This document shows positions 1 through 64,000 of a stretch of 64,000 bases of DNA, piece by piece; positions within the stretch are counted from its first letter, which is position 1, and each line of letters starts with the position of its first letter. A model generated the notes under the pieces. That model saw only the letters and a program-made list of their open reading frames with translations, had not been told where the DNA came from and did not search any database. Origin of the DNA: an uncultured Actinomycetes bacterium (GTDB lineage Bacteria; Actinomycetota; Thermoleophilia; UBA2241); contig CAWHYB010000007.1 in NCBI GenBank assembly GCA_963833555.1, positions 388,739 through 452,738 of the forward strand. The letters run 5' to 3'. The translations under genes were made by a program, and so were the position numbers.

Positions 1-79
1 GTGGATACCCGCGCACGACTCCCGCGGCGATCCATCATCCGATACCTTCGGAGTCGGTCCGCACGCCAATCCCGGCCGG

Positions 80-784
80 GTGCCGTGGACCTGGCGCGAC
101 GTGCTCTACGCCCTCCTCATCGCAGCGGCCCCGCTGGTCGCTCTGAGCATCCTCAGTTCGCTCGTCCCGGGCAGCAGCGCGGGCAGTACGAAGACGGCTG
201 CGACCACGGGCTTCGCACTCTTTTCCATCATCCTCACCCTGATCGTCGACGGCTGGTTCGTCCTTTGGGCGTGGTTCTTCTCTCTGAGGAAGTACCATCT
301 GTCGTGGCGGAGCTTCGGCTTTCGTGGCTACGAACAAGGACGCTATTGGGGGATCGCCCTGGCCGTGATCCTGGGTGGCCTGGTCGCCGTCTACGTCCTG
401 AGCGGCGTCAACGACTACGTCTACCGCCGCATCGTCGGGCCGGTGCCCGAACAGAACGTCGTCAGCATCTTCCCTCACGCCACCGGCGGCCTCGTCCTGT
501 TCGTGCTGCTCGCCGTGGTCATCGCCCCGATCCTCGAGGAGACAGTGTTCCGAGGGTTCATCTTCCAGGGCCTCGCGCGCTCGTGGGGGCCTCTGGCCGG
601 CGCCGTCGTGTCGGCTCTGATCTTCGCGCTGTCACACCAGCAGCTCTCCGTCCTCGTGCCGATCTTCGCCTTGGGAGCGCTGCTTTCGGCGGCGTTCTAC
701 TGGACCAGGTCGATCTACACGAACATGGCCTTCCACGCCGTCTTCAACGCCCTCGGCGTGATTGCGTGGTGGTTCCTGAAGTAG
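80..784 (+). CDS. CPBP family intramembrane metalloprotease (CAAX protease/Abi-like)
   Basis: Uninterrupted 234-aa ORF with several hydrophobic helices. EETVFRGF and FALSHQ motifs are typical of the CPBP/Abi family. Confidence 0.8.
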   Translation: MPWTWRDVLYALLIAAAPLVALSILSSLVPGSSAGSTKTAATTGFALFSIILTLIVDGWFVLWAWFFSLRKYHLSWRSFGFRGYEQGRYWGIALAVILGGLVAVYVLSGVNDYVYRRIVGPVPEQNVVSIFPHATGGLVLFVLLAVVIAPILEETVFRGFIFQGLARSWGPLAGAVVSALIFALSHQQLSVLVPIFALGALLSAAFYWTRSIYTNMAFHAVFNALGVIAWWFLK

Positions 785-836
785 GCCTTCGCGACGGCGG
801 CGCGCGCGAGTCGTTCGGACCGCGCGCCGCCCACAC

Positions 837-1667
837 TTACTGAAGAAGAGTGGGCTTGCGCAAGTCGCGGCAGTGGCAGCCTTCGTTGTCGTCGCGACCG
901 AGCAGCGCCGCGGCGGCGTCGAGCACGATGCTCGTTACGAGGGCGGCATCGCCGGTGAAGCGGTCCTTGAGCTCGTCGTGACTCCAGTCGCGCACTACGC
1001 CTTCACCGTAGTTCACGATGAGGTAGATGCCCGCGTAGCAGGCGCCGATGTCGCGCGCCAACCAGACCTCGGGCGAGAAACTCTGTCCGACGACGTCGCC
1101 GAGCGTCCTGAGATGGCGGACCTCGGCCGGAGACTCGAATCGCGGACCCTCGGTCACCACGTAGGTGCCACGAGCGAACCGGCGACGGTCGGGCGCGAGG
1201 CGCTCGGCGCTGCTGAGCAGCGCCTCGCGCCCGACCGGGCAGACCGGTTCGCGCATGATCAGCAGCTGATCACCGACCACGCCCGCGCCGTCGCGCTGCG
1301 TGGTGAGATCGACGAAGTCATCGCAGACGACCAGGTCGCCGGGATCGAGGAGCTGGTTGAGGCTGCCCACACCGGCCTCGGAGAGGACGCGACGCACACC
1401 GGCGCGGTGCAGCACGCTGAAGACCTGTCGCGACGCGAGCCCGCGGGGCACACCCGTCCGCCAGCCGTGCATGCGCACGTGCAACACCGGTTCGCCACCG
1501 AGCGAGAAGAGCTGGAACGGAGGACTCTCGCCGTAAGGGGTCTCGAAGACAAGGTGGCGCCCGAGTGACCCCACATCGGAGCGCAAGTCGCCGGGGAAGG
1601 ATCCGCCCTGGGTGCCCGATCCGCCGATCACCGCCAGCCTCGCGGGCGGCACCTTGGCCCCGGCCAC
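837..1667 (-). CDS. S-methyl-5'-thioadenosine / purine nucleoside phosphorylase family protein
   Basis: 276-aa ORF. N-terminal VIGGSG loop plus FETPYG and RMHGW segments resemble the MTAP/PNP family. Its start lies 6 nt after the stop of the upstream gene. Confidence 0.7.
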   Translation of the reverse strand: MAGAKVPPARLAVIGGSGTQGGSFPGDLRSDVGSLGRHLVFETPYGESPPFQLFSLGGEPVLHVRMHGWRTGVPRGLASRQVFSVLHRAGVRRVLSEAGVGSLNQLLDPGDLVVCDDFVDLTTQRDGAGVVGDQLLIMREPVCPVGREALLSSAERLAPDRRRFARGTYVVTEGPRFESPAEVRHLRTLGDVVGQSFSPEVWLARDIGACYAGIYLIVNYGEGVVRDWSHDELKDRFTGDAALVTSIVLDAAAALLGRDDNEGCHCRDLRKPTLLQ

Positions 1668-1672
1668 GACGC

Positions 1673-2491
1673 TCAGAACCCCGAGAGTCGGGTGGGCACT
1701 CTAATTGCAACCAGCTGGACGTGATCGCCGTTGTCGGTCGTGAACTGCCGGAGCTGCTGGTCGAACGACGGCGGGAACTTGCGGACCTCACCGAGCGCTG
1801 ACTCGCCCGCGACCACATCCGCCCCGATCTTCACCTGTGGCGCGACGATGTGCGTGATCACGAGGAGCAGGCTGGGGTCGTCGGCGAGCTGGATCTGGAT
1901 CTCCGTATCGTCGTACCGCCCGAGCAGAGGGTAGTTGTCCCGAACCGACACGACCTTCCCGTCGACGGGACTGTAGACGAAGGCCCCCGGGACAGCCCCG
2001 ACGTCGAGCCCACCGGTGTTGGAGGAGGCGTCGCTGCCGTCGCCCCCCATCATGAAGTAGCGGAGGCCGCCGTTCGAGAAGATGTCGGCCAGCGATCCTG
2101 AGACGCTCGAGGCGTCGCTGCGCTGGCCGACAGGCGTGAAGTCTACTGCGTTCGTGTTGTCGACCGGGTGGAAGGCGATCGCCGTGGTGGCCTCGAGCTT
2201 CACTGGCAGCAGGAGGTCGATGTTCCCGAGGCGGGCGACAACGATGCGGCGATCGACCGAGGGGGCCTGACCGAACGACGAAACGACCGTCGGGCCCGGC
2301 ACCCGGGCTGGTTTGGGTACCGGCCATGCGTAGGCCGCCCAGACGGCAGCGGTGATGAGAGGGATGACCACGACGAGGGCCACCATGCGTCGGCGCCTGA
2401 CTTCACGCCGGCGGAGCCTTGCGACCTGCCGTCGTTCCTTGTTCAGGCTGTGCATGGGCCGAAGGGTATACGCGACAGGTGCCCCACGCAA
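1673..2491 (-). CDS. membrane-anchored hypothetical protein (possible degenerate LytM/M23-like C-terminal domain)
   Basis: 272-aa ORF with an Arg-rich N-terminus followed by one TM helix (MVALVVVIPLITAAVWAAYAW). The C-terminal SPVDGKVV..G segment is only weakly M23-like. An alternative start is at 2455. Confidence 0.4.
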   Translation of the reverse strand: MRGAPVAYTLRPMHSLNKERRQVARLRRREVRRRRMVALVVVIPLITAAVWAAYAWPVPKPARVPGPTVVSSFGQAPSVDRRIVVARLGNIDLLLPVKLEATTAIAFHPVDNTNAVDFTPVGQRSDASSVSGSLADIFSNGGLRYFMMGGDGSDASSNTGGLDVGAVPGAFVYSPVDGKVVSVRDNYPLLGRYDDTEIQIQLADDPSLLLVITHIVAPQVKIGADVVAGESALGEVRKFPPSFDQQLRQFTTDNGDHVQLVAIRVPTRLSGF

Positions 2492-2563
2492 CCAGTCGAG
2501 TCGTTGAAGGGGCGGCGTGGCACGGCAGGACTACACTTCTCAACGCGTCGCGACGCCAGACCT

Positions 2564-2589
2564 TCAACTCGGCAACCGGATTGCCGATA
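2564..2589 (+). promoter_or_regulatory. ECF-type promoter candidate (TCAAC-N13-TGCCGATA), 11 nt upstream of ATG 2601
   Basis: TCAAC at 2564-2568 and TGCCGATA at 2582-2589. The same two blocks with identical 13-nt spacing occur upstream of the paralogous sigma gene at 55809-55834. Confidence 0.4.
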
Positions 2590-2600
2590 CTGTTGCCATC

Positions 2601-4052
2601 ATGACTCCTTTGCAACAGGCGACCGTCATCACCAGTGCGAGCGCCGGCCCACCCGAAAGGAACGATGCGGCCATTGTGCTCGGCCTGCGCCGCGGCGACC
2701 CCGAAGCCTTCGCCGCGCTGTTCACGGCCTACCGGCTGCCGATCTACAACTTCGTGGCGCGCATGGTGGGCGACGTCGAGGATGCCAAGGACGTCACGCA
2801 GGACGTCTTCCTGAAGGCGTATCGCCAGGTGCCCCGCGACGACGCCGATCTCGCCCTGAAGGCCTGGCTCTATCGCGTCGCGACCACCACGTGCCTCGAC
2901 CATCTGCGCGCCCGCAAGCGGCGCGCCGAGACCACTCCCCTGGACCGGCACGAACTGTCGGCCACGACGGACCCGTTCGAGCAGGCCGAGACCGGCCGCC
3001 TGGTGGAGCAGACGCTCGGCCGGCTCTCAGAGCGCCACCGTCTGGCGCTCGTCCTCAAGGACTTGCACGGCCTCCAGCACGGCGAGATCGCGGCGATCAT
3101 CGGCGTTTCGCGCGGTGCCGCCGAGACGCTCCTGTTCCGTGCACGCGCCGCGTTCAGGAGCGCGTTCCTCGAGCTGTCGCCCACTGAAGGCCCCGCCAGC
3201 TGCCCGGAGGCTCGCCGTGCCGCCCTGATGCTGGTCGAGCGTGAAAGCTCGCCGCTCAGCAAACGCCGCTTCGTCGAGCACGCGCGCACCTGCCCGGATT
3301 GCCGTAGAGCGCTCAAAAGCGTCGCCCCGGGAGTATCGGGACTCGCCCTGTTCCTGCCGATGCTACCGCTGCCCAAGGCGCTCCAAGTCTGGCGTGTGGC
3401 GACGTCCATCGCGGGCGCGGCGTCGGCCGGCGGCGCAGGCGCAGCAGCCGGCGCAGGCGTGTCGGGCACGGCCGCAGCAGGCGCCGGCGCCGCCGCCTCG
3501 GGCGCCGCCGCGACCGGAGTCGGCGCGGCCTCGATCGGCGCTCCGAGCGGCATCATCGCGCAGATAGCAGCCGTCGCCGGGACGAAGATCGCCATCCTTG
3601 CGGCGACTGCGACCGCCACCATGGCGCTAGCGACCGCCGGCGCCAGGGTCCTGCCCAGCCACGCCGCCCCCGTCAAACAACCGCACCCGCCCACCGCGCG
3701 GATTCACGCAGCTGACGCAAACCCGCCCGTCGCAGTCACCGGCGAGCACCACGGAAGACGGCTGGGAGGCGGCTCTCCCTCACAGCGGGCCGCTCAAGGC
3801 CGGGGCGCGGCTCGCGACGCCACCAGGGACGCCACCGCAAAGGCCAAGGGCGCTGCCGCGGCCACCGACAAGACGGCCGCCACGGGCAAACAGGCGACCG
3901 GCAAGGACAAGGCGGCAGCCGCTGGCGACAACGGCAAGGCGGTCGGCGGCAAGGCGAGCGGCGGCAAGAGCGGCGCGACAAAGGGCGGCGGCAAGGCCGA
4001 CAAGGGCGGCGTCGACACCAAGACCAGGACCCCAGGCCCTAACGGCGCCTAG
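2601..4052 (+). CDS. ECF (sigma-70 family) sigma factor fused to zf-HC2 anti-sigma domain, TM region and Ala/Gly/Lys-rich tail
   Basis: Sigma region 2 (DVTQDVFLKAY, WLYRVATTTCLDHLR) and region 4 (LALVLKDLHGLQHGEIAAIIGVSRGAAETLLFRAR). These are followed by a ZAS-like H..C..C motif (HARTCPDCR), a hydrophobic stretch and a low-complexity tail. The ORF is open from GTG 2517; ATG 2601 is preferred because of the promoter motif and the paralog alignment. Confidence 0.75.
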   Translation: MTPLQQATVITSASAGPPERNDAAIVLGLRRGDPEAFAALFTAYRLPIYNFVARMVGDVEDAKDVTQDVFLKAYRQVPRDDADLALKAWLYRVATTTCLDHLRARKRRAETTPLDRHELSATTDPFEQAETGRLVEQTLGRLSERHRLALVLKDLHGLQHGEIAAIIGVSRGAAETLLFRARAAFRSAFLELSPTEGPASCPEARRAALMLVERESSPLSKRRFVEHARTCPDCRRALKSVAPGVSGLALFLPMLPLPKALQVWRVATSIAGAASAGGAGAAAGAGVSGTAAAGAGAAASGAAATGVGAASIGAPSGIIAQIAAVAGTKIAILAATATATMALATAGARVLPSHAAPVKQPHPPTARIHAADANPPVAVTGEHHGRRLGGGSPSQRAAQGRGAARDATRDATAKAKGAAAATDKTAATGKQATGKDKAAAAGDNGKAVGGKASGGKSGATKGGGKADKGGVDTKTRTPGPNGA

Positions 4053-4231
4053 CCAGCCGCGCCCCGTAGCGCGCGAGCGACCGGGTTGCCTCCGGCGGTT
4101 ACACATTCTCCGATCGTCCTCGCCTGTGAGCCCGGACGCTCCTTCAAGTCTCCAGCAGCCCTACCGATACCAGCCATGAAGAGCCGCACTGCACGGTGCG
4201 GCGACCCGGCTCGATCGAAGGGAGGAGCGAG

Positions 4232-4744
4232 ATGAAGCGAGTGACCCTCGGTTGCCTTCTGGCGCTCGTCGCGCTGTTCATGCTGGCTCCCGTCGCCTCG
4301 GCCTCGATCACGCTCAGGACGCCGGAACGTCAGCTGCTCGCCCTCGTCAACCACGCGCGAACGTCTCGCGGTCTGCACAGACTCACTGTCGTGACGAGTC
4401 TCGAGCGAGCGGCGCGGGCCCATTCGAGCCAGATGGTCGCCAAGACCTACTTCAGCCACGACTCCTACAGCGGCGAGGCGTTCGGCGTCGCGGCTGATCC
4501 GCTTCGGCTACGGACACGACCGGCTGCACGCTCTGGAAGGTCGGCGAGGACATCGCCTACGGAGCGGGCGACCTCGGCACGCCGAAGGCCATCTTCAGGG
4601 CCTGGATGAAGAGCTCGGCGCACGCGCGATCATCCTCACGAAGGCCTTCCGCAACGTCGGCGTCGGGCGCGCCGTCGGTACCGTACGACGGGCATGAGCG
4701 GCGTGGTCTTCTTCACGCTCGACTGCGGCGTGCGCACGAAATAG
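4232..4744 (+). CDS. secreted CAP/SCP (YkwD-like) domain protein; reading frame interrupted in this sequence
   Basis: Strong SD (GGGAGGAG) 4 nt before ATG 4232 and a signal peptide (MKRVTLGCLLALVALFMLAPVASA). The CAP motif LVNHARTSRGLHRL..AHSSQMVAKTYFSHDS is present. The C-terminal part (FRAWMKSSAH.., FFTLDCGVRTK) continues in other frames. Confidence 0.6.
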
Positions 4745-4852
4745 TCCTGAGGGATCGAGGCGGCGCGCGCTCGCGCGCGCCGCAGACGGGCGGGGGCGGC
4801 CGCACGGCCGCCCCCGCCCGATCCATCTTTGCCGCCGTGCGCATCGACTAGG

Positions 4853-7159
4853 ATGACGCCATGGCCGGACCTCTCGTTCCTGACCGACGGCTCGCACGAG
4901 CAGGTCGTCTACGTGACGCACCGCGCCGCGCGCGCGGCGCGCACCGCACCGCTGCCCGCCCGACCTGCCCGCGGAGCTCACCGAGGCCCTGAAGCCGGCA
5001 GGGCATCGCCGAGCTGTTCTCGCACCAGCGGCGCGTCTGGGACCTGCTCGGCGCGGGTCGGAACGTCGTCGTCTCGACCGGCACCGCCAGCGGCAAGTCG
5101 CTGTCGTTCACGGGACCGGCGCTCGAAGCGCACGCCCGCGATCCCCAGAGCACGCGCGCTCTTCCTCTACCCCACCAAGGCGCTCGCCCAGGATCAGGCT
5201 CGCAAGCTCGCCGCGCTGCGCCTGCGGGGTGTCGTCGCCGCGCTCTACGACGGCGACACGCCGCAGGCGCAGCGCTCACGCATCCGCGCGACGGCCACGA
5301 TCCTGCTCTCCAATCCCGACATGCTCCACGTCGGCATCCTGCCAGCCCACGAACGGTGGGCCGAGTTCCTCCACCACCTGCGCTACGTCGTGCTCGACGA
5401 GGCGCACGTCTACCGTGGCGTGTTCGGCTCGCATGTCGCCCAGGTGGTGCGTCGCTTGCGCCGGCTGTGTGCCGCCTACGGCTCGTCGCCCCAGTTCGTG
5501 CTGGCCTCGGCGACGATCGCCAACCCCACGCCGTTCGCCGAGCGGCTCGTCGGCCTGCCGTTCACGGCGGTCGACGAGAACGGCGCGCCGCAGCCCGAGC
5601 AGCACGATCGTGCTGTGGAACCCGCCGTTGACCGATGTCGCCCTGGGCGTGCGCAAGAGTGCCCTGGCCGAATCGAGCTACGTACTGGCCGAGATCGGTC
5701 CTGGCCGGCAAGCGCACGATCGGCTTCGCCCCCAGCCGCAAGGCCGCTGAGCTCATCTACGGCTACGTCCAGCGACGGCTGCAGGACCGCGACCCGCAGG
5801 CGAGCGACAGGGTGCTGCCCTACCGCGCCGGCTACACCCCGCGAGCAGCGCCGCGACATCGAGCGCCGGCTTTTCGACGGTGAGCTGCGCGCGGTCGTGG
5901 CCACCAGCGCGCTGGAGCTCGGCATCGACGTCGGCGAGTCTCGACGTCGCCCTGGTCACCGGGTTCCCCGGCACGATGACGAGCCTGTGGCAGCGCTGGG
6001 GCCGGGCCGGCCGTACGCAAGGGGATGGGCGGTCCTGGTCGCCGGTCAGGACGCCCTCGACCAGTACTTCATGCGCGAGCCCGAGCGGCTGCTCTCGCGT
6101 GAGGTCGAAGAGGCGATCGTCGATCTGACCAACCCACACATCCTGCGAGGCCCACCTCTGTGCTGCCGCCTACGAGCAGCCGCTGAGCGAGCGCGATGAG
6201 ACGTATTTCGGCGAAGCGGGCATGGCGCGTGCGGCGCAGCTTGCCGCGAGCGGCAAGCTGCGCCGCACCCCTGGCGGCGAGCTCGCGTGGTCACAATCCC
6301 ACTCCCCGGCCCCGCAGGTCGGCTTGCGCTCGGCCTCGGCCGAGACGTTCGTGATCGTCGACGGCCGCGACGGCAGCGTGCTGGGTACCGTCGAGCGAGA
6401 GCGCGCCTTTCGCTCCACCCACCCTGGGGCCGTGTACCTGCACCTCGGCGAGAGCTACCTCGTCAGGCAGCTCGATCTGAGCTCGGCGACGGTGCTGGTC
6501 GAGACCGTTCAGCGGCTCCTACTACACGCAGGCCAAGGTCGAGAAGCACGTGGTCGTCGCGGGCGCCTCGCCGCCACGGCCGTTGAAGGCCGATGCGAGC
6601 CTCTTCTTCGGCACGATCGAGGTGACCGAGCAGGTGGTCGCCTATCAGAAACGCGACCTCGAGGGCGGCGAGGTGATCGACACTGTCTCGCTCGACCTGC
6701 CCGAGCAGGTGTTCACCACCGAGGCGCTCTGGTTCACGCTTGCCGCCCGGACTGCTGGCCGCCCAGGTCGACGAGGGCGCGCAGCTCGGCGCGCTGCACG
6801 CCGCCGAGCACACGTGCATCGCAGTCGTACCTTTGTATGCGATGTGCGACCGCTGGGACATCGGCGGCCTGTCGACCGCCTGGCACTGGCAGACCGACCT
6901 CCCCACGGTGTTCATCTACGACGGTCACCCGGGCGGGATCGGGCTGACGAAGCGCGCCTACGAGGCCTTCTACCAGCTCGCGGCCGACGCGGCGCTGCTG
7001 ATCGACGAGTGCCCATGCGAGGCCGGATGTCCCTCGTGCGTCCAGAGCCCCAAGTGCGGTAACTTGAACGAGCCGCTGCACAAACAGGGGGCGCTCGCGC
7101 TGCTGCGCGCGATCACGCCCCGCGACGAAAGCGAGTTCTATGGGCGACAAGATCAGTGA
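4853..7159 (+). CDS. DEAD/DEAH-box helicase with C-terminal DUF1998 (YprA/MrfA-like); multiple frame interruptions
   Basis: Fragments in three frames (ORFs 4829..6199, 5229..5750, 5635..5883, 5880..6128, 6222..6947, 6550..7062, 6740..7159) join into one protein. It has GTASGKS, VLDEAH, ELGIDVG and the DUF1998 Zn module CPCEAGCPSCVQSPKCGN. Confidence 0.75.
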
Positions 7160-7736
7160 AGCCTCTGTCGACCGCACGACCGTCGAGCCGCTGACCGCGG
7201 CCGACCTGCCGGAGCTCGAGCCACTGTGGCGGTCGCTGGTCGACCACCTGCGCGCGCTCGGCAGTCCTGTGCCGATCGTCGACCATGGCGAGTCGTGGCC
7301 GCGGCGCCGGGACCAGTACGCCGAGATGCTCGCCGACGATGCGTCGTTCGGCCTGTGCGTCAGACGCGCCGGTGTACCGATCGCCTACGCCATGGTGCAC
7401 GTCGCCGAACCCGACCCCGTGTGGGACATGGGGCCACGCTTCGCCGAGCTGACCTCGCTGAGCGTCGCGCCGGGCGAGCGCGGCCGCGGCGTGGGCGGCC
7501 TCCTGCTCGACGAGGTCGATCGTGAACTCCTGGCGCGCGACATCGGCGAGTACGTCATCGGCGTCGACTCCGTCAACGACGGCGCGCGGCGGTTCTACGA
7601 ACGTCGCGGGTTCAGGATCGGCTATCACCTGATGCACGGTCGGATCGGCACCGGCGGCCACGATGTCGCGTCCGGCGGTGCCGGCGACGGTGCCACCGAT
7701 GATCACCCCGACACCGCTTCGCACGCCGAGGCCTGA
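7140..7736 (+). CDS. GNAT family N-acetyltransferase
   Basis: 198-aa ORF with the acetyl-CoA motif RGRGVGGLLL and the ending ARRFYERRGF. It overlaps the helicase stop by 20 nt. Confidence 0.7.
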   Translation: MGDKISEASVDRTTVEPLTAADLPELEPLWRSLVDHLRALGSPVPIVDHGESWPRRRDQYAEMLADDASFGLCVRRAGVPIAYAMVHVAEPDPVWDMGPRFAELTSLSVAPGERGRGVGGLLLDEVDRELLARDIGEYVIGVDSVNDGARRFYERRGFRIGYHLMHGRIGTGGHDVASGGAGDGATDDHPDTASHAEA

Positions 7737-8226
7737 GGTGACGGATCCGGTCTACGTGAGCGTGATCGGCGGCAGCGCGTGCTCTGACGAGGTCGCGGCG
7801 CTCGGCGAGCAGCTCGGAGAGCAGCTCGCCGAGCGCCGCTGCATCGTGGTCAACGGCGGCATGTCGGGCGTCATGGAGGCGGTCGCCCGCGGCGTGCGGC
7901 GCGGCGGCGGCACCTGCGTCGGCATCCTGCCGACGCTCGACCGCCGCGGCGCCGCCCCCGATCTCACGCTCTCGCTGTGCACCGGCATGGGCCACGCCCG
8001 CAACCTCGCCGTGGTCGCCAGTGGCGACGTCGTGATCGCCTTGGGCGGGTCGTGGGGCACGCTTTCCGAGATCGGCCTGGCACGATCCATCGGTCGCGAG
8101 GTCGTGCTGCTGCAGAGCTGGGGGGTCTCGCCGGCCGGACCGGACGCGACTCCAGAAGGACTGCACACTGTCGACGACCCTGCCGAGGCCGTCGAGCTGG
8201 CGTTGCGGCTCGTCGCCCGCGCCTGA
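7699..8226 (+). CDS. TIGR00725-like (LOG/SLOG Rossmann-fold) protein
   Basis: VSVIGGS..., VVNGGMSGVMEAVARG and IALGGSWGTLSEI match the TIGR00725/LOG-like family. The ORF is open from 7663 and the start is uncertain (7699 ATG or 7738 GTG). Confidence 0.65.
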   Translation: MITPTPLRTPRPEVTDPVYVSVIGGSACSDEVAALGEQLGEQLAERRCIVVNGGMSGVMEAVARGVRRGGGTCVGILPTLDRRGAAPDLTLSLCTGMGHARNLAVVASGDVVIALGGSWGTLSEIGLARSIGREVVLLQSWGVSPAGPDATPEGLHTVDDPAEAVELALRLVARA

Positions 8227-8233
8227 ACGCCGA

Positions 8234-8263
8234 GGGGCGGCGGGCCGTCCGGCCCGCCGCCCC
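8234..8263. terminator. perfect 13-bp GC hairpin between convergent genes (bidirectional terminator candidate)
   Basis: GGGGCGGCGGGCC-gtcc-GGCCCGCCGCCCC, lying between the stop at 8226 (+) and the stop at 8307 (-). Confidence 0.55.
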
Positions 8264-8306
8264 CGCGCATCCTAGCGGCGCCGTTCGGCGCCGTCTCTCC
8301 GTTCGA

Positions 8307-11300
8307 TCACCGAACGGTCAGCTTCGTGATGCCGATCTTCTGCTGGATGTTCCCGGCCACATCTGTCGCGTACAGTCGCAGGCTGTAGGTACCGCGCGCC
8401 AAAGGCGCCGGCATCTCGAACAGAAGGGACTTGTTGGTCGGGCGCCGACCCAGGTTCCAGGTGGCGACTGTACGGCCACTCGAGTTGCGCACGAGCAGCC
8501 TGACCGTCGCCAACCCGCAGCTCTTCGTGCCGTCGTTGATGCGGTAGCGATAGTCGAAGAACCCGCCCGCCCGCGCCGACAGCGAAGTCGACACCGCGAG
8601 TAGCGGCCTCAGGGTATCGACGCGCACCGTGATCGTCCCTGTCGCCTTGTTGAGCACGCCGTCGTAGCGCGTCTCCGTGATCACATGCACGCCGTCGTTG
8701 GTCTGGTCGAACACGCCCGGCACGTAGAGCGTCGAGTCGGTCTCCTTGACCGCCTTGTCGACCGAGAAACCCCAGCCGACGAAATGGATGTAGCTTTCGG
8801 GATCGACCGTCAACGGGACGAAGCCGCAGCCCTCCCCGTCGTCCGCGGTCGCCTTGACGGTGGTGACCGCCGCGTTTGTCCAACCCGCCTTAGCGTCATC
8901 GGCCAGGACCGGCGGGGCCGTGTCGACACCGTAGGGGACCGTGAGGTAGTCCTCGGCGTTGCCGACCTTGTCCTGGGCATAGGTGACGAGATCGTACTTG
9001 GCCACGGTGCTCTTCGGCGCCGCGACGCTGATCTGCGTCATGGCGACCGGCTGGCCCGCGACAATGCGGTAAGTCTTGTCGACCCCAGCTCCATCGTCGG
9101 TCGCGTGGAGGTTGATCGTCCGCGGGATGCTCGTCCAGTACCGGCCAGTGGCATCGCCCGGGATCTGGGCCCAGCCGTGGTTGAGATGGATGTCCGGCGA
9201 TTCCTTGGGGAACACGGGAGCGCTGGTCGGTGCCCAGGTGTCGTTCTGGAAGACGTAGACGCGCCCGTTGGCGGGCGCGGCCGGGTCGTGTGCACCGACC
9301 ACGAGGTCGACCACGCCATCGGCGTTCAGGTCGCCCGAGGTCAGACCCTCGACGGTCCCGCTGGGGATGGACAAGTCGAGTGCGTCCGCCAGCGCGCCCG
9401 TGCCGTCGCCGGCCATGATGCTGACGCCGGGGCCGGCGGTGTGCGGCGTGGTCGCAGCGACGTCGAGCTTGCCGTCGGTCGTGAAGTCCGCGACCACGAT
9501 GCGTCCGGCACCGGACGCACTGGTGGCCGTGATCGCCGTCCCGAACCCGCCATTGCCGTTGCCGGGCAGCACGGCCAGGTTGCCGGCGTCGGCGCCGGCG
9601 ACGAGGTCGAGCCGGCCGTCGCGGTTGAAGTCGCCGAGGCCGACGTCGCGCGGGGCGAAGGGCAGCGTGACGCTGCTCGCGGCGCCGAACGCGGCGGTGT
9701 CGTTGCCGAGCGCCACGGAGACGGTGGTGGCGCCGTGGTTCGCGACCGTGAGGTCGGGGCTGCCGTCGCCGTTCAGGTCGCCCAGCGCGAGCCCATCGGG
9801 CTGCGAGCCGACGGCGACGTCGACGTGGGCGGCGAAGCCGCCCGCGCCGTCGCCGAGCAGCACCGAGACGCTGTTGCCGGCGGCGTTCGAGGTGAGCAGG
9901 TCGAGGTTGCCGTCACGGTTCACGTCGCCCGTGATCACGCGGACCGGTCCGGCTCCGGTGGCGTAGGCGACTGCAGGGCCGAGCGCGCCGCCCGGCTGCC
10001 GCAGGGCTACCCGGACTACGTTGCCGGCCGTATCGACGACGGCTGTATCGAGCAGTCCGTCATGGTTGAAGTCCGCGACGCAGACGTCGTCGCCGGCCAG
10101 CTCGGCGGTCGCGGACGAGAACGGCGCGACCTTGCCGATCGCATCGATGCCCGCCGACTGGAGCAGCGACTGGGTCGAGACCAAGTCGGGCAAGCCGTCG
10201 GTCACGCCACCGGGACCGGACACGTCGGCGATCGCCATCGCCTTGAACTCGTTCGCGCCAAGGTCGGTCTGCACGGCCGGCTCGAACGCCGCGCCGTGAC
10301 GGATAGGCCACGTCTTGCGCAGCACTGACATCCGGTCGCTGCCGTAGTCGGCGACGAGCAGATCCGCCGCGCCGTCGCGGCTGACGTCGGCGGCGCAGAG
10401 AGCTCCGGGGCGGTCACCCGCGGCATACGTCGCCACGGTCTGGTCTGCAGCAGCGAGCTCCCAGAACGGCGTGCGATAGCGGCTGAGCGCGACCTTGATC
10501 ACGTCCGAGCCGGGCACGGAGGCGACGATGTCGGGGACGGTGTCGCCATTGACGTCGGCGAACACCATGTCACCGGGGTTGCCGAAGCCCGACCAGACCG
10601 GCGACTCCTTGTCCGTCCCGACGACAAAGCTGCGCGCGCCCACCGCGGACTGACGCAGCACCCAGATCTCGTTGATGGTCCAACTCGCACCCACGATCTC
10701 GGTGAGGCCGTTGTGGTCGTAGTCCCCCACGTACAGCGCCATCGGACCATCCGGCACGCTGCACGGGGACGACGCGGTGAAGCCGCCGTTCCCATCGCCG
10801 TACCAGATGCCCAAGTTGTCGGTGAAGTCGGGGAAGCGCCGGAAGTACGTGGCGAAGACGATGTCGAGCTTGCCGTCCCCGTCGGCGTCGACGATCGCGA
10901 TCTCCCGCGGCCCTTCGTTCAGGAACGGCGCCACACCGGAGATCGGATGGGTCGTCGCGGTGAAGACGCCGGGGGCCGCCTGGGTGAGGATCGAGATGCT
11001 GGCCCCGCCGTAGTTCGTGACGGCCAGCTCGAGCCGGCCGTCGGTGTTGAGATCGCCGGCGGCGAGCCGGATCGGCTCGTTGCCGACGGTGACGGTCTGC
11101 GGGGCCTCAAAGTCGCCGGCGCCATTGCCCAGAAGAATCGTCACCGAGTTGGACCCGTAGTTGGCCACCGCCACGTCCTGCTTGCCGTCGCCGTTCAGGT
11201 CGGCGGCGAGCACGTCGACGGGCTCGGCCCCGACCTTGAACGTCTTGGCGGCCTGGAACGTGCCGTCGCCCTTGCCGAGCAGCAGCGAAACGGTGCCGGC

Positions 11301-11519
11301 CGCTTTGTTGGCCACCACGGTGTCGAGCTTGCCGTCGCCGTTGAAATCAGCCGTCGCGACGGCGCGCGGGCGGTCGCCCACCGCGAACATCGCGGGGCCT
11401 GCGAACTTCGGCGTGACCGCCAGCGCAGCCGACGCGGTCGCGCCCAACACGACGAGCATCACGGCGAACGCCGCCGGCAGTGCCGCACGTAGGCGGGGAA
11501 TGCGGTTTGATGGATTCAT
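8307..11519 (-). CDS. secreted FG-GAP/VCBS repeat protein with C-terminal Ig-like region
   Basis: Uninterrupted 1070-aa ORF with a signal peptide. It has many repeats of the type DFNGDGKLD..VAN....VSVLLGNG.G.F. The C-terminal third is non-repeat and beta-rich. Confidence 0.8.
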   Translation of the reverse strand: MNPSNRIPRLRAALPAAFAVMLVVLGATASAALAVTPKFAGPAMFAVGDRPRAVATADFNGDGKLDTVVANKAAGTVSLLLGKGDGTFQAAKTFKVGAEPVDVLAADLNGDGKQDVAVANYGSNSVTILLGNGAGDFEAPQTVTVGNEPIRLAAGDLNTDGRLELAVTNYGGASISILTQAAPGVFTATTHPISGVAPFLNEGPREIAIVDADGDGKLDIVFATYFRRFPDFTDNLGIWYGDGNGGFTASSPCSVPDGPMALYVGDYDHNGLTEIVGASWTINEIWVLRQSAVGARSFVVGTDKESPVWSGFGNPGDMVFADVNGDTVPDIVASVPGSDVIKVALSRYRTPFWELAAADQTVATYAAGDRPGALCAADVSRDGAADLLVADYGSDRMSVLRKTWPIRHGAAFEPAVQTDLGANEFKAMAIADVSGPGGVTDGLPDLVSTQSLLQSAGIDAIGKVAPFSSATAELAGDDVCVADFNHDGLLDTAVVDTAGNVVRVALRQPGGALGPAVAYATGAGPVRVITGDVNRDGNLDLLTSNAAGNSVSVLLGDGAGGFAAHVDVAVGSQPDGLALGDLNGDGSPDLTVANHGATTVSVALGNDTAAFGAASSVTLPFAPRDVGLGDFNRDGRLDLVAGADAGNLAVLPGNGNGGFGTAITATSASGAGRIVVADFTTDGKLDVAATTPHTAGPGVSIMAGDGTGALADALDLSIPSGTVEGLTSGDLNADGVVDLVVGAHDPAAPANGRVYVFQNDTWAPTSAPVFPKESPDIHLNHGWAQIPGDATGRYWTSIPRTINLHATDDGAGVDKTYRIVAGQPVAMTQISVAAPKSTVAKYDLVTYAQDKVGNAEDYLTVPYGVDTAPPVLADDAKAGWTNAAVTTVKATADDGEGCGFVPLTVDPESYIHFVGWGFSVDKAVKETDSTLYVPGVFDQTNDGVHVITETRYDGVLNKATGTITVRVDTLRPLLAVSTSLSARAGGFFDYRYRINDGTKSCGLATVRLLVRNSSGRTVATWNLGRRPTNKSLLFEMPAPLARGTYSLRLYATDVAGNIQQKIGITKLTVR

Positions 11520-11672
11520 GCTCGACCCCTCCAGGATGGGTTGGCTCCCTGTTCATCCTCGCGGGGATCGGCGGTGGCCGGACTCGTCGATGAGGGCCCA
11601 ATAGGCGCGCGTATCCCCCGTTCAATCTCTATTCGACAAGTTGGGCTTGTATCCTGAGAGGGAAAGTCGCGG

Positions 11673-11694
11673 TGAGGCGTCGTCAGACGCCTCA
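11673..11694 (-). terminator. hairpin downstream of the VanW gene
   Basis: TGAGGCGTC-gtca-GACGCCTCA (9-bp stem), starting 6 nt after the stop at 11700. Confidence 0.45.
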
Positions 11695-11699
11695 GGAGT

Positions 11700-13683
11700 C
11701 TAGTTCGTCTTGCTGGGGCTCGGCTTGGGCTTGGGCGACGAGCTGCCCGAACCGGACGGCGACGGGCTGGGTGACGATGAGGGCGTGGACTTGCTGCCCC
11801 ACGAGCAGCACCTCGGGCACCATCGAGTAGACGCTCTTGAAGACGTCGTTCCAGAGCAGCTTGCCGCCGGCGTCGTAGACCTTGCGGAAGCAGTCGATGC
11901 TCTGCCGCTCGACGCCCGGCGTGTCGACCTTGGTCTTGCCCTTGCGCCAGCGTCGGATCCTTCTTCTTGTCGATGGCGAAGGGCACGAAGTCGTACCAGG
12001 CGCTGGTCGACGAGACGACCTTGCGGTGCAGCGGCGCGCTGTAGAGCGAGACGGTCAGCGAGTAGCCCGTGAACGATCGTCTTCACGAGGATCCAGTTCG
12101 GGGTGTCGTTGCGGAACTTGAGGTCGTAGGAGCCGTAGCTCACGGTGGCGTCGCGGCCCAGCGGGTAGTGCGAGATGTAGAGGCTGTGGTTGTGGCGCTC
12201 GACGATCTGCAGGCCGGCGTCGAAGGCGGCGTTGAAGACCGTCGTCGAGACCTGGCACATGCCGCCGCCGATCGAGTCCTCGAGCTTGCCGTTGATGATG
12301 GTCGGCGCCATCTTGAAGCCCTTGGCGGCGGTGCGCTCGCCGGTCGTGGCGTTGACCGAGAAGATCTTGCCCGGCGCGATCAGCGCTGTTGTTGAGCAGC
12401 GACGAGCCGAGGCCCACGTTGTTCAGGCGGTTGGCGGTGCCCGCCGACGCCACGTCGTGTAGGTGCCGATCCGGCGCGTGATGTTCATGGCCTTGGCGTC
12501 GGCGTAGCTGCAGCGTCGGGCGGGGCCTTGCCGATGACGAGCTGCAGCCGTGCGGTCTGCCGCCCGACGCGGCGCCGCCGCCTCGATGTTGCGCGATCGT
12601 CTTCTCGGGCACGACGCCGTAGCCCGGCTGTGCCGCGCTTGACCCTGACGTGCGTGCCGTCGATCGGCGAACGAGGCGTCCTTGCCGGGCTTGCCGATCT
12701 GCGCCGTGATGTAGTCGAAGTAGCCGCTGCGTGACCGGCGAGTCGAAGGTGACGCGCAGACGCGGCTCGGACGTCTCTGCGGCACGAAGGCCAGGTACTG
12801 ACCGAGCGTCGGCCCGGGAGATCGTCCAGGAGTGGTCCTGATCGGCGAGCGTGAGCGGCCCGGCCAGCCAGGCGCGGGCCGTGTCGGCGGCCTGTCTGGG
12901 CGTCGGCGGTCGAGACGTGCGGCGCGACCGTGACTACCGGCAGCGCGGCGCTCGCGCGGCCGCCCACGATCACGATGTGGCCGAGCAGGCGAAGGACGGC
13001 CGCGCGGTCGACCGCGCGGCCGTCCTTCGCCTGCCGCACCTGGGGCTGTCCGGCGGCGATGCGGACCGCGCCCTCGATCGGTTTGATGTCGACCGCACTG
13101 CGCGATCGCGTCGAGCTGCTCCTTGACGAGCGGCTCGTCGAAGACGATCGGCGGCTGCACGTCGCGGTGTGAGAGCCACAGCGAGAGGCGCGCCAGCCCT
13201 GCGCGACCACATTGCCGCGGCGCGTGGCCAGGTAGGCCGCCCGCGCCGCTGCGCGCGCGTCGAGTCGCGCGCGCAGCTCGCTCGAGGTGAGCGACCACGA
13301 ACGGCCCTTCCAGGTGAGCTGAGCGTGCCGCCCTTGGGTGATACGTGGCGCAGCTTCTGCACGGCCTGGTTGACCGTCAGACCGCCGACGTCGACTCCGT
13401 AGACCCTGACGTTGCGGTGGATCGCGCCGCGCCCAGTGGCCGCGTCGATACCCACCACGCCGAGCATGAGGGCGACCGCCACCAGCACCACGATCAGCAC
13501 GATGCGGCCCCTGCGGCCGCCCCCGCCCCCGAAGACCTTGCGGAACGGCCAAGCCACAACGGCCGCGACCAGCGCCACGAGCACGACGACGAGCGGCTCC
13601 TTCTTCTTCCGGCGCCGGGGCTGGCGGTTCGGCGAGTGGCTGGGCTGCCCGTCAGAGGGGGGCCTGTGGGGTTGGTAGCTCAT
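11700..13683 (-). CDS. VanW family protein with N-terminal TM anchor; multiple frame interruptions
   Basis: Fragments 11700..12311, 12055..12612, 12423..13298, 12485..13552 and 12970..13920. The N-terminus is MSYQPHRPP...KKKEPLVVVLVALVAAVVAW (TM). The VanW core is GGGMCQVSTTVFNAAFDAGL..ERHNHSLYISHYP. Confidence 0.7.
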
Positions 13684-13815
13684 GCGCCCACTATTGTAGC
13701 CGCAGGAACGCCGAGCGCGAGGGCATTGTCCTGCGGCGAGCGACGCTATTGTCACCCTCTCGCACCTCAAGGGACGGCGGACATCGATCTTCGGCTGGTA
13801 TAGTGGAGACACGCT

Positions 13816-16692
13816 CATGGGGGGTACCACGAGTCCATCTTCACGCCGCCGGAGGTCAGGTAGCCGGCACTCCTGCGTTCGTCGCCGCCAAGATCGCGAC
13901 GCCCGACGTGGGACGCGCATCCATCCGTCCTGAGGTGCTCGACCGCCTCGCGGCGGGCGCGCGCAAGCGTCTGGTCGTTGGCGCGCGCCGGCCGGCTACG
14001 GCAAGACGGCGGCGTCGCCGAGGCCGCTCGCGGTTCGGCTGGCAGCGCCGTCTGGTACAAGACTCGACGTTCTCGACCACGACCCCGCCGTCCTCGTCGC
14101 ATCGCTCGTGCAGGGCAGTGCGATGAGCGCGTCGCCGGACTTCGGCGACATCCTCATCGAGCGGTTCGCCGAAGTTCGCGCGACGGCCCGATGTCCCGGC
14201 CGAGATGGTCGCGCTCCTCGTTTCGAGCTGACGATGAGGTCGACGATGAGCTGCACATCGTCCTCGACGACTACCACCAGGCCGTCGTCGAGCCGAGCTC
14301 AACCAGAGTCTCGACTACCTGCTTGCCAACCTGCCCGGCCACGTCCACGTCGCGCTGCTCACGCGCTTCCGCCCGGCCGTGGCCACGGCCCGGCTCAAGC
14401 TCGACGACCAGGTGGCTGAGGTCGCCTTCGAAGACCTGCGATTCGACGCCGGGCAAGTCGCCGAGATGTCGGCACCAGGACGGGTCCGTGTTCAGCCGAC
14501 TGATGAGGCCGAGCGACTCTTCGATCTCACGGAAGGCTGGCCGGCCAGCCTCGTCCTCGTCTGCCGCGCCCTCGAGTGGACCGACCTCGGCTCGATCGAG
14601 CACGCGCCTCGGCGATCCGCGGCTCACGAGCGACGTCTTCTCGTATCTCTCCGAAGAGGCGTTCCGTCGCGAAGACGCCGATACGACCGCGTTCCTCGCT
14701 CGCACGTGCTGCCTCGATTCGATGACCGCCGAGCTCGCGGTGAGGTCGCCGGCGCAGACGACGCGCAGCGTCTGCTCGAACGTCTCGTCGCCCACAACGT
14801 GTTCACGTTCGTCGACAACGCAAGCGGCACGTACCGCTATCACCACCTCTTCCGGGACTACCTTCGGCAGAAGTACGTGCAAGAGCAGGGACCGCAGGCG
14901 TTCCGCGCCCTGCAGCTGCAAGACCGCAGCGGCAGTCGAACACGCCGGCGACCCCGAAAGCGCGATCGAGCTGTACTTCGCCGCCAACGAGCCCGACGAG
15001 GCGCTCGCCGTCGTGTCGCGAAGCGGCGAGCTCGTCACCGACAACTGCCGGTTCGACGCACTCAAATCGTGGCTCGAACGACTCCCGCCTGGCATGGACA
15101 GACAAGACCCGTGGGGATTCTTCCTGATGGGCCAGCTGGCGCTCCGCGAGGGGCGCGGCGACGACGCTCTGACCGAGCTCCGCCGCGCCCAGGTGATGTT
15201 CGACGAGCGCGACGACAGATGGGGCCGCTACCACACTCTCAGCTCAATCGAGGCGATCCACTTCTGGAAAGGTGACTTTCGTGGAGCAGCGCGCTTCTGC
15301 CGCAGGGCACTCAAGGCGACTGTGACGAGTCAGCAGAAGGTGCACACTCTCATCAGTCTTGGCTCTGCCAATGTTTACATGGCAAGATGGAATGCGGCTG
15401 AGCGACTCTGGGACGAAGCCGAGGGAATCGCTGACGCCAGCTGTGCGGGCGAGCTTGCCAGAGTGGCTGCTCTCCGCGCTCATGCGGCAGCGCTGCGTGG
15501 GAATGCGGTTGGAGCATACGAAGAACTTGCCCCCGTGCTCGAACGCGCTACCAAGTCACGCTATCGCATTCTCGAGGCGGAGGTGTTGAGTACACTTCTT
15601 GACATTGCCATCTGTCTCGGATTCTACCCGCAGGCCGAGCAGTTCGCCGCAGCCCATCGCCAGCACTGCGCGCGCTATGGGCTCGACCACCTGACGCACA
15701 TGCCGGATGACAGCATGGCTCAGATCCACGAAGCGATGGGAGATGTCGAGCTCAGCACCGCTTGTCTGTCCGAAATATGCCAAAGAAGCATGGTCCAAGA
15801 GGATCAGTGGTCACTCGTCTGGTCGCTCGTGCACCTCTGCGAAGTCCATCGACGCGCGGGCAATGCCGAGGAGTCCCTGCGATACAGCGGGCAAGCAGGA
15901 GATGTGGCTCGTGGCGCCTCTCCACTCCTGGTGGTCCTCGCAAACGCTAACCACTGCTATTGTCTCGAGGCAACGGGAGCCGTGGGCGGCGGCTCGCTGG
16001 ACGCTGTTCGAAGACAAGCAGAGGAAATCGAGTTTCGAATAGTTGCCCTTCAGTGCCAGTTCTGGAGCGCAGTAGTTGAGTGGCGAAGAGGAGACGTAGA
16101 CCAGGGTCTAGCGATACTCCGGCGGTGCGTTCCACAACAGCTTCGACTTGGGCACATCCACTTCCTCACCCAAGAACTTGCGTCTGATCCGGAGATTGGG
16201 TTCGCGTTGCTCGACGACCGTGCGTTCGCAGGTCAGCGTCCTGCACTCATTCGGGCACTCTCGAGTGGCCCGAGGTCCGCGCAGCTCCTTGAAGACGCAA
16301 TTGAGCGCGGAGAGGACCTGGCCTGCGACACTCTCGCTCACGGTCTCGAGAACCTTCCCAAACACCAAGTCGCTCGCATCGTTGCCAAGGCGAAGCGACA
16401 CAAGTCGGCCGCCGTGCGTCGCGCCGCCTGGGCGCTGCGGCCGCAAGATCGGGGCGGCGGAGTCGGCGCCACGAATGTCCTGAGCCGCCGCGAGATGCAG
16501 GTCATCCAGCTCATGGCCAACGGAGAAAGGAATGCAGAGATCGCGGAGAAGCTCTATCTCTCCGAGACGACCGTCAAGACGCACGTGAACCACATCTTCA
16601 CGAAGCTGGCGGTCGTCGACCGGGTCCAGGCCGTGCTTTGGTATCGCGAAAGTTTCGGCCCGGACAATGGCCAAAATACACCCTTGGGTTGA
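13816..16692 (+). CDS. MalT/LAL-type LuxR family transcriptional regulator; N-terminal half frame-interrupted
   Basis: C-terminal LuxR HTH (LSRREMQVIQLMANGERNAEIAEKLYLSETTVKTHVNHIF). The P-loop APAGYGKT and the LDDYH motif are recovered after frame changes near 13980-14300. TPR-like helical middle region. The start is uncertain. Confidence 0.7.
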
Positions 16693-16749
16693 TTCCAGAA
16701 TCGTCGTCCATGACTAGCCTCATCGTGGCAAACGACCAAGTGAGGGGTC

Positions 16750-17769
16750 ATGGAATCGACAACGTCCATCGTCTTTGTCGAATCGGAGCGTATGAGCCAA
16801 CGTAAGCGGACGGTCATCGAGATGCTGCGCGAGAATCCCGGATTCGTTTCGGGACAAGCCATCAGCAATTCGCTCGGGATCTCGCGAAACGCGGTCCACA
16901 AGCACGTCAACTCGTTGCGGGCCAGCGGCTACCGCATCCTCGGGATCTCCCGGCGGGGCTATAGGCTTGAAGAGGAACCCCGACGCCTCGTCATGCCGAT
17001 CGTCGCCAAGCTGGCCCAGGGCTATGTCTTCGGCAAGGCCTTTCGCTACTACGAAGAAACAGAATCGACCAACCTCGAGGCCAAGCGCCTGGCAGCCGAG
17101 GGCGCGCCCGAGGGCACTGTCGTGGTGGCCGAGACGCAGACCGCCGGGAGGGGCCGCATGGGGCGTCGCTGGAGCTCGCCGCCCGGCAAAGGGCTCCTCT
17201 TCTCCGTCGTCCTGAGGCCCAACCTGCCGATGCCCGAGGCGCACCTGCTCACCCTCACTGTCGGCAATGCCATGGCCGAGGCGATCGAGGCGCAGGTGAA
17301 GGTGCCCGTGCACCTCAAGTGGCCCAACGACTTGATCGTCTCGAACAAGAAGGCCGGCGGGATCCTGCTCGAGGTGTCGGGTGAGCAAGACAAGGTCGAC
17401 TGGGTCATCGCAGGCATCGGAGTCAACGTGAACGTCGATTTCTCCGATCTGCCGGTTTCGCTGCGGCGAACCGCGATCTCTCTGAAAATGGCGACCGAGA
17501 AGACTGTGGACCGGACGGTGCTCCTCGCGCGCATGCTGCAAACCCTGGAGAAGGCGTACCTCGACTGCCTGACCAACGGGTTCGACCGGTCGCTCCGTGA
17601 GTTCCGCGAGCGTGACTACCTGCTCCATCGCAGCGTGAGCGTCCAGACTCGCGAGGGACCCGTGGTCGGCGAAGCCGCCGGCATCGATGATCGAGGCGCC
17701 CTACTGCTCGAGCTGCCTGATCGCCACATCAGGCGATTCCATTCCGGTGATGTGACACTCCACCAGTAA
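16750..17769 (+). CDS. birA: bifunctional biotin-[acetyl-CoA-carboxylase] ligase / biotin operon repressor
   Basis: N-terminal wHTH (GQAISNSLGISRNAVHKHVNSLRASGY) and the ligase motif GRGRMGRRWSSPPGKGL. An alternative ATG is at 16792. Confidence 0.85.
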   Translation: MESTTSIVFVESERMSQRKRTVIEMLRENPGFVSGQAISNSLGISRNAVHKHVNSLRASGYRILGISRRGYRLEEEPRRLVMPIVAKLAQGYVFGKAFRYYEETESTNLEAKRLAAEGAPEGTVVVAETQTAGRGRMGRRWSSPPGKGLLFSVVLRPNLPMPEAHLLTLTVGNAMAEAIEAQVKVPVHLKWPNDLIVSNKKAGGILLEVSGEQDKVDWVIAGIGVNVNVDFSDLPVSLRRTAISLKMATEKTVDRTVLLARMLQTLEKAYLDCLTNGFDRSLREFRERDYLLHRSVSVQTREGPVVGEAAGIDDRGALLLELPDRHIRRFHSGDVTLHQ

Positions 17770-17781
17770 AGGCCGCAAGGA

Positions 17782-17819
17782 GGCCGGGGCGGGGGCTTTG
17801 ACAGACCCCCACCCCGGCC
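17782..17819 (+). terminator. GC-rich hairpin after birA
   Basis: GGCCGGGGCGGGGG-ctttgacaga-CCCCCACCCCGGCC (14-bp stem, one mismatch), starting 13 nt after the birA stop. Confidence 0.5.
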
Positions 17820-17827
17820 TCTACATT
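17798..17827 (+). promoter_or_regulatory. sigma70-like promoter candidate for bioY (TTGACA-N18-TACATT)
   Basis: TTGACA at 17798-17803 sits in the loop of the birA terminator hairpin. TACATT is at 17822-17827, about 30 nt upstream of the bioY ATG. Confidence 0.35.
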
Positions 17828-17856
17828 GTCAGCTCCCGCAGGCCGAACTGGAGTTG

Positions 17857-18414
17857 ATGATTCCCCTCCCCACTCGCGACCTTGTCATCGCGGCGCTGTT
17901 CGCCGCGCTGATCTCCATGGGAGCCCTCGTCTCGATCCCCATGGTCGGGCCGGTGCCTCTGACGTTTCAGGTCTTCTTCGTGCTTCTCAGCGGCCTGGTG
18001 CTCGGGGCGCGGCTTGGGGCCCTCAGCGTCGGCGTCTACCTGGTCGTCGGCCTCGTGGCGCCGGTCTATGCGCAGGGTTCGTCGGGTCTCGGCGCCCTCG
18101 CCGGGCCGGCTGGCGGCTACTTGATCGGCTTCGTGCTCGCGTCGTACCTCGTCGGCGCGCTGGCCCAGCGGTTCCGCCCAGGCGCCCTGGTCGGCTTGGC
18201 GGCGACCGCTTTGACGGGCCTGCTGCCGATCTATGTGCTCGGTGCGAGCTGGCTTGCCTGGAGCCTCGGGACCTTCAACCTCCACACGGTCCTTTGGGCA
18301 GGCATCGCCCAGTTCGTGCCTGGTGATGTCGCCAAGGTATTGCTGGCCGCGGTCGCGGCCCGGGCTCTGCTCAGCCTGCCGCTGGGTCTTCCTGTGATCG
18401 CGCGGTCGCACTGA
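17857..18414 (+). CDS. bioY: biotin transporter BioY
   Basis: Polytopic ORF. PVPLTFQVFFVLLSGLVLG and GPAGGYLIGF are characteristic BioY motifs, and it is adjacent to birA. Confidence 0.85.
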   Translation: MIPLPTRDLVIAALFAALISMGALVSIPMVGPVPLTFQVFFVLLSGLVLGARLGALSVGVYLVVGLVAPVYAQGSSGLGALAGPAGGYLIGFVLASYLVGALAQRFRPGALVGLAATALTGLLPIYVLGASWLAWSLGTFNLHTVLWAGIAQFVPGDVAKVLLAAVAARALLSLPLGLPVIARSH

Positions 18415-19801
18415 CGTCGGCAAACGGCTCGCCGCGCAGGCCCAGGCTGAGCCGGCCGCGCTGGTATTCGTCCCTGAAGTCGGTAACGGTGCCGTTGCGG
18501 TAGGCAAGGTCCTTGTCTCGGAGGATCTGGGCGAGGACCTCGACATAGCGCTCGTCGAGCACCGTTCCGGACATCGTCCGCAGCTCCTTGAGGGCTTCGA
18601 ACGAGCTCAACGCGCTGCGATAGGGGCGGTCGGACGTCATGGCATGATAGGTGTCGGCCACGGCGAGGATCTTGCTGGCATCCGGTATCTCTGAAGCCCG
18701 CAGTCCGGCCGGGTAGCCGCTGCCGTCGAGCCGCTCGTGATGGTGGCGCACGATGTCGGCAACGTTCTGGTAGGCCGCGAGGTGCGAAAGTACCTCGGCT
18801 CCCTTCTCGGGGTGCTGGTGGATGTACCCCCACTCCTCGTCGTCGAGCTCGCTGTCCTTGCGCAGGATGGCATCGGGCGTGCCCACTTTACCGAGGTCGT
18901 GCAGAAGCCCCGCCAGGTGCAGCTCCTCCGCTTCATCCTCACTCATGCCGACCATCGACGCCATGTCACGGCAGTACATGGCGACGGCCGCTGAGTGGTT
19001 GGCTGTGTACTCGTCCTTGCTGTCGAGCAACACGACCATTGCCGCCGCCAGGCCAAGGTTCATCTCGAGGTACTTCTGCGTCAGCTCCTGCTGTGTGGCC
19101 ACGTGCTCGCGCTCGCGCACGAGCAGCTTGAACATGTACTGGCTGGCGAAGAGCGGGATGAAGAGGAGGACGACGGCGATGATGCCGGCCTCGGCATAGA
19201 GTGCAGCGATCGTCAGACCAAGGCCAGTCAGTACGGCGAGAGACTGGAAGAACAGTCGCATCTCTTCGTTCCAGAAGGTGCCGATTCCAACCCCGTACTT
19301 GACGTAGGCGCCGACGCTGGTCAAGCCGTCATTCAGGATCTCGAAAGCAGCGGCAGTAAGGGCGCCAGCGACAAGCAACCCCAACGACACATGATCCGTG
19401 GAGGCGCTTAGAGCATGCGATGAGGCCGTGAACACAAGTGACGCGAGAAGAGTCGACAGGCCGAGGTTCGCGGCATTGTAGACCACGACCTCTCGGGAAT
19501 CCTCGCGCCAGGCTCCCCACACGCCGACCACGAAGGCGATCACCATGGCCGGAAGCCCGCCCACAAACATGATCGAGATGACGATGACCAGGCCGGTTGC
19601 GGCGACCGTGACCCGATCCCGCATGTAGACGGACATCTCCTCGGCGACAACAGCGAGGATCGCCAGCACAACGGCGTCACGCAAATGGCTGGAGGTCAGG
19701 TCGGAAGGGGTCGTCAGGTATGCGGCAATCAGAAAAGCGCACGCCGCGGCAAAGCCAAGCAAGGCGGCGAGCGCCCGGAAATTACGAGCCTTGTCAGGCA
19801 A
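18371..19801 (-). CDS. membrane-bound HD-GYP domain phosphodiesterase
   Basis: Uninterrupted 476-aa ORF with about 7 N-terminal TM helices. HD-GYP signature: HSAAVA...LLHDLGK...HHERLDGSGYP. Confidence 0.8.
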   Translation of the reverse strand: MPDKARNFRALAALLGFAAACAFLIAAYLTTPSDLTSSHLRDAVVLAILAVVAEEMSVYMRDRVTVAATGLVIVISIMFVGGLPAMVIAFVVGVWGAWREDSREVVVYNAANLGLSTLLASLVFTASSHALSASTDHVSLGLLVAGALTAAAFEILNDGLTSVGAYVKYGVGIGTFWNEEMRLFFQSLAVLTGLGLTIAALYAEAGIIAVVLLFIPLFASQYMFKLLVREREHVATQQELTQKYLEMNLGLAAAMVVLLDSKDEYTANHSAAVAMYCRDMASMVGMSEDEAEELHLAGLLHDLGKVGTPDAILRKDSELDDEEWGYIHQHPEKGAEVLSHLAAYQNVADIVRHHHERLDGSGYPAGLRASEIPDASKILAVADTYHAMTSDRPYRSALSSFEALKELRTMSGTVLDERYVEVLAQILRDKDLAYRNGTVTDFRDEYQRGRLSLGLRGEPFADVSATARSQEDPAAG

Positions 19802-19881
19802 CTTGACCCCGCACCATCGGTTATGCCGCTACTATCGGCAGCAACCGACCGATGCTGTAGGCCGAATCGGAACTGCCTGGA

Positions 19882-19956
19882 CTAGTGAATCTTGCTGGTG
19901 CCGCCAGAGGCGAGCGCGACGACCAGTGACGTGAGCATGTTTTCGAGCTTCTTCAT
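19882..19956 (-). CDS. candidate 24-aa small hydrophobic peptide (MKKLENMLTSLVVALASGGTSKIH)
   Basis: ATG preceded by AAGG 7 nt upstream. It lies in an AT-richer spacer 80 nt upstream of the HD-GYP gene. There is no homology evidence. Confidence 0.2.
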   Translation of the reverse strand: MKKLENMLTSLVVALASGGTSKIH

Positions 19957-20068
19957 TGCTAACCTTGTCTTCTCTAGTGAAGTTTGGTGGACATGCGGAT
20001 CATCAGAATCCTCCTGCGCTGGACCTGCATTGCCGGACGTAGCTAGGCGTTGAATCCTAAAGTTCTGT

Positions 20069-20096
20069 GTCAACCTGCCGATAACTAAAGGTTGAC
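20069..20096. promoter_or_regulatory. perfect 8-bp inverted repeat GTCAACCT-N12-AGGTTGAC carrying two divergent TTGAC(A/G) boxes
   Basis: Read directly from the sequence. It lies in the divergent intergenic region between the HD-GYP side and the MFS gene. Confidence 0.3.
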
Positions 20097-20242
20097 GATT
20101 GCCTGTGAGCAGGATGGTATACACGCACCGTGAGTGTGTGCAAGTCCCAATACGCAAAATCGTACGTGACCGTCGGGGTCTTCTTGTCAAATCTGGCAAC
20201 GCTTCTCGGGCCGACAATGGGTATGAGCCGAAGGCCGGCTCG

Positions 20243-21481
20243 ATGACGGTCGCGGACGCGACCCTCCCCCGCTCTCTAGGGCGCAACGCCAATTTCCTCT
20301 TGCTACTCGGCGGACAGTTCGTTTCGCAGATGGGCGACCGGCTGGCGATGGTGGCGTTCCCCTGGCTGGTCTACACGACGACGCACTCGGCGCTGTCGAC
20401 GGGAGTCGTGCTGGCGCTGTTCACACTCCCGTACGTGCTCTTCGGCGCGATCGCGGGCGGCGTGCTCGACCGCGTTGACAAACGCGGTGTCATGATCGCC
20501 GCCGACATCGTCCGCGGCGGGCTCGTCCTGGCTGTGCCGGTGGTCGCCGCCCACTCGACGGCGGGCGTGTTCGCGCTGGCGTTCCTGACGTCGTGTGCGA
20601 CGGTCTTCTTCGACCCCGGGCTGATGGCGCTGGTGCCAGACATCGTGCCGAAGCCCGACTTGCTGCGCGCCAACTCGGCGTTGACTGCGAGCAACCACCT
20701 GACCGAGATCGTGGGCTACTCGGCAGCGGGCTTCGTCGTCTACTACCTCTCGACCGGGACGACCTTCCAGGTCGACGCCGCCACCTTCGGCGTCTCCGCC
20801 CTGACGCTGCTCGCGATGACGATGGGGCGGCGCGGCGAAGGGGCGCAGCCCGGCGCGCCGCCCGCCGGCGGCCTGCTCCCGCGAGCCGGATTCTGGCACG
20901 AGATCCGCGAGGGCATCACGTTCCTCATGCGTCACGTCGGCCTGCGCGCCAACACGCTGCTCAGCATCGTCGCGGCCGCCGGTGTGGGCGCCTTCTATCC
21001 GCTCACGTTCCTGCTCGCCGCCGAACGCTTCCAGGGGACGCGCGCCTTCGGCTTCATGGAGGCGGCCATCGCGGTGGGCTATCTCTCCGGTTCGGTGCTC
21101 GTCGGCGTGTTCGCACGACACGTGCGCAAGGGCCTGGCGATCACCATCGGGCTGATCGTCATGGGCGTTTGCTACGCGCTGCCCTGGGCGCTTCACTCGC
21201 TGCCGCTCATCATGGTCGACTTCGTCGTGCTGGGCTTCGCCAACTCGGGCGTGCTCATCTCGATCGACACCTACATCCAGGCGACCGTGCCCGAAGAGCT
21301 GCGCGGGCGCGTGTGGGGCGTGCGCTTCACGCTCACGCAGGGCGTGTACGCCCTGGGCGTCCTGAGCGCTGGTGCGCTGGCCGCCGGTGTCGGCCTAGGG
21401 CCGCTCTTCGGCCTTTGCGGGCTCATCCTGATCGTGCCGGCGACCATCGGGCTGTTGGTGCCCGCGGTGCGCGACGTCTGA
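20243..21481 (+). CDS. MFS transporter (EntS/MFS_3-like)
   Basis: 12-TM-like profile; N-terminus NFLLLLGGQFVSQMGDRLAMVAFPWLV. The ORF is open from 20099, and ATG 20243 is preferred. Confidence 0.75.
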   Translation: MTVADATLPRSLGRNANFLLLLGGQFVSQMGDRLAMVAFPWLVYTTTHSALSTGVVLALFTLPYVLFGAIAGGVLDRVDKRGVMIAADIVRGGLVLAVPVVAAHSTAGVFALAFLTSCATVFFDPGLMALVPDIVPKPDLLRANSALTASNHLTEIVGYSAAGFVVYYLSTGTTFQVDAATFGVSALTLLAMTMGRRGEGAQPGAPPAGGLLPRAGFWHEIREGITFLMRHVGLRANTLLSIVAAAGVGAFYPLTFLLAAERFQGTRAFGFMEAAIAVGYLSGSVLVGVFARHVRKGLAITIGLIVMGVCYALPWALHSLPLIMVDFVVLGFANSGVLISIDTYIQATVPEELRGRVWGVRFTLTQGVYALGVLSAGALAAGVGLGPLFGLCGLILIVPATIGLLVPAVRDV

Positions 21482-21608
21482 CTGGGGAGATCTGACCGAG
21501 AGACCGACGCGGGCGGCAGCGTGGCCCGGGAGGGGTCGGGGCCTCGTGATAGCCTAGCGACAGTGTCTGGGCGGGCGGCGGCGAACGCCGCCGCCCGCCC
21601 GATTCATC

Positions 21609-22935
21609 GTGGAGGAGCCGTTGACCCCGCCGCCCGACACCAGCACCCGACCCCCCGGGCGCCCCACCGACTGGGGTCAGCTCGCGCTGATCAGCTTCAG
21701 CTCGTTCATCGTCTGGACGGGGTTCGGCGCCATCCTGCCGTACCTGCCGGTCTTCCTCAAGGAGCAGGCACACGCCCAGATGTGGCTGATCGGCCTCATC
21801 GCGGCGATGTACTACGGCGGCACGTTCGTGTTCTCGTCGCCGCTCGGGCGCCTGAGCGACCGCATCGGCCGCAAGCCGGTGGTCGTCGTCGGCATGTTCC
21901 TCTACGCCCTCGCGACGCTGCTGTTCGTGAGCACGACCAACGCCTGGTGGTTCATGGCCTTCCGACTCTGTGAAGGCATCGGCGCCGCATCGGTCGGGCC
22001 CGGCCGCCAGCGCCTTCATCGCCGACATCAGCAACGAAGACACCCGTGGCCGCTCCTACGGGTTCCTGACCAGCGCCCAGTTCGGCGGGCTAGTGGTGGG
22101 TCCCGCCCTGGCGATCGTACTCAACACGCTCGGCGGCGGCGGCAGGTCGGGCTTCTACACGATCTTCATCGTGGGCAGCGCGATGACGCTGGCCATGGCG
22201 GTCCTGCTCGCCCTCTTCCTCAAGGAGCCCGCGCACGTTACCGCGCGCCGCAAGCAGAGCGTCGAACGGCCGACCTATCGTTCGCTGCTGACCCCTCCGG
22301 TGGTCGCGTTCCTCATCGTGGCATTCACGAGCCACTTCGCGATGGGCGGCTGGGAGGTCCTGTGGAGCATCTGGCTGCGTCACCTTGGGGCGAGCATGAA
22401 GTACGTGAGCGCGACCTGGATCGTGTTCTCGGTACCCATGCTGTTCTCGTTTCTGGGCGGCATGCTGGCCGAGAAGGGAAACCGGTTCCGCTGGATGTTC
22501 GCCGGCTATGCGTTCTCGGCGTGCTCGTGGATCGTCTACGGCTTCACGCGCAACCTCGGGATCTTCATGCTCTTCAACGCCCTCGAGGGCATCGCCGTGG
22601 CGGTCGCCATGCCCGCGAAGCAGGCGTTCCTGGTGCAGGTCAGCCCGCGGCGATGGCTGGGGACGGTGCAGGGCATGGAGCAGACCTCGATGCAGCTGGC
22701 CGCATTCATCGGCACGCTCTCGGCGCCGCTGCTCTACGGGTGGATCAGCGGCTACGCCATCGGCGTCGGCGGCTTTCTCGCGCTGGCAGGGCTTGCGGTG
22801 GCGGCGCCGATCCTCGGGCGCGAGTGGCGGCGCATCGTTGCGAGTGGCGAGGCGCTCAGCCTCGCAGAGGCTGAGCGCCTCGCCTCGGCTCCGCACGTCG
22901 CGCGAGCAGACGACGAGCTTGTCACGACCGTGTAG
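21609..22935 (+). CDS. MFS transporter; one frame interruption near 21985
   Basis: ORF 21609.. (GRLSDRIGRKPVVVVG motif) continues in ORF 21970..22935. Confidence 0.7.
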
Positions 22936-23018
22936 GTCGGCGCCCTCTGCCGTTTGAAGTCGCTGCCGTTGCGGAGTAACGTGTGCGCTAGTCCTCTGCC
23001 GCCGACAAAGCGAGTCCG

Positions 23019-23616
23019 ATGCTGAGAAAGATCCGCCCCGCCAGCGGCCCACGGCGAACGATCATCGACTACGGCCTCACCGCCGTGGTCGCCATCGCCA
23101 TGGCGCTCGTCGTCCAGTCCTTTCTGGTCAAGCCATACCTCATCCCCTCGACCTCGATGGCCAACACGCTCGTCCCGGGCCAGCGCGTGCTCGTCGACCG
23201 CATGGTCTATCGCTACCGCTCGGTCCACCGCGGCGACATCATCGTGTTCCGCCGCCCGGCGCCGCCCAACGACATCCTCATCAAGCGCGTCGTCGGCCTG
23301 CCGGGCGACATGCTCGCCAGCGCAGGACGGTCACCTGTTGGTGAACGGCGTGCGCATCAGCGAGCCGTACGTCGACAAGGTCGCACGGCGTAGCCGAGCC
23401 GACCGATCCCGCCGACGCCTTCTCAGGCGGCCAGCCAAGCGCGCCGTGGTCGCTCGAGGCGCCGCTTCACGGTGCCGCAGGGTCAGTACTTCGTGATGGG
23501 CGACAACCGCACCGACTCGTGCGACAGCCGGTACTGGGGCACGGTGCCGCGCAGACGACATCATCGGGCGTGCCTTCTTCACCTACTGGCCGCTGGCGCG
23601 CTTGGGCAACCTCTAG
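23019..23616 (+). CDS. lepB: signal peptidase I; frame-interrupted
   Basis: IPSTSMANTL (Ser box), GDIIVFR, IKRVVGLPGD, then VMGDNRTDSCDSRYWG and FTYWPLARLGNL in other frames. Confidence 0.75.
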
Positions 23617-23636
23617 CGTTCTCGAGCGATGCAAAC

Positions 23637-23668
23637 GGGGCGGGGGCGGCTTTCAGCCGCCCCGCCCC
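23637..23668. terminator. GC hairpin between convergent lepB and the permease gene
   Basis: GGGGCGGGGGCGGC-tttca-GCCGCCCCGCCCC (one bulge). Confidence 0.45.
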
Positions 23669-25336
23669 GTCCCCATTCGGGCGGTCACGTGAGCTCGGCG
23701 TGCGGTCAGGCCGCCCGCGGTCGGTGCGATCTGTGTTGGGGGCTCGCCTTCGCCGCCGCTCGTGCCCGAGAGCAGCTCCTCGGGGTTCTCCTCCCACGGG
23801 ATCATGGCGTCGACGGTCTCCATCTTCCGCGCGAAGTACGGCCTGGAGCGCTTCGAGAACACGTTGAAGAGGACCATGCCGACGACGCCGGTCACGAGGA
23901 AGCCCGGCGCCGATGACGAAGGGCGGGCCGACGCCGAACCACGACGTGCCCGAGGCCGAGTTCGCCGGATACCAGAGCGAATCGAACGACGCGATCAGCA
24001 CCCAGGTCAGGATGGCCGCGCCGAGCAGCGGGAACACGAGCAGCAGCACCGTGTTCTTCCAGTTCTCGAACACGTGATGCCGGTAGAACAGCGGCACCGC
24101 GTAGCCGTTGATGCCGTAGTAGAAGGCGATCGCGATGCCGAGCGCCGCGATCGAGTCGGCCAGCACGTTCTGGCTGAGCAGGGTCAGGCCCACGTACCAG
24201 ACGATCGAGAGGACGCCGTAGATCGCCGTCCCCCAGACGGGCGTCTGTGAAGCGCGGGTTGATGCGCGACCAGACGCTGGGGATCGCCCTGTGCGCGGAC
24301 ATCGACAGCGTGGTGCGGGCGCCCGGCAGGATCGTGGTCAGCGTCGACGCCGTCGCCGAGGTCAGCACGACGGCGATGAGCAGCTTGTCGAGGCCAGACC
24401 CGAGCACGGCGTTGCCGAGCGGGCTCAGGATGTCGCTGGAGTTGTTGCCGAGGTACGCCGGCCCGTGGAAGGCCTGCGCCGCGGTGGTGACGAGCACGTA
24501 GATGAACACGAGTGCCAGAGTGCTCAGGACGGCCGCGACACCCGGCGTACGTCGCCTTACCTCGGTCTCCTCGTTGACCGACACGGCCGTGTCCCAGCCC
24601 CAGTAGATGAAGAGGCCGAGAAGCACACCGCTAGCAAGGGCGCCCAGACCCATGTTGGGGACGAACCAGGACACTGCGGGGTGGACCGAGTCGGCGGGAG
24701 GTGAGCTCCCGTACACCTTGGTGAGTGCGACCACCGAGAAGATGACCAGCATGATGTACTCGAAGCCCAGCAGGAACCACTGGACTCGGGCCGAGATCTC
24801 GATGCCGATGGCGGTGACGACGCTCATGATGATGAGGAAGGCGACGCCTACGAACGTGACCCAGAACAGCGAGTTCGCCAAGCTGTTCGCGCCGATCAGC
24901 AGGAAGAAGTACGTGCCGGTGATCTGAGCCAGGCTCGCCATGACGATGATGTCGGCGGCGACCATGACCCAGCCGGTCACCCAGCCCGTCCTCGGGCCGA
25001 TGGACCGCGCGACCCAGCTGAAGGTCGTGCCGCAGTCGGGGTCTGCTTTGTTGAGGTAGTAGTAGGATCGAGGCGATCAGGATCATCGGGATGAACGACA
25101 CGATCATGATCGCCGGCGACTTGAGGCCGACGCCCGCGACGACCACGATGAGTCCGAGGGTGACGGCAAGGCTGTACGCTGGTGCCGTCGAGGCGACGCC
25201 GATGACGATGCTCGAGACCATGCCGAGCGCGTTCGACTTCAGGCCCTTGGCGCCGCTCAGGGGAACGGTCCAGCGGAACGCTGCCGTCGGGCTTCGGCTC
25301 GGGAAGCGGAACAGTTGCCGATGAGCTTGCCAACAT
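23653..25336 (-). CDS. APC superfamily amino acid permease; frame-interrupted
   Basis: Fragments 24631..(N-terminal part: LKSNALGMVSSIVIGVASTAPAYSLA), 23892..24980, 23579..24193 and 23653..23895 join into a 12-TM permease. Confidence 0.7.
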
Positions 25337-25373
25337 CCCCTCCTTTCCTGCGCGGAGGGCGGAGCTCCTCCGC
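25337..25373 (-). promoter_or_regulatory. two mutually exclusive hairpins, one of which sequesters the SD of the permease gene
   Basis: Minus-strand RNA is GCGGAGG-AGCUCCGC-CCUCCGC, or alternatively CCCUCC-GCGCAGGAAA-GGAGGG(G)AUG. The second pairing covers the SD. Confidence 0.3.
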
Positions 25374-25543
25374 GGCACCTGTGCGTGCACCTGGCCTGGC
25401 CCGAATCGCTTGGCCAAGCTGGCAGGTGTCTAGAACGAGATTTGCCCCTGTGCGTAGTGATAAAGCGGTGCGGTTTGTTAAGGATTGTGAAGGCGAAGCC
25501 GTGCTGCGGCGCAAGCCGAGACACGACGGTCGAACGTTGGGAG

Positions 25544-26608
25544 TCAGGGCCGCGGTAGCGCCGGATCTCGCGTAGAGCGTGTCGCGCTGCACCGGCGTGA
25601 AGCCGGCGGCGGCGATGAGCCGCACCATCTCCTCGACCGAGATGGTGTGGCTCACGCCGGCGGCCCGCACGACGTTCTCCTCGATCATCGTCGAGCCCAT
25701 GTCGTTGGCGCCGAAGGCCAGTGCGACCTGGCCCAGCTTCGAGCCCTGGGTGACCCACGAGGCCTGGATGTTGGCGACGTTGTCGAGATAGACGCGGCTG
25801 ACGGCCAGCATCCGCAGGTAGTCGCAGCCGGTGGCCGGCAGGTGGCCTTCCTGCGAGGGCCGTGTTGCCGGCCTGGAAGGTCCAGGGGATGAAGGCCGTG
25901 AAGCCGCCGGTCTCGTCCTGCAGGTCGCGGATGCGGCGCAGGTGCTCGACGCGCTCGGCCGGCGTGTCGAGCGAGCCGAACATCATGGTCGCCGTCGTCT
26001 TCATGCCCAGCCGTGCGCCTCGCGCATGACGTCGAGCCAGCGCCGCGTGCCGATCTTGTGCGGGACTGATCTCGCCGCGCACGCGGTCGACGAGGATCTC
26101 GGCGCCGCCGCCGGGCAGCGAGTCGAGCCCGGCGGCCCGCAGGCGGCGCAGCGTCTCGGCCACGGTCAGGCCGCTGAGCTCGGCGATGTGCGCGATCTCG
26201 GGCGGCGAGAGCGAGTGGAGGTGGATCGGGTAGCGCTGCTTGATGTCGGAGAAGAGCTTCTCGAACCAGCAGACGTCGAGGTCGGGGTGCAGGCCGCCCT
26301 GCATCATGATGGCGCGTGCCGCCCAGCGCGAGCGTCTCCTCGATCTTGGCGGAAGATCGTCGTCCTCGCCCAGCAGGTAGCCCTCGCCGCTGCCCGGCGT
26401 CTTGTAGAAGGCGCAGAAGCGGCAGCCCGAGACGCAGTAGTCGGTGTAGTTGATGTTGCGGTCGACGATGAAGGTGACGTCGTTGGTCGGAGTGGAGGCG
26501 GCGGCGGACCGCGTCGGCCGCCGCCCCGAGCTCGAGCAGATCGCCGTGCTCGAGAAGCTCGAGCGCCTCGGCGTCGTCGAGGCGGCCGCGAGGCTGCAGG
26601 TCACCCAT
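25544..26608 (-). CDS. mqnC: radical SAM cyclic dehypoxanthinyl futalosine synthase (MqnC-like); at least six frame changes
   Basis: NINYTDYCVSGCRFCAFYK cluster; MMQGGLHPDL, IHLHSLSPPEI, MKTTATMMFG, FIPWTFQ, QASWVTQG..LAFGANDMGSTMIEENV. The MqnC versus MqnE assignment rests on family resemblance only. Confidence 0.65.
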
Positions 26609-27150
26609 CAGGCTCGTCCTTCAGCCGCAACTGGAACCTGACGACGGCACCTTCAGGTACGTTCGGGTCGCCGGTGGCCGGGCAGGCCGTCGACCTCGAG
26701 CTCGCCGGGCAGCATCTCGAAGCCGAGCCGCTGGTGGAAGGCGATCGAGTCGCTTGTTGACGACCGCGGTGACGGCGCGCGCACGTCGACCGGCCGTGTC
26801 GGCGCGCGCCACCTCGAAGAAGCGTTCGTAGAGCCGGCGCGCCAGGCCGGCGCGGCGCCAGGCAGGCTCGACACCGACGAAGTGGACGTAGGCTTCGTCG
26901 TCGTGGTCGGGCACAGAAAGCCGACGAGGAACCCGACGAGCCGACCGTCTCCGTCGCTCGGCGACGAACGACGTGGAGCTGAAGTGCTCGAAGAAGATGC
27001 GCGGCAGCAGGTCGCGCAGGTCGCGCCCGCCCCACCACTCGGGCATGACCGCTACGACGCGCTCCCAGTCGTCAGATGCGCGCGGCGACGAGAGCCGCGC
27101 AGGGCACGAGGCGATCGCTTCGAGTGCGGCGGCGTCTCCCTCGTCGGTCG
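26601..27150 (-). CDS. GNAT family N-acetyltransferase embedded in the mqn operon; frame-interrupted
   Basis: WWGGRDLRDLLPRIFFEHFSSTSFVAE, AYVHFVGVEPAWRRAGLARRLYERFF and SIAFHQRLGFE. The stop overlaps the mqnC start. The 5' end is approximate. Confidence 0.55.
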
Positions 27151-27990
27151 GCTCGTGCCGAGACTCGGCACCTCGCCGAGCTCGCCGATGGCGGCGGCGC
27201 GGCGGTAGAACTCGAGCCAGGCCGCGGCGGTACTCGGCGGTGAAGCCGTACTTGAGCTGATCGAAGTAGTGGTCGAGGTAGGCGTCGCTGAAGTCGTAGA
27301 GCTGCGCCGCCGCGGCCGCCGTCTCGAGCGGATGGGCGGCGCAGCGGTCGCGCGAGGCGACCAGCGCCGCCTCGATGGCGCGGGCCTCGTCGGCGCGCTC
27401 GTCGAGGAACTCGCGGCGCACGGCGCAGACGGCGTAGACCATCGGCAGGCCGGTGACGAGCGCGCCACTCCTCGCCGAGGTCGTAGCTGTGCGGGTAGAC
27501 GCCGGCGCGCAGGATGTACAGCGCCTCGTCGCCGATCAGCAGCAGCCCGTCGTAGTCGGCCAGCGCCTCGGCCAGCGGGCCCTGGCGCGGCGCCGAACGA
27601 CGGCTCGATGCCCCACTCGCGGCAGAGCACCTTGAGCAGGCAGACCGAGGTGGCGCTCTTCTCGGTGAGCGGCGACGCTCTCGATCTGCGTCGCGCGGGA
27701 TCTGCGTGAAGAGCTGGATCGAGTCGACGGCGCCGAACGAGCTGATCGAGATGCCGGGCAGCAGCGCGAGCGCGTCGGCGTGGCGGGCGAACTCGATCGA
27801 CGACGGCAGGGCGACGTCGATCTCGCCGGCGACCAGCAGGCGCGTTGAGCTGCGCCGGCGTGCCGTCGACGACCTCGGCCTGGTACCCCAGCCGCGCCAG
27901 CTCCTCCTCGAAGTGGCAGTAGAGCGGGAAGCAGTTGACGAACTCGATGCGGCCGACGCGCGCGGCGCCGGCGCCGGCGTCAGCGCTCAC
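27150..27990 (-). CDS. mqnA: chorismate dehydratase (MqnA-like); frame-interrupted
   Basis: RVGRIEFVNCFPLY, SATSVCLLKVLCREWGIEP and LDHYFDQLKYGFTAEYRRGL. GTG 27990 overlaps the mqnE stop (GTGA). The 3' end is approximate. Confidence 0.65.
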
Positions 27991-29121
27991 GCCGGCTCCT
28001 CGTCGTAGCGGCGCACGACGTTGTAGAGCGTGTCGCGCTCGACCGGCACGCGGCCGGCGCCGCGGATCACGCGCACCAGCTCGTCGCGCGTCAGCTCCTG
28101 ACCGGTGTCGACGCCGGCGGCGTGGCTGATCTTCTCCTCGACCACGGTGCCGTCGAGGTCGTTGACCCCGAAGGCGAGCGAGACCTGGGCGAGCTTGAGG
28201 CCGACGTTGATCCAGAAGGCCTTGACGTGGCGGAAGTTGTCGAGCACGAGGCGGCCGACGGCGAGCATCTTGAGGTCGTCGTAGCCGGTCGGGCCGGGCA
28301 GCTCGGTCAGCCCGGTGTTGGCCGGCTGGAACGAGAGCGGGATGAAGGCGTTGAAGCCGCCGGTCTCGTCCTGCAGCTCGCGCAGCCGCAGCAGGTGGTC
28401 GGCGAGCTCGGCCGGCGTCTCGACGTGGCCGTAGAGCATGGTGGCGTTGGACTTGAGGCCCGACGCCGTGGGCGGCGCGCATGACGTCGAGCCACTCCTC
28501 GCCGCTGATCTTGCGCTTGCAGATGAGGTCGCGCACGCGGCCGCTGAAGACCTCGGCGCCGCCGCCCGGCAGCGAGCCGAGCCCGGCCTCCTTGAGCTCG
28601 ACGAGCATCTCGCGCACCGCCTTGCCCGCTGATGCGGGCGAGGTGGGCGATCTCGCTCGCCGTGAACGCCTGGATGTGGACGTCGGGCGCGAGCTCCTTG
28701 AGGCCGCGCATCATCTCGAGGTAGTAGTCGAAGGGCAGGTCGGGATGCTCGCCGCCGACGATGTGGATCTCGGTGATGCCGCCGGTGAGCGTCTCGCGCG
28801 CCTTGTCGAGCACCTCGTCGACCGAGAGCGTGTAGGCGTCGGCGTCGCCGTCGTCGTGGCTGAAGGCGCAGAAGAGGCAGCGGTTGCGGCAGACGTTGGT
28901 GTGGTTGATGTGGCGGTTGCAGATGAAGTAGACGTCGTCGCCGACGGCGCGGTGGCGCACGAAGTCGGCCATCGCGCCGAGCGCGAGCAGGTCGGTCGAG
29001 CTCGACAGCAGGTCGCGGCGTCGGCGCGCCGACAGGCGCTCGCCGCCGCGCCACCTTGTCCCAGACGTGCTGCGAGCCCGGCGCGCCGCCAGGCGGTCGA
29101 TCTGCTGTCGTCCGAGCTCAT
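27987..29121 (-). CDS. mqnE: radical SAM aminofutalosine synthase (MqnE-like); frame-interrupted
   Basis: NRHINHTNVCRNRCLFCAF cluster; IHIVGGEHPDLPFDYY, LKSNATMLYGHVE, FIPLSFQ, LAFGVNDLDGTVVEEKI. Confidence 0.65.
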
Positions 29122-29178
29122 GTCACTCCCAGACTAGCGGCTGCCGGCGCATGCTCGACGGTTCGCCCGGCTGGCGGG

Positions 29179-30171
29179 TCAGCTGTAGCGGTCGACCACC
29201 GAGCCGGCCAGCTCGTCGAGCAGCTCGCGCTCGACGCCGCCCGGACAGTCGGCCAGCCGGCTGCGGGCCTCGTCCATGAACGCCAGCGCGGTCTCGCGGG
29301 CGCGTTCGATCGCACCGCTCGGCCAGCACATCGTCGACGACCACGCCGCGAGACAGGTCTCGTCGTCGCGGCAGCGCGGCCAGGCGCGGCCCGATGTCGG
29401 GCCGCGCCTCGAGCGCCAGCACGATCGGCAGCGTCACCGTGCCGTCGCGCAGGTCGGCGCCGCGCCGCTTGCCGGTACGCGCCTCGTCGCCGGTCAGGTC
29501 GAGGATGTCGTCGAAGATCTGAAACGCCAGGCCGAGCGAGTCGCCGAAGGCCCCGAGCGCCGTCGACCGTCTCGTCGGCTCAGCCCGGTGAGCAGCGCGC
29601 CGAGCCGGCAGGCGGCCGCGAAGAGGTCGGCCGTCTTGAGCCGGCAGCGCCGCAGGTAGTCGTCGACGGTGACGCGTCGTGCGAAAGGCGTCGCCGGCCT
29701 GCAGCCGCTCGCCCTCGGAGAGGCCCCAGGCGACCTCGGCTGAGCAGCGCCACGGCAGGCGCGTCGCCCGTGCCGGCGAGCTCGGCGAAGGCCGCGCGAG
29801 CAGGTAGTTGCCGGTCGACGACGGCCATCTCGTCGCCGTAAGCGCGGGCGACGGTCGGCCGGCCGCGGCGCAGCTCGGCGCCGTCGAGCACGTCGTCGTG
29901 GACGAGCGTCGCCATGTGCAGCAGCTCGACCGCGGCGGCGGCGCGCAACACCGGCCCGTCGAGCGGGCCGGTGTCGCGCGCCGCCAGCAGCACGAGCAGC
30001 GGCCGCAGGCGCTTGCCGCCGGCGGTGAGCGTCGAGGCGGCCGGCCTCGCAGAGCCGCCCGGGCATCGACTCGACGACGCTGCCGAGGCGCTCCTCGACT
30101 GCGGCGAGGCCGCCGGCGACGCGGTTGCGCTGTGCGGCCGAGCGCCAGGAGAGGATGTCTGCCGGCTTCAC
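29179..30171 (-). CDS. polyprenyl diphosphate synthase (trans-IPPS, HepT/IspB-like); frame-interrupted
   Basis: First DDxxD ([18 protein letters not shown]) and second motif ([20 protein letters not shown]). GTG 30171 overlaps the menG stop. Confidence 0.75.
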
Positions 30172-30989
30172 GACCGCGCCGTCGCAGGCCGTCCACGGGC
30201 TGCCACGGGCGCATCGCCGACGTGCAGCGCCATGGCGCCGAAGCCGAAGCGCCGATAGCGCACGTTCCGCAGGCCGGCGCGCGCGCATCACGGCCGCCAG
30301 GCCCGTCGGCGTCGGGGAACGAGCGGACCGAGGCCGGCAGATACGCGTAGGCGCTCGGCGTCGCCGGCGACCAGGGCGCCCAGGGCGGCACGACCACGCT
30401 CGAACCAGATGGCGTGGAAGCGCCGGCCGAAGGCGCCGGCGCGGCGTCGTCGCCTCGAGACAGACGACGCGCGCCCCCGGGCGCAGCCACGCGCGACCAT
30501 CTCGGCGAAGGCGCGGTCGAGGTCGGCGACGTTGCGCACGCCCCAGCCGACCGTCACGGCGCCGAAGGTCGCGTCGGCGAAGGGCAGCGCGAGCAGGTCG
30601 CCGGCGAACGAAGCGTACGGCAGCGCCCCGCGACGGCGCGGGCGGCCTTGGCGCGCGCCCGCGCGAGCATCGCCGCGCTGAAGTCGAGCCCGGTGACGGC
30701 GCGCGGCGGGATAGCGGCGCGCGCAGCGCCAGCGTGAGATCGCCGGTGCCGCAGCAGGCGTCGAGCAGCGCTGTGCGCCGGCGGCGGCGCGGCGGCGACG
30801 CGCCGCCGCCGCGCGCCAGCGGCGGTCGAGCCCGGCCGTCATCAGCCGGTTCATGAGGTCGTAGCGCGGCACGATGCGGTCGAACATCGCGGCGATGCGC
30901 TCGGGGTCGCGATCGGGCTGGGTCGCGCGACCATCCGTCGCCGTCGCCGTCGCCCTCCGCAGACCCGGGGGGCGATGGACATCGGTCAC
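30168..30989 (-). CDS. menG: demethylmenaquinone methyltransferase (UbiE/MenG); frame-interrupted
   Basis: MFDRIVPRYDLMNRLMTAGLDRRWR, LLDACCGTGDL, FGAVTVGWGVRNV and the GAMALHVG ending. GTG 30989 overlaps the ubiX stop. Confidence 0.75.
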
Positions 30990-31593
30990 TGCGGACCCTC
31001 CCACGGCGGCGAGAGGCGCTGCTCGAAGCCGAGCGCCGCACAGCACCTTGCCGACCACGAAGTCGACGACGTCGTCGAGCGTCCGCGGGCGCGTGTAGAA
31101 GCCCGGCATGGGCGGCACGATCAGCGCGCCCGCGCGGCGCGCCTCGAGCAGGCGCTTCAGGTGGATCTCGAGAGCGGCGTCTCGCGCGGCACCAGCACGA
31201 GCGGGCGGCCCTCCTTGAGCGCGACGTCGCCGGCGCGGTGGATGAGCGTGCGCGTCGTGCCCAGCGCGATGTGGGCGACGCGTCGACAGCGAGCACGGGC
31301 AGACGACCGCGGCGTCGGGGAAGTTGCTGCCGCTGGCGACCGGCGCCTCGAGGTCGTCGGGGGCGAAGACGCGCGCCTCGGCGCGGGCGGCGGCGAGGAA
31401 CGCCGCCGTCACCTCGGCGCGCTCCGCCAGCGCCGAGCTCGAGCTCGTGGCGCAGCACGGCGAGGCCCATGTCGGAGACGCAGAGCGAGAGCTCGCAGCC
31501 GCGCCGCCGCGAGCGCTCGACGAGCCGCAGCGCGTACGGGGCGCCGCTGGCGCCGGTGACGCCGACGAACAAGCTGGCGGGTGGTGCGATCAC
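30986..31593 (-). CDS. ubiX: flavin prenyltransferase UbiX; frame-interrupted
   Basis: N-terminus [17 protein letters not shown]; [24 protein letters not shown]; C-terminus [13 protein letters not shown] recovered after a 1-nt shift. Confidence 0.75.
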
Positions 31594-31654
31594 GAGACTC
31601 CTTCGATGGCGTCGGCACCCGGCGCCGCCGCGAGCGGCCGCCGGAAGACTCCCG

Positions 31655-32931
31655 CTAGTCTACCGCTCGCGCGACGGCCCCATGTGGGACCGACTGCGTT
31701 GACGAGCGCCGGAGCCGCGCCACGACCGCAGGCCCGGCGCAGCGGCCAAGCTGCCGCTCGTCAGTGTGGCGGACTGCCCGGCTGTGTGGCAGTCGCCGCC
31801 GTAGCAGCTCGCCGCGCCGCCGTCGTTGTTGCCGTGGCACTTCACGCAGACCGCGCCCTCGCGCGCGGCGTACACGAAGTGGCTGGCGATGAACGCGGCC
31901 GGGTGCGGCAGCACGACGCCGTGGCACTGCACGCAGCTGTCCGCGCCGTGGCACTTGCTGCAGAGCGCGGGATCGCTGCGTCGCGGTGGTCGGGTGCGAG
32001 GCAAGCCAGCCGGCCGGGTGCGGCATCGGGAGGCCGTGGCAGTCGATGCAGAACTTTGGGTCCTTGTCGGTGTGACACGAGGCGCAGATCTGCGCGCCTC
32101 GCTGCACGACCAGCGGGCCGTGGGACTGCGTCCAGCCCGGCGGGGTGCGGCATCGTGAGGCCGTTGTGGCACTTGGCGCAGAAGCTGCTGCGTGTGGCAC
32201 TGACGGCAGTTCGCCGGCTGGTCCATGTGCACGGTCGATGGTGATCTGCGCGGTGCCCGGCGGGCACGCCGTTGACGTGGCAGATCGAGCAGCGCTGCGG
32301 CTGGATGACGCCGTTGTGGCACTGCGCGCAGATCGACATGATCGACTGCGTGCGGCCGCGAGCCGACCGGGATCGCGGCGCCGTGGGCGACCTCGGCGTG
32401 GCAGGTCACGCACTGGAAGCCGGCCTCGCGCAGGCCCTTGTGGTTGACGCGGATGTTGCCGACGATCGATGTCGCTTCTCGATCTGGCTCTTGGGGTGAC
32501 ACTGCACGCAGTTCTCGACGCCGACGTAGGTGGTGATGCGGCCTTCTGGTAGTCGCCCCGAGATGTACTCGACGATGTGGGTCGGCCGACTGCAGGTTGC
32601 GGATGAAGTAGTTGAAGACGCCCGGCTTGGTGTGGCAGTCCTGACAGCCGACTCCCGGCCGATGGTGTTCAGACGTCTTGAACGAGGCGACCTCCTTCTT
32701 GATCACGTGACACCAGCCGCACGTGCGCGTTGTTGTTGACGACCGCGAAGCCGATCGGTGACCAGGACGAGGAGCGACGCACGACGGCCGGCGATCATGC
32801 CGAGCAGCCAGGCCCGCGGTCGATGCGGATGGCCGCATCGGCCCGCGGCGTGCGGGCCGCATCCGCCGCGCGCCTCGTCGGGCGGCGCGGCCGGCACGTG
32901 TGGCTGGCTGGTCGTCGGGTCGTCGGCTCAT
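31655..32931 (-). CDS. membrane-anchored NapC/NirT-like multihaem cytochrome c, 13 CXXCH + 1 CX4CH; frame-interrupted
   Basis: N-terminal hydrophobic anchor, then CGWCH, CQDCH, CVQCH, CVTCH, CAQCH, CSICH, CRQCH, CAKCH, CASCH, CIDCH, CSKCH, CVQCH, CVKCH and CYGGDCH. I confirmed 14 CH codon pairs on the plus strand. ATG 32931 lies 3 nt after the upstream stop. Confidence 0.75.
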
Positions 32932-32934
32932 GAC

Positions 32935-33982
32935 CTAGAGCGCGCGGTGAGGATCGAGGGTGACGGCGTCGCGGCGTCGGCGTCCACTGCGGCACGCCTG
33001 CCGGTCGAGGAAGTCGTGCGCCTGCGGGCTGCCCGACTGGTGGGCCGGTGGCACGCCTGGCAGTTGGCCTGGTCGTGGCAGTTGAGGCAGCTCGTCGACG
33101 AGGCGGCGGCCGCTTACGGCGCGTGCTCCAGCCAGTCGGCCGGGTGCGGCAGCGGCACCCGGTGACAGCCGTCGCAGTATGGCGGCTCGTCGTGGCACTG
33201 CGTGCACGACTTGAGCGCCGAGCTTCAGCGCGCTGGCTGCCGTGTGCGCGTGAGCCAGTCGTCGGCGTGCGGCATGACGACGCCGCGATGACAGTCGACG
33301 CAGTCCGGCGGCGATCCGGGGACACCAGCCGGTGACCGCACCGCCCGGTCGCGGGTGGCAGGCGCTGCAGGTCGACAGGATGCCGTTCGGTGCCGTGGGT
33401 CTTGAGCCAGTCGGCCGTGTGACGTGCTGGGCCTGGCGCCCGCCGCGCGGCGCTGACGTGACAGAGGTCGCAGCGGCTGACGCGCGACCGTGCCGTCGGC
33501 CGCGCGGTAGTGGTTGTTGTGACACACCAGGCACTTGTCCATGGTCGGGTAGCGTCCGCGAGCCCGGCCGGGCACGGCGTCGCCGTGGGCGACCGTCGAG
33601 TGGCAGGTCGATGCACTGGTAGCCGGCCTCGATCAGGTGCTTGTGGTTCACGTTGATGCCGTTCTTGGAGATCGTCGGGAACAGCTTGCGTCGGTGTGGC
33701 AGCGCCGGCACGACGCGTTGACGCACCGTGCCGAGGATCGGGGTCTCGTAGTCGCCGGTGATCTGCTTGACGGGCTCCTGCAGCGCCTCGAGCTTGGCGG
33801 TCAGGAAGAAGAACGGACCCGGCTGCGATGGCACTGCTCGCAGTTGACGCCGCTGTGTGCACGACTGTGCTGGTACGCCGACGACGCTCGGCCTTCATGT
33901 TGTGGCAAAGCCCGCAGAAGGCGGTCGTCGAGGTGGCGACCAGCGCGACGCCCGTGACCACGACGAACGCCGTGACGACCAC
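32935..33982 (-). CDS. membrane-anchored NapC/NirT-like multihaem cytochrome c, 12 CXXCH; frame-interrupted
   Basis: TM (AIVVVTAFVVVTGVALVA), then CGLCH, CEQCH, CRRCH, CIDCH, CLVCH, CDLCH, CSACH, CVDCH, CTQCH, CDGCH, CLNCH, CQACH. The true start is probably a little upstream (to about 34010) after a frame change. Confidence 0.7.
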
Positions 33983-34041
33983 GATCGCTGACGATGAGCA
34001 GGCGTCGTGTCAGATGAAGGTTCAGCTTCGCTCCCGCTCCA

Positions 34042-35229
34042 CTAGTTGATCAGTCCACCGGCAGTGGGGAAGGCGTTGTGCACGGCGCTCCTGTGGCAGA
34101 GCAGGCAGGGCAAGCCGACGGCATGGGCCGTGGCCGAGCCGTGGCAGCGCACGCAGCTCGAGCTTGACGGAACGATCTTGCGTCCGTGGAACGCGCTGCC
34201 GTGGCAGGTACCACACGTGAGCCCGCTACCGCGGCCGCTGGCATGCACCTGGAGCGCGTGGCAACGCCGGCAAGCGACCGCCGCATGGGTGACCCGCCGG
34301 GAGTGGACGATGGCGTTGCCCGCGGCCGCGTTGGTGCCGCGGTGGCAACTCGCGCATTTCGTGGCAGGGATGCGCCAGGTCGCGTGCGACATCGTGTGGC
34401 ACTTGGTGCAGGCCGGGAAGCCGGGACTACGCGTCACGCCGTGGTGGAACTGCTTGGCCTTGGTGTGACAGGTCGTGCAGGCAACGCGCCCGGCGTGCTT
34501 CTGCAGCCCCGTGTGGCAGGTCGTGCAGGCCCCGACCGCCGGACTCGTGGTGTGGACCGTCTCGCGCTGGAAGATGCCGGTCGCGCTGTGACAGTCGGTG
34601 CACGTATTCGTGCCGTAGGTCTTCGCCGCGTGGCACTTGTTGCAGGTCGCCGGCTGCACGGGGATGTCCATGCCGTTGTGGCAGGACGTGCACGCTGGCT
34701 TGACCGAGTCATGATTGGCCTTCTGCGAAGCCAGCGTGCCGTTGTGACAGTCCTGGCAAGCCGGTGCCGTGAGCGTCATGCCCGCGTGGTGGGGGCTGCC
34801 GTCGGGAGAGCTGAACCCCGTGCTCACACCATGGCACGTGGTGCACGGTGCGAAGTCGGCGCCGAGATGAGGTGTAGCACCGTGGCTGAACTCGATCGAG
34901 TAAGCCCGCTGGCTCTCGTTCCAGAGGTGACAGGTGCTCGAACAGCCTGCGCTCGTGCGCCACGCGGACGTGTCTTGGCCGGGCTGATGGCAGCTCCAGC
35001 AGGTGTCACCCGGCACCGACTTGAAGTCGCTGCCGTGACAGGCCGTGCACGACGCGTCGCTGGGGCCGGTAGCGTGGCAGTCACTGCAGGCGGTGGCGCC
35101 GTCGTGCTCCCAGGTGGTGAAGGCGTGCGCGGGCGCGGCGGTGAGCGCGCTCACCGCCGCGCCCGCGCACAGCAGCGCAAGCATGGCGACAAGCAGCGGC
35201 ACGCGACCGGCGAGGATCCTGCTGGTCAT
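34042..35229 (-). CDS. secreted multihaem cytochrome c, 16 CXXCH + 1 CX3CH in 395 aa
   Basis: Uninterrupted ORF segment with SD GAGGGGG 7 nt before ATG 35229. Sec signal peptide ending AAPAHA. Motifs were counted directly in the translation. Confidence 0.85.
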   Translation of the reverse strand: MTSRILAGRVPLLVAMLALLCAGAAVSALTAAPAHAFTTWEHDGATACSDCHATGPSDASCTACHGSDFKSVPGDTCWSCHQPGQDTSAWRTSAGCSSTCHLWNESQRAYSIEFSHGATPHLGADFAPCTTCHGVSTGFSSPDGSPHHAGMTLTAPACQDCHNGTLASQKANHDSVKPACTSCHNGMDIPVQPATCNKCHAAKTYGTNTCTDCHSATGIFQRETVHTTSPAVGACTTCHTGLQKHAGRVACTTCHTKAKQFHHGVTRSPGFPACTKCHTMSHATWRIPATKCASCHRGTNAAAGNAIVHSRRVTHAAVACRRCHALQVHASGRGSGLTCGTCHGSAFHGRKIVPSSSSCVRCHGSATAHAVGLPCLLCHRSAVHNAFPTAGGLIN

Positions 35230-35291
35230 CGGGGAACCCCCTCGTAGACGGCAGACAAGCGCCACTCTACCAAGTCCTTTACGCCGGAGCA

Positions 35292-36188
35292 TCACAGCGA
35301 GATCGCCACCGACCAGACGATGAAGGCCGCAAGCGCCAGCGCCGCCAGGATCGCGACGAAGGTGATGACCCACGACACGACGTTGCCCACGATCGCGCCG
35401 CGCCCGCTGGGCGCCAGGACGATGGCCTCGTCGAGGGTCCCCTCGCGGATCCGGTTGGCGTATTCCAGTGGCCGCTCGAGACGGTAGTGATCGACCGGGA
35501 TCGAGCCGGTGAAGATGACCTTGTCGATGGGGAACGAGCCGGGCCGCCCGTGAGCGCTGAACAGGTGCACGAAGATGAAGATCACGCCCATCGCCAGCAG
35601 CGCCTCGTTGGAGTGGATCACGAGCGCGATGTTCAGGGCGATGCCCGGAAGGAACTTCGTCGTGGTCACAGGGAACCACATCATGAAGCCGGTCGCGCCG
35701 ATGATCACCGTGCCCGCCATCATCGACCAGAAGTCGAACTTCTCCCAGTACGTGAAGCGGTTGAACTGGGGGAACGGGCCCCTGCCGAAGAACCACCGGA
35801 ACATGCCGATGATGTCCAGCGCGTCCTTCTTGCTGGGCACGATCGAATCCGGGCCGAAGATCCGGCCGCGGACCTTGACCACGTGCACGCCCATGTAGCC
35901 GAGCTCAAGCAAGAAGTAGAGGATCGTGACGAGGGCCGCCAGACGATGCAGCACGCCGGCCGCCGTGACGCCGCCGATGGCGCCCATCACCCAGTGCGCC
36001 CAAGCGGCGTCCTTGTACTTGAGCGGCATGCCGGTGAACACGAGCACGGTGAAACTCGAGAGCGCCAAGAAATGCATCCAGCGATGGAACGCGTTGAAGC
36101 GCCGGTAGTGCAATCTCTCGTGCTGCTGTTTGTCAGTGCGACTTGTCGTAGAGACCTTGTCTACGACCGCGCCAGAAGTAGAGGACAC
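35292..36188 (-). CDS. FdnI/HydC-like (Ni/Fe-hydrogenase b-type cytochrome family) membrane cytochrome b
   Basis: RFNAFHRWMHFLALSSFTVLVFTG opening typical of PF01292-type cytochromes b. Further histidines lie in predicted helices (LHRLAAL, VIHSNEA, FVHLFSAH), and there are 5-6 TM helices. GTG 36188 has a GGAGGAG SD 6 nt upstream; the ORF is open to TTG 36215. Confidence 0.75.
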   Translation of the reverse strand: MSSTSGAVVDKVSTTSRTDKQQHERLHYRRFNAFHRWMHFLALSSFTVLVFTGMPLKYKDAAWAHWVMGAIGGVTAAGVLHRLAALVTILYFLLELGYMGVHVVKVRGRIFGPDSIVPSKKDALDIIGMFRWFFGRGPFPQFNRFTYWEKFDFWSMMAGTVIIGATGFMMWFPVTTTKFLPGIALNIALVIHSNEALLAMGVIFIFVHLFSAHGRPGSFPIDKVIFTGSIPVDHYRLERPLEYANRIREGTLDEAIVLAPSGRGAIVGNVVSWVITFVAILAALALAAFIVWSVAISL

Positions 36189-37008
36189 TGTGCACTCCTC
36201 CGAAGGTGAAGACAACGGCGATGAGCAGGACGTAGAACATGTACACGAGGAACACCGGGATCGACGATCGCGGTGACGTCGCGTTCACGTGGACGAGGTA
36301 GCTCGCGAATGCGGCGTTCGCGCCGGGATGGCATTTCGCGCAGGTCGCGACGATGTGCTGCTTTGAGATCGGTGCTGCGTGGGTCCGACGGCGGCAGGAT
36401 CTTGATGCGCACCGTGGCAGTCGTAGCAGGTGGCCGCGCCCACCCGACCCAGCTCGAAAGCCTTGCCGTGGTACGTGTCAAGGAAGGTCGCCGCGTGGCC
36501 GCCGTGACAGCCTTCGCAACGCGCCGTCACCTGCTCGCGGAATCGGCGGGTCGTCACGTCGACGACGGCATGCGCATCGTGGCAATCGCCACAGGTCGGC
36601 ACCTTGCCGAACTCGCCCGGCTTCAGCACAAGTCTGCCGTGGAACGAGCCGCGGTACATCGTGCCCTGCTGAGCGTGACAGTCGCCGCACGCGGTGAGCG
36701 AGGCCTGTTCGAACCATCCGCTGGTCTCTTGGGAAGTGTGCTGTCGCGACTGGAAGCCCACATGACAGCTCGTGCAGTCGAGCAGCGAGTGCAAAGAATG
36801 ATCCCAAGCGCTCGTGTCGAGGGCGATGCTCTTCGGTCACGCCGTTCACGTCGACTTGACCTTTCGCGCCAGGCCCATGACACGCGAGACAGCGGTCATT
36901 GTCACGGTTGGCCTGCGCGCCGGCGCTCGTGGGCAGGGCTGCGGTTGCGAGCGCGACCGTGATGACAAGCGCAAGCGCCAGCCGTGCAGGCGCGCGGCTC
37001 GACAACAT
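36133..37008 (-). CDS. multihaem cytochrome c, 7 CXXCH, signal peptide and C-terminal TM helix; frame-interrupted
   Basis: MLSSRAPARLALALVITVALATAALPTSAGA, then CLACH, CTSCH, CGDCH, CGDCH, CEGCH, CYDCH, CAKCH. The C-terminal helix is IPVFLVYMFYVLLIAVVFTFGGV. Confidence 0.7.
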
Positions 37009-37034
37009 CCTGGCTTGTCTGGCTACTGAGCCGA

Positions 37035-38061
37035 TCACGGTGTCGTCACCCCCAGGCGGGCATGGCAGCCGCTGCACATCGTCTGCGGGTGACAGACGAG
37101 GCACGACGCGGTGCCCTTGATGGCGACGGCGCCGTGGGTGGTGCTGCCAGTCGGCGGGATGATCGACCTGGTGGCACTGGTGGCAGAAGGTCTGCTCGCT
37201 ATGACAGCCCTGGCACGAGACGCCGTCGGCCGTCGCGGCCGGTCCGTGGCTATAGCGCCAGTCGCCGGCGAAGTGACTGGCCGGTGGCCGCGCGTGGCAG
37301 GCGTCACAGAAAGCGGCCTTGTCGTGGTGGCAGCGCAGGCAGTCGCTCTCATGGGTGAGCGCCTGGATGCCGTGTGTCTTCAGGAAGTCAGCGGGATGGA
37401 CGTTGCTCGGCGGCGGTGTGGCGTGGCAGGTGGTGCACTGGTTCGGCGCGGCCTGGCCGTTGTGGCACATGGAGCAGACGGTCATCGAGACTGTCGCGTT
37501 CGACTGACCGGGCGTGGCGTGAGAGACCTGGTTGTGGCAGTCGGCGCACTGCAGGTTGTGCATCGTGACATGCGACTGGTGGGGGATCTTGATGCCGTTG
37601 ATGACCGGCGGGAAGTTGCTCAGCTGGTGGCACTGCTCGCAGGCGGCGTCGGTCGGCTTGTGGACGCTCGCTGCCATGTCGGTGCCGGCGCTCAGGTAGG
37701 AGGCCCAGATGTTCTTGCCCTCCTGCAACCGCCAGACGATGCCGTTGATGAGGCCCGGCTCGACGTGACACTTCACACAGGACACGTCGGCGTGCACCGA
37801 GTGTTGCCAGGTGCTGCCGGCGGTCTTCATCTCGTGACACGATGTGCAGTAGCCGGACGTCGAAGTCAGCCGGACGGGGATGTAGAAGACGATCATCACC
37901 ACCGCGAGGACGCCTACCGCAGCAAGTGCGGTCAGCCACCAAGGGATGCTGCGACGAACCGGCGGGGTGCGCGTAGGCGGCGCCGGCGGTGTAGCCGGCG
38001 CCGCAGGCGTGTCGTGGCCGGACGCGTGATCCGGCTCGCGGCTGTCGCCTTCGGCTGCCAT
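37035..38061 (-). CDS. membrane-anchored NapC/NirT-like multihaem cytochrome c, 12 CXXCH; one frame change near 37135
   Basis: TM (WWLTALAAVGVLAVVMIVFYI), then CTSCH, CVKCH, CEQCH, CADCH, CSMCH, CTTCH, CLRCH, CDACH, CQGCH, CHQCH, CLVCH, CSGCH. The ORF is open to GTG 38103. Confidence 0.8.
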
Positions 38062-38116
38062 GCGCTGTGAGCCCCCTGACTCCTGTCCCTCCCCGAACAG
38101 CACTACAGTCCGAGGC

Positions 38117-38134
38117 TTGTGACGAGTGTATCAA
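38117..38134. promoter_or_regulatory. Rex-operator-like site TTGTGAC-GAGT-GTATCAA overlapping the -10 box
   Basis: Matches 10 of 14 positions of the TTGTGAA-N4-TTCACAA consensus (one half 6/7, the other 4/7). A rex gene is encoded 3.6 kb upstream on the same strand. Confidence 0.25.
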
Positions 38135-38152
38135 TCGTCAAAAGAGTGTCAA
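38125..38152 (-). promoter_or_regulatory. sigma70-like promoter candidate for the cytochrome module (TTGACA-N16-TACACT on minus strand)
   Basis: TGTCAA at 38147-38152 and AGTGTA at 38125-38130 on the plus strand. It lies in the 157-nt gap between the prenyltransferase stop and the first cytochrome gene. Confidence 0.4.
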
Positions 38153-38259
38153 ACCGCCGGCGGCCCGAACCCCAAGGCGGTCCCGGGTGCAGCATATCAG
38201 CAGGCTATACGGCGATGCGCCATCTCAGCTGACGGCGCGCCGACGACGCCACGAGTGGG

Positions 38260-39145
38260 TCAGTCAGCGAGCACGGTGACGATCACGACGACGCCGTACA
38301 GCAGGCCGACGACCCCGTTGACCGTCATGAATCCCATGCCGACCCGGCTCAAGGCCGCGTCGCGCGATGTCGACGTGCGACCACGCCAGGATCGCCGCTA
38401 CCACGCAGACAGCCGGCGTAGTAGACAAGCGGCAGTCCAAGCAGCGCGCCGGCCGTCGAGCAGGAGCGACGACTGAGCCAAGGTGAGAGAGGGCGGCGAC
38501 GAGCAGAGCTCGTCGCCGCCCGAACCTGACGGGCACCGAGTGGATGCCCTCGTCGCGGTCGAATCGAGGTCGAAGATCGCGTAGATGACGTCGAAGCCAC
38601 CCACCCACAAGCCGACGGCCACGAACAGCAGGACCGGCGACAGGGCGACGCGGCCGGTCACGGCGACCCAGGCCGCCGCCGGCGCCAGGCCGTCGGTCAG
38701 GCCGAGCGCGTAGTGGCAGAACCAGGTGAAGCGCTTCGTGTACGGGTAGGCGATGAAGGCCGCCACGACGATCGGCCACAGGTACCGGCACGGCGGCGAC
38801 AGGAAGAAGGTCGACAGCACGAGGACGCCGAGCGAGGCGGCAGTGAAGGCGACGACCTCGCCGCGCGCAGCGACGCCGGTCGGCAGCTCGCGCCCGGCGG
38901 TGCGCGGGTTGCGAGCGTCGATGCCGGCGTCGATCAGCCGGTTCAGCGCCATGGCGGCGCTGCGCGCCGCGACCATCGCCACGGTGATCCAGACGAGCGT
39001 CGCCCAGCGACGGGATGCGCTGCTCGGCCAGCACCGCGCCGGCGTACGCGAAGGGCAGCGCGTAGACGCTGTGTTCGACCTTGATGAGGCGGGCGAAGAG
39101 CGCGGGGCGTGCCGACGCCGGTGCGGGGCGTGAGGCGGATGTCAC
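38260..39145 (-). CDS. UbiA family polyprenyltransferase (menaquinone-specific, futalosine route); frame-interrupted
   Basis: LIKVEHSVYALPFAYAGAVL, NRLIDAGIDARNPRTAGRELP (Asp-rich motif), polytopic. Fragments 38264..39145 and 38398..38982. Confidence 0.75.
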
Positions 39146-39173
39146 GGTCGGGTGACGGGCGAGGCGGCGCGCG

Positions 39174-39514
39174 CTAGCGCGCGCCGCCGTTCACGGGCCG
39201 AGGCTCGGTGCCGAACTTGGCGACCAGCCAGCACGACGAAGCCGACGATGACCGCGACGATGGCGACCACGAAGAGGATCGTGTAGAGGAACATGCTGGC
39301 GGGCTGCGCCGCTGCCCAGATAGGAGCTCACGCCCCAGCAGACGACGGCGATCGCCCAGTTGACGATCGACAGGATCCAGAAGCGGCGTGCGGTGCGGAC
39401 GTGGGGAGCGTCGCCACCGGTCGCGGCGGCTGCGGGCTCGTCGGGCCGCGCGGAGGCGGTCGGCACCTCGCCTGCGTCGCGATCGGTGGGCATCTTGTCG
39501 TCCGGCTGCGTCAT
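39174..39514 (-). CDS. small two-TM membrane protein of unknown function; one frame change
   Basis: RRFWILSIVNWAIAVVCWGVSSYL and, after the shift, MFLYTILFVVAIVAVIVGFVVLLVA. No family was recognised. Confidence 0.4.
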
Positions 39515-39610
39515 GTCAGTCAGTGTAAAGAAGGCCGGGCACGCTGTCGAGAAGCCCTGCTGTTGGCCCGAAACGCTCCGACCGGTGGCGGCTGGGAATC
39601 GAGATCGCGG

Positions 39611-41102
39611 TCACGTGCGCCGAAACCCGAGACCCAGTTCGGCCCAGCGACGCGTCGACGCGCGCCATCGACGGCCGGGTCCATGGCGAGCTCGTCGGGC
39701 CACTCGCGGCCGTGACCTTCGTCGGGCCAGGTCCTGGTCGCGTCGATGCCCATCTTGGCGCCGTAGCCGGCCGTCGGGCTCGAGTGGTCGAGCACGTCGA
39801 GCGGCCCGTCGACGATCATCGTGTCGCGGCGCGGGTCGACGTTGTTGAACACGCGCCAGGCGACCTCGCGCGGGTCGTGTACGTCGACGTGCTCGTCGAC
39901 GACGACGACGAACTTGGTGAACATCATCTGTCCCATCCCCCAGACGCGCTCATCACCTTGCGGGCGTGACCGGGGTACGCCTTGCGGATCGAGACCACGG
40001 CGCAGTCGTGGAAGACGCCCTCGATCGGCAGCTCCAGGTCGACGATCTCGGGCAGTGTCAGGCGCAGGAGGGGCAGGAACAGGCGCTCGGTGGCCTTGCC
40101 CAGATAGCAATCCTCCATCGGCGGGCGGCCGACTATGGTGGCCGGGTAGACCGCGTCGTGGCGCATGCTCATCGCGGTCAGATGGAAGACCGGGTAGTCG
40201 TCGGCGAGCGAGTAGTAGCCGGTGTGATCACCGAACGGGCCTTCGCGGCGCAGCTCGCCCTGCTCGACGTAGCCCTCGAGGACGATCTCGGCGTCGGCCG
40301 GCACTTCGAGATCGACCGTCGCGCACGGCGCCAGCTCGACCGGCTCGCCGCGCAGGAAGCCGGCGAACATGAGCTCGTCGATGCCGGGCGGCAGCGGCGC
40401 CGTCGCGGCGTAGGTCACGGCAGGATCAGTGCCGATGGCGACGGCGACCTCGAGCCGGCCGTCGGCGGCCCGGAAGTTCGCGGCCCCATCGTGATGGACG
40501 TGCCAGTGCATCCCAGTGCTCTGCGCATCGTGGACCTGCAGCCGATACATGCCGGCGTTGCGGCGGCCCTCGCGGTCCTTGGTGATCACGACCGGCAAGG
40601 TGATGAACGGGCCGCCGTCGCCCGGCCAGGTCGTGAGTACGGGCAGCCTGCCCAGGTCGGGCGGCTCGACGACGACCTCGCGGAAGGCCGCCTTCTTCGT
40701 CGGCTTCGGCGCGAACGAGGCGAGCTCGCGCAGCTGCCCCAAGGCCTTGACCTTGCTGACCAGCCCCCTGGGCACCTGCAGCTCGACGAGCTCGCCGATG
40801 CGGGCGGCGATCTCGTCGAGTGGCGCGCCGAGGGCCAGTTCGAGCCGCCGGTACGACCCGAACTGGTTCATCAGTACGGGCAGGGGCGGTCCGGACAGCC
40901 GATGGGCGTTGCCGGGCGACGCCACGACCGGCGAGCTGTGACCCGACGCGCTCTCGGGACGCTCGAAGAGCAGCGCGGGACCGTCGGCCTTGCTCGCGCG
41001 GTCGGCGATCTCGGCCATCTCGAGATACGGATCGACGGGCGCCGTCACGACGGCCAGCTCGCCTTCGCGGCGCAGCAGCCCGACGAACTCGGCCAGCCTC
41101 AC
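39611..41102 (-). CDS. UbiD family decarboxylase (menaquinone biosynthesis type); frame-interrupted near the 3' end
   Basis: LLFERPE, GGPFITLPVVITKD, RNAGMYRLQV, FGDHTGYYS, MMFTKFVVVVDEHVDVHD. GTG 41102 overlaps the upstream stop (GTGA). Confidence 0.75.
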
Positions 41103-41767
41103 GCCGGCTCCTTGCAAGCCATGGCGGTGAGTGCGGCGCCCGCGGCGCCGGCATCGTCTGAGCCCGGGTGCTGCGCGTCGGTCTCGACCTCGTGCTCCAT
41201 GCCGAGGGCGGCGCGCAGCGGCTGTGGCCGGCGCAGTGACAGCGACGCCGCTGCCCGCCGCACGACCTGGGGCAGGCGTTCGGCGCGGCCGCGGCCGAAC
41301 AGCGCGCCGACCTCGTCGAAGACACGCAGGGCCGCGAGGCCGCTGCCGCCGGATGCCGACGATGCCATGCCGGCCACGCACAGGGCCCAGAGGTCGTCGT
41401 CGCAGGCGAACGGGCAGTCCTCGGCGCGCAACCAGGAGCAAGTCGCCATCAGCCGGGTCAGCAGGGCGATCGAATCGAGGTCGCCCGCGTCGGCGACCAG
41501 CCGCAGGCCGCTGGCATCGAGGTGGTCGCCGGCGAGCAGCCGCGTCTGCAGCGTGGTGTTCGCGCCGAGCAGGCGGCTCACTCGATAGTGGGTGAGGTAG
41601 CCCTCGTAGACGAGCTCGATGGCCAGGACGTAGGGGTCGGGAGCGGCCTCGGGCGCGAGCGCCCGGAACAGCGGCGCGTAGACCAGCGCGAAGCGCGGCG
41701 GCGGCGCCGTCGCAAACGGCGCCGCCGCGGCCCACAGCGCCTCGCGAATTGCCTGATCGTCGGCCAT
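41099..41767 (-). CDS. hypothetical protein (222 aa) between rex and the UbiD-like gene
   Basis: Uninterrupted ORF, translationally coupled at both ends (TGATG and GTGA overlaps). No family was recognised. Confidence 0.45.
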   Translation of the reverse strand: MADDQAIREALWAAAAPFATAPPPRFALVYAPLFRALAPEAAPDPYVLAIELVYEGYLTHYRVSRLLGANTTLQTRLLAGDHLDASGLRLVADAGDLDSIALLTRLMATCSWLRAEDCPFACDDDLWALCVAGMASSASGGSGLAALRVFDEVGALFGRGRAERLPQVVRRAAASLSLRRPQPLRAALGMEHEVETDAQHPGSDDAGAAGAALTAMACKEPA

Positions 41768-42423
41768 CAGAGCTCGCGATCGAGGTAGAACGACAGGAAC
41801 ATGAGCTCGCTCGAGAAGTCGACCTGGCGCACCACGACGTCGCGCGGCGCCAGCACCTTGACCGGCGCGAAGTTCAAGATGGCGCGCACGCGGCGGTCGG
41901 GCTCGAGCGAGACCACCCTGTCGATGATCGACTGGGCGGCGTGGGCCGGTACGGTGATGATGGCGATGTCGACCCGCTCGTCACGGCAGAACGGCTCAAT
42001 CTCGGCGGCGTCGCGGATGGTGCGCCCGTCGCCGAAGCCGACGCCGACCTTCTTCGGCGACGCGTCGAACATGGCGACCAGCCTGAAGCCCTGCTCGGCG
42101 AAGCCGCGGTACCGGGCGAGGGCGGTGCCCAGCGAGCCCGCCCCGATGATGATCACGTTCCAGGTGCGCTCGAGCCCGAGGCAGCGCCTGATCTCGTCGA
42201 CCAGACGGTCGACCTCGTAGCCGACGCCCCGCGTGCCGAACTCGCCGAAGTACGAGAAGTCCTTGCGGATCTGCGCCGCGTTCAGGTCGATCATCTCGGC
42301 CAGCTGCTTCGAGGACACACGCTCGAGGCCCCGGCCTTGCAGCTCGCGCAACTTGCGCAGATAGAGCGCGAGGCGCGGCACAGTGACGGCCGGCACGGCG
42401 TTCTTGTCGACGGGACGTCCCAT
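41767..42423 (-). CDS. rex: redox-sensing transcriptional repressor Rex
   Basis: N-terminal wHTH (RLALYLRKLRELQ..VSSKQLAE...AQIRKDFSYFGEFGTRGVGY) and Rossmann loop IIGAGSLGTAL. Confidence 0.85.
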   Translation of the reverse strand: MGRPVDKNAVPAVTVPRLALYLRKLRELQGRGLERVSSKQLAEMIDLNAAQIRKDFSYFGEFGTRGVGYEVDRLVDEIRRCLGLERTWNVIIIGAGSLGTALARYRGFAEQGFRLVAMFDASPKKVGVGFGDGRTIRDAAEIEPFCRDERVDIAIITVPAHAAQSIIDRVVSLEPDRRVRAILNFAPVKVLAPRDVVVRQVDFSSELMFLSFYLDREL

Positions 42424-42444
42424 GGGCCCCTCCTCCTCGTCGTC

Positions 42445-43737
42445 CTACAGGCCTGCGAAAAACGCGCCGGCCGCTTCGGCCGCGCGGGCGACATCGGTTT
42501 CGGTCAGCGCCAGCGACACCATCGCCGACTCGAACTGCGACGGCGCCAGGTAGATGCCACTGTCGAGCATATGGCGCCAGTAGCGCGCATAGAGCGTTGT
42601 GTCGGCGTGGCGGGCCTCAGCGAAGCTTGTGACGGGCCCGTCACAGAAGAAGAGCGTCATCATGGCGCCGACGCGGTTGAGCGTGGTCGGCGCTCGCTCG
42701 CTGACCGCCGAGGCCGCGGCGACGAGGCCCTGGCAGACCTGCACGGCACGCGCCTCGAGCGACTCGTAGACGCCAGGTTCGGCAAGCGCCCGCAGGGTGG
42801 CGATGCCGGCCGCCATCGCGAGCGGGTTGCCGGACAGCGTGCCGGCCTGGTAGGTCGAGCCGAGCGGCGCCACCGTCTCCATGATGTCGGCGCGGCCACC
42901 GAAGGCGCCGACCGGCAGGCCGCCGCCGATGATCTTGCCGAGGGTGGTGAGGTCGGGCATCACGCCGAAGCGTTCCTGCGCGCCGCCCCACGCGACGCGG
43001 AACCCGGTGATGACCTCGTCGAAGATGAGCAGCGCGCCGGCGTCGGTACACAGCCGGCGGATCTCCTCGAGGAACCCCGGTTGCGGCGGAACGACGCCCA
43101 TGTTGCCGGCGACAGGCTCGACGATGACGCAGGCGATCTCGTCGCCGTGCGACGCGAACACCGCGCGCAGCGCCGCCGCGTCGTTGTACTCGACGAGGAT
43201 GGTGTCCGAGGTCGTGCCCTTCGTGACCCCAGGGCTGTCGGGCAGTGCCAGCGTGAGCACGCCGCTGCCCGCCGCCGCCAGGAACGGGTCGGCGTGACCG
43301 TGATAGCAGCCGATGAACTTGACCACCTTGTCGCGCCCGGTGAAGCCGCGCGCCACACGCAGGGCACTCATCGTCGCCTCGGTGCCCGAGTTGACCATGC
43401 GCACGAGCTCGACCGACGGGACGGCCTCGCAGATCAGGCGGGCGAGCTCGACCTCGAGTGCCGTCGGCGCGCCGAAGCTCGTGCCCAGGTCGACCTGGGC
43501 ATGAAGTGCGGCGACGACCTGCGGCTGTCCCCAGCCCAGGATCATCGGCCCCCACGACGAGACGAGGTCGACGAACTCGTTGCCGTCGACATCCCATATG
43601 TGAGCGCCGCGGGCGCGTGAGATGAACAGAGGATGCGGCATGCCGACACCCTTCATCGCCCTCACCGGCGAGTTCACTCCCCCGGGTATGTACTGCCGCG
43701 CCTCGTCGAACAGGCGCTTCGATGTCTCGATGTTCAA
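42445..43737 (-). CDS. hemL: glutamate-1-semialdehyde 2,1-aminomutase
   Basis: Uninterrupted 430-aa ORF with YIPGGVNSPVRA, GTEATMSALRVARG and LIFDEVITGFR. TTG start with a GGGAGGA SD. Confidence 0.9.
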   Translation of the reverse strand: MNIETSKRLFDEARQYIPGGVNSPVRAMKGVGMPHPLFISRARGAHIWDVDGNEFVDLVSSWGPMILGWGQPQVVAALHAQVDLGTSFGAPTALEVELARLICEAVPSVELVRMVNSGTEATMSALRVARGFTGRDKVVKFIGCYHGHADPFLAAAGSGVLTLALPDSPGVTKGTTSDTILVEYNDAAALRAVFASHGDEIACVIVEPVAGNMGVVPPQPGFLEEIRRLCTDAGALLIFDEVITGFRVAWGGAQERFGVMPDLTTLGKIIGGGLPVGAFGGRADIMETVAPLGSTYQAGTLSGNPLAMAAGIATLRALAEPGVYESLEARAVQVCQGLVAAASAVSERAPTTLNRVGAMMTLFFCDGPVTSFAEARHADTTLYARYWRHMLDSGIYLAPSQFESAMVSLALTETDVARAAEAAGAFFAGL

Positions 43738-43865
43738 AGATCCTCCCGTTGACAGTCTCTGGGCGCCGCGATCATTTGTGACTGACGGTACATGATACTG
43801 TGGCGCGCCATCCAGCGCCCGTGATGGCTGTGGTCGCTCCGGAGATCGGCGCCGCCGAGGCCTAG

Positions 43866-44107
43866 ATGCGCGATCTCAGCAGTGCCGAGCGCCGCTGGCC
43901 GGCCCGGTGGCTGTCCGTGCGTCGGGCGGGCGGCGTCGAAGCCGCGGCGTCGGTGACGCGCTGCCGGCCGCGGCCCTGCGCCGCTTCGAGGCTGCCGGCT
44001 GCAAGGAGGCCGCCGTCGCCACGGTGTCCGGCAACGACCGCGCGGCGGCGCTCTATCGCAAGCACGGCATGGTCGACGAGGCGCTCCAGCTCGACAAGCA
44101 CTTCTGA
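43866..44107 (+). pseudogene. C-terminal remnant of a GNAT acetyltransferase
   Basis: Only the tail GRGVGDALPAAALRRFEAAGC..VSGNDRAAALYRKHGM is recognisable, with no intact N-terminal half. Confidence 0.3.
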
Positions 44108-44141
44108 GTCCGGCGGCGTCTGACCCACCGGCAGCGACTGG

Positions 44142-45263
44142 TCAGGCCGGCTGCGGCACCCAGCCCTTCGGGATGTAGGCGCAGTACGGCTCCTCGGCCA
44201 TGTAGTCGCCGGTGCACTCGTAGGCGCGCGCCCGGCAGCCGCCGCAGACCCGCTTGTACTCGCAGGCGCCGCACTTGCCCTTGAGCGCGTCGAGGTCCCG
44301 CAGGTGCGTGAACAGCGGCGAGTCGCGCCAGATCTCGCCGAAGGTCTGCTTGCGCACGTTGCCGGCGAGCTTGTCGAAGTAGCCGCAGGGCTGCACCTCG
44401 CCGACGTGCGAGATGAAGCAGAACCCGACCCCCGCGAGGCAGCCGCGGCTGAGCGTGTTCATGCCGCCGTGTGAATGCTGGTGCACCTCGAGGCTCTTCC
44501 CGTCGGCCTTGGCGCGCTGGCGCATGACGCGCCAGTAGTGAGGCACGTCGGTCGGCTTGAAGAACAAGCTCGAAGTCTGCTGGGCGTCGTAGATCCAGTT
44601 GAGCGTGCGTTCGTAGTCGTCGGGGTCGAGCTCCTGCTCGGCGAGGTCCTTGCCGCGGCCGGTAGGCACGAGCAGAAGCGGATGGAAGCTCACCGCCCCG
44701 AGCTCTTCGGCCAGGGCGAGCAGGCGCGGCAGATGAGCGACGTTCATCTTGCGTGATGGTCGAGTTGATCTGGATCTCGATGCCGGCGCCCTGAGCGACG
44801 CGGATGCCGCGCATGGCGCCGTCGAAGGCGCCTGGGCAGCCGCGGAAGCGGTCGTGGTCGACCGCGTCGGGAAAGTCGATCGAGACGCTGATGCGGCCGA
44901 TGCCGACCTCTTTCATGCGGGCCGCGGTCTCAGGCGTGATGAGCGTGCCGTTGGGCGCCATGACGACCCGCAGGCCCGCCTCGCGGGCCGCGTCGGCGAT
45001 CGTGAAGATGTCGGGACGCAGCAGCGGCTCGCCTCCGGTCAGGATGAGGATCGGGTCGCCGGTGGCGGCGATCTGCCCGACGAGCCTGAGGCACTTCGTC
45101 GGTGGAGAGCTCGCTCTCGTAGGGGCCGTGCAGGGCCGACGCGCGGCAGTGGGCGCACGCGAGGTTGCAGCTGCGCGTGACCTCCCAGGCGACGACGCGC
45201 GGCGAGCTCGCGTCGAGCGGCCGGGTGTGGCGCGCGTGCCTCGGCGTGCTGCGATGGTTCCAT
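44142..45263 (-). CDS. radical SAM/SPASM protein of the AhbD/NirJ (haem synthase-like) type; frame-interrupted
   Basis: [14 protein letters not shown] cluster; [11 protein letters not shown]; C-terminal [34 protein letters not shown]. At least two 1-nt shifts (about 45090 and about 44750). Confidence 0.6.
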
Positions 45264-45382
45264 GGACGGGGTCGCAGACCGTAGGTGGAGTTTCATCGTC
45301 TCGATAGAAGTATGCAGAATGGGGCGGGGGGAGGCAACGGCTGGACGCCGTTGCCTGCCCCCGCCGCCGCGACCGTCGTGCT

Positions 45383-46368
<986 letters not shown>

Positions 46369-46489
46369 TGGTCGGGTCCTTCCATGGGCGAAAGGTGGGT
46401 CGAGGTGCGGTCCGGTTGACTCTACCCCTTGCGGGGCGGAACTGACAAGGCGCCGCACTTGCAGGGAGAAACTGATCAGGCGCCGTCTA

Positions 46490-47726
46490 TCATAGCACGA
46501 GCGCCTTGGCGACGACCGCCTCGACCGAGGCTTTGTCGCGCAGGCTGCAGGCGACGATGGGGACCTCGTCGGCCAGGCCGAGCGCCTTGGCCACGGCCGT
46601 CGTGTCGAGCGAGTCTCTTCCTCCATCGAGACGTAGGTGGCCACGACGTCGGCAGGTCGCCGAGCTTGCTTCACGAAGGCAAAGTCGCGCACCGAGGCCT
46701 TGAGGCTGTCGATCGAGTTGGCGTTGGCGAGCACGACCAGGCCGGAGCTCTGCGCGACCAGCCGGCGCCACGCGTCCTCGGGCGTGCTCACGCTCGCGGT
46801 GTAGACCAGGGTATCGGGTTCGCCTGAGCCGTTTGCGGCGTAGTGTGGCGGCGACCATCGGGATCTCGACCTCGTGTTCGTCGATGAGCTCGACCCGCAG
46901 GTGCTCGGTCACGTTGGCGTCGGACAGCGTGCTGAGGAAGACCTGGTTGTAGACGTCGATCGGGCCACGCACGATCGATCGAGCGACCCTTGCCGATCTC
47001 CTCGATGGCGGCGTCGCTGACCTCGACGAGCCCGTTCTGGTTCAGGTCGTAGATGACCTTGGCACCGTTGAAGCGGTCGAGGCCGCACTCCTTGAGGATG
47101 GTGTTGATGTCGTGGCGGCCGTCGACCCAGCAGACGACGCGCCACTGTCCGGTGTGAGCCTGACGCCACCGTCCTCTTCGACGATGTCGTTGTAGCGCAG
47201 GCGCGGCACGCGCTCGAGCGAGCCCAGCGTGTCGAAGATGAGCTCCCACTCGTCGATGCGGCGGCAGCCCTCCATGATGACCGACTCGACGTTCATCTCG
47301 ACGAGGATGTCCTCGTCGCTCACCGTCTTCGTCGGCCTCGAAGATGAAGTCGCCGTCGGTCCAGCTGAAGAAGTTGAAGGTGACGTCCTCGATCTGGTCG
47401 CGCACGGCCTGCTCGAGGGTCTGCCGGTCGATGTAGCCGTGCTCGAGCAGGATTGCGCCGATGCGGCCCTTGGCGGATTTCTTCTTCTGCTCGGCAAGGG
47501 CCGCCTGCAGCTGCTTGCTCGTGATGTGGCCCGACTTGACGAGCCGCTCGCCGAGCGGCATGGTGCCCGGGTGGGCGGTCGCGAAGTGGATCTGCCCGTT
47601 GCGGAAGAAGATCTTGCCCGACTCGTCGTCGCGGGTGATCGACAAGGCACCGGTCTTGGCGCTCATCTTCACGAGCTGGAAGACGTTCGGCAGGCTGAAT
47701 TCCTTGAGATTGCCCTGCAGGAGCAC
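46490..47726 (-). CDS. DUF4388 domain protein with uncharacterised C-terminal region; frame-interrupted
   Basis: LLQGNLKEFSLPNVFQLV hallmark at the N-terminus. GTG 47726 has a GGGGAG SD. Fragments 46788..47798, 47042..47650, 46490..46972 and 45547..46791 (N-terminal part). Confidence 0.55.
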
Positions 47727-47862
47727 GCTCGTTCTCCCCTTCTCGTGGCCGCGCTCGGACCGCCCTTCGCGGTCGGCCCGCACCCACGGTCTCTTCATCG
47801 GCCGGAAGGTCTCGACTATTGAACGCTCGCGGCACGATTCTACATCGGCCGCCGGACCGGTT

Positions 47863-49141
47863 TCAGCGTGTCTGCGGTTCAGGCGGGCGCGCGGCGGCGG
47901 CTGCGCACCGCAGCCGCCGCCGCAGGACCAACGCAGCCACCGCGCCGGTCAGTAGGGTGATCACGCCGCCGCCGGCGAACGCAGTGCGCGGCCCGAAGTG
48001 CGCCGCGACGACGCCGGTCAAGAGGCTGCCGATGGGCGTACTGCCCAGGAACACCATCGCCCAAAGCGACATCACCCGGCCACGCATGGCCGCGACCGAG
48101 TTGAGCTGCAGCAGCGAGTTGGTCGTCGAGACGAAGATCACCGAGAAGCCGCCCATGACGAGCAGTGCGGTGAGCTCCAGAGTCAGACCAGGCGCGAGGG
48201 CGGCGGCTACCGAGAAGACGCCGAAGCCCACCGTGGCGCCCACCAGCAGCCGGCGGTCCGGCCGCGTCCTGCCGGCCGCGAACAGACCACCGGCGAGGGC
48301 GCCTATCCCCATCGCGGTGCTGAAGGCGCCATAGGTGCCCGCTCCCCTGTGGAAGGCGACCTTCGCCATGAGCGGCAGCAGGACCGAGAAGTTGTAGCCG
48401 AGCGTTCCCACGACGGCCATGATCGCCAGGGGGATCAGCAGCTCCGGCGTGTTCCACACATAGCGAAAGCCGGCGCGCAACTGTCTCTTGGCGCGTGCCA
48501 CCGGGCGGCCGCGATGGAGCTCCGCGGTTCGCATCGCGGCCAGCGCCGCCGATCACGAACAGAAACGACGCGGCATTGCCGAGGAAGCACGGCGCGAGAC
48601 CCACGGTGGCGATGAGGATGCCGGCGAGAGCCGGCCCGACCACGCGCGAACCATTGATGATGACGCTGTTCAGCCCCACCGCGTTGGCGAGGTCGTCGGC
48701 GCCGACCATCTCGATGACGAACGACTGCCGGGCCGGGTTGTCGAGTGAGTTGGCGACCCCCATCAGGCCGGCCAGCACGAAGACCATCCAAACCCGCACG
48801 GCGCCGGTGAGCGTGACCAGACCGAGGATGGCGGCCAGGACGGTCATGGCCGACTGGGTCGCCATGAGCAGCCTGCGCTTGTCGACCCGGTCGGCGATAA
48901 GTCCGCCCCACGGACCGATGAACAGCACCGGCCCGAACTGCAGCGCCACTGTGATGCTCAGCATGAGGGCGCTGCCGGTGAGGTGGAGCACGAGCCAGCC
49001 CTGTGCGATCGACTGCATCCAGGTGCCGCTCATCGAGATGATCTGGGCGATGAAGTACAGCCGGTAGTTGCGGACGTGCAGCGAGCGGAACGTGCGCCGT
49101 GCGACCGTCACGGCTGATGTGCGTGTGACCGATGCGTTCAC
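47863..49141 (-). CDS. MFS transporter (MFS_3-like); one frame change near 48530
   Basis: Fragments 47879..49186 and 47863..48534; FRSLHVRNYRLYFIAQIISMSGTWMQ and GGLIADRVDKRRL. Confidence 0.7.
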
Positions 49142-49306
49142 GGTTCCGAACGTCCTTGCAGTCGCGGTCGGGCGGGCGACGAGCAAGCCGGGCGACCGCG
49201 TGTCGTCACATCATGGGTTCTCGGGACGCCGCCGTCAGTAGACGGGATCCGCGGCGTGCCGCAGGTGGAAGGCTTGACGGCCGCCGGGCTTAGGCGACTG
49301 GCCAGG

Positions 49307-49615
49307 CTATCGCCGCGAGCCGCGGCCGCCTTCCCTGCCCAGATCGCGCCCGGCCGTCGCGTACGGCAGCAGCGCCATCTCACGGGCACGCTTGACTGCG
49401 ACTGCCACCTGGCGCTGATGACGCCGGCAGGTACCGGTGACGCGGCGCGACTTGATCTTGCCGCGATCGCTGATCGAACGTCGCAGGGCGACGGTGTCTT
49501 TGTAGTCGACGACGACGACCTTGTCCTTGCAGAAGTGACAGTAGCGACGTCGTGAAGGATCGACGGGCCGCCCCTTCTTTCGGTCAGGCCGTGGTTTGCC
49601 CCTGGAACTCGACAC
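49307..49615 (-). CDS. rpsR: 30S ribosomal protein bS18
   Basis: [60 protein letters not shown] start with an AAGGGA SD. Confidence 0.8.
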
Positions 49616-49727
49616 AGGCGTCCCTTCTTCTTGAGTGGTGGTTACGTGATCGCACGACTACCGTCATGCACGAACGAGCATTGTACAGTAACGCGGCGCC
49701 GGGCGCCTACGACGACTGTCTCCCCCA

Positions 49728-51385
49728 CTACTTGATCCAGTAGTCCTCCGGCCCGTAGCCGTAGACCAGGTTGTAGTAGAAGCCGCCCAGCCTCTTCGAG
49801 AACATCGTCGTGATGACCGGCGAGTACAGGGTCACATACGGGGCCTGATCGAGGATCGCCGCCTGGATCTCGTCGTACTTGGCGAGCCGCGCTGTCGGAT
49901 CGGTCATGGCCTGCGCGTCGGCGATCATCTGCTCGACGGTCGGGTCCCACCAGAAGGCGTTGTTCATGCCGCCCTGCACAGCGCTGGCTTTGTTGAAGAG
50001 CGTCATCCAGTCGTACGGGTCGGGGAAGTCCATGTACCACAGCGCCGTGCCCATCATGGCCGTGTCCGGAGTCGAGGTGAACGAGTAGTAGGTCGAGTTG
50101 CTCATCAGCTTGACGTCGGCCTTGATGCCGACAGCCGCCAGGTCCGCCTGGATCGACTGGATGAGCTTGGGGTCGGGGTCGACGTTGTCGGTGTAGAGCA
50201 TGGTCTTGAAGCCGTTGCGAATCCCGCCTCGCGCGAGCAGCTGCTTGGCCTTGGCCGGGTCGTAGCCGTACCACTTCTTGCCGGCCTGGTGGCCCGGCAT
50301 GCCGGGTGGATACAGCTGGTAGAGCGCCTGGCCCTGGCCGCTGAGCAGCTTGACGAGCTTCTCGCGGTCGATCGCCCAGGAGATGGCCTGCCGCACCTCG
50401 ACGTTGTCGAGCGGCTTCATGCTGCGTGTTCAGGAAGAGGTAGATCGTGCCGATGATCGGCGTCGAGTAGACGTAGTGCTTCCAGGCGGGATCGGCCTTC
50501 GCGCTGCACGACGTTCGCCGGCGGCAGGTTGTCGCCGAGCACGTCGACCTCGCCGCGCTGCAGCTTCAGGAAGCCGGTCTGGGGATTCACGGAGAGGTCG
50601 AACGTGATCTCGTCCAGATACGGCGTGCCGGCCTCCCAGTAGTTCGGGTTGCGCTTGAGGACGATCTCCTGGCCGGGCGTCCAGTGGTCGAACATGAAGG
50701 GCCCGGTGCCCAGCGGATGGCGGCCGACCTTGCTTGTCGCCCCACTTCTCGACCCACTCCTTGGGGATGACGTCGCAGAACTCCATGCCGAGCGCGTTGA
50801 GGAACGCGAGGTCGGGCGACATGAGGTCGATCTGCAGGGTGTGAGTCGTCGAGGACCTTGAAGCCGGCGATGTGGCTCGGCCTTGCCGGCCTGGTAGTCG
50901 TCGGCGCCGACGACGCCCGTGTAGAAGTACGTGCCGGAGCCAGCGGCAGCCTCATCATGCGCTCGAAGCTGTACTTGAAGTCCTGCGGCCGTGACCTCGC
51001 GGTTCACCGGCGGCTGGAACTTGACGCCCGTGCGGATCTTGATCGTGTAGGTCTTGCCGCCGTTGCTGATCGTCGGGCATGGCCGCGGCGAGCTCGGGCA
51101 CGAGCTTGAGTGCCCGCGACGCCGGGCTTGGCGGCGTAGCCGTACAGGCTCTGGAAGACGTCGTGCTCGATCTGCCAGTCGATGAGGTTCCAGGCGATGG
51201 CCGGGTCGAGCGTCGTCGGCTCGCTCTGCCACGAGAACGTCATGGTCCCGCCCTTCTTGGGCGTGTCGCCGCCGCCGGTCGAGCTGCCGGTCGTGGTGCT
51301 GCTCCCGCCACATGAGCTCACCACGACGACGAGCGCGCCCACCACGAGCGCCACGCAGGAGCCAGCCAGACACGGTTGTCTTCAC
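49728..51385 (-). CDS. ABC transporter substrate-binding lipoprotein, family 5 (peptide/nickel type); frame-interrupted
   Basis: Lipobox VVSSCGG; GGTMTFSWQSEPTTLDP, GTGPFMFDHWTPGQEIVLKRNPNYW, and C-terminal fragment 49728..50420. Confidence 0.7.
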
Positions 51386-51581
51386 GACGTCCCCCTTTCG
51401 GCTTCGACCCGGTCGTGACGGCGCGCCCCCTGGCGGCCCTCCAGTCGCACAGTATCTCGACTCACCTACGAATGGCAAGGGGGTCGGCATCGGACCCTGC
51501 CCGCGATGGCGACGACGGACGTAGGATGCTGCGTAAGAGCAGCGCCTGGACGCGCCCGCACCGTGCGAAAGGGAGTCGTGA

Positions 51582-52688
51582 TGAGTCTCGACCTCGAGTT
51601 CCTGCGGGACCTGTGTCTCTGTCCGTCGCCCGAGCGGCTTTGAGGGCGCGGTGCAGGACGCTGCTTCGCCGGCGGCTGGCCGGGCCGCCGCTCGACGGGA
51701 CGGCAAAGCCGCAGGCCGACGCGATCGGGAACCTTGGGCGGCGGCTGGACCGCCAGACGGGCCGCAGGTCGTCGCCGTCGCCCACGCCGACCAGATCGGG
51801 CTGATCGTGACCCACGTCGACGAGGCCGGCTTCGTGCGCTTCGACGCCGTCGGCTGGCTCGATCACCAGCTGCTGCCGGGACACACCGTGCTGATCCACA
51901 CGGCCGGGGGACCGGTGCGCGGCGTCGTGGGGCGGCCGCCGACCCATATCGTGCCCGAGGCCGAACGTGGCAAAGCCGCTCCGATCAAGGAGCAGTTCGT
52001 CGACATCGGGGCGAGCTCGACCGAGCCGAAGCGCTCGAGCGCGTCGCGGTGGGCGACGCCGTGACGTTCGACCAAGGCTTCCATGAGCTCGCGCCCGGAC
52101 GGTTCGCCTCGCTCGCGCTCGACGACCGGGCCGGCGTCTACGCCGCGTTCCGGGCGCTCGAGTTCTACGCGGCGGCCCCCGGCCGCGCCCGCCTGACGGC
52201 CGTCTCGACATCCCACGAGGAGACGACCTGCATGGGCGCCAAGGCCCTGGCCCGGCGGCTGCGGCCGGACGTGGCCATCGTCGTCGACGGCGACTTCGCC
52301 AGCGACTATCCGGGCGTCGACGCGACACTGCTCTCCGGCGAGGTGAAGACTGGGCGGCGGGCCGATCCTCGGACTGGGCACAACGACCAACCGGCCGCTC
52401 ACGGAACTCGCCATGGAGGTGGCCGCCGGCGAAGGCATCCCGGTGCAGACCAAGGCCTACGCCGGCCGCCTTCTGACCGACGCCGAGGAGTTCGCGGCGG
52501 CCGGCGAGGCGGCCTCGCTGGCGCTGAGTATCCCGATGCGCTACGTGCACTCGGCCGCCGAGGTGGCCGCCGCGAGCGACATCGAAGCGACGGCACTGAT
52601 CATCGCGGCGCTGGCTCGGCGTCTCGGCGAGGCGTTCGCACCCGGCATGTTCACGCCGGGCGCGAGTGGTACGACCACCTCCACGTAG
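51582..52688 (+). CDS. M42 family metallopeptidase (glutamyl aminopeptidase/CelM-like); frame-interrupted
   Basis: VAVAHADQIGLIVTHV, LDDRAGV, STSHEET, IPMRYVHSAAEV. Confidence 0.7.
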
Positions 52689-52725
52689 GCAGTGACGGCG
52701 GCCGTGGCCGCCGCCGCGGCCGCCG

Positions 52726-54193
52726 TCACTGCTCCTGGTCGCGCGCCCGTGACCGCTTCATGGCATACATCCGGCGGTCGGCTTCGCGCAGCAGATCGTC
52801 GATGTCGGCCTTGCCGGCCGTGTGCATGCCCATGCTCGCCGAGAGACGCACCGGTCCTTTGGTCGCGGCGTTGCGACTTGCGATCGCTTCGTCGACCTTG
52901 AGAGCGACGCGCCGGGCACCCCGTTCGTCGGTGCCCGGCATCAGCACGACGAACTCGTCACCGCCGTAGCGCGCCACGATGTCGGTGTCGCGGCAGCTCG
53001 CCTCGAGAAGCGCGGCCAGCTCGCGCAGCATGGCGTCGCCGGCCTGGTGGCCGTACTCGTCGTTGACCTTCTTCATGTCGTCGAGGTCAAGGAAGAGGAT
53101 GCTCACCACGCCGCCGTTGCGGCGCACGTCCTTTTCGGTGCGCTCGAGGGTCAGTTCCAGATAGCTTCGGTTGTAGACACCGGTGAGGCCGTCGTGAATC
53201 GCCAGCTGATCCTTCTCCTGGATGAGTCCGCCGGTTGTCGAGCGCGATGACGGCGTGGATCGCGAACGTGCGAAACAGCGTCCTGTCGTCGTCGCTGAAG
53301 TGCCGCGCACGGTCATAGAAGCACGGCGAGGGCACCGTAGGTGCCGCGGTAGCTCTCGAGCGGCACCGCGAGAAACGACCGATAGCCGCCGCCTCCGCCG
53401 ACCCGGTCTGCGGTCGTGCTCTCGGCATCGACATCGTCGACGGCCACCGTCTCGCCGCCGAGTACCGCCCGCCCCAGGAGCGAGCCTTCGAGCGGCACCA
53501 CGAAGAGCTGCCGGTAGCGGTCATCGAGCCCATGCACCTGCCTTGGCGACCAGCACGTCGCCGCGCACCGCAAGCAGGGCCGCCTGCGGGGCGTCCATGA
53601 GCCGCGCCGCCTCGGCAAGGATGATCGGTTCGAGCGAGGCCGAATCGACACTGCGGTTGATCGTCTCGGCGGCGTCCAGAAGAAGCTGCTGGCGGCCGAT
53701 GCGCTCGAGCTGCTCGCGCAGGACGAGGGCGTGTTCGATGGCGGAGGCCAACTCGGCGCCGGCCGCGCCGACGAAGCCGACGTCGTCGGCGGAGTAGGTG
53801 CGCGGCCGGCGCGTCACGACCGTCAAGACCCCGAGCGCCCGGCTCTGGGCGACGAGCGGAAAGGCGAGCAGCGTGGAGATGCCCTCGCTCAGGGTCGGCG
53901 GCAGCACCAGCGGACTGACCGACGTGTCGGCCACGATCACAGTCTCCTGCCCGGTGAAGGCGACACCTGCCGCGGCCTCGTCATAGGGAACGACTGGCGA
54001 TCGTCGCTGCGTAGGCGTCTGAGATGCCGCGGTGGCAGGCCAGATCGAGCGTCTCGCCGTGAACAAGAGAGATCCACCCACCGTCGACACACAGGCCGGC
54101 GACGACCTTGTCGAGCCCCGTGCCGAGCACGGCCTCGAGCTCGACTGAGAGATCTGTTGCGGGGCCGGTCTGAGTCACGACGCCCAACTCCAA
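52726..54193 (-). CDS. GAF-GAF-GGDEF diguanylate cyclase; frame-interrupted
   Basis: C-terminal GGDEF domain (HDGLTGVYNR, RYGGDEFVVLMP) is intact in ORF 52726..53316. GAF-like segments lie in fragments 53313..53651, 53521..54090 and 53981..54193. Confidence 0.7.
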
Positions 54194-54226
54194 ACAACGG
54201 CGCGCGGCGTCGGCGTGCCGCTCGAC

Positions 54227-55798
54227 CTAGGGTTTGCCGCTCTTGCCGGGCTTGCCGGGCTTGCCGCTCTTGCCCGGCTTGGCGGCGTGGCCCTGGCCGC
54301 TGCGCTTGGGGATCTTCGCGTCGTGGTGTGCGGCATGCCGATTCGCGGCCTTCGTCGTCTTGATGGCCTTGGCCTGATGTCGAGCGGCCTTCTTAGCAGC
54401 GTGCAGCTTGGCGTGGATCTGGCGCTGCTTGACGCTGGCGCTCCCGCCGTGGCCCGGCTGCTTGCGGACAGCCGTAGATACCATGGATCTGTGATCGTCA
54501 GCCGCAGCGATCGCGGTCTGCAGCGTCCTGTCTGCCGCCGCCGATCCGCTGCCTCCATCCGCGCTGGCGTCAAACCCGATGAGCCCGCTGCCGGCCGGAG
54601 ATTGCGGCGTCACCACGACTCGGCTGGAGGTAGCCCAGTCGACTGTCTCGTCGGGTGTCGCCGCAGTGGCACCCGGTCCTTCGGTCACCGTCGGATGGCT
54701 GCCACCGACCGCAGGCGACTTGTCTGGTGACGCGGCCGGAGCCGGCACGATCACGACGCGGACTTGTGAGGGCGTCATCTGTCCCACCGGCTGCGGATGG
54801 TGCTGGCCCGCATACGCGGCCAGCCCGATGAATGCCGAAAGACAGACCGCAGCCACGGCGTAGGCGGCCGCTCTGCTGGCGACGACCGATCTGATCCTGG
54901 CCAGCGTCCCGGCGCCGGCAGCGGCGGCGCTTGCGGCGCCGGCGATCGCCACCGGCGGCGAGCTCGAGCCCGCCGCCACACCAAGCTCGGTCGCGGCGCC
55001 GAAGATCGGCGCCGCCTGCAGCGCCTCCGGGAGCAAGGCTTCTTCGAGGAAGAGCGCCAGACCGAATGCGGCTTCACCCCACGGCTTCATCGTGGTGCGG
55101 CAAGGCTTGCAGTACGCAGCGTGTTCGCGGAGCTTGCGCATTTCGTCGACGGGCAGAAGACGACCGACAGAACTCGCGGCGACTCGTTCGGCGAGCCGGC
55201 AGGGCGCGCCGGGCTGGTCCGTCATGGGCTCCTCGAAGGCGCGCAAGAACCGCTCTCGCGCCCGGAACAGCAGCGCGCCCATCTCACCGGTCGATATGCC
55301 GAGCACCATCGCGGTCTCTTCCGGGCGAAGGCCGTAGACGTCGTTGAGCAGGAGCGCGGTGTAGTGGTCGTCGCCCAGCGTCGACAGCGCCTGCTCCGCG
55401 CGGCGGTCCAGATCGCTCGCACCGCGCTGACCCGATCGAGGCCCGTCGTCGCCGTCCGGCTCGCGACCGCTGTCGCCGGCATCGCGATCGCCTCGACGGT
55501 CGCGACAGACGCTGACGGCGACCCCATAGAGCCACGGTCTCAGGTCGAATCGGCTTTCGTCGAGAAGGATCTGCCGGTAGGCCGTCACGAAGACTTCATT
55601 GGTGACGGCCGCGGCGTCGCCGCGGCCGCGCATCAGGCGCAGGACGAAGTTGTAAATGGACGTCCGGTAGGTCTCGTAAAAGCGCAGGAACGCGTCGCGC
55701 TCACCGGCCCGCAGATCGTCCAGGCAGAGGGTCGGCACCGAGCGCGTGTCTACGCCGACTGCGTGGTGATCACCGGAGGGTTCAGAAAGCCTTGCCAT
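54227..55798 (-). CDS. ECF sigma factor fused to zf-HC2 anti-sigma domain, TM region and Lys-rich tail (paralog of 2601..4052)
   Basis: Uninterrupted 523-aa ORF. Region 2 (TNEVFVTAYRQ, WLYGVAVSVCRD), region 4 (ALLLNDVYGLRPEETAMVLGISTGEMGALLFRAR), ZAS-like HAAYCKPCR, a hydrophobic segment, and a K/A/G/P-rich end. Confidence 0.75.
   Translation of the reverse strand: MARLSEPSGDHHAVGVDTRSVPTLCLDDLRAGERDAFLRFYETYRTSIYNFVLRLMRGRGDAAAVTNEVFVTAYRQILLDESRFDLRPWLYGVAVSVCRDRRGDRDAGDSGREPDGDDGPRSGQRGASDLDRRAEQALSTLGDDHYTALLLNDVYGLRPEETAMVLGISTGEMGALLFRARERFLRAFEEPMTDQPGAPCRLAERVAASSVGRLLPVDEMRKLREHAAYCKPCRTTMKPWGEAAFGLALFLEEALLPEALQAAPIFGAATELGVAAGSSSPPVAIAGAASAAAAGAGTLARIRSVVASRAAAYAVAAVCLSAFIGLAAYAGQHHPQPVGQMTPSQVRVVIVPAPAASPDKSPAVGGSHPTVTEGPGATAATPDETVDWATSSRVVVTPQSPAGSGLIGFDASADGGSGSAAADRTLQTAIAAADDHRSMVSTAVRKQPGHGGSASVKQRQIHAKLHAAKKAARHQAKAIKTTKAANRHAAHHDAKIPKRSGQGHAAKPGKSGKPGKPGKSGKP
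54231..54283. repeat. imperfect 9-nt tandem repeat encoding (GKS/GKP)n
   Basis: TTTGCCGCTCTTGCCGGGCTTGCCGGGCTTGCCGCTCTTGCCCGGCTTGGC encodes the tail KPGKSGKPGKPGKSGKP at the 3' end of the sigma-fusion gene. Confidence 0.5.
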
Positions 55799-55808
55799 GC
55801 ACCCATTC

Positions 55809-55834
55809 TATCGGCATCGAGATGAAGACGTTGA
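55809..55834 (-). promoter_or_regulatory. ECF-type promoter candidate (TCAAC-N13-TGCCGATA), 10 nt upstream of ATG 55798; implies a leaderless or near-leaderless mRNA
   Basis: On the plus strand TATCGGCA is at 55809-55816 and GTTGA at 55830-55834. TAGAAT (plus-strand ATTCTA, 55805-55810) ends 6 nt from the ATG. Confidence 0.4.
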
Positions 55835-56038
55835 GGGCGATGTCACGTTGGTCGCCTTCGTCACCGGCGGGAGTCCACCTTCAACATCGCGGTCAGTCCC
55901 GGGGCGGACTCGGGTGCGTGGGCTGTTAGAGACGCAGATCGCCCGCCCCAGGCACCCTGAACGCGAGTGAGCGCCGACGAAGGCCCGCGCGGCCTCGCGT
56001 CGGAGGCGAAGAGGACGACGTGACCTCCTGTGATCATG

Positions 56039-57514
56039 TCAGACTCCTTCGTGGCCCGGTGGCTCGGACCCGGCGGGGCGGACGCCGAGCTTCTGCAGGG
56101 TCACAGCGATGTCAGAGGCCGTCGTGCGCGGGTTGATGGTGCACAGACGAAGCACTGGTCGGCCCCGCAGCCGTGTGCTGGTGAGCGCCGCGTACCCGTC
56201 CTGCGCGAGGCCGGAGGCCAGCGACTGGTGGTCATCGTCGCCGGCACCCCGGCGGGCAAAGGTGACGATTCCGAGCTGGGCCGTAGTGACCACCTCCCAC
56301 AGCTCATCGCTCTCGATCGATCGCTGGGCGTAGTCGGCCAGAGCCATACCGCGCTCGATCGCGGCGGCCATGTGCCGCACGCCGTAGATCCGGAAGCTCA
56401 GCCACAGCTTGATCGCCCGCGCGCGCCTAGTCAGCTCCGCGCTGCGATCGCGGAAATCGACCTCTTCGTCGACGCCCATCACGTCGACGAGGTAGTCCGG
56501 GCTCATGTGAAACGCCTGCTTGAGGGCGCCGGGGCGGCGCACCAACACACACCCGAGATCGTAGGGCTGGAAGAGCCACTTATGCGGATCGACCACCAGC
56601 GAGTCGGCAAGCTCGAGCCCAGCGAGGGCGCGGCGGCCGGCCTCGCAGAGGCCGGCCGCCGCGCCGTACGCGCCGTCGATGTGGAACCAGAGCCCTTCAG
56701 ACCGGCAGAGGCCGGCGATCTCGCCCAGAGGATCGACGCCCCCCGTGTTCGTGGTCCCTGCGGTGGCGACCACGAAACCGGGCCGTCTGCCGGCCGCGGC
56801 GTCCTCGCGCACGGCGTCGGCAAGCGTCGGCGGCGACATCCGCAACGCGCTGTCGCTGTCGAGCACCCGGATGTGGTCGTCAGGGAAACCCAGCACCGCC
56901 AGCGCGCGCGGGATCGACGCGTGGGTCTGGTCGGTCAGGTAGCACACGCCGGGCCCTTCGGCGGCGCGCGCGGCGGCCAAGGCCGTCAGGTTCGCCATCG
57001 AACCGCCGCTCGTCATCACGCCTTCCGTACCGGCCGGCATGCCGAGCAGCGAGCGCAGCCAGTCGAGCGTCACCAGCTCGAGGGTCGCCGGTCCGGATCC
57101 GCCGCTCCACGACGCAGCCATGGCGTTGAAACCGGTCCCGAGCCAATCGCCTAGCACGCCGGCATAGGACGACGGCCCAGGCACCCTCGCGAAGTATCGG
57201 GGATGGTCGCCGTGCTGCATGTGTGTGAGCGCGACATCGGCGAGCGTCTTCACGGCCTGCAGGGCGTCGCCGCCGTCCTGCGGCGGCGGGCCGCCCAGCA
57301 AGGCCCAAAGATCGGCCGGTGCACCAGTGCGGATCGCGGGTTCGTCGGCAATATGGACGAAATGCTCGACGACGCGGTCGACGACCCAGTAGCCCAGTTC
57401 GCGCATCTCGGTCTCTTGGAGACCCAATGGTTCGTCGCCACGCGCCGGATCGGCGGGGGGCTCGTGCCTGTGCTCGTCGGTCACTTCGTTCCTCCTCGTG
57501 CACTCGCCGCACAT
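56039..57514 (-). CDS. PLP-dependent group II decarboxylase (aromatic-L-amino-acid/tyrosine decarboxylase-like)
   Basis: Uninterrupted 491-aa ORF with [22 protein letters not shown] and the PLP-lysine motif [10 protein letters not shown]. Confidence 0.8.
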
Positions 57515-57607
57515 CGATCGCGCCCATTCTAGCGAGGCCCGGCCAGGTTATCGCGCCTGGCCGGTTGGGTATGCCTACGGCGGCGGATCGGCGGCGGGGA
57601 GGGTTGC

Positions 57608-57976
57608 ATGTACGGCGCAGCAGTTGGCCAGTATGGCAGTCGACGTGGCTTCAATGTCGTGGGTCGGGGCGGCGTCGAGCGTCCCAGCACTTATGGGGCA
57701 GGAAGGGTCTGCGCGGCGGAAGCGTGCGTCACGATCCTTTCCGCCTACAACCCCAGCGACGTGTGTTGCCTGCATGAGGGCTGGACCGCCCGATGTGCGC
57801 CGTCCACACGCCAGTTCGCCCCCCGTGAGGAACTGACCCGTACCTGTCTCTACGAGCGCTGCGGTCGCGAGTTCGTCACGACGAACCCGGCCAAGAAGTT
57901 CTGCTCAGATCGCTGCCGCCTTGGAGCCTTCCAGGCTCGTCGCGCTGTCGAAGGACGCCACGCCACGGCGGGCTGA
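57608..57976 (+). CDS. hypothetical Cys-rich small protein
   Basis: ORF with CAAEAC..CCLH and C..C...FCSDRC patterns suggesting Zn binding. There is no family assignment and the start is uncertain. Confidence 0.3.
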   Translation: MYGAAVGQYGSRRGFNVVGRGGVERPSTYGAGRVCAAEACVTILSAYNPSDVCCLHEGWTARCAPSTRQFAPREELTRTCLYERCGREFVTTNPAKKFCSDRCRLGAFQARRAVEGRHATAG

Positions 57977-58032
57977 CCGCGGGCCGGCTGCGGCCGAGCC
58001 CGGCGACATCTGCGTTCTAGGAGGGGCAACGG

Positions 58033-58425
58033 GTGGATCTCAGCGAACTACCGCCGGGCGAATCAGGGCCAGAAGTGACGGCTGATCCTCTCGCCAACAT
58101 CGCTGCCGCAGGAGCGACTCCGACCGCAACAGAAACGCGCGGCGGCCGATTCGCCCGCAAGGCTCATCGGGTCCGCCTTTACCTCTACGCCGTGATGGCG
58201 GTCGCGCTTCTCGTCTTCTTGATCGCCCTGGCGGTGGCAAATACGCGCCACGTCAAGGTCAGCTGGGTGTTCGGGACTTCGTCGGTGTCGCTCGTCTGGC
58301 TGGTGCTCTTCTCCGCGATCCTGGGTCTGCTGCTGGGCGCGATCATGGGTGCGTTGTTCCGCTGGCGCACCCGAAGGCCGCGCGAACCGAAGCTTGCCCC
58401 ACAGGGGGAATCGGGCCCGCGCTAG
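58033..58425 (+). CDS. LapA/DUF1049-like membrane protein
   Basis: Two TM helices flanking NTRHVKVSWVFG, an arrangement typical of LapA_dom proteins. Confidence 0.5.
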   Translation: MDLSELPPGESGPEVTADPLANIAAAGATPTATETRGGRFARKAHRVRLYLYAVMAVALLVFLIALAVANTRHVKVSWVFGTSSVSLVWLVLFSAILGLLLGAIMGALFRWRTRRPREPKLAPQGESGPR

Positions 58426-58503
58426 GAGGCACTGTCGAACCGGGCACCGGGCACGGAGGTCCGACTCACGGCCAACGTATCGCGCCGCTGCCGCGCGACC
58501 GGG

Positions 58504-58689
58504 TCAGAGAATGTTGAGACCGCCCAAGATGATCCCGATCACGATCAGCACGACTCCCATGAGCAGCCTGCGGCGGAAGAGGGCGACGCCTCCAGCGACG
58601 ATCAGGATGATGCCGATCACCCACGCGATCGGAACGGCTCCTCCACTCAGGACCGAGGCCAGCAGTGACGCCACAAGCGCGCTGTGCAT
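58504..58689 (-). CDS. small hydrophobic membrane protein (61 aa)
   Basis: ORF with two predicted TM helices. No family was recognised. Confidence 0.35.
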   Translation of the reverse strand: MHSALVASLLASVLSGGAVPIAWVIGIILIVAGGVALFRRRLLMGVVLIVIGIILGGLNIL

Positions 58690-58698
58690 CGTGCCCTC

Positions 58699-58866
58699 CT
58701 ATTTGAGATGCAGGCTGACTCCGAACAGGACCAGCGGCCACAGCACGACGGCGAGCACCGCCGAGAGCACAGCCGTGACGCTGGTCAGATGCGCGAGGTA
58801 GTGATGGGAGTTCGCAACGACCGCGCCGACGACCAGGTACACGATGATGGCGATATTGCGAATCAA
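58699..58866 (-). CDS. small hydrophobic membrane protein (55 aa)
   Basis: TTG 58866 has an AAGGAGGG SD 4 nt upstream. Two TM helices (IAIIVYLVVGAVV, AVLSAVLAVVLWPLVLFGV). Confidence 0.4.
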   Translation of the reverse strand: MIRNIAIIVYLVVGAVVANSHHYLAHLTSVTAVLSAVLAVVLWPLVLFGVSLHLK

Positions 58867-58998
58867 GCGGCCCTCCTTGAAGAAGGGCCCCCGGTCCCGG
58901 GCTTGAGCCCGAGAGCCTCGGGATGCAGATGCATCCTGACGGCATGACGATACCCCCAGCCTCAAACAGCCAACCGCGTCGCTCGGCGGGGCGGGCCG

Positions 58999-59499
58999 CT
59001 ACGATGCGGACGTCAGCGCCGTCGATCGCGGAGCGGCAGCGGGCGAGCGCTTTCCGGTCAGCGCGCGCAGCCGCACCCGGACGACCATCGTCTTCTCGAC
59101 CATCTCCGGGGCGAAGTCCCAACCGTGTCTGCCCGAGTACTTGTGCATGATCACCCCAAGACCCTGGAGCTTGGTGGCCACGTCGTCGACGAGCTCCGCC
59201 GTGCCAAAACCGATCACGGATTCGTAACAGCTCGTCCAGCCGCCGCAGGCGCTCTCCCCGCCTTTGAGTTCGATCAGCCGGTCGACCTCGATACAGACCT
59301 CTGGATTGGCGCGCAGACACTCCAGCTTGCGACCCAGGCCGGCGCAATGGAACCACAACACGTCGCCCCGGCAGGCAAGGTTGAGCGGCACGACGTAGGG
59401 CCGCTCGCCGTCGACCAAGCCGAGGCGGATCACCGGCGCGTCAGCCAGGATCCTGTCGATCTCCGCGCAATCGGTGATCTGTTCGTCGTCTCTGCGCAT
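58999..59499 (-). CDS. pyridoxamine 5'-phosphate oxidase family (NimA-like) protein
   Basis: RLGLVDGERPYVVPLN...LWFHCA..GRKLECLRANPEVC resembles the PNPOx-like split-barrel family. Confidence 0.65.
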   Translation of the reverse strand: MRRDDEQITDCAEIDRILADAPVIRLGLVDGERPYVVPLNLACRGDVLWFHCAGLGRKLECLRANPEVCIEVDRLIELKGGESACGGWTSCYESVIGFGTAELVDDVATKLQGLGVIMHKYSGRHGWDFAPEMVEKTMVVRVRLRALTGKRSPAAAPRSTALTSAS

Positions 59500-59656
59500 C
59501 GCCTCCGCCTCTGCCTCGGGTTCCTGTCTCCGTCGATTCGAGCGCTCGCACCCCCCGGGCGGGACTTCGCCCGCCCGTGGGGTGGAGGCGTCGGGGAGGC
59601 CAGTGTCGGAGACTGTGGGCAGCGACGCGCCGTCTACTCCAGTCGCGCTCAGGTGG

Positions 59657-60085
59657 TCACGCGGCCTGCAGGCGCCTGAGGATCCCGACCATCTCCGGCG
59701 AGATGTCGGTGTGGTGATGGACCATCTTCCACCCGCCGGGTTCGCGCCGGTAGATGTTCGTGACGCGTTGCTCGATGGTGACCCGCTCGCCGGCCATCGT
59801 CGCCTGCCCGGACTCGACACCGATCTCGTAGGCCGCATCCCCAAGGACATGGACACTCCGGTCGCGCAGTTCGACGTGGCCCCCCGAGGCGACCTTGCCG
59901 ACCTGTTCGAACGATCCTCGGACTTCGTCCCACCCCGACTCGCGACCGCCGATGGGGTGCATCGTCGTGACTTCGGCGCCGTGTGACCAGACGTTTGCCA
60001 GCGAGTCGGTATCGCCGTCGAGCATGCCGTTCAGCGCTGAGTAGAACCGTGTTGATGCTTCGCGGACGTCGTCTTCTGCCGACAT
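59657..60085 (-). CDS. SnoaL-like/NTF2-fold (DUF4440-like) protein
   Basis: FYSALNGMLDGDTDSLANVWSH...VTNIYRREPGGWKMVHHH is typical of NTF2-like proteins. Confidence 0.6.
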   Translation of the reverse strand: MSAEDDVREASTRFYSALNGMLDGDTDSLANVWSHGAEVTTMHPIGGRESGWDEVRGSFEQVGKVASGGHVELRDRSVHVLGDAAYEIGVESGQATMAGERVTIEQRVTNIYRREPGGWKMVHHHTDISPEMVGILRRLQAA

Positions 60086-60190
60086 GGTCGCTCCTTGGGT
60101 CAACAGCCTCGAGGAGGCTGCGCTTGCTCTGACAGACTTGTGCTTCCGGCGGGCGGGCGGCTGCGCCGCCCGCCCGCAAGGCCTTCCGAC

Positions 60191-60493
60191 CTACGCGGCC
60201 TTCGCCTTGTAGCCGACGGTCTCGGTCTCCCGGGCCCGCGTGACGCGCGGCTCACCGATCACGCCGCCGCGCTCCATCGCTTCCTTCAAAGACGGGTCGA
60301 CGGCAAACGCCTCGGCCTGCTCCTTGGATGGAAAATGGTTCACGATCGTTACTTCGTTGGGATCGTCGACGCTCCGGTAGAGCTCGTGGCCGGTGGCGCC
60401 GTGGCGCCTGCGGATGTCTCCGTGCTCGTCGAACACGGGCTTCCACGTGTCGTAGTCACGTACCTTGTGCTGCACGATGAGAATCATGATCAC
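60191..60493 (-). CDS. hypothetical small protein (possible dimeric alpha/beta-barrel fold)
   Basis: Uninterrupted 100-aa ORF; the fold guess comes only from the sequence pattern. Confidence 0.35.
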   Translation of the reverse strand: MIMILIVQHKVRDYDTWKPVFDEHGDIRRRHGATGHELYRSVDDPNEVTIVNHFPSKEQAEAFAVDPSLKEAMERGGVIGEPRVTRARETETVGYKAKAA

Positions 60494-60637
60494 CTCTCGA
60501 AGGAAGCGGGAGCGCCGCTCCCGTCCGTAGCCGCATGCCGATTAGCAATAGTGGCTCGTACCACACACTACGCGTCGATAACCGCGTTGGCGGCATGGCC
60601 TGACCGGGCGAACGGACGGGCTGGGAAGCAACGAGCC

Positions 60638-61991
60638 TTACGGGCGCCCGCGGCGCCCCAGTCGCGGCAGCCGGGGCGGCAGGGCGATCGGCTCGATCAC
60701 GCGCTGACTCACGGTCCGTGGCGCCACGATCGCCTCGGCAATGGTCGAACCGACTACCAGCGCCACGGCGAGTAGCAGCGTCGTCACAAGTACGTTCACG
60801 CCACTGGCGCCGCCCTTGCTCACCAGGCTCAGAACGCCCTGGAAGCCCAGCGCACCCGGCACGAGCACGGTCAGCCCCGGCACCGTGATCGTCGACTTGG
60901 GATGGTGCAGATGGCGCGAGTAGACGTTGCCGGCCAGCCCAACGGCCAGGCTGGCGATGCCGACCCCCAGGGTCGTGCCGAGCACCCACACACCGAAGCG
61001 GCTGGCGATAGTGGCGACGATCACGGCGACGAAGACCCAGCCGACGTCGCGGCGTCGGGCGTTCTCAGAGACCGAGAACGCCAGCGCCGCTCCGATCACG
61101 GCCGCCACCAGCATCGCCGTCGTGGCTCCGTGCGCGCGCCCCAGCAAGGGGAACGCGTGGAGCCTGTGAAAGACGGTCCAGGTGAGCGCCACACCGATGC
61201 TCAAGTTGAGCAGCGTCATGCCCGCCCCGGCGAGTCGCGCGGTGCCACAGACGAGGTCGTGCGAGGCGAGTTCCGAGACGCCCTGGGTGATGCGCAGGCC
61301 GGGAAGCAGCTGCACTATCGCCGCCAGTACGACGGTCGTGGCGTCGAACCTTTGCAGGACGTGACCCAGAAGGAGCGCGAGACAAGCGGCGAAGGCCGCC
61401 GAGGAGAGCTCCAGCAGCCCCTCCAGGCGACCCCTGCGACGGGCGAGGCCGTGAAAGACGGCCACGGCGAGTCCGATAGCCATGGCAGCGACGGCCTCGC
61501 GCGGGCCGCCGCCCAGTAGCAGGGCGATGGCAGCGGGACCAAGTCCCCCGGCCACCAGCCGAAGCCAGAGAGAGAAGCGCGGCCGACGGGCGGCGAGAGC
61601 TTCGATCCGTTGCGTCCCCGCCCCCGGGCTGATCCAGCCCTTTCCGACCGAGACGGCGACACTCTCGAGGAGGGCTTGGGTCTCGAGATCGATCGTGCCA
61701 CGACCGACCGGGATGAAGGCGATGCGCTCGTCGCCGAACTCCTCGTAGATGATCTGCACCATGGTCGGCAACACGAAGAACTGCGCCGACAGACCGAGGC
61801 CGGCGCTGCAGGCCGCCAGCTGCGCCGTCAGCTCGGCGGCCGTCTGACCGAGCGGGGCGAGCTCTCTCGCAAGGGTCTTGAGGAACTCGACTCGAGAATC
61901 TGCTGCCGTGTGTCAACTCCTCTCCGTCGCCGGGCTGCCTGATCGAAGCGCCTTGCGCGTTCCCGATCCCGCCGGCCCCGTCTGTCCCCAT
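60638..61991 (-). CDS. threonine/serine exporter (ThrE) family protein; one frame change near 61900
   Basis: VEFLKTLARELAPLGQTAAELTAQLAACSAGLGL (N-terminal domain, upstream of GTG 61774 in an open frame lacking a start) plus a polytopic C-terminal part. Confidence 0.6.
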
Positions 61992-62347
61992 GCTACATGC
62001 GCCGCCCGATCCGCACTGTTTCAAGCCACTCTGCCGATGCCAGGTGCGTCGTGATGCGAACTGACTCTCTATCGATCGACACCATCAGACTCCCGCTCCC
62101 GGCTACGACGTTCATCGAGCACCTGAAGCCGGCCGCGGCGCTAGTCTTCGTGGCGGCCGCCGTGTACGGGTGCACAGCCTCAGCTGAAGCGCCGCCGCTG
62201 AAGGTCACGGTCTGGGATCACATCCGCGGCAGTGCGTCGGCGGCTAGCTTCTCCTCGGCGCCGAGCGCGTTCTTCGCAGTCGCGGAAGCGGCCTCGCCCG
62301 AGTTCCCGCACTCCGCGTCAACGTGCCGATGGATCGCCGTTGCCGGG

Positions 62348-63403
62348 TCAGTGGCGATCTAGCGCAAGGGCCTGTTCCAGCAACACGAACCCCTGAGGCG
62401 AGGGAACGGTGACGCGCACCGTGCCGGGAGCCTCGAGCGCGCTACCGGGCCGGACGCTGACACCGTGTCGCTCCAGTCGGACGGTCAGGTCGTCCGTCTC
62501 GCCCGTCAGCACCAGCACGAAGTTCGCCTGGGAGGGGACGACCTGATAGCCGGCCGCCTCGAACAGCTCGGTCAGGCGCCGGCGGCCTTCACGTACCTGC
62601 TCCCGGGTCTGCCGGCGGTGCGCGTCGTCTTTGACCGCCGCCTCGGCGGCAGCCTGGCCGGGCGTCCCGATCGAGAACGGCGGCCGGATGCGCCGCAGGT
62701 AGTCGACGATCTCCGCCGAGCCGACGAGGTACCCGACCCGGGCTCCGGCCAGGCCGTAGGCTTTGGACAGGGTGCGAGTGACGACGAGCTTGCCGGCCGC
62801 CTCGCCGACGAGCGTCGTTGCGGCCGGGTCGTCGACGAAGTCGATGTAAGCCTCGTCGAGCACCACGAGCCGGGCGCGACAACGGGCGACGAAGGACCGC
62901 AACTCGTCACTCGAAACGACCGTTCCCGTGGGGTTGTGGGGGTTGCAGACGAAGGCGATGTCGGCGTCGATCCCAGCCATCGTGTCGAGGTCGTGGACCC
63001 AATCCTTCAGAGCGACTCTGGTGACCGACGCACCCACGATCCGCGACGCGATGTCGTGGATCCGATAGGGCGGATCGGCGCACAACACCGATCCGCCGCA
63101 GGCCGCGTAAGCCAGGACGAGCAGGTAGACCAGCTCGTCGGAGCCGTTTCCCACCAGTATCGTCTCGGGATCGACGCCGAGCTGCGAGCCGAGCAGACGG
63201 CGCAGAGGGCTCGCCAGGGGATCGGGGTAGCGGTGAAGTCGTGCCGCCGCCGACGCCAGCGCTTCTCCGACCGTAGGTGAAGCACCGCAGGGTGACTCGT
63301 TGGACGCGAGGCTGCCGTCCTCGCTGGCCGCCGGACGGCCCGGAACGTAGGCACTGAGCTCGCGCACCACGGGGCGCGGCTCCGGCACGCCACCGGGCGA
63401 CAT
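62348..63403 (-). CDS. hisC: histidinol-phosphate aminotransferase
   Basis: Uninterrupted ORF with SNESPCG, YPDP, NPHNPTG and the PLP-lysine motif TLSKAYGLAG. Confidence 0.85.
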   Translation of the reverse strand: MSPGGVPEPRPVVRELSAYVPGRPAASEDGSLASNESPCGASPTVGEALASAAARLHRYPDPLASPLRRLLGSQLGVDPETILVGNGSDELVYLLVLAYAACGGSVLCADPPYRIHDIASRIVGASVTRVALKDWVHDLDTMAGIDADIAFVCNPHNPTGTVVSSDELRSFVARCRARLVVLDEAYIDFVDDPAATTLVGEAAGKLVVTRTLSKAYGLAGARVGYLVGSAEIVDYLRRIRPPFSIGTPGQAAAEAAVKDDAHRRQTREQVREGRRRLTELFEAAGYQVVPSQANFVLVLTGETDDLTVRLERHGVSVRPGSALEAPGTVRVTVPSPQGFVLLEQALALDRH

Positions 63404-63408
63404 GGCAC

Positions 63409-64000
63409 TCAACCCCCGCGCCTGTCGTCGACGCGGTGGCAGGCGGTCTTGCCCTGGCCACTGGTCATGCGCGGCAGCGAGAAGGGCTCTGACAGCTCGA
63501 CTCGCGGGGTGACACCGACCGTCGCCTTCGTCGCCGCGGCCACCTTCTTGGCGAACAGCTCCTTGGCGTCCTCGGTGAACTCACCCAGCCCGCGCACCTC
63601 GACCTGCAGGGTCAGCCGGTCGAGGTTGCGGACGCTGTCGACGACCATGCAGAAGTTGTTGCCGATCTCGGCGAAGTTCACGAGTACCTCCTCGATCTGG
63701 CTGGGGAACACGATCAGCCCGCCGATCGAGAGGGCGTCGTCGCTACGGCCGGTGATGCGTCCGATCCTGGGATGCGTGCGGCCGCAAGGACACGGTTCCC
63801 AGGTGAGCGAGGAGATGTCGTGACTGCGGTAGCGGATCATCGCCATCGCGTCGCCGACGAGAGACGTCCAAACCAGCTCGCCCGCCTCGCCGTCGCCGAC
63901 CCGCTCGCCGCTCTCCGGGTCGATGCACTCCACGAGCAGGTGGTCAGACCACACGTGCATGCCGTCCTCGTTGGGGCATTCGCAGGCCATGCCGGGGCCG
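63409..64000 (-). CDS. paaK: phenylacetate-CoA ligase (PaaK family), C-terminal part; runs off the window
   Basis: MIRYRSHDI, CPCGRTHPRIGRITGRSDDAL, LIVFPSQIEEVL. Confidence 0.75.
   Translation of the reverse strand, partial: GPGMACECPNEDGMHVWSDHLLVECIDPESGERVGDGEAGELVWTSLVGDAMAMIRYRSHDISSLTWEPCPCGRTHPRIGRITGRSDDALSIGGLIVFPSQIEEVLVNFAEIGNNFCMVVDSVRNLDRLTLQVEVRGLGEFTEDAKELFAKKVAAATKATVGVTPRVELSEPFSLPRMTSGQGKTACHRVDDRRGG

Follow-up and report, generated by a model that had tools for sequence, protein, structure and literature searches.

Two paralogous genes, each encoding an ECF sigma factor, a zinc-finger anti-sigma domain and a hydrophobic segment in one polypeptide, are preceded by a common motif that matches the sigma-28/WhiG promoter consensus. 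Both lie in the 64,000-nucleotide stretch of DNA that was analysed, called the window in the following. An earlier note on this DNA had read the ECF-like AAC...CGA pair inside the motif as a sign of autoregulation. We will argue that this appealing reading has to be corrected, and we consider it probable (roughly 70%) that WhiG-dependent, almost leaderless transcripts encode self-inhibited, membrane-tethered ECF sigma factors, and that the motif is not the promoter of these factors themselves.

Fusion gene 1 (positions 2601-4052, plus strand) and fusion gene 2 (54227-55798, minus strand) are uninterrupted open reading frames of 483 and 523 aa, respectively. Their products, P0001 and P0002, align over 258 aa with 38% identity (E 1e-35), and the match spans the sigma and zinc-finger parts and runs into a common GLALFLxxxxLPxAL motif. 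Each protein combines, in a single frame, regions 2 and 4 of an ECF sigma factor with a zinc-binding motif like that of RsrA, followed by a single hydrophobic segment and a low-complexity tail of basic character. In P0001, sigma region 2 covers residues 40-108 and region 4 residues 134-184; the ZAS domain and the motif GLALFLPMLPLPKAL come next, and after them an Ala/Gly-rich linker, the hydrophobic segment (residues 317-345) and a basic tail rich in A/G/T/K. P0002 follows the same plan, with a more divergent sigma region 2 and a basic tail that ends in PGKSGKPGKPGKSGKP.

Judged by the family models, the sigma part is of the ECF (group 4) type, having regions 2 and 4 only. P0001 exceeds the cut-offs (given in brackets) for Sigma70_r2 with 58.9 bits (24), Sigma70_r4_2 with 44.0 (25.7), Sigma70_ECF with 23.2 (21.1) and TIGR02937 with 86.2 (42.9), while P0002 is marginal, with 25.7 bits for Sigma70_r2 (24), 24.4 for Sigma70_r4_2 (25.7) and 38.0 for TIGR02937 (42.9). 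Searched against the PDB, the family profile matches AlgU, SigW and RpoE at E values from 3e-46 to 3e-36. The putative zinc ligands have identical spacing in the two proteins, C-x25-H-x3-C-x2-C (C201/H227/C231/C234 in P0001 and C200/H226/C230/C233 in P0002), so that, on sequence, both carry the ZAS or class I anti-sigma motif, i.e., H-x3-C-x2-C with a fourth ligand upstream. C201, H227, C231 and C234 are kept in at least 90% of 26 aligned homologues. The Pfam model zf-HC2 (PF13490) stays below its gathering score of 22.2 in both proteins (16.1 bits for P0001 and 13.4 for P0002), and is matched in 13 of the 26 homologues at E <= 0.01, the best value being 1.7e-6.

A class I anti-sigma domain is helical and binds its partner between sigma2 and sigma4. 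In the AF2 model of P0001, the sigma part has pLDDT values above 90, and the helices 202-212, 218-228 and 232-249 have values of 72-88. Past residue 262 the values are below 50 and the model carries no information; the hydrophobic segment is not modelled as a helix. The best whole-chain fold matches to this model are sigma chains taken from sigma/anti-sigma complexes, with TM scores of 0.8-0.9 per domain. The Kyte-Doolittle hydropathy peaks at 1.8 in P0001, at residues 317-335, and at 2.1 in P0002, at residues 310-328. Beyond this segment the Pfam search found no domain, and A, G, K and P are abundant in the tails (tail composition A 0.25, G 0.17, T 0.11, K 0.09, P 0.07), with net charges of +14 for gene 1 and +15 for gene 2. 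Under the positive-inside rule, such strongly basic tails fit poorly with an extracytoplasmic location, so that any membrane topology given to these proteins is tentative.

The search yielded 163 homologues, and the 26 that were aligned (ca 450-600 aa) have an identical domain order. Because the layout is kept in more than 100 Thermoleophilia homologues, the fusion is not an assembly artefact. The earlier note had described the two genes as paralogues with sigma factor, ZAS-type anti-sigma and membrane segment in one polypeptide, with no stop codon between the sigma and anti-sigma parts, and the Pfam matches, the ligands, the open frames and the homologues all agree with this description. A third fused-type paralogue in the source genome (G000 C4:2990-3538) was considered and placed outside the pair; its promoter is of the TTACACT form, and neither the ZAS motif nor the WhiG motif is present. 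The host is an uncultured soil actinobacterium.

We now turn to the DNA upstream of the two genes. Ahead of gene 1, on the plus strand, CTTCAAC (2562-2568) is followed after 13 nt by TGCCGATA (2582-2589) and after a further 11 nt by the ATG at 2601. Ahead of gene 2, on the minus strand, CCTCAAC (55836-55830), TGCCGATA (55816-55809) and the ATG at 55798 are separated by 13 and 10 nt. The blocks and distances are those given in the earlier note, as is the TAGAAT box that ends 6 nt ahead of the gene 2 ATG. TCAAC-N12-14-TGCCGATA has two matches in the window, compared to 0.00 expected from 100 shuffles. The two 13-nt spacers have 2 of 13 bases in common, and the shared upstream motif is therefore not recently copied DNA. 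The genome search for exact TCAAC-N13-TGCCGATA that the note had proposed found these two sites again but no further one in the 2.49-Mb source assembly, which is 51.6% complete.

The published consensus has TAAA at -35 and GCCGATAA at -10, and for WhiG it is T(A/C)AA-N16-GCCGATAA. By this comparison, the full conserved block T(C/A)AA-N15-GCCGATA is the sigma-28/FliA/WhiG consensus, and it is present at 2564-2590 and 55834-55808. The predicted sigma-28/WhiG-type promoter of gene 1 (2564-2590, plus strand) consists of the -35 element TCAA (2564-2567), 15 nt, and the composite -10 element GCCGATAC (2583-2590). The one of gene 2 (55808-55834, minus strand) has TCAA at 55834-55831, 15 nt, and GCCGATAG at 55815-55808. 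Among the E. coli FliA sites mapped by ChIP, TCAAC-N13-TGCCGATA occurs literally (modABC, ybhK), as does TCAAG-N13-TGCCGATA (flgKL).

The earlier note had instead taken TCAAC and CGATA for a -35/-10 pair of ECF type, used in auto- or cross-regulation. According to this scenario, TCAAC-N16-CGATA would be read by one or both of the fused sigma factors, and the other genes with the motif would form an ECF regulon. AAC indeed lies inside the -35 and CGA inside the -10 element, autoregulation is common in ECF sigmas, and AAC is found at -35 in two-thirds of their promoters (PMC7826278). Furthermore, the motif is present at both paralogues and the adjacent CAP gene and is kept in the orthologues, and an autoregulated ECF factor with a neighbouring target would look alike. 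However, the 7-8 nt of GCCGATA(A/C), together with TCA/TAAA at N15, match sigma-28 exactly, including the ChIP-mapped FliA sites, the fifth position of TCAAC is free to be C, G or T, and one site has a perfect TAAA. The same block also precedes many unrelated genes, and their set is like the known WhiG regulons. In two relatives that are 98-100% complete, G021 and G014, the motif occurs at 4-6 sites, and yet the best-matching fused-ECF homologue in each lacks it and stands behind a sigma-A-like promoter. We therefore consider control by the fused factors themselves to be improbable, and prefer WhiG as the factor that reads the motif.

The motif is enriched well beyond the two genes. The exact form has 37 matches in 89 genomes, compared to 5 for the reversed control. 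TCA-N15-TGCCGATA was matched 31 times in five genomes, where the control had 1 match, and 101 times in 22 genomes of the family, where it had 5. In the source genome, T[AC]AA-N15-GCCGATA has 6 matches against 1, with 0-3 at other spacings, and the populated spacings are N15 and N16 only. The looser pattern T[AC]AA-N16-GCCGA (75 matches against 10 in the source genome) was dropped because of in-frame codon periodicity, i.e., ATC-AAG...GCC-GAC inside genes. The genome-wide enrichment upstream of genes that the earlier note had made a condition of its reading is present, also across the family, but the regulon that it outlines would be that of another sigma factor than the note had in mind.

The unrelated genes behind the motif in the source genome and its relatives encode N_methyl pilin-like, NlpC/P60, MFS, YCF48-like, Zn-ribbon and CAP proteins. 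This set resembles the experimentally mapped WhiG regulon of Rubrobacter, which includes type IV pili and DGC/PDE genes. A FliA/WhiG gene is present in the source genome (C5:115564-116241), with a TIGR02479 score of 272.6 bits (cut-off 189.6) within an intact open frame of 285 aa, and TIGR02479 is above its cut-off in 75 of the 89 family genomes. In all six frames of the ca 52% complete source genome, the RsiG signature E-x3-S-x2-R-x3-Q-x3-D, searched in its strict form, turned up no credible gene, a negative that carries no information at this completeness. From the motif match and the genome comparison we infer that the two fusion genes depend on WhiG; we likewise infer where transcription starts, how the sigma part is released and what the ECF factors themselves target.

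The motif is also conserved in orthologous loci. The orthologues of gene 1 have 57-72% identity and those of gene 2 47-55%, and GCCGAT(A/T) is kept upstream in both sets. In five loci orthologous to gene 1, TGCCGATA is found 10-12 nt ahead of the start, and the -35 element reads TCAAC, TCAAG, TCACA or TCAGC, being unrecognisable in L072. TGCCGAT(A/T) is kept in five loci orthologous to gene 2 (L039 and L107-L110); four of them have an in-frame ATG 10 nt downstream, and the fifth, L107, has as its nearest start a GTG at a distance of 8 nt. In most orthologues of both genes, an in-frame ATG lies 10-12 nt past GCCGAT(A/T).

This conservation bears on the option that the housekeeping sigma factor reads a TAnnnT -10 element and gives leaderless mRNAs, the remaining likeness of the motifs being inherited or accidental. 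Such elements are well placed: TACTGT ends 7 nt ahead of the ATG of gene 1 and TAGAAT 6 nt ahead of that of gene 2, the source genome has a TANNNT peak at exactly this distance (6-8 nt) from start codons, indicating that leaderless sigma-A genes are present, and many other fused-ECF homologues have GCTAnnnT-type promoters. In the orthologues, however, the hexamers read TACAAC, TACTAG, TAGTGC, TAGAAG and TAGGGG (the latter two at the TAGAAT box of gene 2), i.e., the critical last T is lost while GCCGAT(A/T) stays. In addition, the spacers of the two sites are unrelated, so that DNA ancestry does not account for the identity of the blocks, and the motif is enriched in the genome and across the family. 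The TAnnnT reading of the -10 element was rejected on the basis of the orthologue conservation, and we regard transcription by the housekeeping factor as quite unlikely compared with transcription by WhiG.

Further candidate sites are found in the window. An imperfect WhiG-type promoter at 4144-4170 (plus strand), TCAAG-N13-TACCGATAC (with TCAAG-N13-TACCGATA at 4144-4169), stands ahead of a gene for a CAP/PR-1-like secreted protein (4232-4608, plus strand). In the orthologous spacers of L069, L070, L072 and L073, GCCGATA is found at the same position. The CAP gene adjoins gene 1, and every orthologous contig shows this synteny; its copy in the window is divided over two frames (4232-4483 and 4519-4608). 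This imperfect third copy of the motif did not figure in the earlier note. Directly downstream of gene 2 lies a gene for a GAF-GAF-GGDEF protein, a diguanylate cyclase (52993-54178, minus strand), as it does in three of the four orthologous contigs examined. In the window, this gene occupies three different reading frames, as would be expected from indel errors or if it were a pseudogene. A TGCCGATA match with a poor -35 element at 19833-19858 (minus strand) is another candidate site.

The perfect sigma-28 consensus, TAAA-N15-GCCGATAA, occurs at 20058-20084 (plus strand) ahead of an MFS transporter gene. Here, at 20058-20100, the motif sits between the inverted-repeat arms GTCAACC...GGTTGAC, as it might if it served a DNA-binding regulator as an operator and were no promoter. 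The other sites are without palindromy, however, and the motif is strictly oriented to the downstream gene. Its two blocks keep a spacing of 15-16 nt, and its distance from start codons or Shine-Dalgarno leaders is that of a promoter. An operator is accordingly very unlikely, and a promoter read by WhiG remains the preferred assignment.

It is important to consider how close this promoter is to the coding region. The distance from GCCGATA to the ATG is 10-11 nt at both genes, with no GGAG or GAGG in between, and gene 2 has 9 nt between the composite -10 element and the ATG. Since the promoter adjoins the ATG so closely, the mRNA would have no Shine-Dalgarno leader, which fits the leaderless or near-leaderless transcripts proposed in the earlier note. 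For gene 1 the start site is predicted at ca 2597-2601, corresponding to a leader of 0-4 nt. The ATG is 9-10 nt past the core -10 element, slightly farther than the 6-8 nt of the sigma-A leaderless genes, so that the mRNA may be not strictly leaderless but have 1-4 additional bases.

On the basis of these considerations, the following mechanism can be proposed. The WhiG homologue, whose gene lies at another place in the genome, would read the T(C/A)AA-N15-GCCGATA(A/C/G) promoter 9-10 nt from the ATG, yielding mRNAs with leaders of 0-4 nt and no Shine-Dalgarno sequence. In the resting state, as suggested by the family, the fused anti-sigma domain would hold sigma regions 2 and 4 closed and tethered to the membrane. 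The sigma part could then be released if a regulated protease cut the linker or anchor, or if the C-H-C-C site, which is like that of RsrA, were oxidised or lost its zinc. As WhiG-type promoters are present at both fusion genes, both would belong to the WhiG regulon. The type-IV-pilin-like gene, the 94-aa zinc-ribbon gene, the NlpC/P60 hydrolase and the neighbouring CAP-domain gene are also predicted members, and the GGDEF cyclase would join them via the probable operon of gene 2. In the resulting cascade of sigma factors, the supply of the two latent ECF sigmas would be set by WhiG, and their activity would then depend on envelope or redox signals.

In other actinobacteria, WhiG is gated by c-di-GMP. 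We can therefore envisage, as a tentative extension that is rather less likely to hold than to fail, a circuit in which the Thermoleophilia WhiG directly drives two tethered ECF fusions, one of them co-transcribed with a GGDEF cyclase. It would have three layers, from the second messenger via the supply of latent ECF sigma to its release by an envelope or redox signal, with c-di-GMP feedback. A small RNA of ca 130 nt, conserved but unclassified, would be part of its regulon, as would the 94-aa zinc-ribbon protein with four CxxC motifs. Rfam gave no match for the conserved RNA element, a leader or small RNA, that lies downstream of WhiG motifs.

The present results thus offer a sequence-based prediction of a WhiG regulon for uncultured Thermoleophilia, a deep actinobacterial branch for which the WhiG literature examined contained no regulon data. 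Predicted to belong to it are the genes for a pilin-like and a zinc-ribbon protein, for c-di-GMP enzymes and for cell-wall and secreted proteins, as well as the two fused ECF sigmas. If the prediction is correct, one-polypeptide sigma/anti-sigma, i.e., 'one-component', ECFs can fall under a developmental or motility sigma factor instead of self-control, and natural sigma-28 promoters can give nearly leaderless mRNAs. The parts are all of known kinds and the value is incremental; the predicted link from WhiG to ECF factors is apparently unreported.

Finally, the system can be compared with known ones. ECF48, ECF52 and ECF53 have fused ZAS-TM extensions after the ECF core (PMC8999054), are restricted to Actinobacteria, and have been proposed to be activated through proteolytic release (PMC8999054; PMC5826349). 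They have in common with the present proteins the order of ECF core, zinc-finger (ZAS) domain, TM part (1-2 helices in ECF48/52/53) and long extension in one polypeptide, with the hosts here belonging to the Thermoleophilia. In layout, the fusions match this published actinobacterial type, of which they are candidate members. ECF52, with SCO4117 of Streptomyces coelicolor as an example, has a proline-rich, extracytoplasmic extension with a carbohydrate-binding module, whereas Pfam and the tail composition reveal neither feature here, the tail being A/G/K(P)-rich and basic, with no detectable domain. SCO4117 is reported to be autoregulated from CSGYN-N17-SRHA (PMC5826349), in contrast to the sigma-28-type promoter predicted here.

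As to the anti-sigma part, the motif here is the ZASD motif and, like that of RsrA, is made up of three Cys and one His; in most ZAS proteins the role of zinc is structural only (PMC4598750). The RsrA/SigR, RsiW-SigW, RslA-SigL and ChrR-RpoE systems share with our proteins H-x3-C-x2-C and a fourth ligand 26 residues upstream, and, according to the model, a helical domain after sigma region 4; the sigma part is nearest to AlgU, SigW and RpoE. The ligand set here, with Cys as the fourth ligand, is the C-H-C-C set of the redox-sensitive RsrA, a likeness taken from sequence that makes redox sensing here putative. In these systems sigma and anti-sigma are separate polypeptides from adjacent genes, while here they form one chain.

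The sigma-28/FliA/SigD/WhiG systems, such as whiH and whiI of Streptomyces and those of Rubrobacter, share T(A/C)AA, the 15-16-nt spacer, GCCGATA(A) and a WhiG gene with the present case. RsiG was not found in this partial genome. At the two fusion genes, the predicted WhiG promoters abut the start codon. ECF or fused sigma/anti-sigma genes are not among the targets described in the WhiG literature examined; a pilin-like gene and c-di-GMP enzymes are common to those regulons and the one predicted here.

Gene 1 (ATG at 2601 to 4052, plus strand) and gene 2 (ATG at 55798 to 54227, minus strand) are open frames for proteins of 483 and 523 amino acids, P0001 and P0002. Their pairwise alignment (38% identity over 258 residues, E 1e-35) identifies them by sequence as paralogues, and it spans the sigma core, the zinc-finger region and a common GLALFLxxxxLPxAL motif. 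ECF sigma regions 2 and 4 were found by Pfam and NCBIfam, strongly in P0001 and marginally in P0002, and in P0002 orthologues the region-2 similarity is no longer detectable at all. A 26-member family profile matches the ECF sigmas AlgU, SigW and RpoE in the PDB. In the AlphaFold model the sigma core has pLDDT >90, and the top structural matches are sigma chains from sigma/anti-sigma complexes.

Following region 4, both proteins carry C-x25-H-x3-C-x2-C, the zinc-binding anti-sigma (ZAS) motif with the ligand set of RsrA, three Cys and one His (PMC4598750). The Pfam zf-HC2 score is under threshold in both and significant in 13 of the 26 aligned homologues, and the AlphaFold model places three helices, at fair confidence, within residues 202-249. 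The C-terminal remainder consists of an Ala/Gly-rich linker, one hydrophobic stretch (Kyte-Doolittle 1.8-2.1 across 19 residues) and a low-complexity tail of net charge +14 or +15 (residues 336-483 of P0001 and 329-523 of P0002). Across these two proteins and their homologues the tails carry +14 to +43 and are built of K/P/G/A repeats such as PGKSGKPGKPGK or KPPKPPKPEKP. Under the positive-inside rule one would not expect an extracytoplasmic segment to be so basic, and a simple N-in/C-out topology is at odds with such a tail.

It is important to ask whether the fusion could be an error, since two neighbouring genes do have frame breaks. The CAP/PR-1-domain gene 3' of gene 1 (4232-4608, plus) is split between frames 4232-4483 and 4519-4608. 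The GAF-GAF-GGDEF diguanylate cyclase gene 3' of gene 2 (52993-54178, minus) matches its orthologue in three reading frames, with changes near 53540-53590, 53323 and 53228 that reflect either assembly indel errors or a pseudogene. Among 163 homologues found, nearly all metagenomic, the 26 that were aligned (about 450-600 aa) have the same domain order, so a missed stop codon or sequencing error cannot explain the fusion. The earlier note's description of sigma and anti-sigma in one uninterrupted frame is thus borne out. The ZAS part is absent from two of the 26 (P0055, P0076). Outside the window, a third fused-type paralogue (C4:2990-3538, minus; 438-aa open frame) keeps a GLxxFL-like motif and the hydrophobic segment without H-x3-C-x2-C, and is preceded by a terminator hairpin and a TTACACT promoter.

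Upstream of the two genes, the sequence matches the earlier claim exactly: CTTCAAC-N13-TGCCGATA-N11-ATG at gene 1 and CCTCAAC-N13-TGCCGATA-N10-ATG at gene 2. Shuffles of the window give an expectation of 0.00 for this pattern, which occurs nowhere else in the source assembly; what the earlier note reported is real and not a chance match. The two 13-nt spacers have only 2 bases in common, which means that two blocks are conserved and not copied DNA. Metagenomic orthologues of gene 1 (57-72% identity; synteny PNP_UDP_1 / 260-aa gene / ECF / CAP-domain gene) always have TGCCGATA 10-12 nt 5' of the start, the gene callers' start being wrong in two of them. Their -35 reads TCAAC, TCAAG, TCACA or TCAGC and is unrecognisable at one locus, L072. 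Gene 2 orthologues, which are 47-55% identical, retain TGCCGAT(A/T), followed after 10 nt by an in-frame ATG at 4/5 loci; at the other, L107, the closest start codon is a GTG after 8 nt. Housekeeping-type hexamers do overlap the motif, TACTGT at gene 1 and, as had been noted, TAGAAT at gene 2. Unlike GCCGAT(A/T), however, they are not conserved: orthologues have TAGAAG, TAGGGG, TACAAC or TACTAG instead, without the final T, and a housekeeping-sigma promoter is much less likely.

Written as TCAA-N15-GCCGATA, the motif is, as a sequence, the sigma-28/FliA/SigD/WhiG consensus. The published consensus of this class is TAAA at -35 and GCCGATAA at -10 (PMC8325347), that of actinobacterial WhiG is T(A/C)AA-N16-GCCGATAA (bioRxiv 10.64898/2026.01.14.699351), and E. 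coli FliA ChIP-seq sites include the literal TCAAC-N13-TGCCGATA (modABC, ybhK) and TCAAG-N13-TGCCGATA (flgKL) (PMC4203485). An operator for a DNA-binding regulator is much less likely. The source genome has an intact FliA/WhiG-family sigma gene (TIGR02479, 272.6 bits vs cut-off 189.6), and 75/89 family genomes pass the same cut-off. RsiG was not found in this half-complete genome, where absence means little. In several genomes of genus g11 (G021:C7:51445-51771, G072:C5:533671-534156, G091:C5:258318-258824, G089:C5:281569-281919) the FliA/WhiG match is partial. It takes in no more than the initial 109-166 of the model's 224 positions and sits in far longer open frames, up to 781 aa, where whiG may carry an insertion or fusion.

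Enrichment was judged against the reversed pattern, a control that is blind to codon bias; one apparent enrichment was discarded as a codon-bias artefact. Most matches of the long patterns that contain GCCGATA fall outside long open frames. A genome-wide search for the exact TCAAC-N13-TGCCGATA, as had been proposed, adds no site in the source genome, but in 89 same-family genomes the motif is enriched (37 matches in 26 genomes vs 5 in the control). TCA-N15-TGCCGATA gives 31 vs 1 in 5 genomes, 101 vs 5 in 22 same-family genomes and 165 vs 37 in 99 genomes from other families of the class. In the source genome (2.49 Mb, 9 contigs, 69% G+C), where counts are minimum figures because it is 51.6% complete, T[AC]AA-N15-GCCGATA has 6 matches vs 1, N16 spacing 3, and N13, N14 or N17 none. 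The window covers C7:388739-452738 of this assembly, and homologue names point to uncultured Thermoleophilia (Actinomycetota) close to the Solirubrobacterales.

Motif sites there precede genes for a type-IV-pilin-like protein (N_methyl and fn3 domains), an NlpC/P60 hydrolase, a LuxR-type response regulator (start about 220 nt downstream), a 94-aa zinc-ribbon protein, a YCF48-like repeat protein and an MFS transporter. A perfect TAAA-N15-GCCGATAA (20058-20084, plus) faces the MFS gene, and TGCCGATA with a poor -35 (19833-19858, minus) faces a putative HD-GYP gene. Both sites lie in the divergent spacer of these two genes, the former partly between the arms of an inverted repeat, GTCAACC/GGTTGAC. 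Across the relatives, the genes behind the motif are unrelated to one another, and several have an ATG 10-14 nt 3' of it. Fused ECF genes follow it only in the source genome and one other. G021 and G014 have the motif elsewhere, but their best-matching fused-ECF homologues stand behind GCTAnnnT-type promoters; so does the third paralogue, which lacks the motif.

The earlier note had taken TCAAC/CGATA for an ECF promoter serving auto- or cross-regulation. With its sigma-28 consensus and unrelated downstream genes, the motif is instead a known promoter class that was misassigned. ECF autoregulation would draw on the motif being common to gene 1 and the adjacent CAP gene, a classic ECF operon pattern; the CAP gene has its own imperfect copy, TCAAG-N13-TACCGATA (4144-4169, plus), and a copy of the motif also precedes it in 4/4 orthologous contigs checked. 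We nevertheless consider autoregulation improbable. Most economically, the two fusion genes would belong to a WhiG regulon instead of being self-activated from an ECF promoter.

In sigma-28 promoters CGATAA is the core -10 and GC the extended -10. This would put the transcription start about 6-9 nt past the core, 0-4 nt 5' of the two ATGs. The stretch between motif and ATG has neither room nor sequence for a Shine-Dalgarno site, and leaderless starts are used in this genome, with a TANNNT peak 6-8 nt 5' of start codons; leaderless or near-leaderless mRNAs are plausible. By analogy with related systems, site-1/site-2 proteolysis could free the sigma part, as could oxidation at the C-H-C-C zinc site.

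Of the genes behind the WhiG-type motif, that of the zinc-ribbon protein is conserved in the most genomes, about 16; the protein has four CxxC pairs (double zinc ribbon) and matches no Pfam family above threshold. The gene lies at C5:~213,300-213,650 (plus) and at L041-L062 in relatives; at L053 it sits by itself, with rimP-nusA on one side and an L,D-transpeptidase gene on the other. A highly conserved, structured element (about 130 nt) directly follows a WhiG-type promoter and precedes a response-regulator gene, which has a separate sigma-A-like promoter 3' of the element. It occurs at L058, L065-L068 and L094-L096 (about 5-140 nt after the motif) and, outside the window, at C7:~311,500-311,700 (plus). 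The element reads GAGACCGG...CCTCTCTCTCAGCCGGGCCGGTCTCC...GTGAAGGCCCCCGCCGGCCCGGC with a T-run, and its end is a terminator-like hairpin; it matches no Rfam family, and RNAalifold gives -56.5 kcal/mol with 2 covarying pairs only. It looks like a small RNA that depends on WhiG and is so far unclassified. Within it, CCUCUCUCUC is complementary to GAGAGAGG, the zinc-ribbon gene's ribosome-binding site, although a link between the two would be speculative.

Sigma/anti-sigma fusions are already known from actinobacterial ECF48, ECF52 and ECF53 (PMC8999054), whose activation is thought to be proteolytic (PMC8999054; SCO4117, PMC5826349). This kind of protein is known, and here it occurs in a class that has received little study. 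P0001 and P0002 lack the hallmark of ECF52, a proline-rich extension carrying a carbohydrate-binding module. The predicted link from WhiG to fused ECFs did not turn up in the literature searched; it is moderately interesting. In the sister class, the experimentally mapped WhiG regulon of Rubrobacter comprises type IV pilus genes and c-di-GMP enzymes (PMC8325347). The GAF-GAF-GGDEF gene lies within 50-150 nt 3' of the gene 2 orthologue in 3/4 contigs fetched, and the pilin-like and GGDEF genes of the source genome match these Rubrobacter targets.

Follow-up and report, generated by a model that had tools for sequence, protein, structure and literature searches.

Organization of the locus

The window analysed, a stretch of DNA of 64,000 nucleotides, belongs to an uncultured member of the Thermoleophilia, an actinobacterium of soil and sediment. 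Its minus strand carries six co-directional genes, here termed A to F, with 62 haem c motifs and one dihaem cytochrome b between them. These genes were confirmed as a real and conserved part of a futalosine menaquinone (mqn) operon. They are tightly packed between a gene for a MqnP-like prenyltransferase on one side and ubiX on the other, and within the Thermoleophilia clade this module is situated inside the mqn operon, downstream of hemB-ahbD-hemL-rex. The flanking genes, all on the minus strand, are:

42451..43737, minus: intact hemL (glutamate-1-semialdehyde aminomutase), flanking the operon upstream
41773..42423, minus: intact rex (redox-sensing repressor), the first regulatory gene ahead of mqn and the cytochromes on the upstream side
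39623..41096, minus: UbiD-family menaquinone biosynthesis decarboxylase (SCO4490 type); 3 indels
38266..39145, minus: UbiA-like (MqnP-type) polyprenyltransferase; 6 indels
30995..31593, minus: ubiX, flavin prenyltransferase; 4 indels
25555..30998, minus: downstream mqn block; 4-11 indels per mqn gene
30216-30998, minus: ubiE/menG, in this block
29182-30171, minus: polyprenyl synthase, in this block
27990-29121, minus: mqnE
27136-27960, minus: mqnA, in this block
within 25555..30998, minus: GNAT gene, listed between mqnA and mqnC
25555-26584, minus: mqnC

HemL showed 78-85% identity to the HemL proteins of loci L001 and L082 with no frameshifts (tblastn and frameshift-aware alignment), and its orthologues matched Pfam Aminotran_3. 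Rex, encoded 3.7 kb upstream of the module, was 80-84% identical to its counterparts in the same two loci, the L001 orthologue scoring above the NCBIfam Rex cut-offs. L001 orthologues were also used to assign the UbiD protein (609.6 bits on TIGR03701 mena_SCO4490, cut-off 495.9), the UbiA-like protein (above the TIGR01475 cut-off; 262-282 bits on the MqnP models, below their exception cut-offs) and UbiX (above the TIGR00421 cut-off), while the MqnE and MqnC orthologues exceeded their equivalog cut-offs. The UbiD-type decarboxylase, UbiA-like prenyltransferase and UbiX families are those of SCO4490-SCO4492 of Streptomyces coelicolor, which we take to be adjacent late futalosine-pathway genes; in the window, in contrast, ubiA and ubiX are parted by the six cytochrome genes. 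Frame-corrected gene calls bore out the tight packing described in the first-pass annotation, and its flank limits of 38260-39145 and 30986-31593 needed only adjustment to those listed above. The six genes are:

37035..38061, minus: A, N-terminal transmembrane (TM) anchor, 12 CxxCH; 1 indel, at 37146
36133..37008, minus: B, signal peptide, 7 CxxCH, C-terminal TM helix with conserved His; 3 indels
35292..36188, minus: C, FdnI/HydC-type dihaem cytochrome b, 5 TM helices; intact
34042..35229, minus: D, secreted 17-haem cytochrome (16 CxxCH and CSSTCH); intact
32928..33982, minus: E, TM-anchored, NrfH/NapC-like, 12 CxxCH; 19 indels and 1 apparent stop
31761..32931, minus: F, Pro-rich N-terminal tail, TM anchor, NrfH/NapC-like head; 14 indels

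The true stop of F probably lies at 31763-31761, the lower end of 31655 given earlier for the module being an artefact of an uncorrected frame.

Haem motifs and frame disruptions

Without correction, the minus strand of 31655-38152 holds all 59 CxxCH motifs of this region, scattered across its three frames, together with one CSSTCH and one CYGGDCH. No CxxCK was found on this strand, which agrees with the earlier statement that a NrfA-type haem is absent. Only two CxxCH were detected in the six frames of the remaining 57.5 kb of the window, giving a density of approximately 9 per kb in the module against 0.03 per kb elsewhere. Frameshift-aware alignment against the intact L001 orthologues assigned 12 motifs to A, 7 to B, 16+1 to D, 12 to E and 13+1 to F, which reproduces the total of 62 first counted alongside the cytochrome b. 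In the window, an indel interrupts one of the E motifs (C|STCH near 33612). Nearly all motifs were retained across 11-13 orthologues with an overall identity of merely 31-59%. No cytochrome c maturation gene was detected by the CcsA WWD motif, either in the window or, for the relatives, in the neighbouring 10 kb, so the capacity for maturation is read only from this conservation.

Frame switches within the module numbered 1 in A, 3 in B, 0 in C and D, 19 in E and 14 in F. In the deposited sequence, A, B, E and F together have 37 switches, which could be taken to mean that the disruptions are real and the module a decaying relic, dead in its host, an outcome which the first-pass annotation had named as a possible refutation. 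However, the disruptions appear to be technical because ubiD, ubiA, ubiX, ubiE, hepT, mqnE, mqnA and mqnC show a similar indel density (3, 6, 4, 11, 10, 4, 6 and 8 switches, respectively), with hemB, ahbD and a permease gene also affected. No menaquinone pathway genes other than mqn were seen in the window, and these are disrupted likewise; the indel-only pattern is what long-read assembly error would give. Once the indels were removed, the genes contained 0-1 stops, showed 61-73% identity to intact orthologues and kept every haem motif. The broken frames are thus best read as assembly-wide indels and the six genes as predicted functional proteins, decay being extremely unlikely.

Genes B and C resemble a split CbcL

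Frame correction confirmed B as a seven-haem cytochrome with a C-terminal TM helix. It matched the Cytochrome_C7, c3 and Paired_CXXCH families of Pfam, and its haem motifs were present in all aligned orthologues (12/12 to 13/13). Its TM motif, F.F..vH(T/S).L(Y/W).(Y/F)R, is common to TM1 of fused CbcL. Gene C, which overlaps B by 56 nt, encodes a protein 100% identical to P0001, and a PF01292 match upheld its earlier description as an FdnI/HydC-like cytochrome b. Both His ligands in TM4 align with H155 and H169 of FdnI, which was also the sole PDB fold match (1kqf_C), and H44, H48, H90, H201 and H217 are invariant.

C is 39-45% identical to the b domains of CbcL proteins, the fused nine-haem, six-TM proteins of the Geobacteraceae typified by GSU0274 of G. 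sulfurreducens, and shares with them the long motifs RxFGPDSxxP... and TYWEKFDF. A protein of Trichlorobacter thiogenes, which is listed among CbcL homologues of > 65% identity, agrees with the domain limits published for CbcL and with segments of CbcL that appear in print. As in CbcL, a multihaem c domain is placed at the outer face and FeS, Mo and NiFe partners are lacking. The differences are that CbcL is one protein with nine haems, whereas here there are two polypeptides with seven haems in B, and that the host is an actinobacterium. At the level of sequence, B and C were shown to correspond to a split Geobacter CbcL-type bc quinol oxidoreductase, whose sixth helix, with its conserved His, would be supplied by the C-terminus of B. 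This split form was also found in Nitrospirota MAGs. A 2018 survey reported no member of the CbcL/MtrH/MtoC family in Actinobacteria; CbcL homologues in Thermoleophilia MAGs are reported by an independent HMM survey.

Compared by description, B-C-D also has the subunit plan and gene order of CbcBA/Cbc5 of G. sulfurreducens (cbcEDCBA, GSU0590-0594), namely a seven-haem c subunit anchored by a C-terminal helix bearing a haem b His, followed by a separate cytochrome b and then by a soluble multihaem cytochrome of large size. The latter has 12 haems in CbcC and 17 in D. CbcB is described with four helices, three His and no sequence homology to CbcL, whereas C has five helices, 4-5 His and is clearly CbcL-like. 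The sigma-54 BccR-type regulator of Cbc5 is absent from the module locus, where Rex is found instead.

NrfH/NapC-type proteins A, E and F

The PF03264 NapC/NirT region was found above the Pfam cut-off in A, E and F, and with the corrected motif counts this substantiates the earlier proposal of three NapC/NirT-like cytochromes with 12, 12 and 14 haems. In A (PF03264 at 4.6e-13, above cut-off; 66% identity to L001 A), a NrfH/NapC-like four-haem head is followed by four more di-haem repeats. A match to NrfH (2j7a_C) was obtained at E 2.6e-11 with the CxxCHxM motif conserved; of the quinol-site residues of NrfH, Lys82 is replaced by Arg and Asp89 by Asn. Eleven of the 12 motifs of A were present in 13/13 orthologues and the first in 6/13, probably because some tblastn matches begin downstream of it. 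Frame-corrected E is 73% identical to L001 E, in which PF03264 was detected, and its first motif, CGLCHNM, is again of the CxxCHxM form. F has 13 CxxCH motifs and CYGGDCH; its first motif, CGWCHVI, is without the Met. Its L001 orthologue matched PF03264, and NrfH 2j7a_C at E 9e-5.

These results show A, E and F to be predicted single-helix anchors of the NrfH/NapC type, in which four or five di-haem repeats follow a four-haem quinol-dehydrogenase head and bring the total to 12-14 haems. They share the N-terminal helix and four-haem head of NrfH, NapC, NirT and CymA (2j7a chain C) by PF03264, and A and E retain the CxxCHxM motif of haem 1 of NrfH. They differ from these proteins in haem number (4-5 in the known members), in scoring far below all NCBIfam equivalog cut-offs, and in that the module has no NrfA, NapAB or NirS partner.

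Gene D and small sequence elements

A signal peptide (AHA|F) without an anchor and 16+1 motifs support the earlier reading of D as a secreted 17-haem cytochrome. D matched Pfam Cytochrome_C7 in four stretches (6e-16) as well as c3 families and is 55% identical to L001 D; 13 of the 17 motifs occur in all lineages, the other four being absent from about half. Sequence comparison thus showed D to be a putative secreted, unanchored 17-haem protein of the c3/c7 type. Two small elements were also detected:

35125..35170: perfect 46-nt palindrome, in the signal-peptide coding part of D
38125..38152, minus: sequence resembling a sigma-70 promoter, TTGACA-16-TG-n-TACACT, between ubiA and A; consensus match

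The palindrome is preserved in L001 by way of three compensated changes, and a 14-bp stem is found at the equivalent place in L083. The promoter-like element, which a terminator-like hairpin (38168-38149) overlaps, is also present at L001 8110-8137; a 45-nt core is near-identical in the window and L001 while the flanking intergenic DNA is divergent. It was absent from the more distant lineages examined. This suggests that the module may have its own promoter upstream of A, independent of mqn transcription. No Rex operator of the form TGTGAA-N4/N6-TTCACA was found near the operon. It should also be noted that in six Desulfobacterota MAGs rex is the immediate neighbour of genes for CbcL-like and long NapC-like cytochromes.

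Conservation and history of the module

An intact copy of the module with the same synteny is found in L001, and this synteny is common to L001-L008, L012-L014 and L083. Altogether at least 12 Thermoleophilia MAGs have the module within their mqn operon, in several layouts, its slot (ubiD-ubiA, ubiA-ubiX or ubiA-ubiE) differing among lineages. Two close relatives, L082 and L084, have the same operon without the module. For hemL, rex and the permease gene, identity between L082 and the window is 84-86%. In both, ubiA and ubiX are approximately 1.8-2.9 kb apart with small unrelated genes in the gap and toxin-antitoxin genes at the site. The ubiA-ubiX site is therefore variable, and the module is not essential for menaquinone-based respiration.

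The variable junction with its toxin-antitoxin genes in two close relatives, and the different slots occupied by lineage, are what might be expected of an island recently transferred into the ubiA-ubiX gap of this genome, and the earlier annotation had likewise regarded the module as an insertion. Against this, the trees of cytochrome b and D are congruent with those of hemL, ubiD and mqnE, the GC content (65-69%) and GC3 of the module resemble the surroundings, and no flanking repeats, integrase or tRNA were found; recent acquisition is therefore very unlikely. Since the module and flank phylogenies agree and at least 12 MAGs share the arrangement, the module was shown to be old and vertically inherited, ancestral to the clade and later lost in some lineages.

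Proposed function

All parts of the module are from known families. Two of the six genes, B and C, have extracellular electron transfer quinol:cytochrome oxidoreductases as their closest characterised relatives, and CbcL, CbcBA and ImcH have been shown genetically to be menaquinol oxidases in this process. Sequence comparison shows two kinds of predicted interface with the quinone pool, B+C and A/E/F. Neither the module nor the surrounding 10 kb in relatives, where solely mqn and haem-biosynthesis genes were found, encodes a catalytic subunit, a porin or a CxxCK haem, so the earlier statement that no such partner is present still stands. The module itself also lacks a terminal surface reductase and a sortase or SLH anchor.

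The absence of a surface reductase and the location in a core quinone operon would also fit a housekeeping role, in which the module is a general quinol:cytochrome c hub replacing the bc1 complex or alternative complex III and feeding reductases or oxidases encoded elsewhere (for nitrite, N-oxides, sulfur compounds or oxygen). NapC/NirT/NrfH/CymA-type proteins, the family which A, E and F match, are the classical electron suppliers to periplasmic reductases. However, five proteins with 62 haems between them, one a free 17-haem protein, go far beyond the needs of a hub, no reductase gene is linked in any of approximately 14 loci, close relatives dispense with the module, and B+C come from a family tied to extracellular electron transfer. 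Such a hub is considered unlikely.

The hardware of an extracellular conduit could work in reverse, with uptake from Fe(II), reduced humics, a cathode or a partner cell leading to menaquinone reduction, and the FdnI-like b subunit contributing one half of a redox loop by which membrane potential is generated. In formate dehydrogenase-N, FdnI conducts electrons inward to a quinone site on the cytoplasm side, and C matches its fold and ligands. The CbcL/MtoC/MtrH family is found in Fe(II) oxidisers as well as Fe(III) reducers and no sequence feature tells direction, so electrons could flow either way. On the other hand, menaquinone is an acceptor of low potential, to which Fe(II) at neutral pH would donate poorly unless reverse electron flow were involved. 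The relatives characterised by genetics are quinol oxidases, and the loci give no indication of CO2 fixation or lithotrophy. A physiology of uptake is thus rather unlikely.

The first-pass annotation knew of no characterised system like the module in high-GC Gram-positives, and this holds only in part. The parts have precedents in the split CbcL and the CbcA-CbcB-CbcC layout, and Parvivirga hydrogeniphila, a cultured Fe(III)-reducing actinobacterium, has Rex-linked multihaem clusters, one containing Rex (compare rex upstream of the module). By description its chain and those of Thermincola potens and Carboxydothermus ferrireducens follow the same logic of membrane quinol-oxidising and secreted multihaem proteins with no outer-membrane porin. 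They differ in lying outside quinone biosynthesis and in having identified surface reductases (OcwA/OmhA), which are missing from the module. A Gram-positive-type wall is itself uncertain, one paper having called the Thermoleophilia Gram-negative.

The module is most probably, at roughly 60%, a conduit for electrons between the quinone pool and the outside, in either direction, built with Geobacter-related parts. At the membrane, menaquinol would give up its electrons to B+C, to A, E and F, or to both, the quinone site being expected on the cytoplasm side in the b-type interface and on the outer face in the NrfH type. The electrons would then travel along haem chains tethered to the membrane's outer face and reach D, which would lie in the wall space. 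The end acceptor would be extracellular or wall-associated, for example Fe(III)/Mn(IV) minerals, humic quinones or a partner cell. By analogy with ImcH, CbcL and CbcBA of Geobacter, the two types of interface may serve acceptors of different potential, and Rex, possibly with a dedicated promoter upstream of A, would link expression of the module to the NADH/NAD+ state of the cell.

Haem-binding motifs and integrity of the cytochrome module

The module consists of six tightly packed minus-strand genes, designated A–F, which lie at 31655–38152 between the gene for a UbiA-like (MqnP-type) prenyltransferase and ubiX, among the mqn genes of futalosine-pathway menaquinone synthesis:

A, 38061–37035, minus strand: N-terminal helix, NapC/NirT head (PF03264 above cut-off), 12 haems
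B, 37008–36133, minus strand: signal peptide, 7 haems, C-terminal helix
C, 36188–35292, minus strand: cytochrome b
D, 35229–34042, minus strand: cleavable signal peptide, no anchor, 17 haems, c3/c7-type Pfam matches
E, minus strand: built like A, 12 haems
F, minus strand: built like A, 14 haems, Pro-rich N-terminal tail

Direct six-frame reading of 31655–38152 detected 59 CxxCH motifs, one CSSTCH and one CYGGDCH, and no CxxCK. None of the 59 CxxCH lies on the plus strand, and only two more were found in six frames across the remaining 57.5 kb of the window, an enrichment far beyond chance. The motifs are distributed over three minus-strand frames with repeated shifts of GC3 phase (the window has a G+C content of about 69%), and the only continuous ORFs of the module are those of C and D.

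The intact form of the module was found in a relative, L001, on a 634-kb ENA contig (77% identity in cytochrome b), in which gene order and flanks are as in the window. For the cytochrome b of the window itself, the database contains an entry with 100% identity, from a 532-kb contig, and relatives at 58–80% identity number in the hundreds. The L001 proteins A–F carry 12, 7, 0, 16+1, 12 and 13+1 haem motifs, giving 62, and frameshift-aware alignment of the window to these proteins regained the same 62 motifs with 0–1 apparent stops, at amino-acid identities of 66% (A), 61% (B), 74% (C), 55% (D), 73% (E) and 66% (F). The count of 62 proposed in the first-pass annotation is therefore borne out, and so is the tight packing it described: A and B are about 26 nt apart, B and C overlap by 56 nt, the C–D and D–E gaps are 62 and 59 nt, and E abuts F.

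That annotation had also considered that the frame disruptions might be real and the genes dead. The alignment required one frame switch in A, three in B, none in C or D, 19 in E and 14 in F. The neighbouring genes showed the same damage (ubiD 3, ubiA 6, ubiX 4, ubiE 11, hepT 10, mqnE 4, mqnA 6, mqnC 8), with none in hemL or rex, and the mqn copies of the window likewise align to their L001 orthologues with indels. Frame changes were also seen in hemB, ahbD, a PatA_N gene, an MFS gene and the amino-acid permease gene. Overall, the indels span 23700–49000 of the window and are densest at 25500–33900, with nearly every compared gene affected and hemL, rex, C and D clean; a patchy spread of this kind points to a long-read assembly that was poorly polished in places. 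Since the damage consists of indels only, spares every haem motif and affects the mqn genes equally, the frame breaks are an artefact of an unpolished long-read assembly and the genes are not pseudogenes. It should be noted that, with so many indels in the deposited record, automatic annotation will under-call the genes of the module. Nearly every haem motif is invariant across 11–13 Thermoleophilia orthologues that are just 31–59% identical overall, which argues for purifying selection on haem binding.

Proteins B and C as a split CbcL

C is 39–45% identical to the cytochrome b part of fused nine-haem, six-TM proteins of the Geobacteraceae, and a profile of this cytochrome b run against one genome per GTDB species gave hits at 39–48% identity in many other phyla. 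The homologue of B plus C in Trichlorobacter thiogenes (L052) is a single protein of 615 residues with nine CxxCH and six helices, in line with the published Geobacter CbcL, which has nine haems in residues 30–279 and six helices. G. thiogenes is one of the CbcL homologues above 65% identity named in the supplement of Antunes et al. (2022), which also prints CbcL segments; L052 matches these segments, and C of the window matches them more distantly.

In the pattern described for CbcL there are six TM helices; helices 1–3 have a single His each, and helix 5 has two. C has five predicted helices with invariant H44/H48 (helix 1), H90 (helix 2) and H201 and H217 (helix 4), and the C-terminal helix of B has a motif, with a conserved His, that also occurs in the first helix of the fused CbcL proteins. 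When the helices of B and C are counted jointly, the CbcL pattern results. The FdnI/HydC family is marked by a four-helix dihaem b fold with His ligands on helices 1, 2 and 4, which C shares, and two of the histidines of C align with FdnI ligands H155 and H169. PF01292 scored 29.0 bits on C of the window, just under the cut-off of 30.1, and is a precomputed match in its homologues. A medium-confidence model of C (pLDDT 64.5) found FdnI as its sole PDB fold match (Foldseek probability 1.00, TM-score 0.53). PDB sequence searches with B and L052 returned a weak match to an unrelated ‘Cytochrome c’ entry (28pb_A) alone, and no solved CbcL or CbcA structure.

With the conserved His helix of B and the CbcL-like C, the pair is identified by sequence as a split CbcL. 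In the CbcL/MtrH/MtoC family the c and b domains are fused in one polypeptide (nine haems in CbcL, 3–23 family-wide), whereas B and C are separate: in all Thermoleophilia orthologues they are two genes with a 56-nt overlap and seven haems. The same split, with a nine-haem subunit, was found in Nitrospirota MAGs. The subunit plan also recalls another Geobacter system, CbcBA (Cbc5). As in CbcA–CbcB–CbcC, a 7-haem c subunit with a His-bearing C-terminal TM helix is encoded just upstream of a separate cytochrome b, and a large soluble multihaem protein comes next. However, CbcB has been described as having four helices and three His and as not homologous to CbcL, unlike C with its five helices, four to five conserved His and CbcL homology; this distinction uses the published description of CbcB. 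No sigma-54-dependent BccR-type regulator was found within 10 kb in L001, in L083 (a further Thermoleophilia MAG locus) or in the window, where Rex is encoded upstream instead.

CbcL, CbcBA and ImcH are genetically defined menaquinol oxidases for extracellular acceptors of different potential, and the CbcL/MtoC/MtrH family is present in Fe(II) oxidisers too. A 2018 survey reported no member of this family in Actinobacteria.

Extended NrfH-like cytochromes and the soluble protein D

PF03264 scored 44.6–49.7 bits on A, E and F against a cut-off of 24.1, and the NrfH structure 2j7a_C was matched by A (E 2.6e-11) and F (E 9e-5). In A the head is followed by four CxxCH-CxxCH-HPxxW repeat units, which bring the total to 12 haems. 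At haem 1 of A, CxxCHxM is kept, with Lys82 replaced by Arg and Asp89 by Asn relative to NrfH; E also has CxxCHxM, and F has CGWCHVI instead. Members of the NapC/NirT/NrfH family are tetra- or pentahaem proteins, whereas A, E and F carry 12, 12 and 14 haems. The NCBIfam equivalogs for NrfH, NapC and TorC gave 15–56 bits, far below their cut-offs of 134–478, so the three proteins are relatives of these equivalogs and not members.

The family also works with dedicated partners (NrfA with CxxCK, NapAB, NirS, TorA), but no partner gene occurs in the module loci. The earlier observation that the module lacks a catalytic partner and an NrfA-type CxxCK haem holds, and no porin was found either. A catalytic cytochrome of the NrfA, MccA or HAO type was rejected, as there is no CxxCK and there are no catalytic-domain matches.

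Pfam Cytochrome_C7 matched D in four stretches (6e-16). Multidomain c7/c3 proteins of the GSU1996/CbcC kind build a soluble haem rod from tandem trihaem c7-like domains; in comparison with these, D scored under the cut-off of NCBIfam nanowire_3heme, and its matches to the sequences of GSU1996 fragments in the PDB were not significant (E 0.2–0.4). Four of its 17 haem motifs are absent from about half of the Thermoleophilia orthologues, giving about 13 or 17 haems by lineage. The part of the gene that encodes the signal peptide contains a perfect 46-nt palindrome at 35125–35170 (23-nt arms, no loop, 59–104 nt after the start). It is kept in L001 (11013–11058) via three compensated base changes, the corresponding site of L083 (13944–13978) has a 14-bp stem with a 7-nt loop, and nothing comparable was found in other lineages. 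In the mRNA, the palindrome may fold into a hairpin that lies between the two halves of the module, ABC and DEF.

Flanking genes, haem supply and regulation

The orthologues in L001 of the SCO4490-type decarboxylase, MqnE and MqnC score above the NCBIfam cut-offs (TIGR03701, TIGR03700 and TIGR03699), and MqnA was recognised by Pfam VitK2_biosynth. The flanks of the module are accordingly genuine futalosine-pathway genes. Just upstream of hemL–rex lie hemB (ALAD) and a radical SAM/SPASM gene (window 44154–46338, minus strand; 2863–5035 in L082, a close relative without the module). The L082 copy of the latter scored 501 bits against a cut-off of 500 as an AhbD-type O2-independent haem b synthase, and the position of such a gene adjacent to the cytochrome genes hints at an anaerobic-type haem supply. 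The CcsA WWD motif, sought as a marker of cytochrome c maturation, was not found by a motif scan of the window and 15 actinobacterial loci.

Two further genes are conserved in the operon. The rex–ubiD gap holds a gene of about 255 aa (window 41066–41689, L001 4532–5302) without a Pfam or NCBIfam match; it is clearly present in the module-less relatives too, and is thus part of the operon and not of the cytochrome module. The ubiD–ubiA gap holds a gene for a small membrane protein of about 135 aa (window 39271–39478, L001 6766–7173). Elsewhere in the window, a high-GC3 ORF of 1081 aa with a signal-peptide-like N-terminus (8310–11552, minus strand) may encode a large secreted or surface protein.

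The product of rex scores above its cut-offs. A scan for the Rex operator TGTGAA-N6-TTCACA, together with its N4 version, allowing up to two mismatches, found none near the operon; the two matches obtained lie inside coding DNA and are at chance level. Within the ubiA–A gap, a sigma-70-like match (TTGACA-16-TG-n-TACACT) was detected at 38152–38125 on the minus strand of the window and at 8110–8137 in L001, overlapped by a terminator-like hairpin at 38168–38149. The element is kept in L001 as a 45-nt footprint within a diverged spacer; it is common to the window and L001 only, and none was found in more distant lineages. A second sigma-70-like match precedes the small membrane-protein gene (window 39550–39522, minus strand; L001 6730–6758). 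About 0.2–0.5 such matches are expected by chance in the region. The module may have its own putative promoter, a possibility that weakens the case for obligatory co-transcription with the mqn genes. No RNA family of Rfam was found in the window.

Distribution and history of the module

To survey the distribution of the module, one genome per species (GTDB) was scanned with the cytochrome b profile. The hits within Actinomycetota were MAGs only, ten labelled Thermoleophilia and four other Actinomycetota, and in every Thermoleophilia locus found the cytochromes lie inside the mqn operon, in the following layouts.

Table. Layouts of the cytochrome genes in Thermoleophilia loci
ubiA-ABCDEF-ubiX: window, L001, L002, L004, L007
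ubiD-A'B'C'-ubiA-ABCDEF-ubiX: L003, L006, L013, L014
ubiD-ABC-ubiA-DEF-ubiX: L005, L008
ubiA-ABCDEF-ubiE: L083

The differing operon slots of ABC and DEF indicate two separable sub-modules. Two ABC units are present in L003, L006, L012, L013 and L014, and the trio falls into two paralogous types, whose b subunits are about 60–69% and 43–46% identical to that of L001. Other Actinomycetota MAGs (L009, L010 and L011) have related clusters of greater size, with 9–11 multihaem genes of 6–15 haems each, two cytochrome b genes and more than 90 haem motifs in total, which do not adjoin mqn genes.

Two relatives located via the UbiA protein, L082 and L084, have the order hemB-ahbD-hemL-rex-x-ubiD-ubiA ... 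ubiX-ubiE-hepT-mqnE-mqnA-mqnC-permease with no cytochromes. Their ubiA–ubiX gap (11269–12627 in L082, 11244–13336 in L084) is occupied by small genes on the opposite strand, namely those for a pyrophosphatase fragment, a PemK toxin, antitoxin-like proteins and hypothetical proteins. Given this content of the module-less gap, the ubiA–ubiX junction is a variable site in the clade. Synteny between L082 and the window extends beyond 25 kb, and the HemL, Rex and permease of L082 are 84–86% identical to those of the window, closer than those of L001.

Neighbour-joining trees of HemL, UbiD and MqnE placed L082 and L084 beside the window and L001, and those of cytochrome b and D gave the same groupings. 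No terminal repeats, integrase or compositional break was found in the module as signs of a mobile element, and its repeats are the recurring CxxCH and PHPxxW coding motifs only. The first-pass annotation described the module as inserted into the operon. Its position inside the mqn operon is as described, but the agreement of the trees speaks against a recent insertion and for a module that is anciently embedded and variably retained. In the simplest history, the module entered the operon long ago and was then inherited vertically, undergoing rearrangement and duplication on the way, and the L082/L084 lineage lost it.

Related linkages in other phyla and previous reports

In six Desulfobacterota MAGs (L032, L039, L045, L056, L063 and L079), rex lies close to a gene for a fused CbcL-like protein and a long NapC-like multihaem gene. 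In L063 (8831–16330) the CbcL-like and NapC-like genes encode 670 and 729 aa, with a c554-like cytochrome between them and rex directly downstream. In five Nitrospirota MAGs (L015, L016, L034, L044 and L051), a UbiE-like methyltransferase gene directly follows the split pair of 9-haem subunit and cytochrome b, and in L016 (9035–16067) this gene is followed by those for a B12-binding radical SAM protein and a receiver/sigma-54-type regulator. These cases suggest that such cytochromes are repeatedly paired, in different phyla, with redox sensing and with quinone tailoring.

Within the Coriobacteriia, the cultured Fe(III)-reducing actinobacterium Parvivirga hydrogeniphila has multihaem clusters, one of which includes Rex. 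Literature searches on Thermoleophilia with multihaem cytochromes or extracellular electron transfer, on futalosine with multihaem, and on Actinomycetota with multihaem found no account of the operon arrangement. The component proteins are of known families, whose occurrence in Thermoleophilia has already been flagged; what is new is the assignment of B plus C as a split CbcL, the trio of extended NrfH-type proteins, the conserved position among mqn genes, the genome pairs with and without the module, and the recurring linkage with Rex and quinone genes.

Proposed function and significance

The module meets the quinone pool through interfaces of two classes, one a CbcL-like dihaem b and the other the NrfH-like heads. 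It also has long haem chains on the outer face of the membrane and one free 17-haem protein, and no catalytic subunit or porin. The best-supported reading of these sequences is that it encodes a quinone-linked electron-export or uptake chain. Menaquinol would be oxidised at the membrane; its electrons would move through the anchored chains, of 7 to 14 haems each, reach D in the wall space and go from there to an external acceptor, or the chain could run in reverse. By analogy with FdnI, the quinone site of the b-type interface would face the cytoplasm, and electrons leaving through it would do so at the expense of membrane potential; it would therefore suit low-potential acceptors, the same argument that has been made for CbcL. 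At the NrfH-type interface, protons would be released outside. A link of the cytochromes to oxidation of the prFMN/UbiD cofactor was rejected because the cytochromes are not in the cytoplasm.

A broader reading joins the mqn genes, O2-independent haem synthesis (hemB–ahbD–hemL), Rex as NADH sensor and the 62-haem conduit into one inherited respiratory cassette of a widespread uncultured clade of soil, lake and sediment Thermoleophilia. On this reading, electron exchange with the outside would serve an actinobacterium as a default, redox-tuned outlet for its quinone pool, two quinone interfaces of different mechanism, the split CbcL type and the extended NrfH type, would cover acceptors of different potential, and the quinone-tailoring linkage in Nitrospirota and the Rex linkage in Desulfobacterota would be signs of a functional coupling that is general among phyla. 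The reading as a whole is tentative, with a probability of roughly one in four.

Thermoleophilia abound in soils and sediments but are poorly cultured, and most of what is said about their respiration is inferred. A conduit of this kind has for the most part gone unnoticed in surveys of extracellular electron transfer in Actinomycetota. As natural variants, the split CbcL and the extended NrfH-type anchors lend themselves to work on how a quinol oxidase is fitted to the potential of its acceptor, and the window and L001 on one side and L082 and L084 on the other provide ready pairs, with and without the module, for ecological and expression comparison. A conserved, vertically inherited conduit offers a concrete and testable case that part of the Thermoleophilia respires, or draws electrons from, minerals, humics or partner cells.

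Follow-up and report, generated by a model that had tools for sequence, protein, structure and literature searches.

The locus examined here raises the question of why three related membrane-anchored multihaem cytochromes c should be encoded together within a menaquinone operon, and where they might pass their electrons. In the 64-kb window (the whole stretch of DNA that was analyzed), six-frame translation identified 61 CXXCH motifs, of which 59 lie on the minus strand between positions 31848 and 37848; the other two are isolated and on the plus strand. All genes described below are on the minus strand. The cytochrome cassette has as its upstream border a gene for a UbiA-type prenyltransferase (38264 to 39145) and as its downstream border a frameshifted gene for a UbiX-type flavin prenyltransferase (30995 to 31602). 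Paralogue A (37035 to 38061), with 12 CXXCH motifs, comprises a transmembrane (TM) anchor, an NrfH/NapC-like four-haem head, and four two-haem modules. Beside it lies a seven-haem cytochrome c (36136 to 37008), with a signal sequence at its start and a TM helix at its C terminus, which is the c-type part of a putative CbcL-like pair with a membrane cytochrome b of the Ni_hydr_CYTB/formate dehydrogenase gamma type (35292 to 36215; intact frame). A second intact frame (34042 to 35247) encodes a secreted multihaem cytochrome with 16 CXXCH motifs, the constant partner gene of B and C in related genomes. Paralogue B (32935 to approximately 34025) has a TM anchor, a head with the motif CGLCHNM, 12 haem sites, and a Pro/Ser/Thr-rich tail, and paralogue C (approximately 31762 to 32931) has a long charged N-terminal tail, a TM anchor, and a head with CGWCHVIK; with its five two-haem modules it reaches 13 CXXCH motifs and one CX4CH motif.

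As the window contains no open frame for B or C, the gene and haem counts for these two are orthologue-guided reconstructions. Plain tblastn lost the frames across both genes, and a frameshift-aware alignment to intact orthologues was therefore used; the frameshift positions that it gives are approximate, with an undercount in the TM region of C. This alignment and a listing of motifs agreed on 12, 12, and 14 haems for A, B, and C, as originally predicted, one of the 12 motifs of B being split by a frameshift. The original prediction had also placed two adjacent genes at B and C, which was correct, but not all of their limits were. Its start for B at 33982 is an internal GTG, with the true start most likely upstream, near 34025, to judge from the sequence, and C, which had been carried to 31655, probably ends at approximately 31762 if its tail matches those of its orthologues (without correction, the frame extends to 31660). 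The final haem motif of C, CYGGDCH (CX4CH; 31786 to 31806), is kept as CYGG[DEQS]CH in all eight C orthologues. Across orthologues the number of haem motifs ranges from 12 to 16, with up to 16 in those of C, compared with the tetra- and pentahaem classical members of the family.

Membership of the N-terminal four-haem part in the NapC/NirT/NrfH family, which had been proposed from the opening of each protein, was borne out by Pfam, an NrfH model, a PDB profile search, and Foldseek on A. Intact orthologues scored 47.6 (A), 51.4 (B), and 44.6 (C) bits against Pfam Cytochrom_NNT (PF03264; cut-off, 24.1), and the A reading frame of the window scored 48.4 bits; fragments of B and C from the window fell just under the cut-off because frameshifts fragment both genes. 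The NrfH model TIGR03153 was matched end to end at 38 to 56 bits, under its equivalog cut-off of 134.2, and NCBIfam models of the NapC/CymA/TorC type gave 20 to 30 bits versus family cut-offs of 310 to 478. In the PDB profile search with the A family, NrfH ranked first (2j7a_C; E value of 3e-17, chain residues 20 to 150). With A as modeled by AlphaFold (pLDDT 77; helix at residues 29 to 53), Foldseek matched NrfH only (2vr0_F and 2j7a_C; probability 1.00, target TM-score 0.57 to 0.62). The shared opening is conserved as CxxCH-x-M/I-K...S-x-H...V-x-CxxCH-x-x-PG, with its P and G invariant in the A, B, and C groups.

Homology among the three proteins extends beyond the CXXCH motifs. BLASTP comparisons were collinear throughout, with identities of 32% for A-B (E value of 2e-36), 29% for A-C (1e-32), and 34% for B-C (7e-56), and thus a pairwise identity of 29 to 34%. 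In a phylogenetic tree, built without CymA and ImcH sequences, A, B, and C each formed a clade with proteins from six to eight other genomes (support 99/98, 99/91, and 100/99, respectively), NapC/TorC-type quinol dehydrogenases fell outside these clades, and the branches leading to the window sequences (0.16 to 0.19) were no longer than those of their neighbors. Pairwise alignment and tree together settle the choice between recent duplication and ancient paralogy: A, B, and C are, by sequence, ancient paralogues of one family, neither recent nor assembly duplicates. It had been asked whether the adjacent B and C might be a single fused gene or an assembly duplicate; the junctions in relatives and the tree show them to be separate genes. 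The 3-nt gap noted between them was confirmed, the junction reading TAG GTC ATG (32929 to 32937), and in relatives the two genes are either 0 to 4 nt apart or overlap in a TGATG, the stop being TGA, TAG, or TAA depending on the genome. Such tight spacing indicates translational coupling. Fusion or readthrough of the stop codon was considered since four relatives carry both genes in the same frame. Both were ruled out: all three stop codons are used, the genes are out of frame in other genomes, and the N-in anchor of C would leave the haem domain of a fusion protein on the incorrect face of the membrane.

The proposal that a four-haem head had been expanded by tandem two-haem modules was upheld, as the units are mutually homologous (hhalign probability 97 to 99%, E values of 2e-11 to 2e-20). 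Each module has the form CXXCH-x(4-17)-CXXCH followed by H-P-x-x-W/F-x3-H, with four in A and B and five in C. Twelve haem sites, seven His, and one Met are invariant over the A, B, and C groups, and in B the 12 haems are matched by 12 invariant His outside the motifs; the two conserved His of each module are likely the distal haem ligands. In all three groups an N-terminal TM anchor of 20 to 25 hydrophobic residues, basic on its N-terminal side, precedes haem 1, although the helix of C is split over three frames in the window. The eight-haem C-terminal part of A gave no significant PDB fold match in the Foldseek search with the A model, and the model of C (AlphaFold, 15-sequence alignment; pLDDT 52) was too poor for fold comparison, so that a "linear wire" geometry for this part is something we infer.

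To place the genes in context, the locus was compared with those of relatives. Intact syntenic orthologues occur in at least nine related Thermoleophilia genomes, in the order UbiD-UbiA-[A-7haem-cyt b]-[16haem-B-C]-UbiX-UbiE-IspB-MqnE, so that the cassette interrupts the menaquinone operon between its ubiA and ubiX genes. In three relatives without the cytochromes the site is empty, ubiA being directly followed by ubiX. The gene content falls into two submodules, one of A with the CbcL-like pair and the other of the secreted 16-haem cytochrome with B and C; two relatives (G020 and G023) have B and C without A. This division fits the original suggestion that the paralogues serve different partners but does not prove it. 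In the at least nine genomes, the cassette consists only of cytochromes c and one cytochrome b and contains no porin gene. A gene for the repressor Rex lies upstream; Rex repressors usually derepress fermentative or anaerobic-respiratory genes when NADH builds up. Elsewhere in the genome there are cytochrome c maturation genes of the CcmF/CcsA type, but a search of the genome for ResB (PF05140) gave no hit. By the titles of their metagenome-assembled genomes, the relatives come from redox-fluctuating soils and peat. No description of the Thermoleophilia cluster, of dodecahaem NapC-like proteins, or of cytochromes inside futalosine operons was found in the literature; a preprint on electron export in peat deals with other phyla.

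Taken as a whole, the locus is best explained, in our view with reasonable though far from full confidence, if A, B, and C wire the menaquinone pool to extracellular acceptors. The single N-terminal helix, with the N terminus predicted to be inside, would hold the four-haem head at the membrane surface with haem 1 facing a menaquinol pocket, and the tandem modules would lengthen the head into a wire of 12 to 14 haems pointing away from the membrane. Electrons would then pass from menaquinol through A, B, or C to the coencoded secreted 16-haem cytochrome, which would hand them on to acceptors outside the cell. For A, the probable partner is the CbcL-like pair of cytochromes b and c; B and C, always adjacent and translationally coupled, probably act as a pair with the 16-haem cytochrome, and C may be a relay partner instead of a quinol site. 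The direction of electron flow is not readable from sequence, which counts against this explanation, as do the residues at the quinol site. Haem 1 is bound by CTSCHEM in A and CGLCHNM in B, both of the form CXXCHxM, versus CGWCHVI in C, where the pattern is CXXCH-(V/L)-(I/L/A) and the Met is absent in all eight orthologues; in some genera, the haem 1 site of A and B reads CXXCK, the form in B being CXXCK-x-H. At the positions of NrfH Lys82 and Asp89, in a loop whose alignment is short and gapped, B has an invariant Lys and Glu, A has Arg and Asn, and C has neither residue.

A and B thus keep CXXCHxM together with R..N or K..E, whereas C lacks the whole Met/Lys/acid set, leaving the original claim of three quinol dehydrogenases unproven. 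A refinement of the favored explanation, and not an exclusive alternative to it, would be a division of labor in which menaquinol is oxidized by A, by B, or by both, but not by C. C, and possibly others, would be a membrane-tethered relay that only lengthens or branches the wire, with B and C forming a heterodimer like the NrfH dimer. The absence of all three residues in every C orthologue and their retention in B, the constant adjacency of the two genes with their short or overlapping junctions, and the presence of B and C without A in two genomes speak for this version. However, C retains its own TM anchor and a complete four-haem head with the invariant PG and His, and, as quinol sites are not uniform within the NapC family, absent NrfH residues are no proof of lost function. 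We regard this refinement as a tenable possibility, to be held tentatively.

A bolder form of the favored explanation, which we rate as doubtful, would make the cassette a self-contained, Rex-controlled menaquinone-to-outside unit with nonredundant anchors. In it, a heterodimer of B and C would make up a stalk of 26 haems to which the 16-haem cytochrome docks, so that more than 40 haems would conduct electrons through the wall. A second entry, tuned to another redox window, would be provided by A and the CbcL-like pair, and the CXXCK variants at haem 1 in relatives would represent a new haem ligation at the quinol site. If true, the cassette would correspond, with cytochromes only and no porin, to the potential-sensing ImcH/CbcL/CbcBA set of Geobacter, hard-wired into quinone biosynthesis.

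Electrons could also flow inward, as has been proposed for the CymA/ImoA homologues of iron oxidizers, with menaquinone being reduced by a donor outside the cell, for instance Fe(II), reduced humics, or a syntrophic partner. NapC/NirT proteins are reversible in principle, one of them, ImoA, has been proposed to act in iron oxidizers (PMC9600427), and the redox-fluctuating habitats of the relatives, with a sequence that does not fix direction, leave room for it. Nevertheless, chains of bis-His multihaem modules and a low-potential menaquinone fit outward transfer better, the Rex gene upstream points to fermentative or anaerobic-respiratory control, and ImdcA, the nearest studied homologue, belongs to a reducing pathway (PMC7911101), making inward flow unlikely. 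Less credible still is the classical role of NrfH and NapC, in which the anchors would feed a soluble extracytoplasmic reductase of nitrite, sulfite, trimethylamine N-oxide (TMAO), or the like. The best database matches are indeed NrfH, NapC, and TorC, and relatives carry the JGI label "nitrate/TMAO reductase-like tetraheme cytochrome c subunit"; however, no catalytic reductase gene (NrfA, molybdopterin enzyme, or sirohaem enzyme) was found in the cassette in the at least nine genomes, the scores are far under equivalog cut-offs (49 to 56 bits versus 134 for NrfH), and 8 to 10 extra haems with 16-haem and CbcL-like partners are what one expects of an electron conduit and not of an anchor for an enzyme. 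We consider such a role very unlikely.

The frameshifts in the window require separate comment. One was found in A (near 37146), at least 15 in B, at least 12 in C, three in the seven-haem cytochrome gene, and none in the 16-haem and cytochrome b genes. Amino acid identity to orthologues is 66% for A (intact orthologue of G003), 67% for B, and 63% for C, rising in trimmed columns to 72 and 71% for B and C, respectively. The genes ubiX, mqnE, ubiA, and ubiD are likewise frameshifted, GC3-phase changes occur at 2.4 per kb window-wide compared with 0.8 to 1.1 per kb in relatives, and the genome has a "completeness" of 51.6% in nine contigs. Motifs near 31 frameshift sites were scanned with methylation-linked nanopore errors in mind; none of the 13 tried (GATC, CGATCG, CCGG, and others) was significant after multiple-test correction, the occurrence of GCTG (8 versus 3.9 expected) having an uncorrected P value of 0.03, and homopolymer runs were not commoner in B and C. 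As judged from the assembly, the frameshifts are sequencing or assembly errors and not gene decay. That B and C are decaying pseudogenes, as the packing of at least 27 frameshifts into these two next to two intact genes, with no sequence motif to explain it, might suggest, is scarcely believable given identities equal to those of intact neighbors, tree branches that are not lengthened, haem motifs and ligands that are all kept, frameshifts in essential menaquinone genes with phase changes raised across the window, and a "completeness" this low despite only nine contigs.

Little is understood of how Gram-positive and actinobacterial soil bacteria export electrons. The locus is a clean conserved set of three anchored wires, a CbcL-like pair, and a 16-haem cytochrome embedded in menaquinone biosynthesis, in a lineage widespread in peat and soil. 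In a metagenomic survey of lakes, the authors cautioned that their searches may miss electron export in Gram-positives such as the class Actinobacteria, and they flagged Thermoleophilia for CbcL-like genes (10.1101/2022.03.26.485925). The same preprint calls the class Thermoleophilia Gram-negative, a point against the favored explanation.

Among characterized systems, the four-haem head is shared most clearly with NrfH of Desulfovibrio vulgaris (PDB 2J7A/2VR0), the structural prototype of the NapC/NirT family and the best match of solved structure by both sequence and fold, which has the same TM anchor and shares with A and B the haem 1 motif CXXCHxM, its Met being a haem ligand in NrfH. NrfH, however, has four haems in about 160 amino acids and docks the catalytic NrfA, whereas A, B, and C have 8 to 10 more haems, an insertion before haem 4, and no gene for a catalytic partner. 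NapC, CymA, and TorC belong to the same Pfam family and have the same opening CxxCHxM...H...CxxCH; NapC and CymA have four haems, and the five of TorC show that a C-terminal extension of the four-haem head is possible. The module region resembles the decahaem wires MtrA and DmsE weakly (MtrA chain 6r2q_A, E value of 1e-9; DmsE-family model). Both would carry closely spaced bis-His haems as insulated wires, but MtrA is soluble or porin sheathed, has no NrfH head or membrane anchor, and gave no significant fold match to the A model. Geobacter has a set of alternative quinol-linked cytochromes in its inner membrane, ImcH, CbcL, and CbcBA, which are used for extracellular acceptors that differ in potential (PMC4251993, PMC6295460). 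A CbcL-like pair lies in the cassette here too; the analogy to the Geobacter set is functional only, as those cytochromes are of unrelated families at separate loci, unlike three paralogues in one operon.

The closest characterized relatives of A, B, and C are, on sequence comparison, ImdcA and PdcA of Thermincola. ImdcA of T. ferriacetica and T. potens (Tfer_0070/TherJR_1117) shares 27 to 29% identity over its residues 20 to 341 (BLASTP E values of 1e-17 to 1e-20), with homology over haems 1 to 9 or 10 (hhalign 99.8%, E value of 7e-28, 234 columns, haems 1 to 9), and PdcA shares 23 to 28% over nearly its full length (E values of 2e-13 to 5e-19). ImdcA has the same plan of an uncleaved N-terminal anchor, a NapC/NirT head (Pfam, 54.8 bits), and two-haem modules of the form ...H...W...H. 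To our knowledge it is the only biochemically studied Gram-positive membrane cytochrome. It is a membrane-anchored decahaem protein with one high-spin haem, proposed to oxidize menaquinol and to start a cytochrome-only extracellular electron transfer chain (PMC7911101, PMC7096707), with a redox window of about +100 to -300 mV (PMC7911101). The differences lie in number and arrangement. ImdcA and PdcA have 10 haems compared with 12, 12, and 14 here, where there are one or two further two-haem modules, and in Thermincola, a Firmicute, each form, anchored or soluble, is encoded by a single gene dispersed among those of other cytochromes, whereas here three anchored paralogues share one cassette within a menaquinone operon with a CbcL-like pair. 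With the head-plus-modules plan already present in ImdcA and PdcA and abundant in metagenomes, where the family numbered 1,027 cluster representatives (50% identity) at an E value of ≤1e-30, the original description of the triplication as unusual was overstated; 12 was the commonest haem count among the best 149 of these 1,027. The locus thereby ties ImdcA to a large uncharacterized family (more than 1,000 clusters at 50% identity) in which 12 haems, and not 10, are the rule, which makes the family a reasonable target for expression and structure determination and a better metagenomic marker of extracellular respiration. A, B, and C are longer relatives of ImdcA and not a new kind of system or principle.

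The window has a high GC content (65 to 76%), and in a six-frame translation of its whole length all CXXCH motifs lay on the minus strand between 31848 and 37848, except for two isolated plus-strand motifs. Six genes occupy this stretch, in transcription order A, a seven-haem cytochrome, a cytochrome b, a 16-haem cytochrome, B and C, with A, B and C being the three paralogous cytochromes with a NapC/NirT/NrfH-like head. A (38061-37035, minus strand) has 12 haem motifs in the reconstructed protein and is followed on the same strand by the seven-haem cytochrome, which has a C-terminal helix and three frameshifts. The cytochrome b gene (36215-35292) and that of the secreted cytochrome with 16 CXXCH motifs (35247-34042), both on the minus strand, are open without a frameshift. 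B, also on the minus strand, probably starts near 34025 and not at an internal GTG at 33982, and extends to the junction with C, which probably ends near 31762 on that strand; the reconstructed proteins have 12 and 13+1 haem motifs, respectively. The original prediction was accurate in its haem counts (12, 12 and 14), in placing a CX4CH motif last in the 14-haem copy (CYGGDCH, the final motif of C, 31806-31786, minus strand) and in the 3-nt spacer between B and C, where the junction reads TAG GTC ATG.

In the window, A, B and C each lack a continuous open frame. Reconstruction was performed with a frameshift-aware dynamic programme that compared the intact orthologues of a relative (G003, locus L013) with the window DNA, giving 1 frameshift and 217 of 327 identical residues for A, at least 15 frameshifts and 245 of 365 for B, and at least 12 frameshifts and 265 of 420 for C. 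These frameshifts are errors and do not reflect decay of the genes. B and C resemble their orthologues as closely as the intact neighbouring genes resemble theirs, keep every haem motif and have tree branches of 0.16 to 0.17, versus approximately 0.23 to 0.28 for the nearest orthologues; ubiX, mqnE, ubiA and ubiD of the window are likewise broken by frameshifts. The phase of third-position GC (GC3), a measure independent of orthologues, changes 2.4 times per kb across the whole window compared with 0.8 to 1.1 times per kb in intact syntenic loci of three relatives, with a peak at 26 to 34 kb of the window. The window genome comprises 2.49 Mb in nine contigs with a completeness score of just 51.6%, and the related genomes are "MFD" MAGs from nanopore sequencing that carry the label uncultured Thermoleophilia or Actinomycetota. 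Frameshift density was very uneven, with 11 to 13 GC3-phase changes per 2 kb at 26 to 32 kb and zero frameshifts in the 16-haem and cytochrome b genes adjoining B (34000-36200). No convincing motif enrichment or homopolymer excess was found in the window as a cause of the clustering in B and C, and the unevenness probably stems from polishing or coverage that varies along the sequence.

B and C are separate genes. Across genomes C starts 1 to 4 nt past the B stop or overlaps it as TGATG, and it has its own charged N-terminal tail. A single fused B-C gene is ruled out by the stop codon of B, which is TGA, TAG or TAA depending on the genome, and by the anchor helix that C itself carries.

The three proteins share one plan and a common ancestry, as had been proposed. 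The intact G003 proteins are collinear over their whole length, with 32% identity for A-B (E = 2e-36), 29% for A-C (E = 1e-32) and 34% for B-C (E = 7e-56). An alignment of 15 sequences, in which five genomes out of a total of six represent each of A, B and C, contained 12 invariant haem sites (CXXC[H/K] at the first) together with seven invariant His and one Met outside the motifs and an invariant Pro-Gly after haem 2. In a maximum-likelihood tree of 34 sequences, A, B and C formed clades with support of 99/98, 99/91 and 100/99, each containing orthologues from six to eight other genomes; B and C were sisters (89/84), and NapC and TorC of Escherichia coli and NrfH of Desulfovibrio vulgaris fell outside all three. 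As orthologues share 42 to 63% identity and paralogues 26 to 37%, the triplication is old, predating the radiation of the family of the window genome and, at any rate in the case of A, its divergence from a second family in the class (G032). With the decahaem cytochromes ImdcA and PdcA of Thermincola added, these two joined the B+C side (95/86) on long branches, a hint, not to be leaned on, that the A/(B, C) split may predate the point at which the Firmicute and Thermoleophilia genes diverged.

NapC/NirT homology and expansion by modules were also borne out. Intact orthologues of A, B and C scored 47.6, 51.4 and 44.6 bits against the Pfam NapC/NirT model (gathering threshold, 24.1), matched generic c7, c3 and paired-CXXCH models, and matched the NCBIfam NrfH model over its entire length (from positions 2-6 through 138, out of 138), far under its equivalog cutoff; matches to the NCBIfam TorC and NapC models were weak. 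The best solved structure for a 59-sequence A-type profile was NrfH (2j7a_C, E = 3e-17), matched along its whole chain. For A, an AlphaFold model (pLDDT 77, with a helix at 29-53) matched only NrfH chains in the PDB (probability 1.00, target TM-score 0.57 to 0.62), and its C-terminal eight-haem part had no PDB match. The extension unit, CXXCH-x(4-17)-CXXCH-x(2-8)-H-P-x-x-W/F-x3-H, is homologous from copy to copy (hhalign 97 to 99%, E = 2e-11 to 2e-20) and weakly similar to the head. Each unit has two conserved His, through which both of its haems would be bis-His ligated, and B has 12 invariant nonmotif His for 12 haems. Haem number across orthologues is 12 to 13 for A, 12 for B and 14 to 16 for C. 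The C terminus of B (32935-33060 and orthologues) has a conserved AH-x2-G-x-P-x-AH-x2-F segment supplying two more invariant His, followed by a Pro/Ser/Thr-rich tail (…TPAPTPSPS…), possibly a linker that spans the wall or is glycosylated. In one A orthologue (G004, L015:4986-5924) haem motif 3 is CTRSGCH in place of CXXCH, a second location in the family for the CX4CH variant besides the last motif of C.

A, B and C appear to differ exactly at the positions that matter for a quinol dehydrogenase role. A has CXXCHxM, with Arg and Asn aligned with Lys82 and Asp89 of NrfH. B likewise has CXXCHxM, together with an invariant Lys and a Glu, resembling NapC (K/E) and TorC (K/D). In C the motif is CXXCH-(V/L)-(I/L/A), and every orthologue lacks comparable residues; with the Met, Lys and acidic residues missing from C, three quinol dehydrogenases are unproven, a question that sequence alone cannot decide. 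In several related genera the first motif is CXXCK, both in A (e.g., CSSCKATE; L016:5882-6796, L028:6906-7820) and in B, as CSLCKSHE or CGLCKSHA with His where Met usually stands (L016:9858-10889, L028:10829-11866, L029 on the minus strand, L032:6188-7264 and L033). Ligation of the quinol-side haem is thus evolutionarily labile in this family. Elsewhere, CXXCK is known from NrfA, where it marks the lysine-ligated catalytic haem; in these proteins it lies at the presumed quinol-side haem of an NrfH-like head.

In at least nine genomes the gene order is UbiD-UbiA-[A, seven-haem, cytochrome b]-[16-haem, B, C]-UbiX-UbiE-polyprenyl synthase-MqnE, with Rex upstream in seven of nine. The first bracket is absent from two genomes (G020, L032; G023, L033), which have the 16-haem gene, B and C alone, and is present twice in G004 (L015) and an MFD02416 MAG (L019). 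In three cytochrome-free complete relatives, ubiA is directly followed by ubiX after gaps of approximately 80 to 280 nt (L038, G019; L039, G010; L041, G014); a six-frame search of these loci found a single CXXCH at one and none at the other two. The conserved order, the missing or duplicated bracket and the empty sites identify a cassette of two submodules at a fixed site of a futalosine-type menaquinone operon, and this block of three to nine cytochrome genes behaves as a gain/loss cassette. A had a match in 11 of the 24 other genomes of the same family searched. No reductase, porin or other enzyme gene lies inside the cassette; CcmF/CcsA-type cytochrome c maturation genes are present elsewhere in the window genome, in which ResB was not found. 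A fourth NapC/NirT-headed cytochrome of this genome (contig C2, L031:8238-9644, plus strand; 10 CXXCH; Pfam NNT, 54.1 bits) lies far from the cassette, directly 3' of an Nramp-type Mn/Fe transporter gene (L031:6655-8073) and near a P-type ATPase, an arrangement that may represent a ferric-reductase/uptake pairing.

A, B and C are anciently diverged, membrane-anchored, NrfH-headed cytochromes that have 12 to 14 haem sites and whose partners and location within a menaquinone operon are conserved, a structural and evolutionary description that we hold with high confidence. Outward electron transfer from menaquinol to the exterior is a moderately favoured function. The heads would exchange electrons with menaquinol on the external side of the membrane, and the module chains would act as wires of closely packed bis-His haems, on the order of 8 to 10 nm long by analogy with the decahaem MtrA. 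The secreted 16-haem protein would receive the electrons and deliver them to acceptors outside the cell, for instance Fe(III) or humic matter, with A serving the CbcL-like entry point (the seven-haem cytochrome and cytochrome b) and B and C acting as a coupled pair. CbcL homologues and surface multihaem cytochromes have been noted before in 8 of 19 lake Thermoleophilia MAGs (preprint 10.1101/2022.03.26.485925). In the literature, no description of this cassette or of the A, B and C proteins was found. The finding is of moderate interest.

The plan of a NapC head with two-haem modules already has a studied representative in ImdcA (Tfer_0070/TherJR_1117), a membrane-anchored decahaem cytochrome that, when purified, has low-spin haems and probably one high-spin haem, and for which menaquinol oxidation has been proposed (PMC7911101, PMC7096707). 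Over its residues 20-341, ImdcA (sequence from the supplement of PMC7911101) is 27 to 29% identical to the three proteins (E = 1e-17 to 1e-20); it aligns with the A/B/C profile over haems 1-9 (hhalign probability 99.8%, E = 7e-28) and itself exceeds the Pfam NapC/NirT threshold (54.8 bits); the soluble PdcA shares 23 to 28% identity (E = 2e-13 to 5e-19). Searching 1.84 billion cluster representatives with a profile gave 1,027 matches at E ≤ 1e-30, rising to 4,522 matches at E ≤ 1e-10. Most of the best 149 matches carry a hydrophobic anchor at the N terminus and a first motif of the CXXCHxM type, and haem counts among the 149 range from 5 to >130 with a mode of 12 (52 of 149); close relatives are annotated at source as "nitrate/TMAO reductase-like tetraheme cytochrome c subunit" or hypothetical. 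Given the ImdcA-type precedent and the 1,027 representatives, "unusual" was too strong a description. A, B and C exceed ImdcA by one or two two-haem modules and represent the ImdcA-type family in a longer, triplicated form, within a new lineage and at a notable place in the genome.

Follow-up and report, generated by a model that had tools for sequence, protein, structure and literature searches.

A minus-strand gene in a window of 64,000 nucleotides (the whole stretch of DNA that was analysed) appeared, on the support of its sequence features, to encode a complete, exported and unanchored cytochrome with 17 haem-binding sites. The gene lay among membrane-anchored multihaem cytochromes, and we lean, slightly beyond even confidence, to the view that its product is the electron carrier of a conserved module that would lead from menaquinol to the outside of the cell in uncultured Thermoleophilia. 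The gene and the features of its product are as follows.

34042-35229, minus strand: target gene, precursor of the 17-haem cytochrome, 395 aa (minus-strand ORF with ATG at 35229 and stop at 34042-34044)
35237-35243, minus strand: Shine-Dalgarno sequence GAGGGGG, 7 nt 5' of the target ATG, from the sequence
35122-35229, minus strand: signal peptide, aa 1-36, predicted signal peptidase I cut after AAPAHA and before F
34927-34944, minus strand: CX3CH site CSSTCH, the fourth haem site, aa 96-101, with C96, C100 and H101 invariant in homologue sets A1 and A2

An earlier note on this DNA had described a secreted protein of 395 residues with 17 haem motifs and an intact frame, and the minus-strand ORF bore out this description; the coding strand was the minus strand, and the plus-strand translation of 34042-35229 was meaningless. 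The haem motifs comprised 16 CXXCH and one CX3CH (CSSTCH). All 17 sites, including the CX3CH, were invariant across 25 homologues with identities as low as 42%, so the pattern was far beyond chance. The target is a real, intact gene and not a chance ORF, and an identical protein was already on record (P0001, from an NCBI/ENA contig). The N-terminus contained basic residues, a hydrophobic core of about 20 residues and AAPAHA followed by F, with neither a lipobox nor a twin-arginine motif, and the precursor would be cleaved after AAPAHA, in line with the Sec signal peptide and the cut after AHA proposed earlier. This region was kept in the family, in which A34 and A36 were invariant and the block AAPAxA, cut before [FY]xxWxHDG, was conserved. 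The AF2 model of the target, moderate in confidence (pLDDT 79, pTM 0.60) and with the haems left out, contained a helix at residues 10-30 in the signal peptide region. The mature chain had a calculated length of about 359 aa, a mass of about 37 kDa (apo) or 48 kDa (holo) and a pI of about 8.5. No transmembrane anchor was found past residue 40, where all 19-residue windows had Kyte-Doolittle values of at most 0.94, and no LPXTG-type sorting signal was present at the C-terminus, as the earlier note had said. The chain ended in ...HNAFPTAGGLIN, and its C-terminal FPTAGGLIN had no hydrophobic stretch or basic tail; with the hydrophobic tail absent, the target was not classed as a sortase-anchored wall protein.

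According to the earlier note, its reading would fail if the protein turned out to be a piece of some larger, well-known cytochrome family whose role is already assigned. Judged from the alignments, it is instead a full-length member of an uncharacterised family, with 42-70% identity to the other members over more than 85% of the target length. The family contained about 90 clusters, made up entirely of “hypothetical” proteins from metagenomes or MAGs; where an organism name was given, which was seldom, it belonged to Thermoleophilia/Actinomycetota. The family signature, whose elements were invariant or nearly so in A1 and A2 and were all present in the target, consisted, in order, of the AAPAxA signal end, [FY]xxWxHDG, three CXXCH, the CX3CH, an SPHH block and a C-terminal HN..P.AG. 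The unusual GCSSTCH/CX3CH site pointed out in the earlier note belonged to this signature; nearly all homologues had the consensus C-[STA]-x-x-CH at this position, and this conservation makes it probable that the site does bind haem. In the closer set A2, 16 non-motif His residues and M187 were also invariant, which would provide enough internal ligands for 17 haems.

The number of haem sites varied within the family, with counts of 13, 17, 22-23 and 27 or more. Some distant members (P0055, P0056, P0061, P0074 and the L013 paralogue) carried an LPXTG-type sorting signal, ending in LPYTG, LPTTG or FAPTG with a hydrophobic stretch and a basic tail, and other distant members ended in Ig-like β-rich domains. 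The cluster-type form (L024) and a paralogue ending in LPTTG (L013) occurred together in one MAG (MFD09779.bin.2.149). Giant matches of 1.5-3.9 kaa, such as P0117, were rejected as family members and regarded as generic CXXCH-repeat proteins.

Profile searches placed the target among the class III (c3/c7-type) cytochromes. The best Pfam family match was Cytochrome_C7 (58.4 bits, cut-off 24.8), followed by Cytochrom_c3_2 (42.0 bits, cut-off 25) and Cytochrom_CIII (28.4 bits, cut-off 22.9), and the scores were above the curated gathering scores of the class III profiles (PF14522, PF14537 and PF02085). This class was defined by dense CXXCH/CX3-4CH sites, mostly bis-His ligated, with about 25-35 residues per haem, and the target was counted as sufficiently dense with 17 sites in 359 mature residues; the ligation of its haems is putatively mostly bis-His. 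No curated family or solved structure was found for the target beyond these generic c3/c7 signals. When the family profile was compared with the PDB, only c3/c7-type polyhaem proteins were matched (Hmc, GSU1996, MtrA, PpcA and STC), and Foldseek of the haem-free AF2 model gave no PDB match with E < 1. OmcS, OmcE and OmcZ were not among the PDB matches obtained with phmmer, the profile or Foldseek, and neither were OcwA- or NrfA-type proteins, so that the comparison with OmcS/OmcE/OmcZ and the Thermincola surface cytochrome OcwA suggested in the earlier note revealed no link by sequence or fold.

The best PDB profile match was the 16-haem Hmc of Desulfovibrio (PDB 1Z1N, E 4.5e-5, over several short stretches). 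Like the target, Hmc is a large polyhaem protein of the c3 type, and it works with a membrane complex; however, only short pieces aligned, and Hmc has 560 residues for 16 haems, or 35 per haem. Hmc sits in the hmc operon with Fe-S and membrane subunits and, unlike the target, is outside any NapC/CbcBA/menaquinone cluster. A weak match was obtained to the GSU1996-type polymerised c7 (PDB 3OV0, E 8e-4), and PpcA/c7 entries of Geobacter sulfurreducens were also matched. Like the target, PpcA (a triheme c7) and GSU1996-type proteins are soluble, almost all-haem chains, and they carry electrons from inner-membrane quinol oxidases to the outside, as the target would. Their haem densities were comparable, with 71 aa for three haems in PpcA and 318 aa in 3OV0, which we take to carry 12 haems. 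In contrast to GSU1996 and PpcA, the target had no regular triheme repeat; its haem sites numbered 17, one of them the conserved CX3CH, its N-terminus formed a conserved unit of its own (WxHDG, CX3CH, SPHH), and its host was actinobacterial. Identity was too low for residue-level alignment. The target was not assigned to the GSU1996 type, with no match to the NCBIfam profile nanowire_3heme (TIGR04257) at E <= 0.001. The only NCBIfam match of the target was the MtrA/DmsE decahaem profile (TIGR03508), and MtrA (6R2Q chain A) was among the PDB profile matches. The two can be likened as elongated haem wires, but the target scored 29.5 bits against a cut-off of 192.2, which made it a non-member, and it had 17 haem sites instead of ten; no MtrA-type porin partner gene was found in the target's cluster. 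The haem density of the target was 23.2 residues per site in the precursor (395/17), matching the earlier count of about one per 23, and 21.1 in the mature chain (359/17). The earlier impression that this was similar to or above polymerised c7 and nanowire cytochromes held, and the comparisons support the view that the target equals or exceeds in density the most haem-rich multihaem proteins with solved structures. The family, at about 21 residues per haem, is for this reason a good subject for the study of minimal haem-wire design.

The target was surrounded by further cytochrome genes within a cluster for menaquinone biosynthesis by the futalosine pathway. The features of this region are as follows.

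25572-31602, minus strand: UbiX-type flavoprotein, polyprenyl synthase, MqnE, MqnA/D and MqnC (futalosine pathway; Pfam and mapping)
31760-32931 (3' end approximate), minus strand: NapC3, NapC-type, TM-anchored, 13 CXXCH and a CX4CH, about 12 frame breaks
32935-34030 (approximate), minus strand: NapC2, NapC-type, TM-anchored, 12 CXXCH, about 16 single-base frame breaks
35292-36215, minus strand: FdnI/HydC-type cytochrome b (CbcB-like), intact frame (Pfam Ni_hydr_CYTB; NCBIfam formate-DH gamma, weak)
36133-37008, minus strand: CbcA-like protein, 7 CXXCH, signal peptide, C-terminal TM helix with His (GGVHSVLYF), three single-base frame breaks
37035-38061, minus strand: NapC1, NapC/NirT/NrfH-type, membrane-anchored, 12 CXXCH (Pfam Cytochrom_NNT), one frame break near 37146
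38125-38152, minus strand: promoter-like TTGACA-16 nt-TACACT in the 200-nt UbiA-NapC1 spacer, also in locus L001
38263-41150, minus strand: UbiA-type prenyltransferase (38266-39260) and UbiD-type decarboxylase (39623-41150), from Pfam on the L001 orthologues, mapped to the window
41767-42444, minus strand: Rex redox-sensing regulator, context
42445-43875, minus strand: class-III aminotransferase, HemL-like, context
44142-46307: HemB (ALAD) and a SPASM radical-SAM gene, further upstream of the HemL-like gene

The six genes of the cytochrome module accounted for roughly 60 haems in total, and all of their products except the target had a TM segment. The cytochrome b showed 75% identity to its L001 orthologue, and MqnE and MqnC scored above the curated NCBIfam cut-offs. 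Related loci were searched with eight family sequences, and the best locus had 55% identity. The order UbiD/UbiA, NapC1, CbcA-like, cytochrome b, target, NapC2 and NapC3, followed by UbiX, polyprenyl synthase, MqnE, MqnA/D and MqnC, was found in 18 of the 25 related loci, which came from different MAG species, and the visible parts of two partial loci on short contigs (L003 and L009) fitted it. In the window, in these 18 loci and, as far as its contig extends, in L003, the target had cytochrome b on one side and the second NapC-type gene on the other, all within the futalosine cluster, and the module-bearing cluster adjoined rex and hem genes. NapC2 began within about 15 nt of the target stop in the window, and 4-10 nt past it, with ATG or GTG, in the other loci. 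The possibility that NapC2 is fused to the target by read-through or a programmed frameshift was rejected; the frame offset differed between the window and L001, and the starts in the other loci were ordinary. No gene for a terminal reductase or surface cytochrome was encoded in the cluster.

The relay that we favour was built on the observed intactness of the gene, its conserved motifs, its family membership, the synteny and the architectures of the partners. The precursor would be exported by Sec and cut after AAPAHA, and 17 c-type haems, mostly bis-His ligated, would be attached outside the membrane to create a compact, almost all-haem chain of the c3/c7 type. Menaquinol would be oxidised by the membrane-anchored partners, namely the three NapC/NrfH-type cytochromes with 12-14 haems and the CbcBA-like pair, in which a cytochrome c with seven haems accompanies a dihaem cytochrome b. 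The target would take electrons from these partners and hand them on into or across the wall zone, to wall-anchored paralogues or to extracellular Fe(III)/Mn(IV) minerals and humic substances. From these features we infer the haem occupancy of the target, the direction of the electrons and the identity of the acceptors. The soluble or wall-spanning electron shuttle suggested earlier agrees with the conserved gene neighbourhood, and the role would be akin to that of soluble PdcA in Thermincola or of the PpcA/GSU1996-type carriers in Geobacter. CbcBA of Geobacter has been described as a menaquinol oxidase for extracellular respiration, whose CbcA subunit carries seven haems and, in its C-terminal TM helix, a His. 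The CbcA-like neighbour, located beside a cytochrome b with 4-5 TM segments, matched this architecture, a likeness drawn from the description. Several parallel quinol oxidases per organism (CbcBA, ImcH and CbcL in Geobacter) were also a feature of the target's module, but ImcH has 7 haems compared with 12-14 in the NapC-type proteins here. The Thermincola pathway has been described with an anchored decahaem (ImdcA), a soluble decahaem (PdcA), a wall hexahaem (CwcA) and a surface nonahaem (OcwA). It follows the same logic, from an anchored menaquinol-oxidising multihaem cytochrome through a soluble carrier to wall and surface cytochromes; the target would equal PdcA, and the LPXTG- or Ig-tailed paralogues would equal the wall and surface components. 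The two systems differ in haem numbers and phylum, in the location of the target module inside a menaquinone biosynthesis cluster, and in that PDB searches showed no relation of the target to OcwA or other Thermincola proteins.

Other roles can be drawn from the same features. The target might be a hub or capacitor in a periplasm-like space between membrane and wall, storing up to 17 electrons without conducting them outward and feeding reductases for soluble substrates encoded elsewhere (nitrite, sulfur compounds or dissolved metals), like the c3/Hmc pools of sulfate reducers. The match to 16-haem Hmc, together with matches to c3 and nine-haem cytochromes, is consistent with such a pool, as are the missing wall anchor and the NapC/NrfH-type partners, which classically supply periplasmic reductases. 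We nevertheless regard it as unlikely, although the most serious of the alternatives: a reductase gene was absent from all conserved clusters, the paralogues of the family were wall-anchored, and the three NapC-type proteins, each with at least eight extra haems, and the CbcBA-like pair resembled the redundant quinol oxidases of metal reducers. An inward flow, in which the module would feed the menaquinone pool with electrons drawn from outside the cell (donated by Fe(II), reduced humics, a cathode or a syntrophic partner), seems improbable. Multihaem conduits are generally reversible, the direction is not fixed by the sequence, and the mainly bis-His ligand inventory does not discriminate; however, quinol oxidation is the known activity of CbcBA and NapC-type proteins, and no Cyc2-type or other oxidation marker was present within the window. 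The reduction of menaquinone by Fe(II) is also energetically uphill at neutral pH, which counts against this direction. Still less probable, and in our estimate quite doubtful, is a filament subunit whose copies would join head to tail, as in OmcS, OmcE and OmcZ, into a haem “nanowire” that crosses the wall and extends past it. The very high haem density and the absence of an anchor would suit a filament, for which the wall-embedded polymer model proposed for Thermincola CwcA offers a Gram-positive precedent, but no sequence or fold similarity to the three Omc proteins was found. In addition, the family appeared to lengthen its wire by in-chain haem repeats and not obviously by polymerising, and the conserved non-motif His residues and M187 would suffice as distal ligands within one chain, which is weak evidence against a filament.

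The remaining alternative, namely a cytochrome cluster that is decaying or without function and has the target intact only by accident, was largely refuted, and we give it almost no credence. The earlier note had set the intact target against frame breaks in four of its five module neighbours, and the count stood (NapC1 1, CbcA-like 3, cytochrome b 0, NapC2 16 and NapC3 12). The significance attached to the intact frame did not, because indels also hit genes outside the cytochrome module: about 70 single-base indels occurred in the window, equally in UbiD, UbiA, UbiX, polyprenyl synthase, MqnE, MqnA/D and a permease, and HemL and Rex were intact besides the target and cytochrome b. After frame correction, identity to the orthologues was 66-87%, all 44 CXXCH motifs of the neighbours were kept, and only two in-frame stops remained in about 4,000 codons. 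Amino-acid identity was normal on either side of each break. Because the indels were gene-indiscriminate, the flanking identity normal, the haem motifs kept and the stops almost absent, the breaks are best read as assembly or sequencing errors and not as gene decay. In orthologous modules such as L002-L006, every gene gave a single unbroken match. Several related MAGs showed the same split matches as the window, and such breaks, being technical, should not be taken for pseudogenisation. Most of the related MAGs found were “MFD” assemblies, presumably Microflora Danica long-read MAGs. An origin of the indels at methylation-type motifs (GATC, TCGA and others) was considered and rejected; no 4-mer was enriched near the 70 sites after correction for 136 tests (best raw p = 0.004, not significant), and motif density did not separate clean from broken genes.

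More tentatively, the module of about 60 haems might be a lineage-wide apparatus for extracellular respiration in soil and sediment Thermoleophilia, with the target spanning the Gram-positive wall as a haem wire, either by itself or in a stack with its relatives of 13 to 27 haems and with paralogues anchored through LPXTG; we consider this possible, though far from probable. If true, it would constitute an uncharacterised cytochrome-based route in Actinomycetota, and an abundant soil group so far regarded as “heterotroph-only” would take a direct part in mineral and humic redox cycling. Gram-positive cytochrome-based extracellular electron transfer is known from only a few thermophilic Firmicutes, with passing metagenomic remarks on Actinomycetota. 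In earlier metagenome surveys, multihaem clusters were noted in MAGs of Solirubrobacterales and Thermoleophilia, and extracellular electron transfer was put forward as their role; a literature search for a cytochrome module embedded in a menaquinone cluster, or for UBA2241 cytochromes, returned nothing relevant. The analysis defines a conserved, testable module with its gene order, partner architectures, family signature and haem-number variants, and it singles out the target as the sole soluble member, which would lend itself to expression and study. Thermoleophilia have been termed Gram-negative-staining in one paper, and the envelope type of the module-bearing members is uncertain.

The window contained no site for the Rex operator, searched as TTGTGAA-N4-TTCACAA with up to three mismatches and as TGTGA-N6-TCACA with up to one mismatch, so the module was not tied to redox regulation. 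The promoter-like element at 38125-38152 is the probable start of the cytochrome transcription unit, and in most other loci a different conserved element (ATACCCnnnnTGGTACAAT) was found in place of TTGACA-16 nt-TACACT.

The cytochrome gene lay on the minus strand, with an ATG at 35229, a stop codon at 34042-34044 and a ribosome-binding site (GAGGGGG) 7 nt upstream of the ATG; translation of the plus strand at the same coordinates was meaningless. The precursor contained 35 Cys, 35 His and 5 Met residues, with 16 CXXCH motifs (residues 48, 61, 77, 129, 158, 180, 196, 210, 235, 251, 274, 292, 320, 339, 359 and 375) and one CX3CH motif, CSSTCH (residues 96-101, nt 34944-34927), which bore out the secreted 395-aa cytochrome described in the earlier note. 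The N-terminus was a Sec-type signal (MTSRILAGR, a hydrophobic core, and AAPAHA before F), with cleavage predicted after AAPAHA. The computed mature protein had 359 residues, a mass of ~37 kDa as apoprotein and ~48 kDa with 17 haems, and a pI of 8.5. As previously claimed, its haem density, 21.1 residues per haem, equalled or slightly exceeded that of the most densely loaded multihaem proteins known, when compared with PDB chain lengths (triheme PpcA, 71 aa; tetrahaem STC, 91 aa; nine-haem cytochromes, 292 aa; 12-haem GSU1996, 318 aa; 16-haem Hmc, 560 aa). The reported lack of a TM anchor and LPXTG signal was also confirmed: all 19-residue Kyte-Doolittle windows past residue 40 scored ≤0.94, and the C-terminus (…HNAFPTAGGLIN) had no hydrophobic or basic tail. 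The family shared a conserved C-terminal tail, H-N-x-x-P-x-A-G (FPTAG in the target; 34042-34080, minus strand, residues 384-395), which superficially resembled a sortase motif but was not followed by a hydrophobic and basic tail.

When 5.8 billion proteins were searched, an identical sequence turned up on a 532,643-bp NCBI/ENA contig. The roughly 90 clusters of homologues also found consisted throughout of metagenomic or MAG "hypothetical proteins"; where an organism was given, the label was Actinomycetes, Thermoleophilia or Actinobacteria bacterium. The family was real but small, since scanning all 1.84 billion cluster representatives yielded 77 matches at E <= 1e-30. Many weaker matches in that scan were giant generic CXXCH-repeat proteins and were set aside. 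In an alignment of 25 sequences (42-70% identity), all 17 haem sites were invariant, C96, C100 and H101 of the CX3CH motif among them, and the cleavage-site alanines, W40, H42 and an SPHH block were invariant or nearly so. The consensus C-[STA]-x-x-CH recurred at the CX3CH position in nearly every homologue, down to ~30% identity. Because of this invariance and recurrence, the CX3CH motif very probably binds haem; c3-type cytochromes are known to have CX3CH and CX4CH sites. Among the closer relatives, 16 non-motif His residues and M187 were invariant, and these could suffice as internal distal ligands for the 17 haems, 16 as bis-His and possibly one as His/Met. The family was modular, with forms of ~310 aa (12 canonical sites, the first motif being replaced by CXCH), ~390 aa (17 sites) and ~520 aa (22-23 sites) and longer relatives with 27 or more sites; all size forms had ~21-23 residues per haem. 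The CxCH motif (e.g. GCSCH or LCVCH) was seen in homologues P0016, P0031, P0033, P0036, P0047 and P0053 and in the paralogues of related loci L014 and L025; its single residue between the cysteines is a spacing not normally haem-binding, and the target has CSDCH instead. In P0047, P0053, L014:9842-10984 and L025, a Thr/Pro-rich linker of 30-40 residues (TPTPTPTESPTATATP...) directly before CX3CH parted an N-terminal three-haem unit from the remaining protein.

The target exceeded the Pfam gathering scores for the c7, c3 and class III families. Its sole NCBIfam match was the DmsE decahaem model (29.5 bits, far under the cut-off of 192), so it belonged to no curated NCBIfam family. Searched singly against all PDB sequences, the target gave nothing below E 0.01, and the family profile gave weak, piecemeal matches only, to Hmc (4.5e-5), GSU1996 (8e-4), MtrA (2e-3), c7/PpcA, nine-haem cytochromes, c3 and STC. 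The AlphaFold2 model (85 homologues; pLDDT 79.4, pTM 0.60) was composed of coil and short helices, a make-up expected of an all-haem protein, and had no Foldseek match in the PDB. Across Pfam, NCBIfam, PDB and Foldseek, nothing identified the protein as a piece of some well-known family whose role is assigned, a possibility raised earlier.

The window carried a minus-strand cytochrome module of six genes. Partner architectures were read from the uninterrupted orthologues of L001, the closest fetched locus (an uncultured Actinomycetes MAG, isolate MFD04492), and the flanking genes were assigned with Pfam and NCBIfam on their L001 orthologues, which were then mapped onto the window. Frame breaks were located by frameshift-aware alignment of L001 orthologues onto 23.7-43.8 kb.

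Genes of the module and its flanks, with partner architectures from L001 and frame breaks in the window
HemL-like aminotransferase (one flank): 0 breaks
Rex (same flank): 0 breaks
Conserved unknown gene (same flank): 1 break
UbiD (same flank): 3 breaks
UbiA (same flank): 7 breaks
NapC1 (module): N-terminal TM anchor, NapC/NirT/NrfH head, 12 CXXCH in all; 1 break
CbcA-like protein (module): signal peptide, 7 CXXCH, C-terminal TM helix with His; 3 breaks
Cytochrome b (module): FdnI/HydC-type, 4-5 TM helices; 0 breaks
Target (fourth in module): 17 haems; 0 breaks
NapC2 (module): TM anchor, 12 CXXCH; 16 breaks
NapC3 (module): TM anchor, 13 CXXCH and one CX4CH; 12 breaks
UbiX (other flank): 4 breaks
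Polyprenyl synthase (other flank): 8 breaks
MqnE (other flank): 4 breaks
MqnA/D (other flank): 6 breaks
MqnC (other flank)
Amino-acid permease: 5 breaks
Near 44750: SPASM radical-SAM gene, further upstream
45468-46307: HemB, further upstream

The module held roughly 61-62 c-type haems plus b haems, and all its components but the target had a membrane segment. The CbcA-like/cytochrome b pair matched the published description of Geobacter CbcBA, a menaquinol oxidase for extracellular respiration in which a seven-haem cytochrome is anchored by a C-terminal TM helix that gives a His to the b haem of its four-TM partner. With UbiD and UbiA on one side and UbiX, polyprenyl synthase and Mqn genes on the other (MqnE and MqnC above curated NCBIfam cut-offs), the module was inserted in a futalosine menaquinone-biosynthesis cluster; genes for haem biosynthesis and the redox sensor Rex lay next to it. 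The same arrangement was found in 18 of the 25 related loci, from different MAG species, and the fitting part of it on two additional short contigs (L003 and L009); most of these MAGs were labelled Thermoleophilia, with target identities of 31%-55%. The NapC1/CbcA-like/cytochrome b triplet was duplicated in nine loci (L007, L010, L015-L019, L022 and L024), with the second copy between UbiD and UbiA; the window and L001 had a single copy. A gene between rex and ubiD was conserved in nearly all related loci (41195-41768, minus strand; L001:3501-4343), and its product had no Pfam or NCBIfam match.

The earlier note had counted four of the five module neighbours as interrupted, and the alignment gave the same count. 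About 70 single-base frame breaks (roughly 60 extra and 10 missing bases) were found in 23.7-43.8 kb, and DNA alignments showed them to be 1-bp insertions or deletions. The frame-corrected genes had 58-87% identity to their orthologues, the same range as intact genes, the four broken cytochromes kept 44 of 44 CXXCH motifs, and only 2 in-frame stops remained in ~4,000 codons. Menaquinone genes and the permease were hit as well. The breaks were therefore assembly or base-calling errors, not pseudogenisation, and a decaying locus can practically be discounted. The contrast drawn before between an intact target and broken neighbours thus had no biological meaning; intactness was common to cytochrome b, Rex and HemL. 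The breaks were strikingly patchy, with 0 in 4.3 kb (HemL, Rex, cytochrome b and target) versus 28 in 2.3 kb (NapC2 and NapC3), and no 4-mer was significantly enriched at the break sites. HemB was also fragmented, the SPASM gene near 44750 was affected too, and the same kind of split matches occurred in several related MAGs labelled MFD, which we take to denote Microflora Danica long-read MAGs. In other loci, NapC2 began with an ordinary ATG or GTG codon that lay 4-10 nt past the target stop, so the two genes were tightly linked. In the window (33985-34041, minus strand) and L001 (11160-11200), no ATG, GTG or TTG, only CTG, preceded the conserved NapC2 N-terminus (KL.L.TRRLL), which may reflect a non-canonical start or another assembly error.

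Distant family members shared a common N-terminal unit and differed in their C-termini. One group ended in one or two beta-rich Ig-like domains (~115 or ~220 aa), and another in a Thr/Pro-rich linker, LPYTG, LPTTG, FAPTG or FARTG, a hydrophobic segment and an Arg/Lys tail, which reads as a classical sortase sorting signal. Such tailed paralogues (P0055, P0056, P0061, P0070, P0074, P0078, P0083, P0109, L013:9821-10828, L021 and L023) reached 23-29 or more haems, and P0106 was 959 aa long. In one MAG, MFD09779.bin.2.149, the unanchored form of the cluster type (L024) was encoded alongside a 12-haem paralogue ending in LPTTG (L013). This coexistence and the sortase-type endings argue that members of the family act within the wall zone of a monoderm envelope and suggest a relay from free to anchored forms.

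We propose that menaquinol from the pathway of the surrounding genes would be oxidized by the NapC-type and CbcBA-like membrane cytochromes, whose many extra haems would hand electrons to the exported 17-haem protein; this protein would carry them across the wall zone and deliver them either to the anchored paralogues or straight to acceptors outside the cell. The scheme was built on the observed gene integrity, conservation, partner architectures and synteny; what we infer is cleavage of the signal, loading of the haems, the direction of electron flow and the acceptor. If GSU1996 spans, as we assume, about 1 nm per haem, the 17 haems could by analogy span up to ~15 nm. A wall-zone capacitor or hub serving soluble-substrate reductases is an unlikely alternative use of the same protein, and inward electron uptake is still less probable. 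A polymerising filament subunit appears very improbable; the comparison with OmcS, OmcE, OmcZ and Thermincola surface cytochromes such as OcwA, suggested earlier, gave no similarity in sequence, profile or Foldseek searches against the PDB.

The target is best seen as a variant within a known kind of system, the multihaem electron conduit. Genes of this sort receive brief mention in two metagenome papers. One covers a Solirubrobacterales MAG in which seven multihaem cytochromes, with up to 15 haems and four of them in one cluster, were predicted to be in the wall (PMC6344600); the other covers Thermoleophilia MAGs with CbcL-like and surface multihaem matches (bioRxiv 10.1101/2022.03.26.485925). 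The logic proposed here for the module is that of the Thermincola ImdcA, PdcA, CwcA and OcwA model (PMC7911101) and of the Geobacter quinol oxidases. Our literature search found no description of the family, its CX3CH signature, the fixed six-gene order or the placement inside the mqn cluster. The finding would gain in importance if soil Thermoleophilia were shown to respire extracellularly by a route that spans the wall.

The 200-nt UbiA-NapC1 spacer contained a promoter-like element, and no canonical Rex operator was present in the window.

38125-38152, minus strand: promoter-like element, TTGACAC-N16-GATACACTCGTCACAAG, in the window and L001

Most other loci shared a different well-conserved element upstream of NapC1, ATACCC(C/G)nnnTGGTACAAT (loci listed for the spacer elements: L002, L004-L006, L008, L010, L011, L015-L020, L022 and L024). 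It resembles an extended -10 that overlaps a short palindrome, and may be an operator. Unrelated to the target, the window also encoded an intact 1,081-aa FG-GAP/VCBS-type repeat protein with at least 9 repeats (8307-11552, minus strand).
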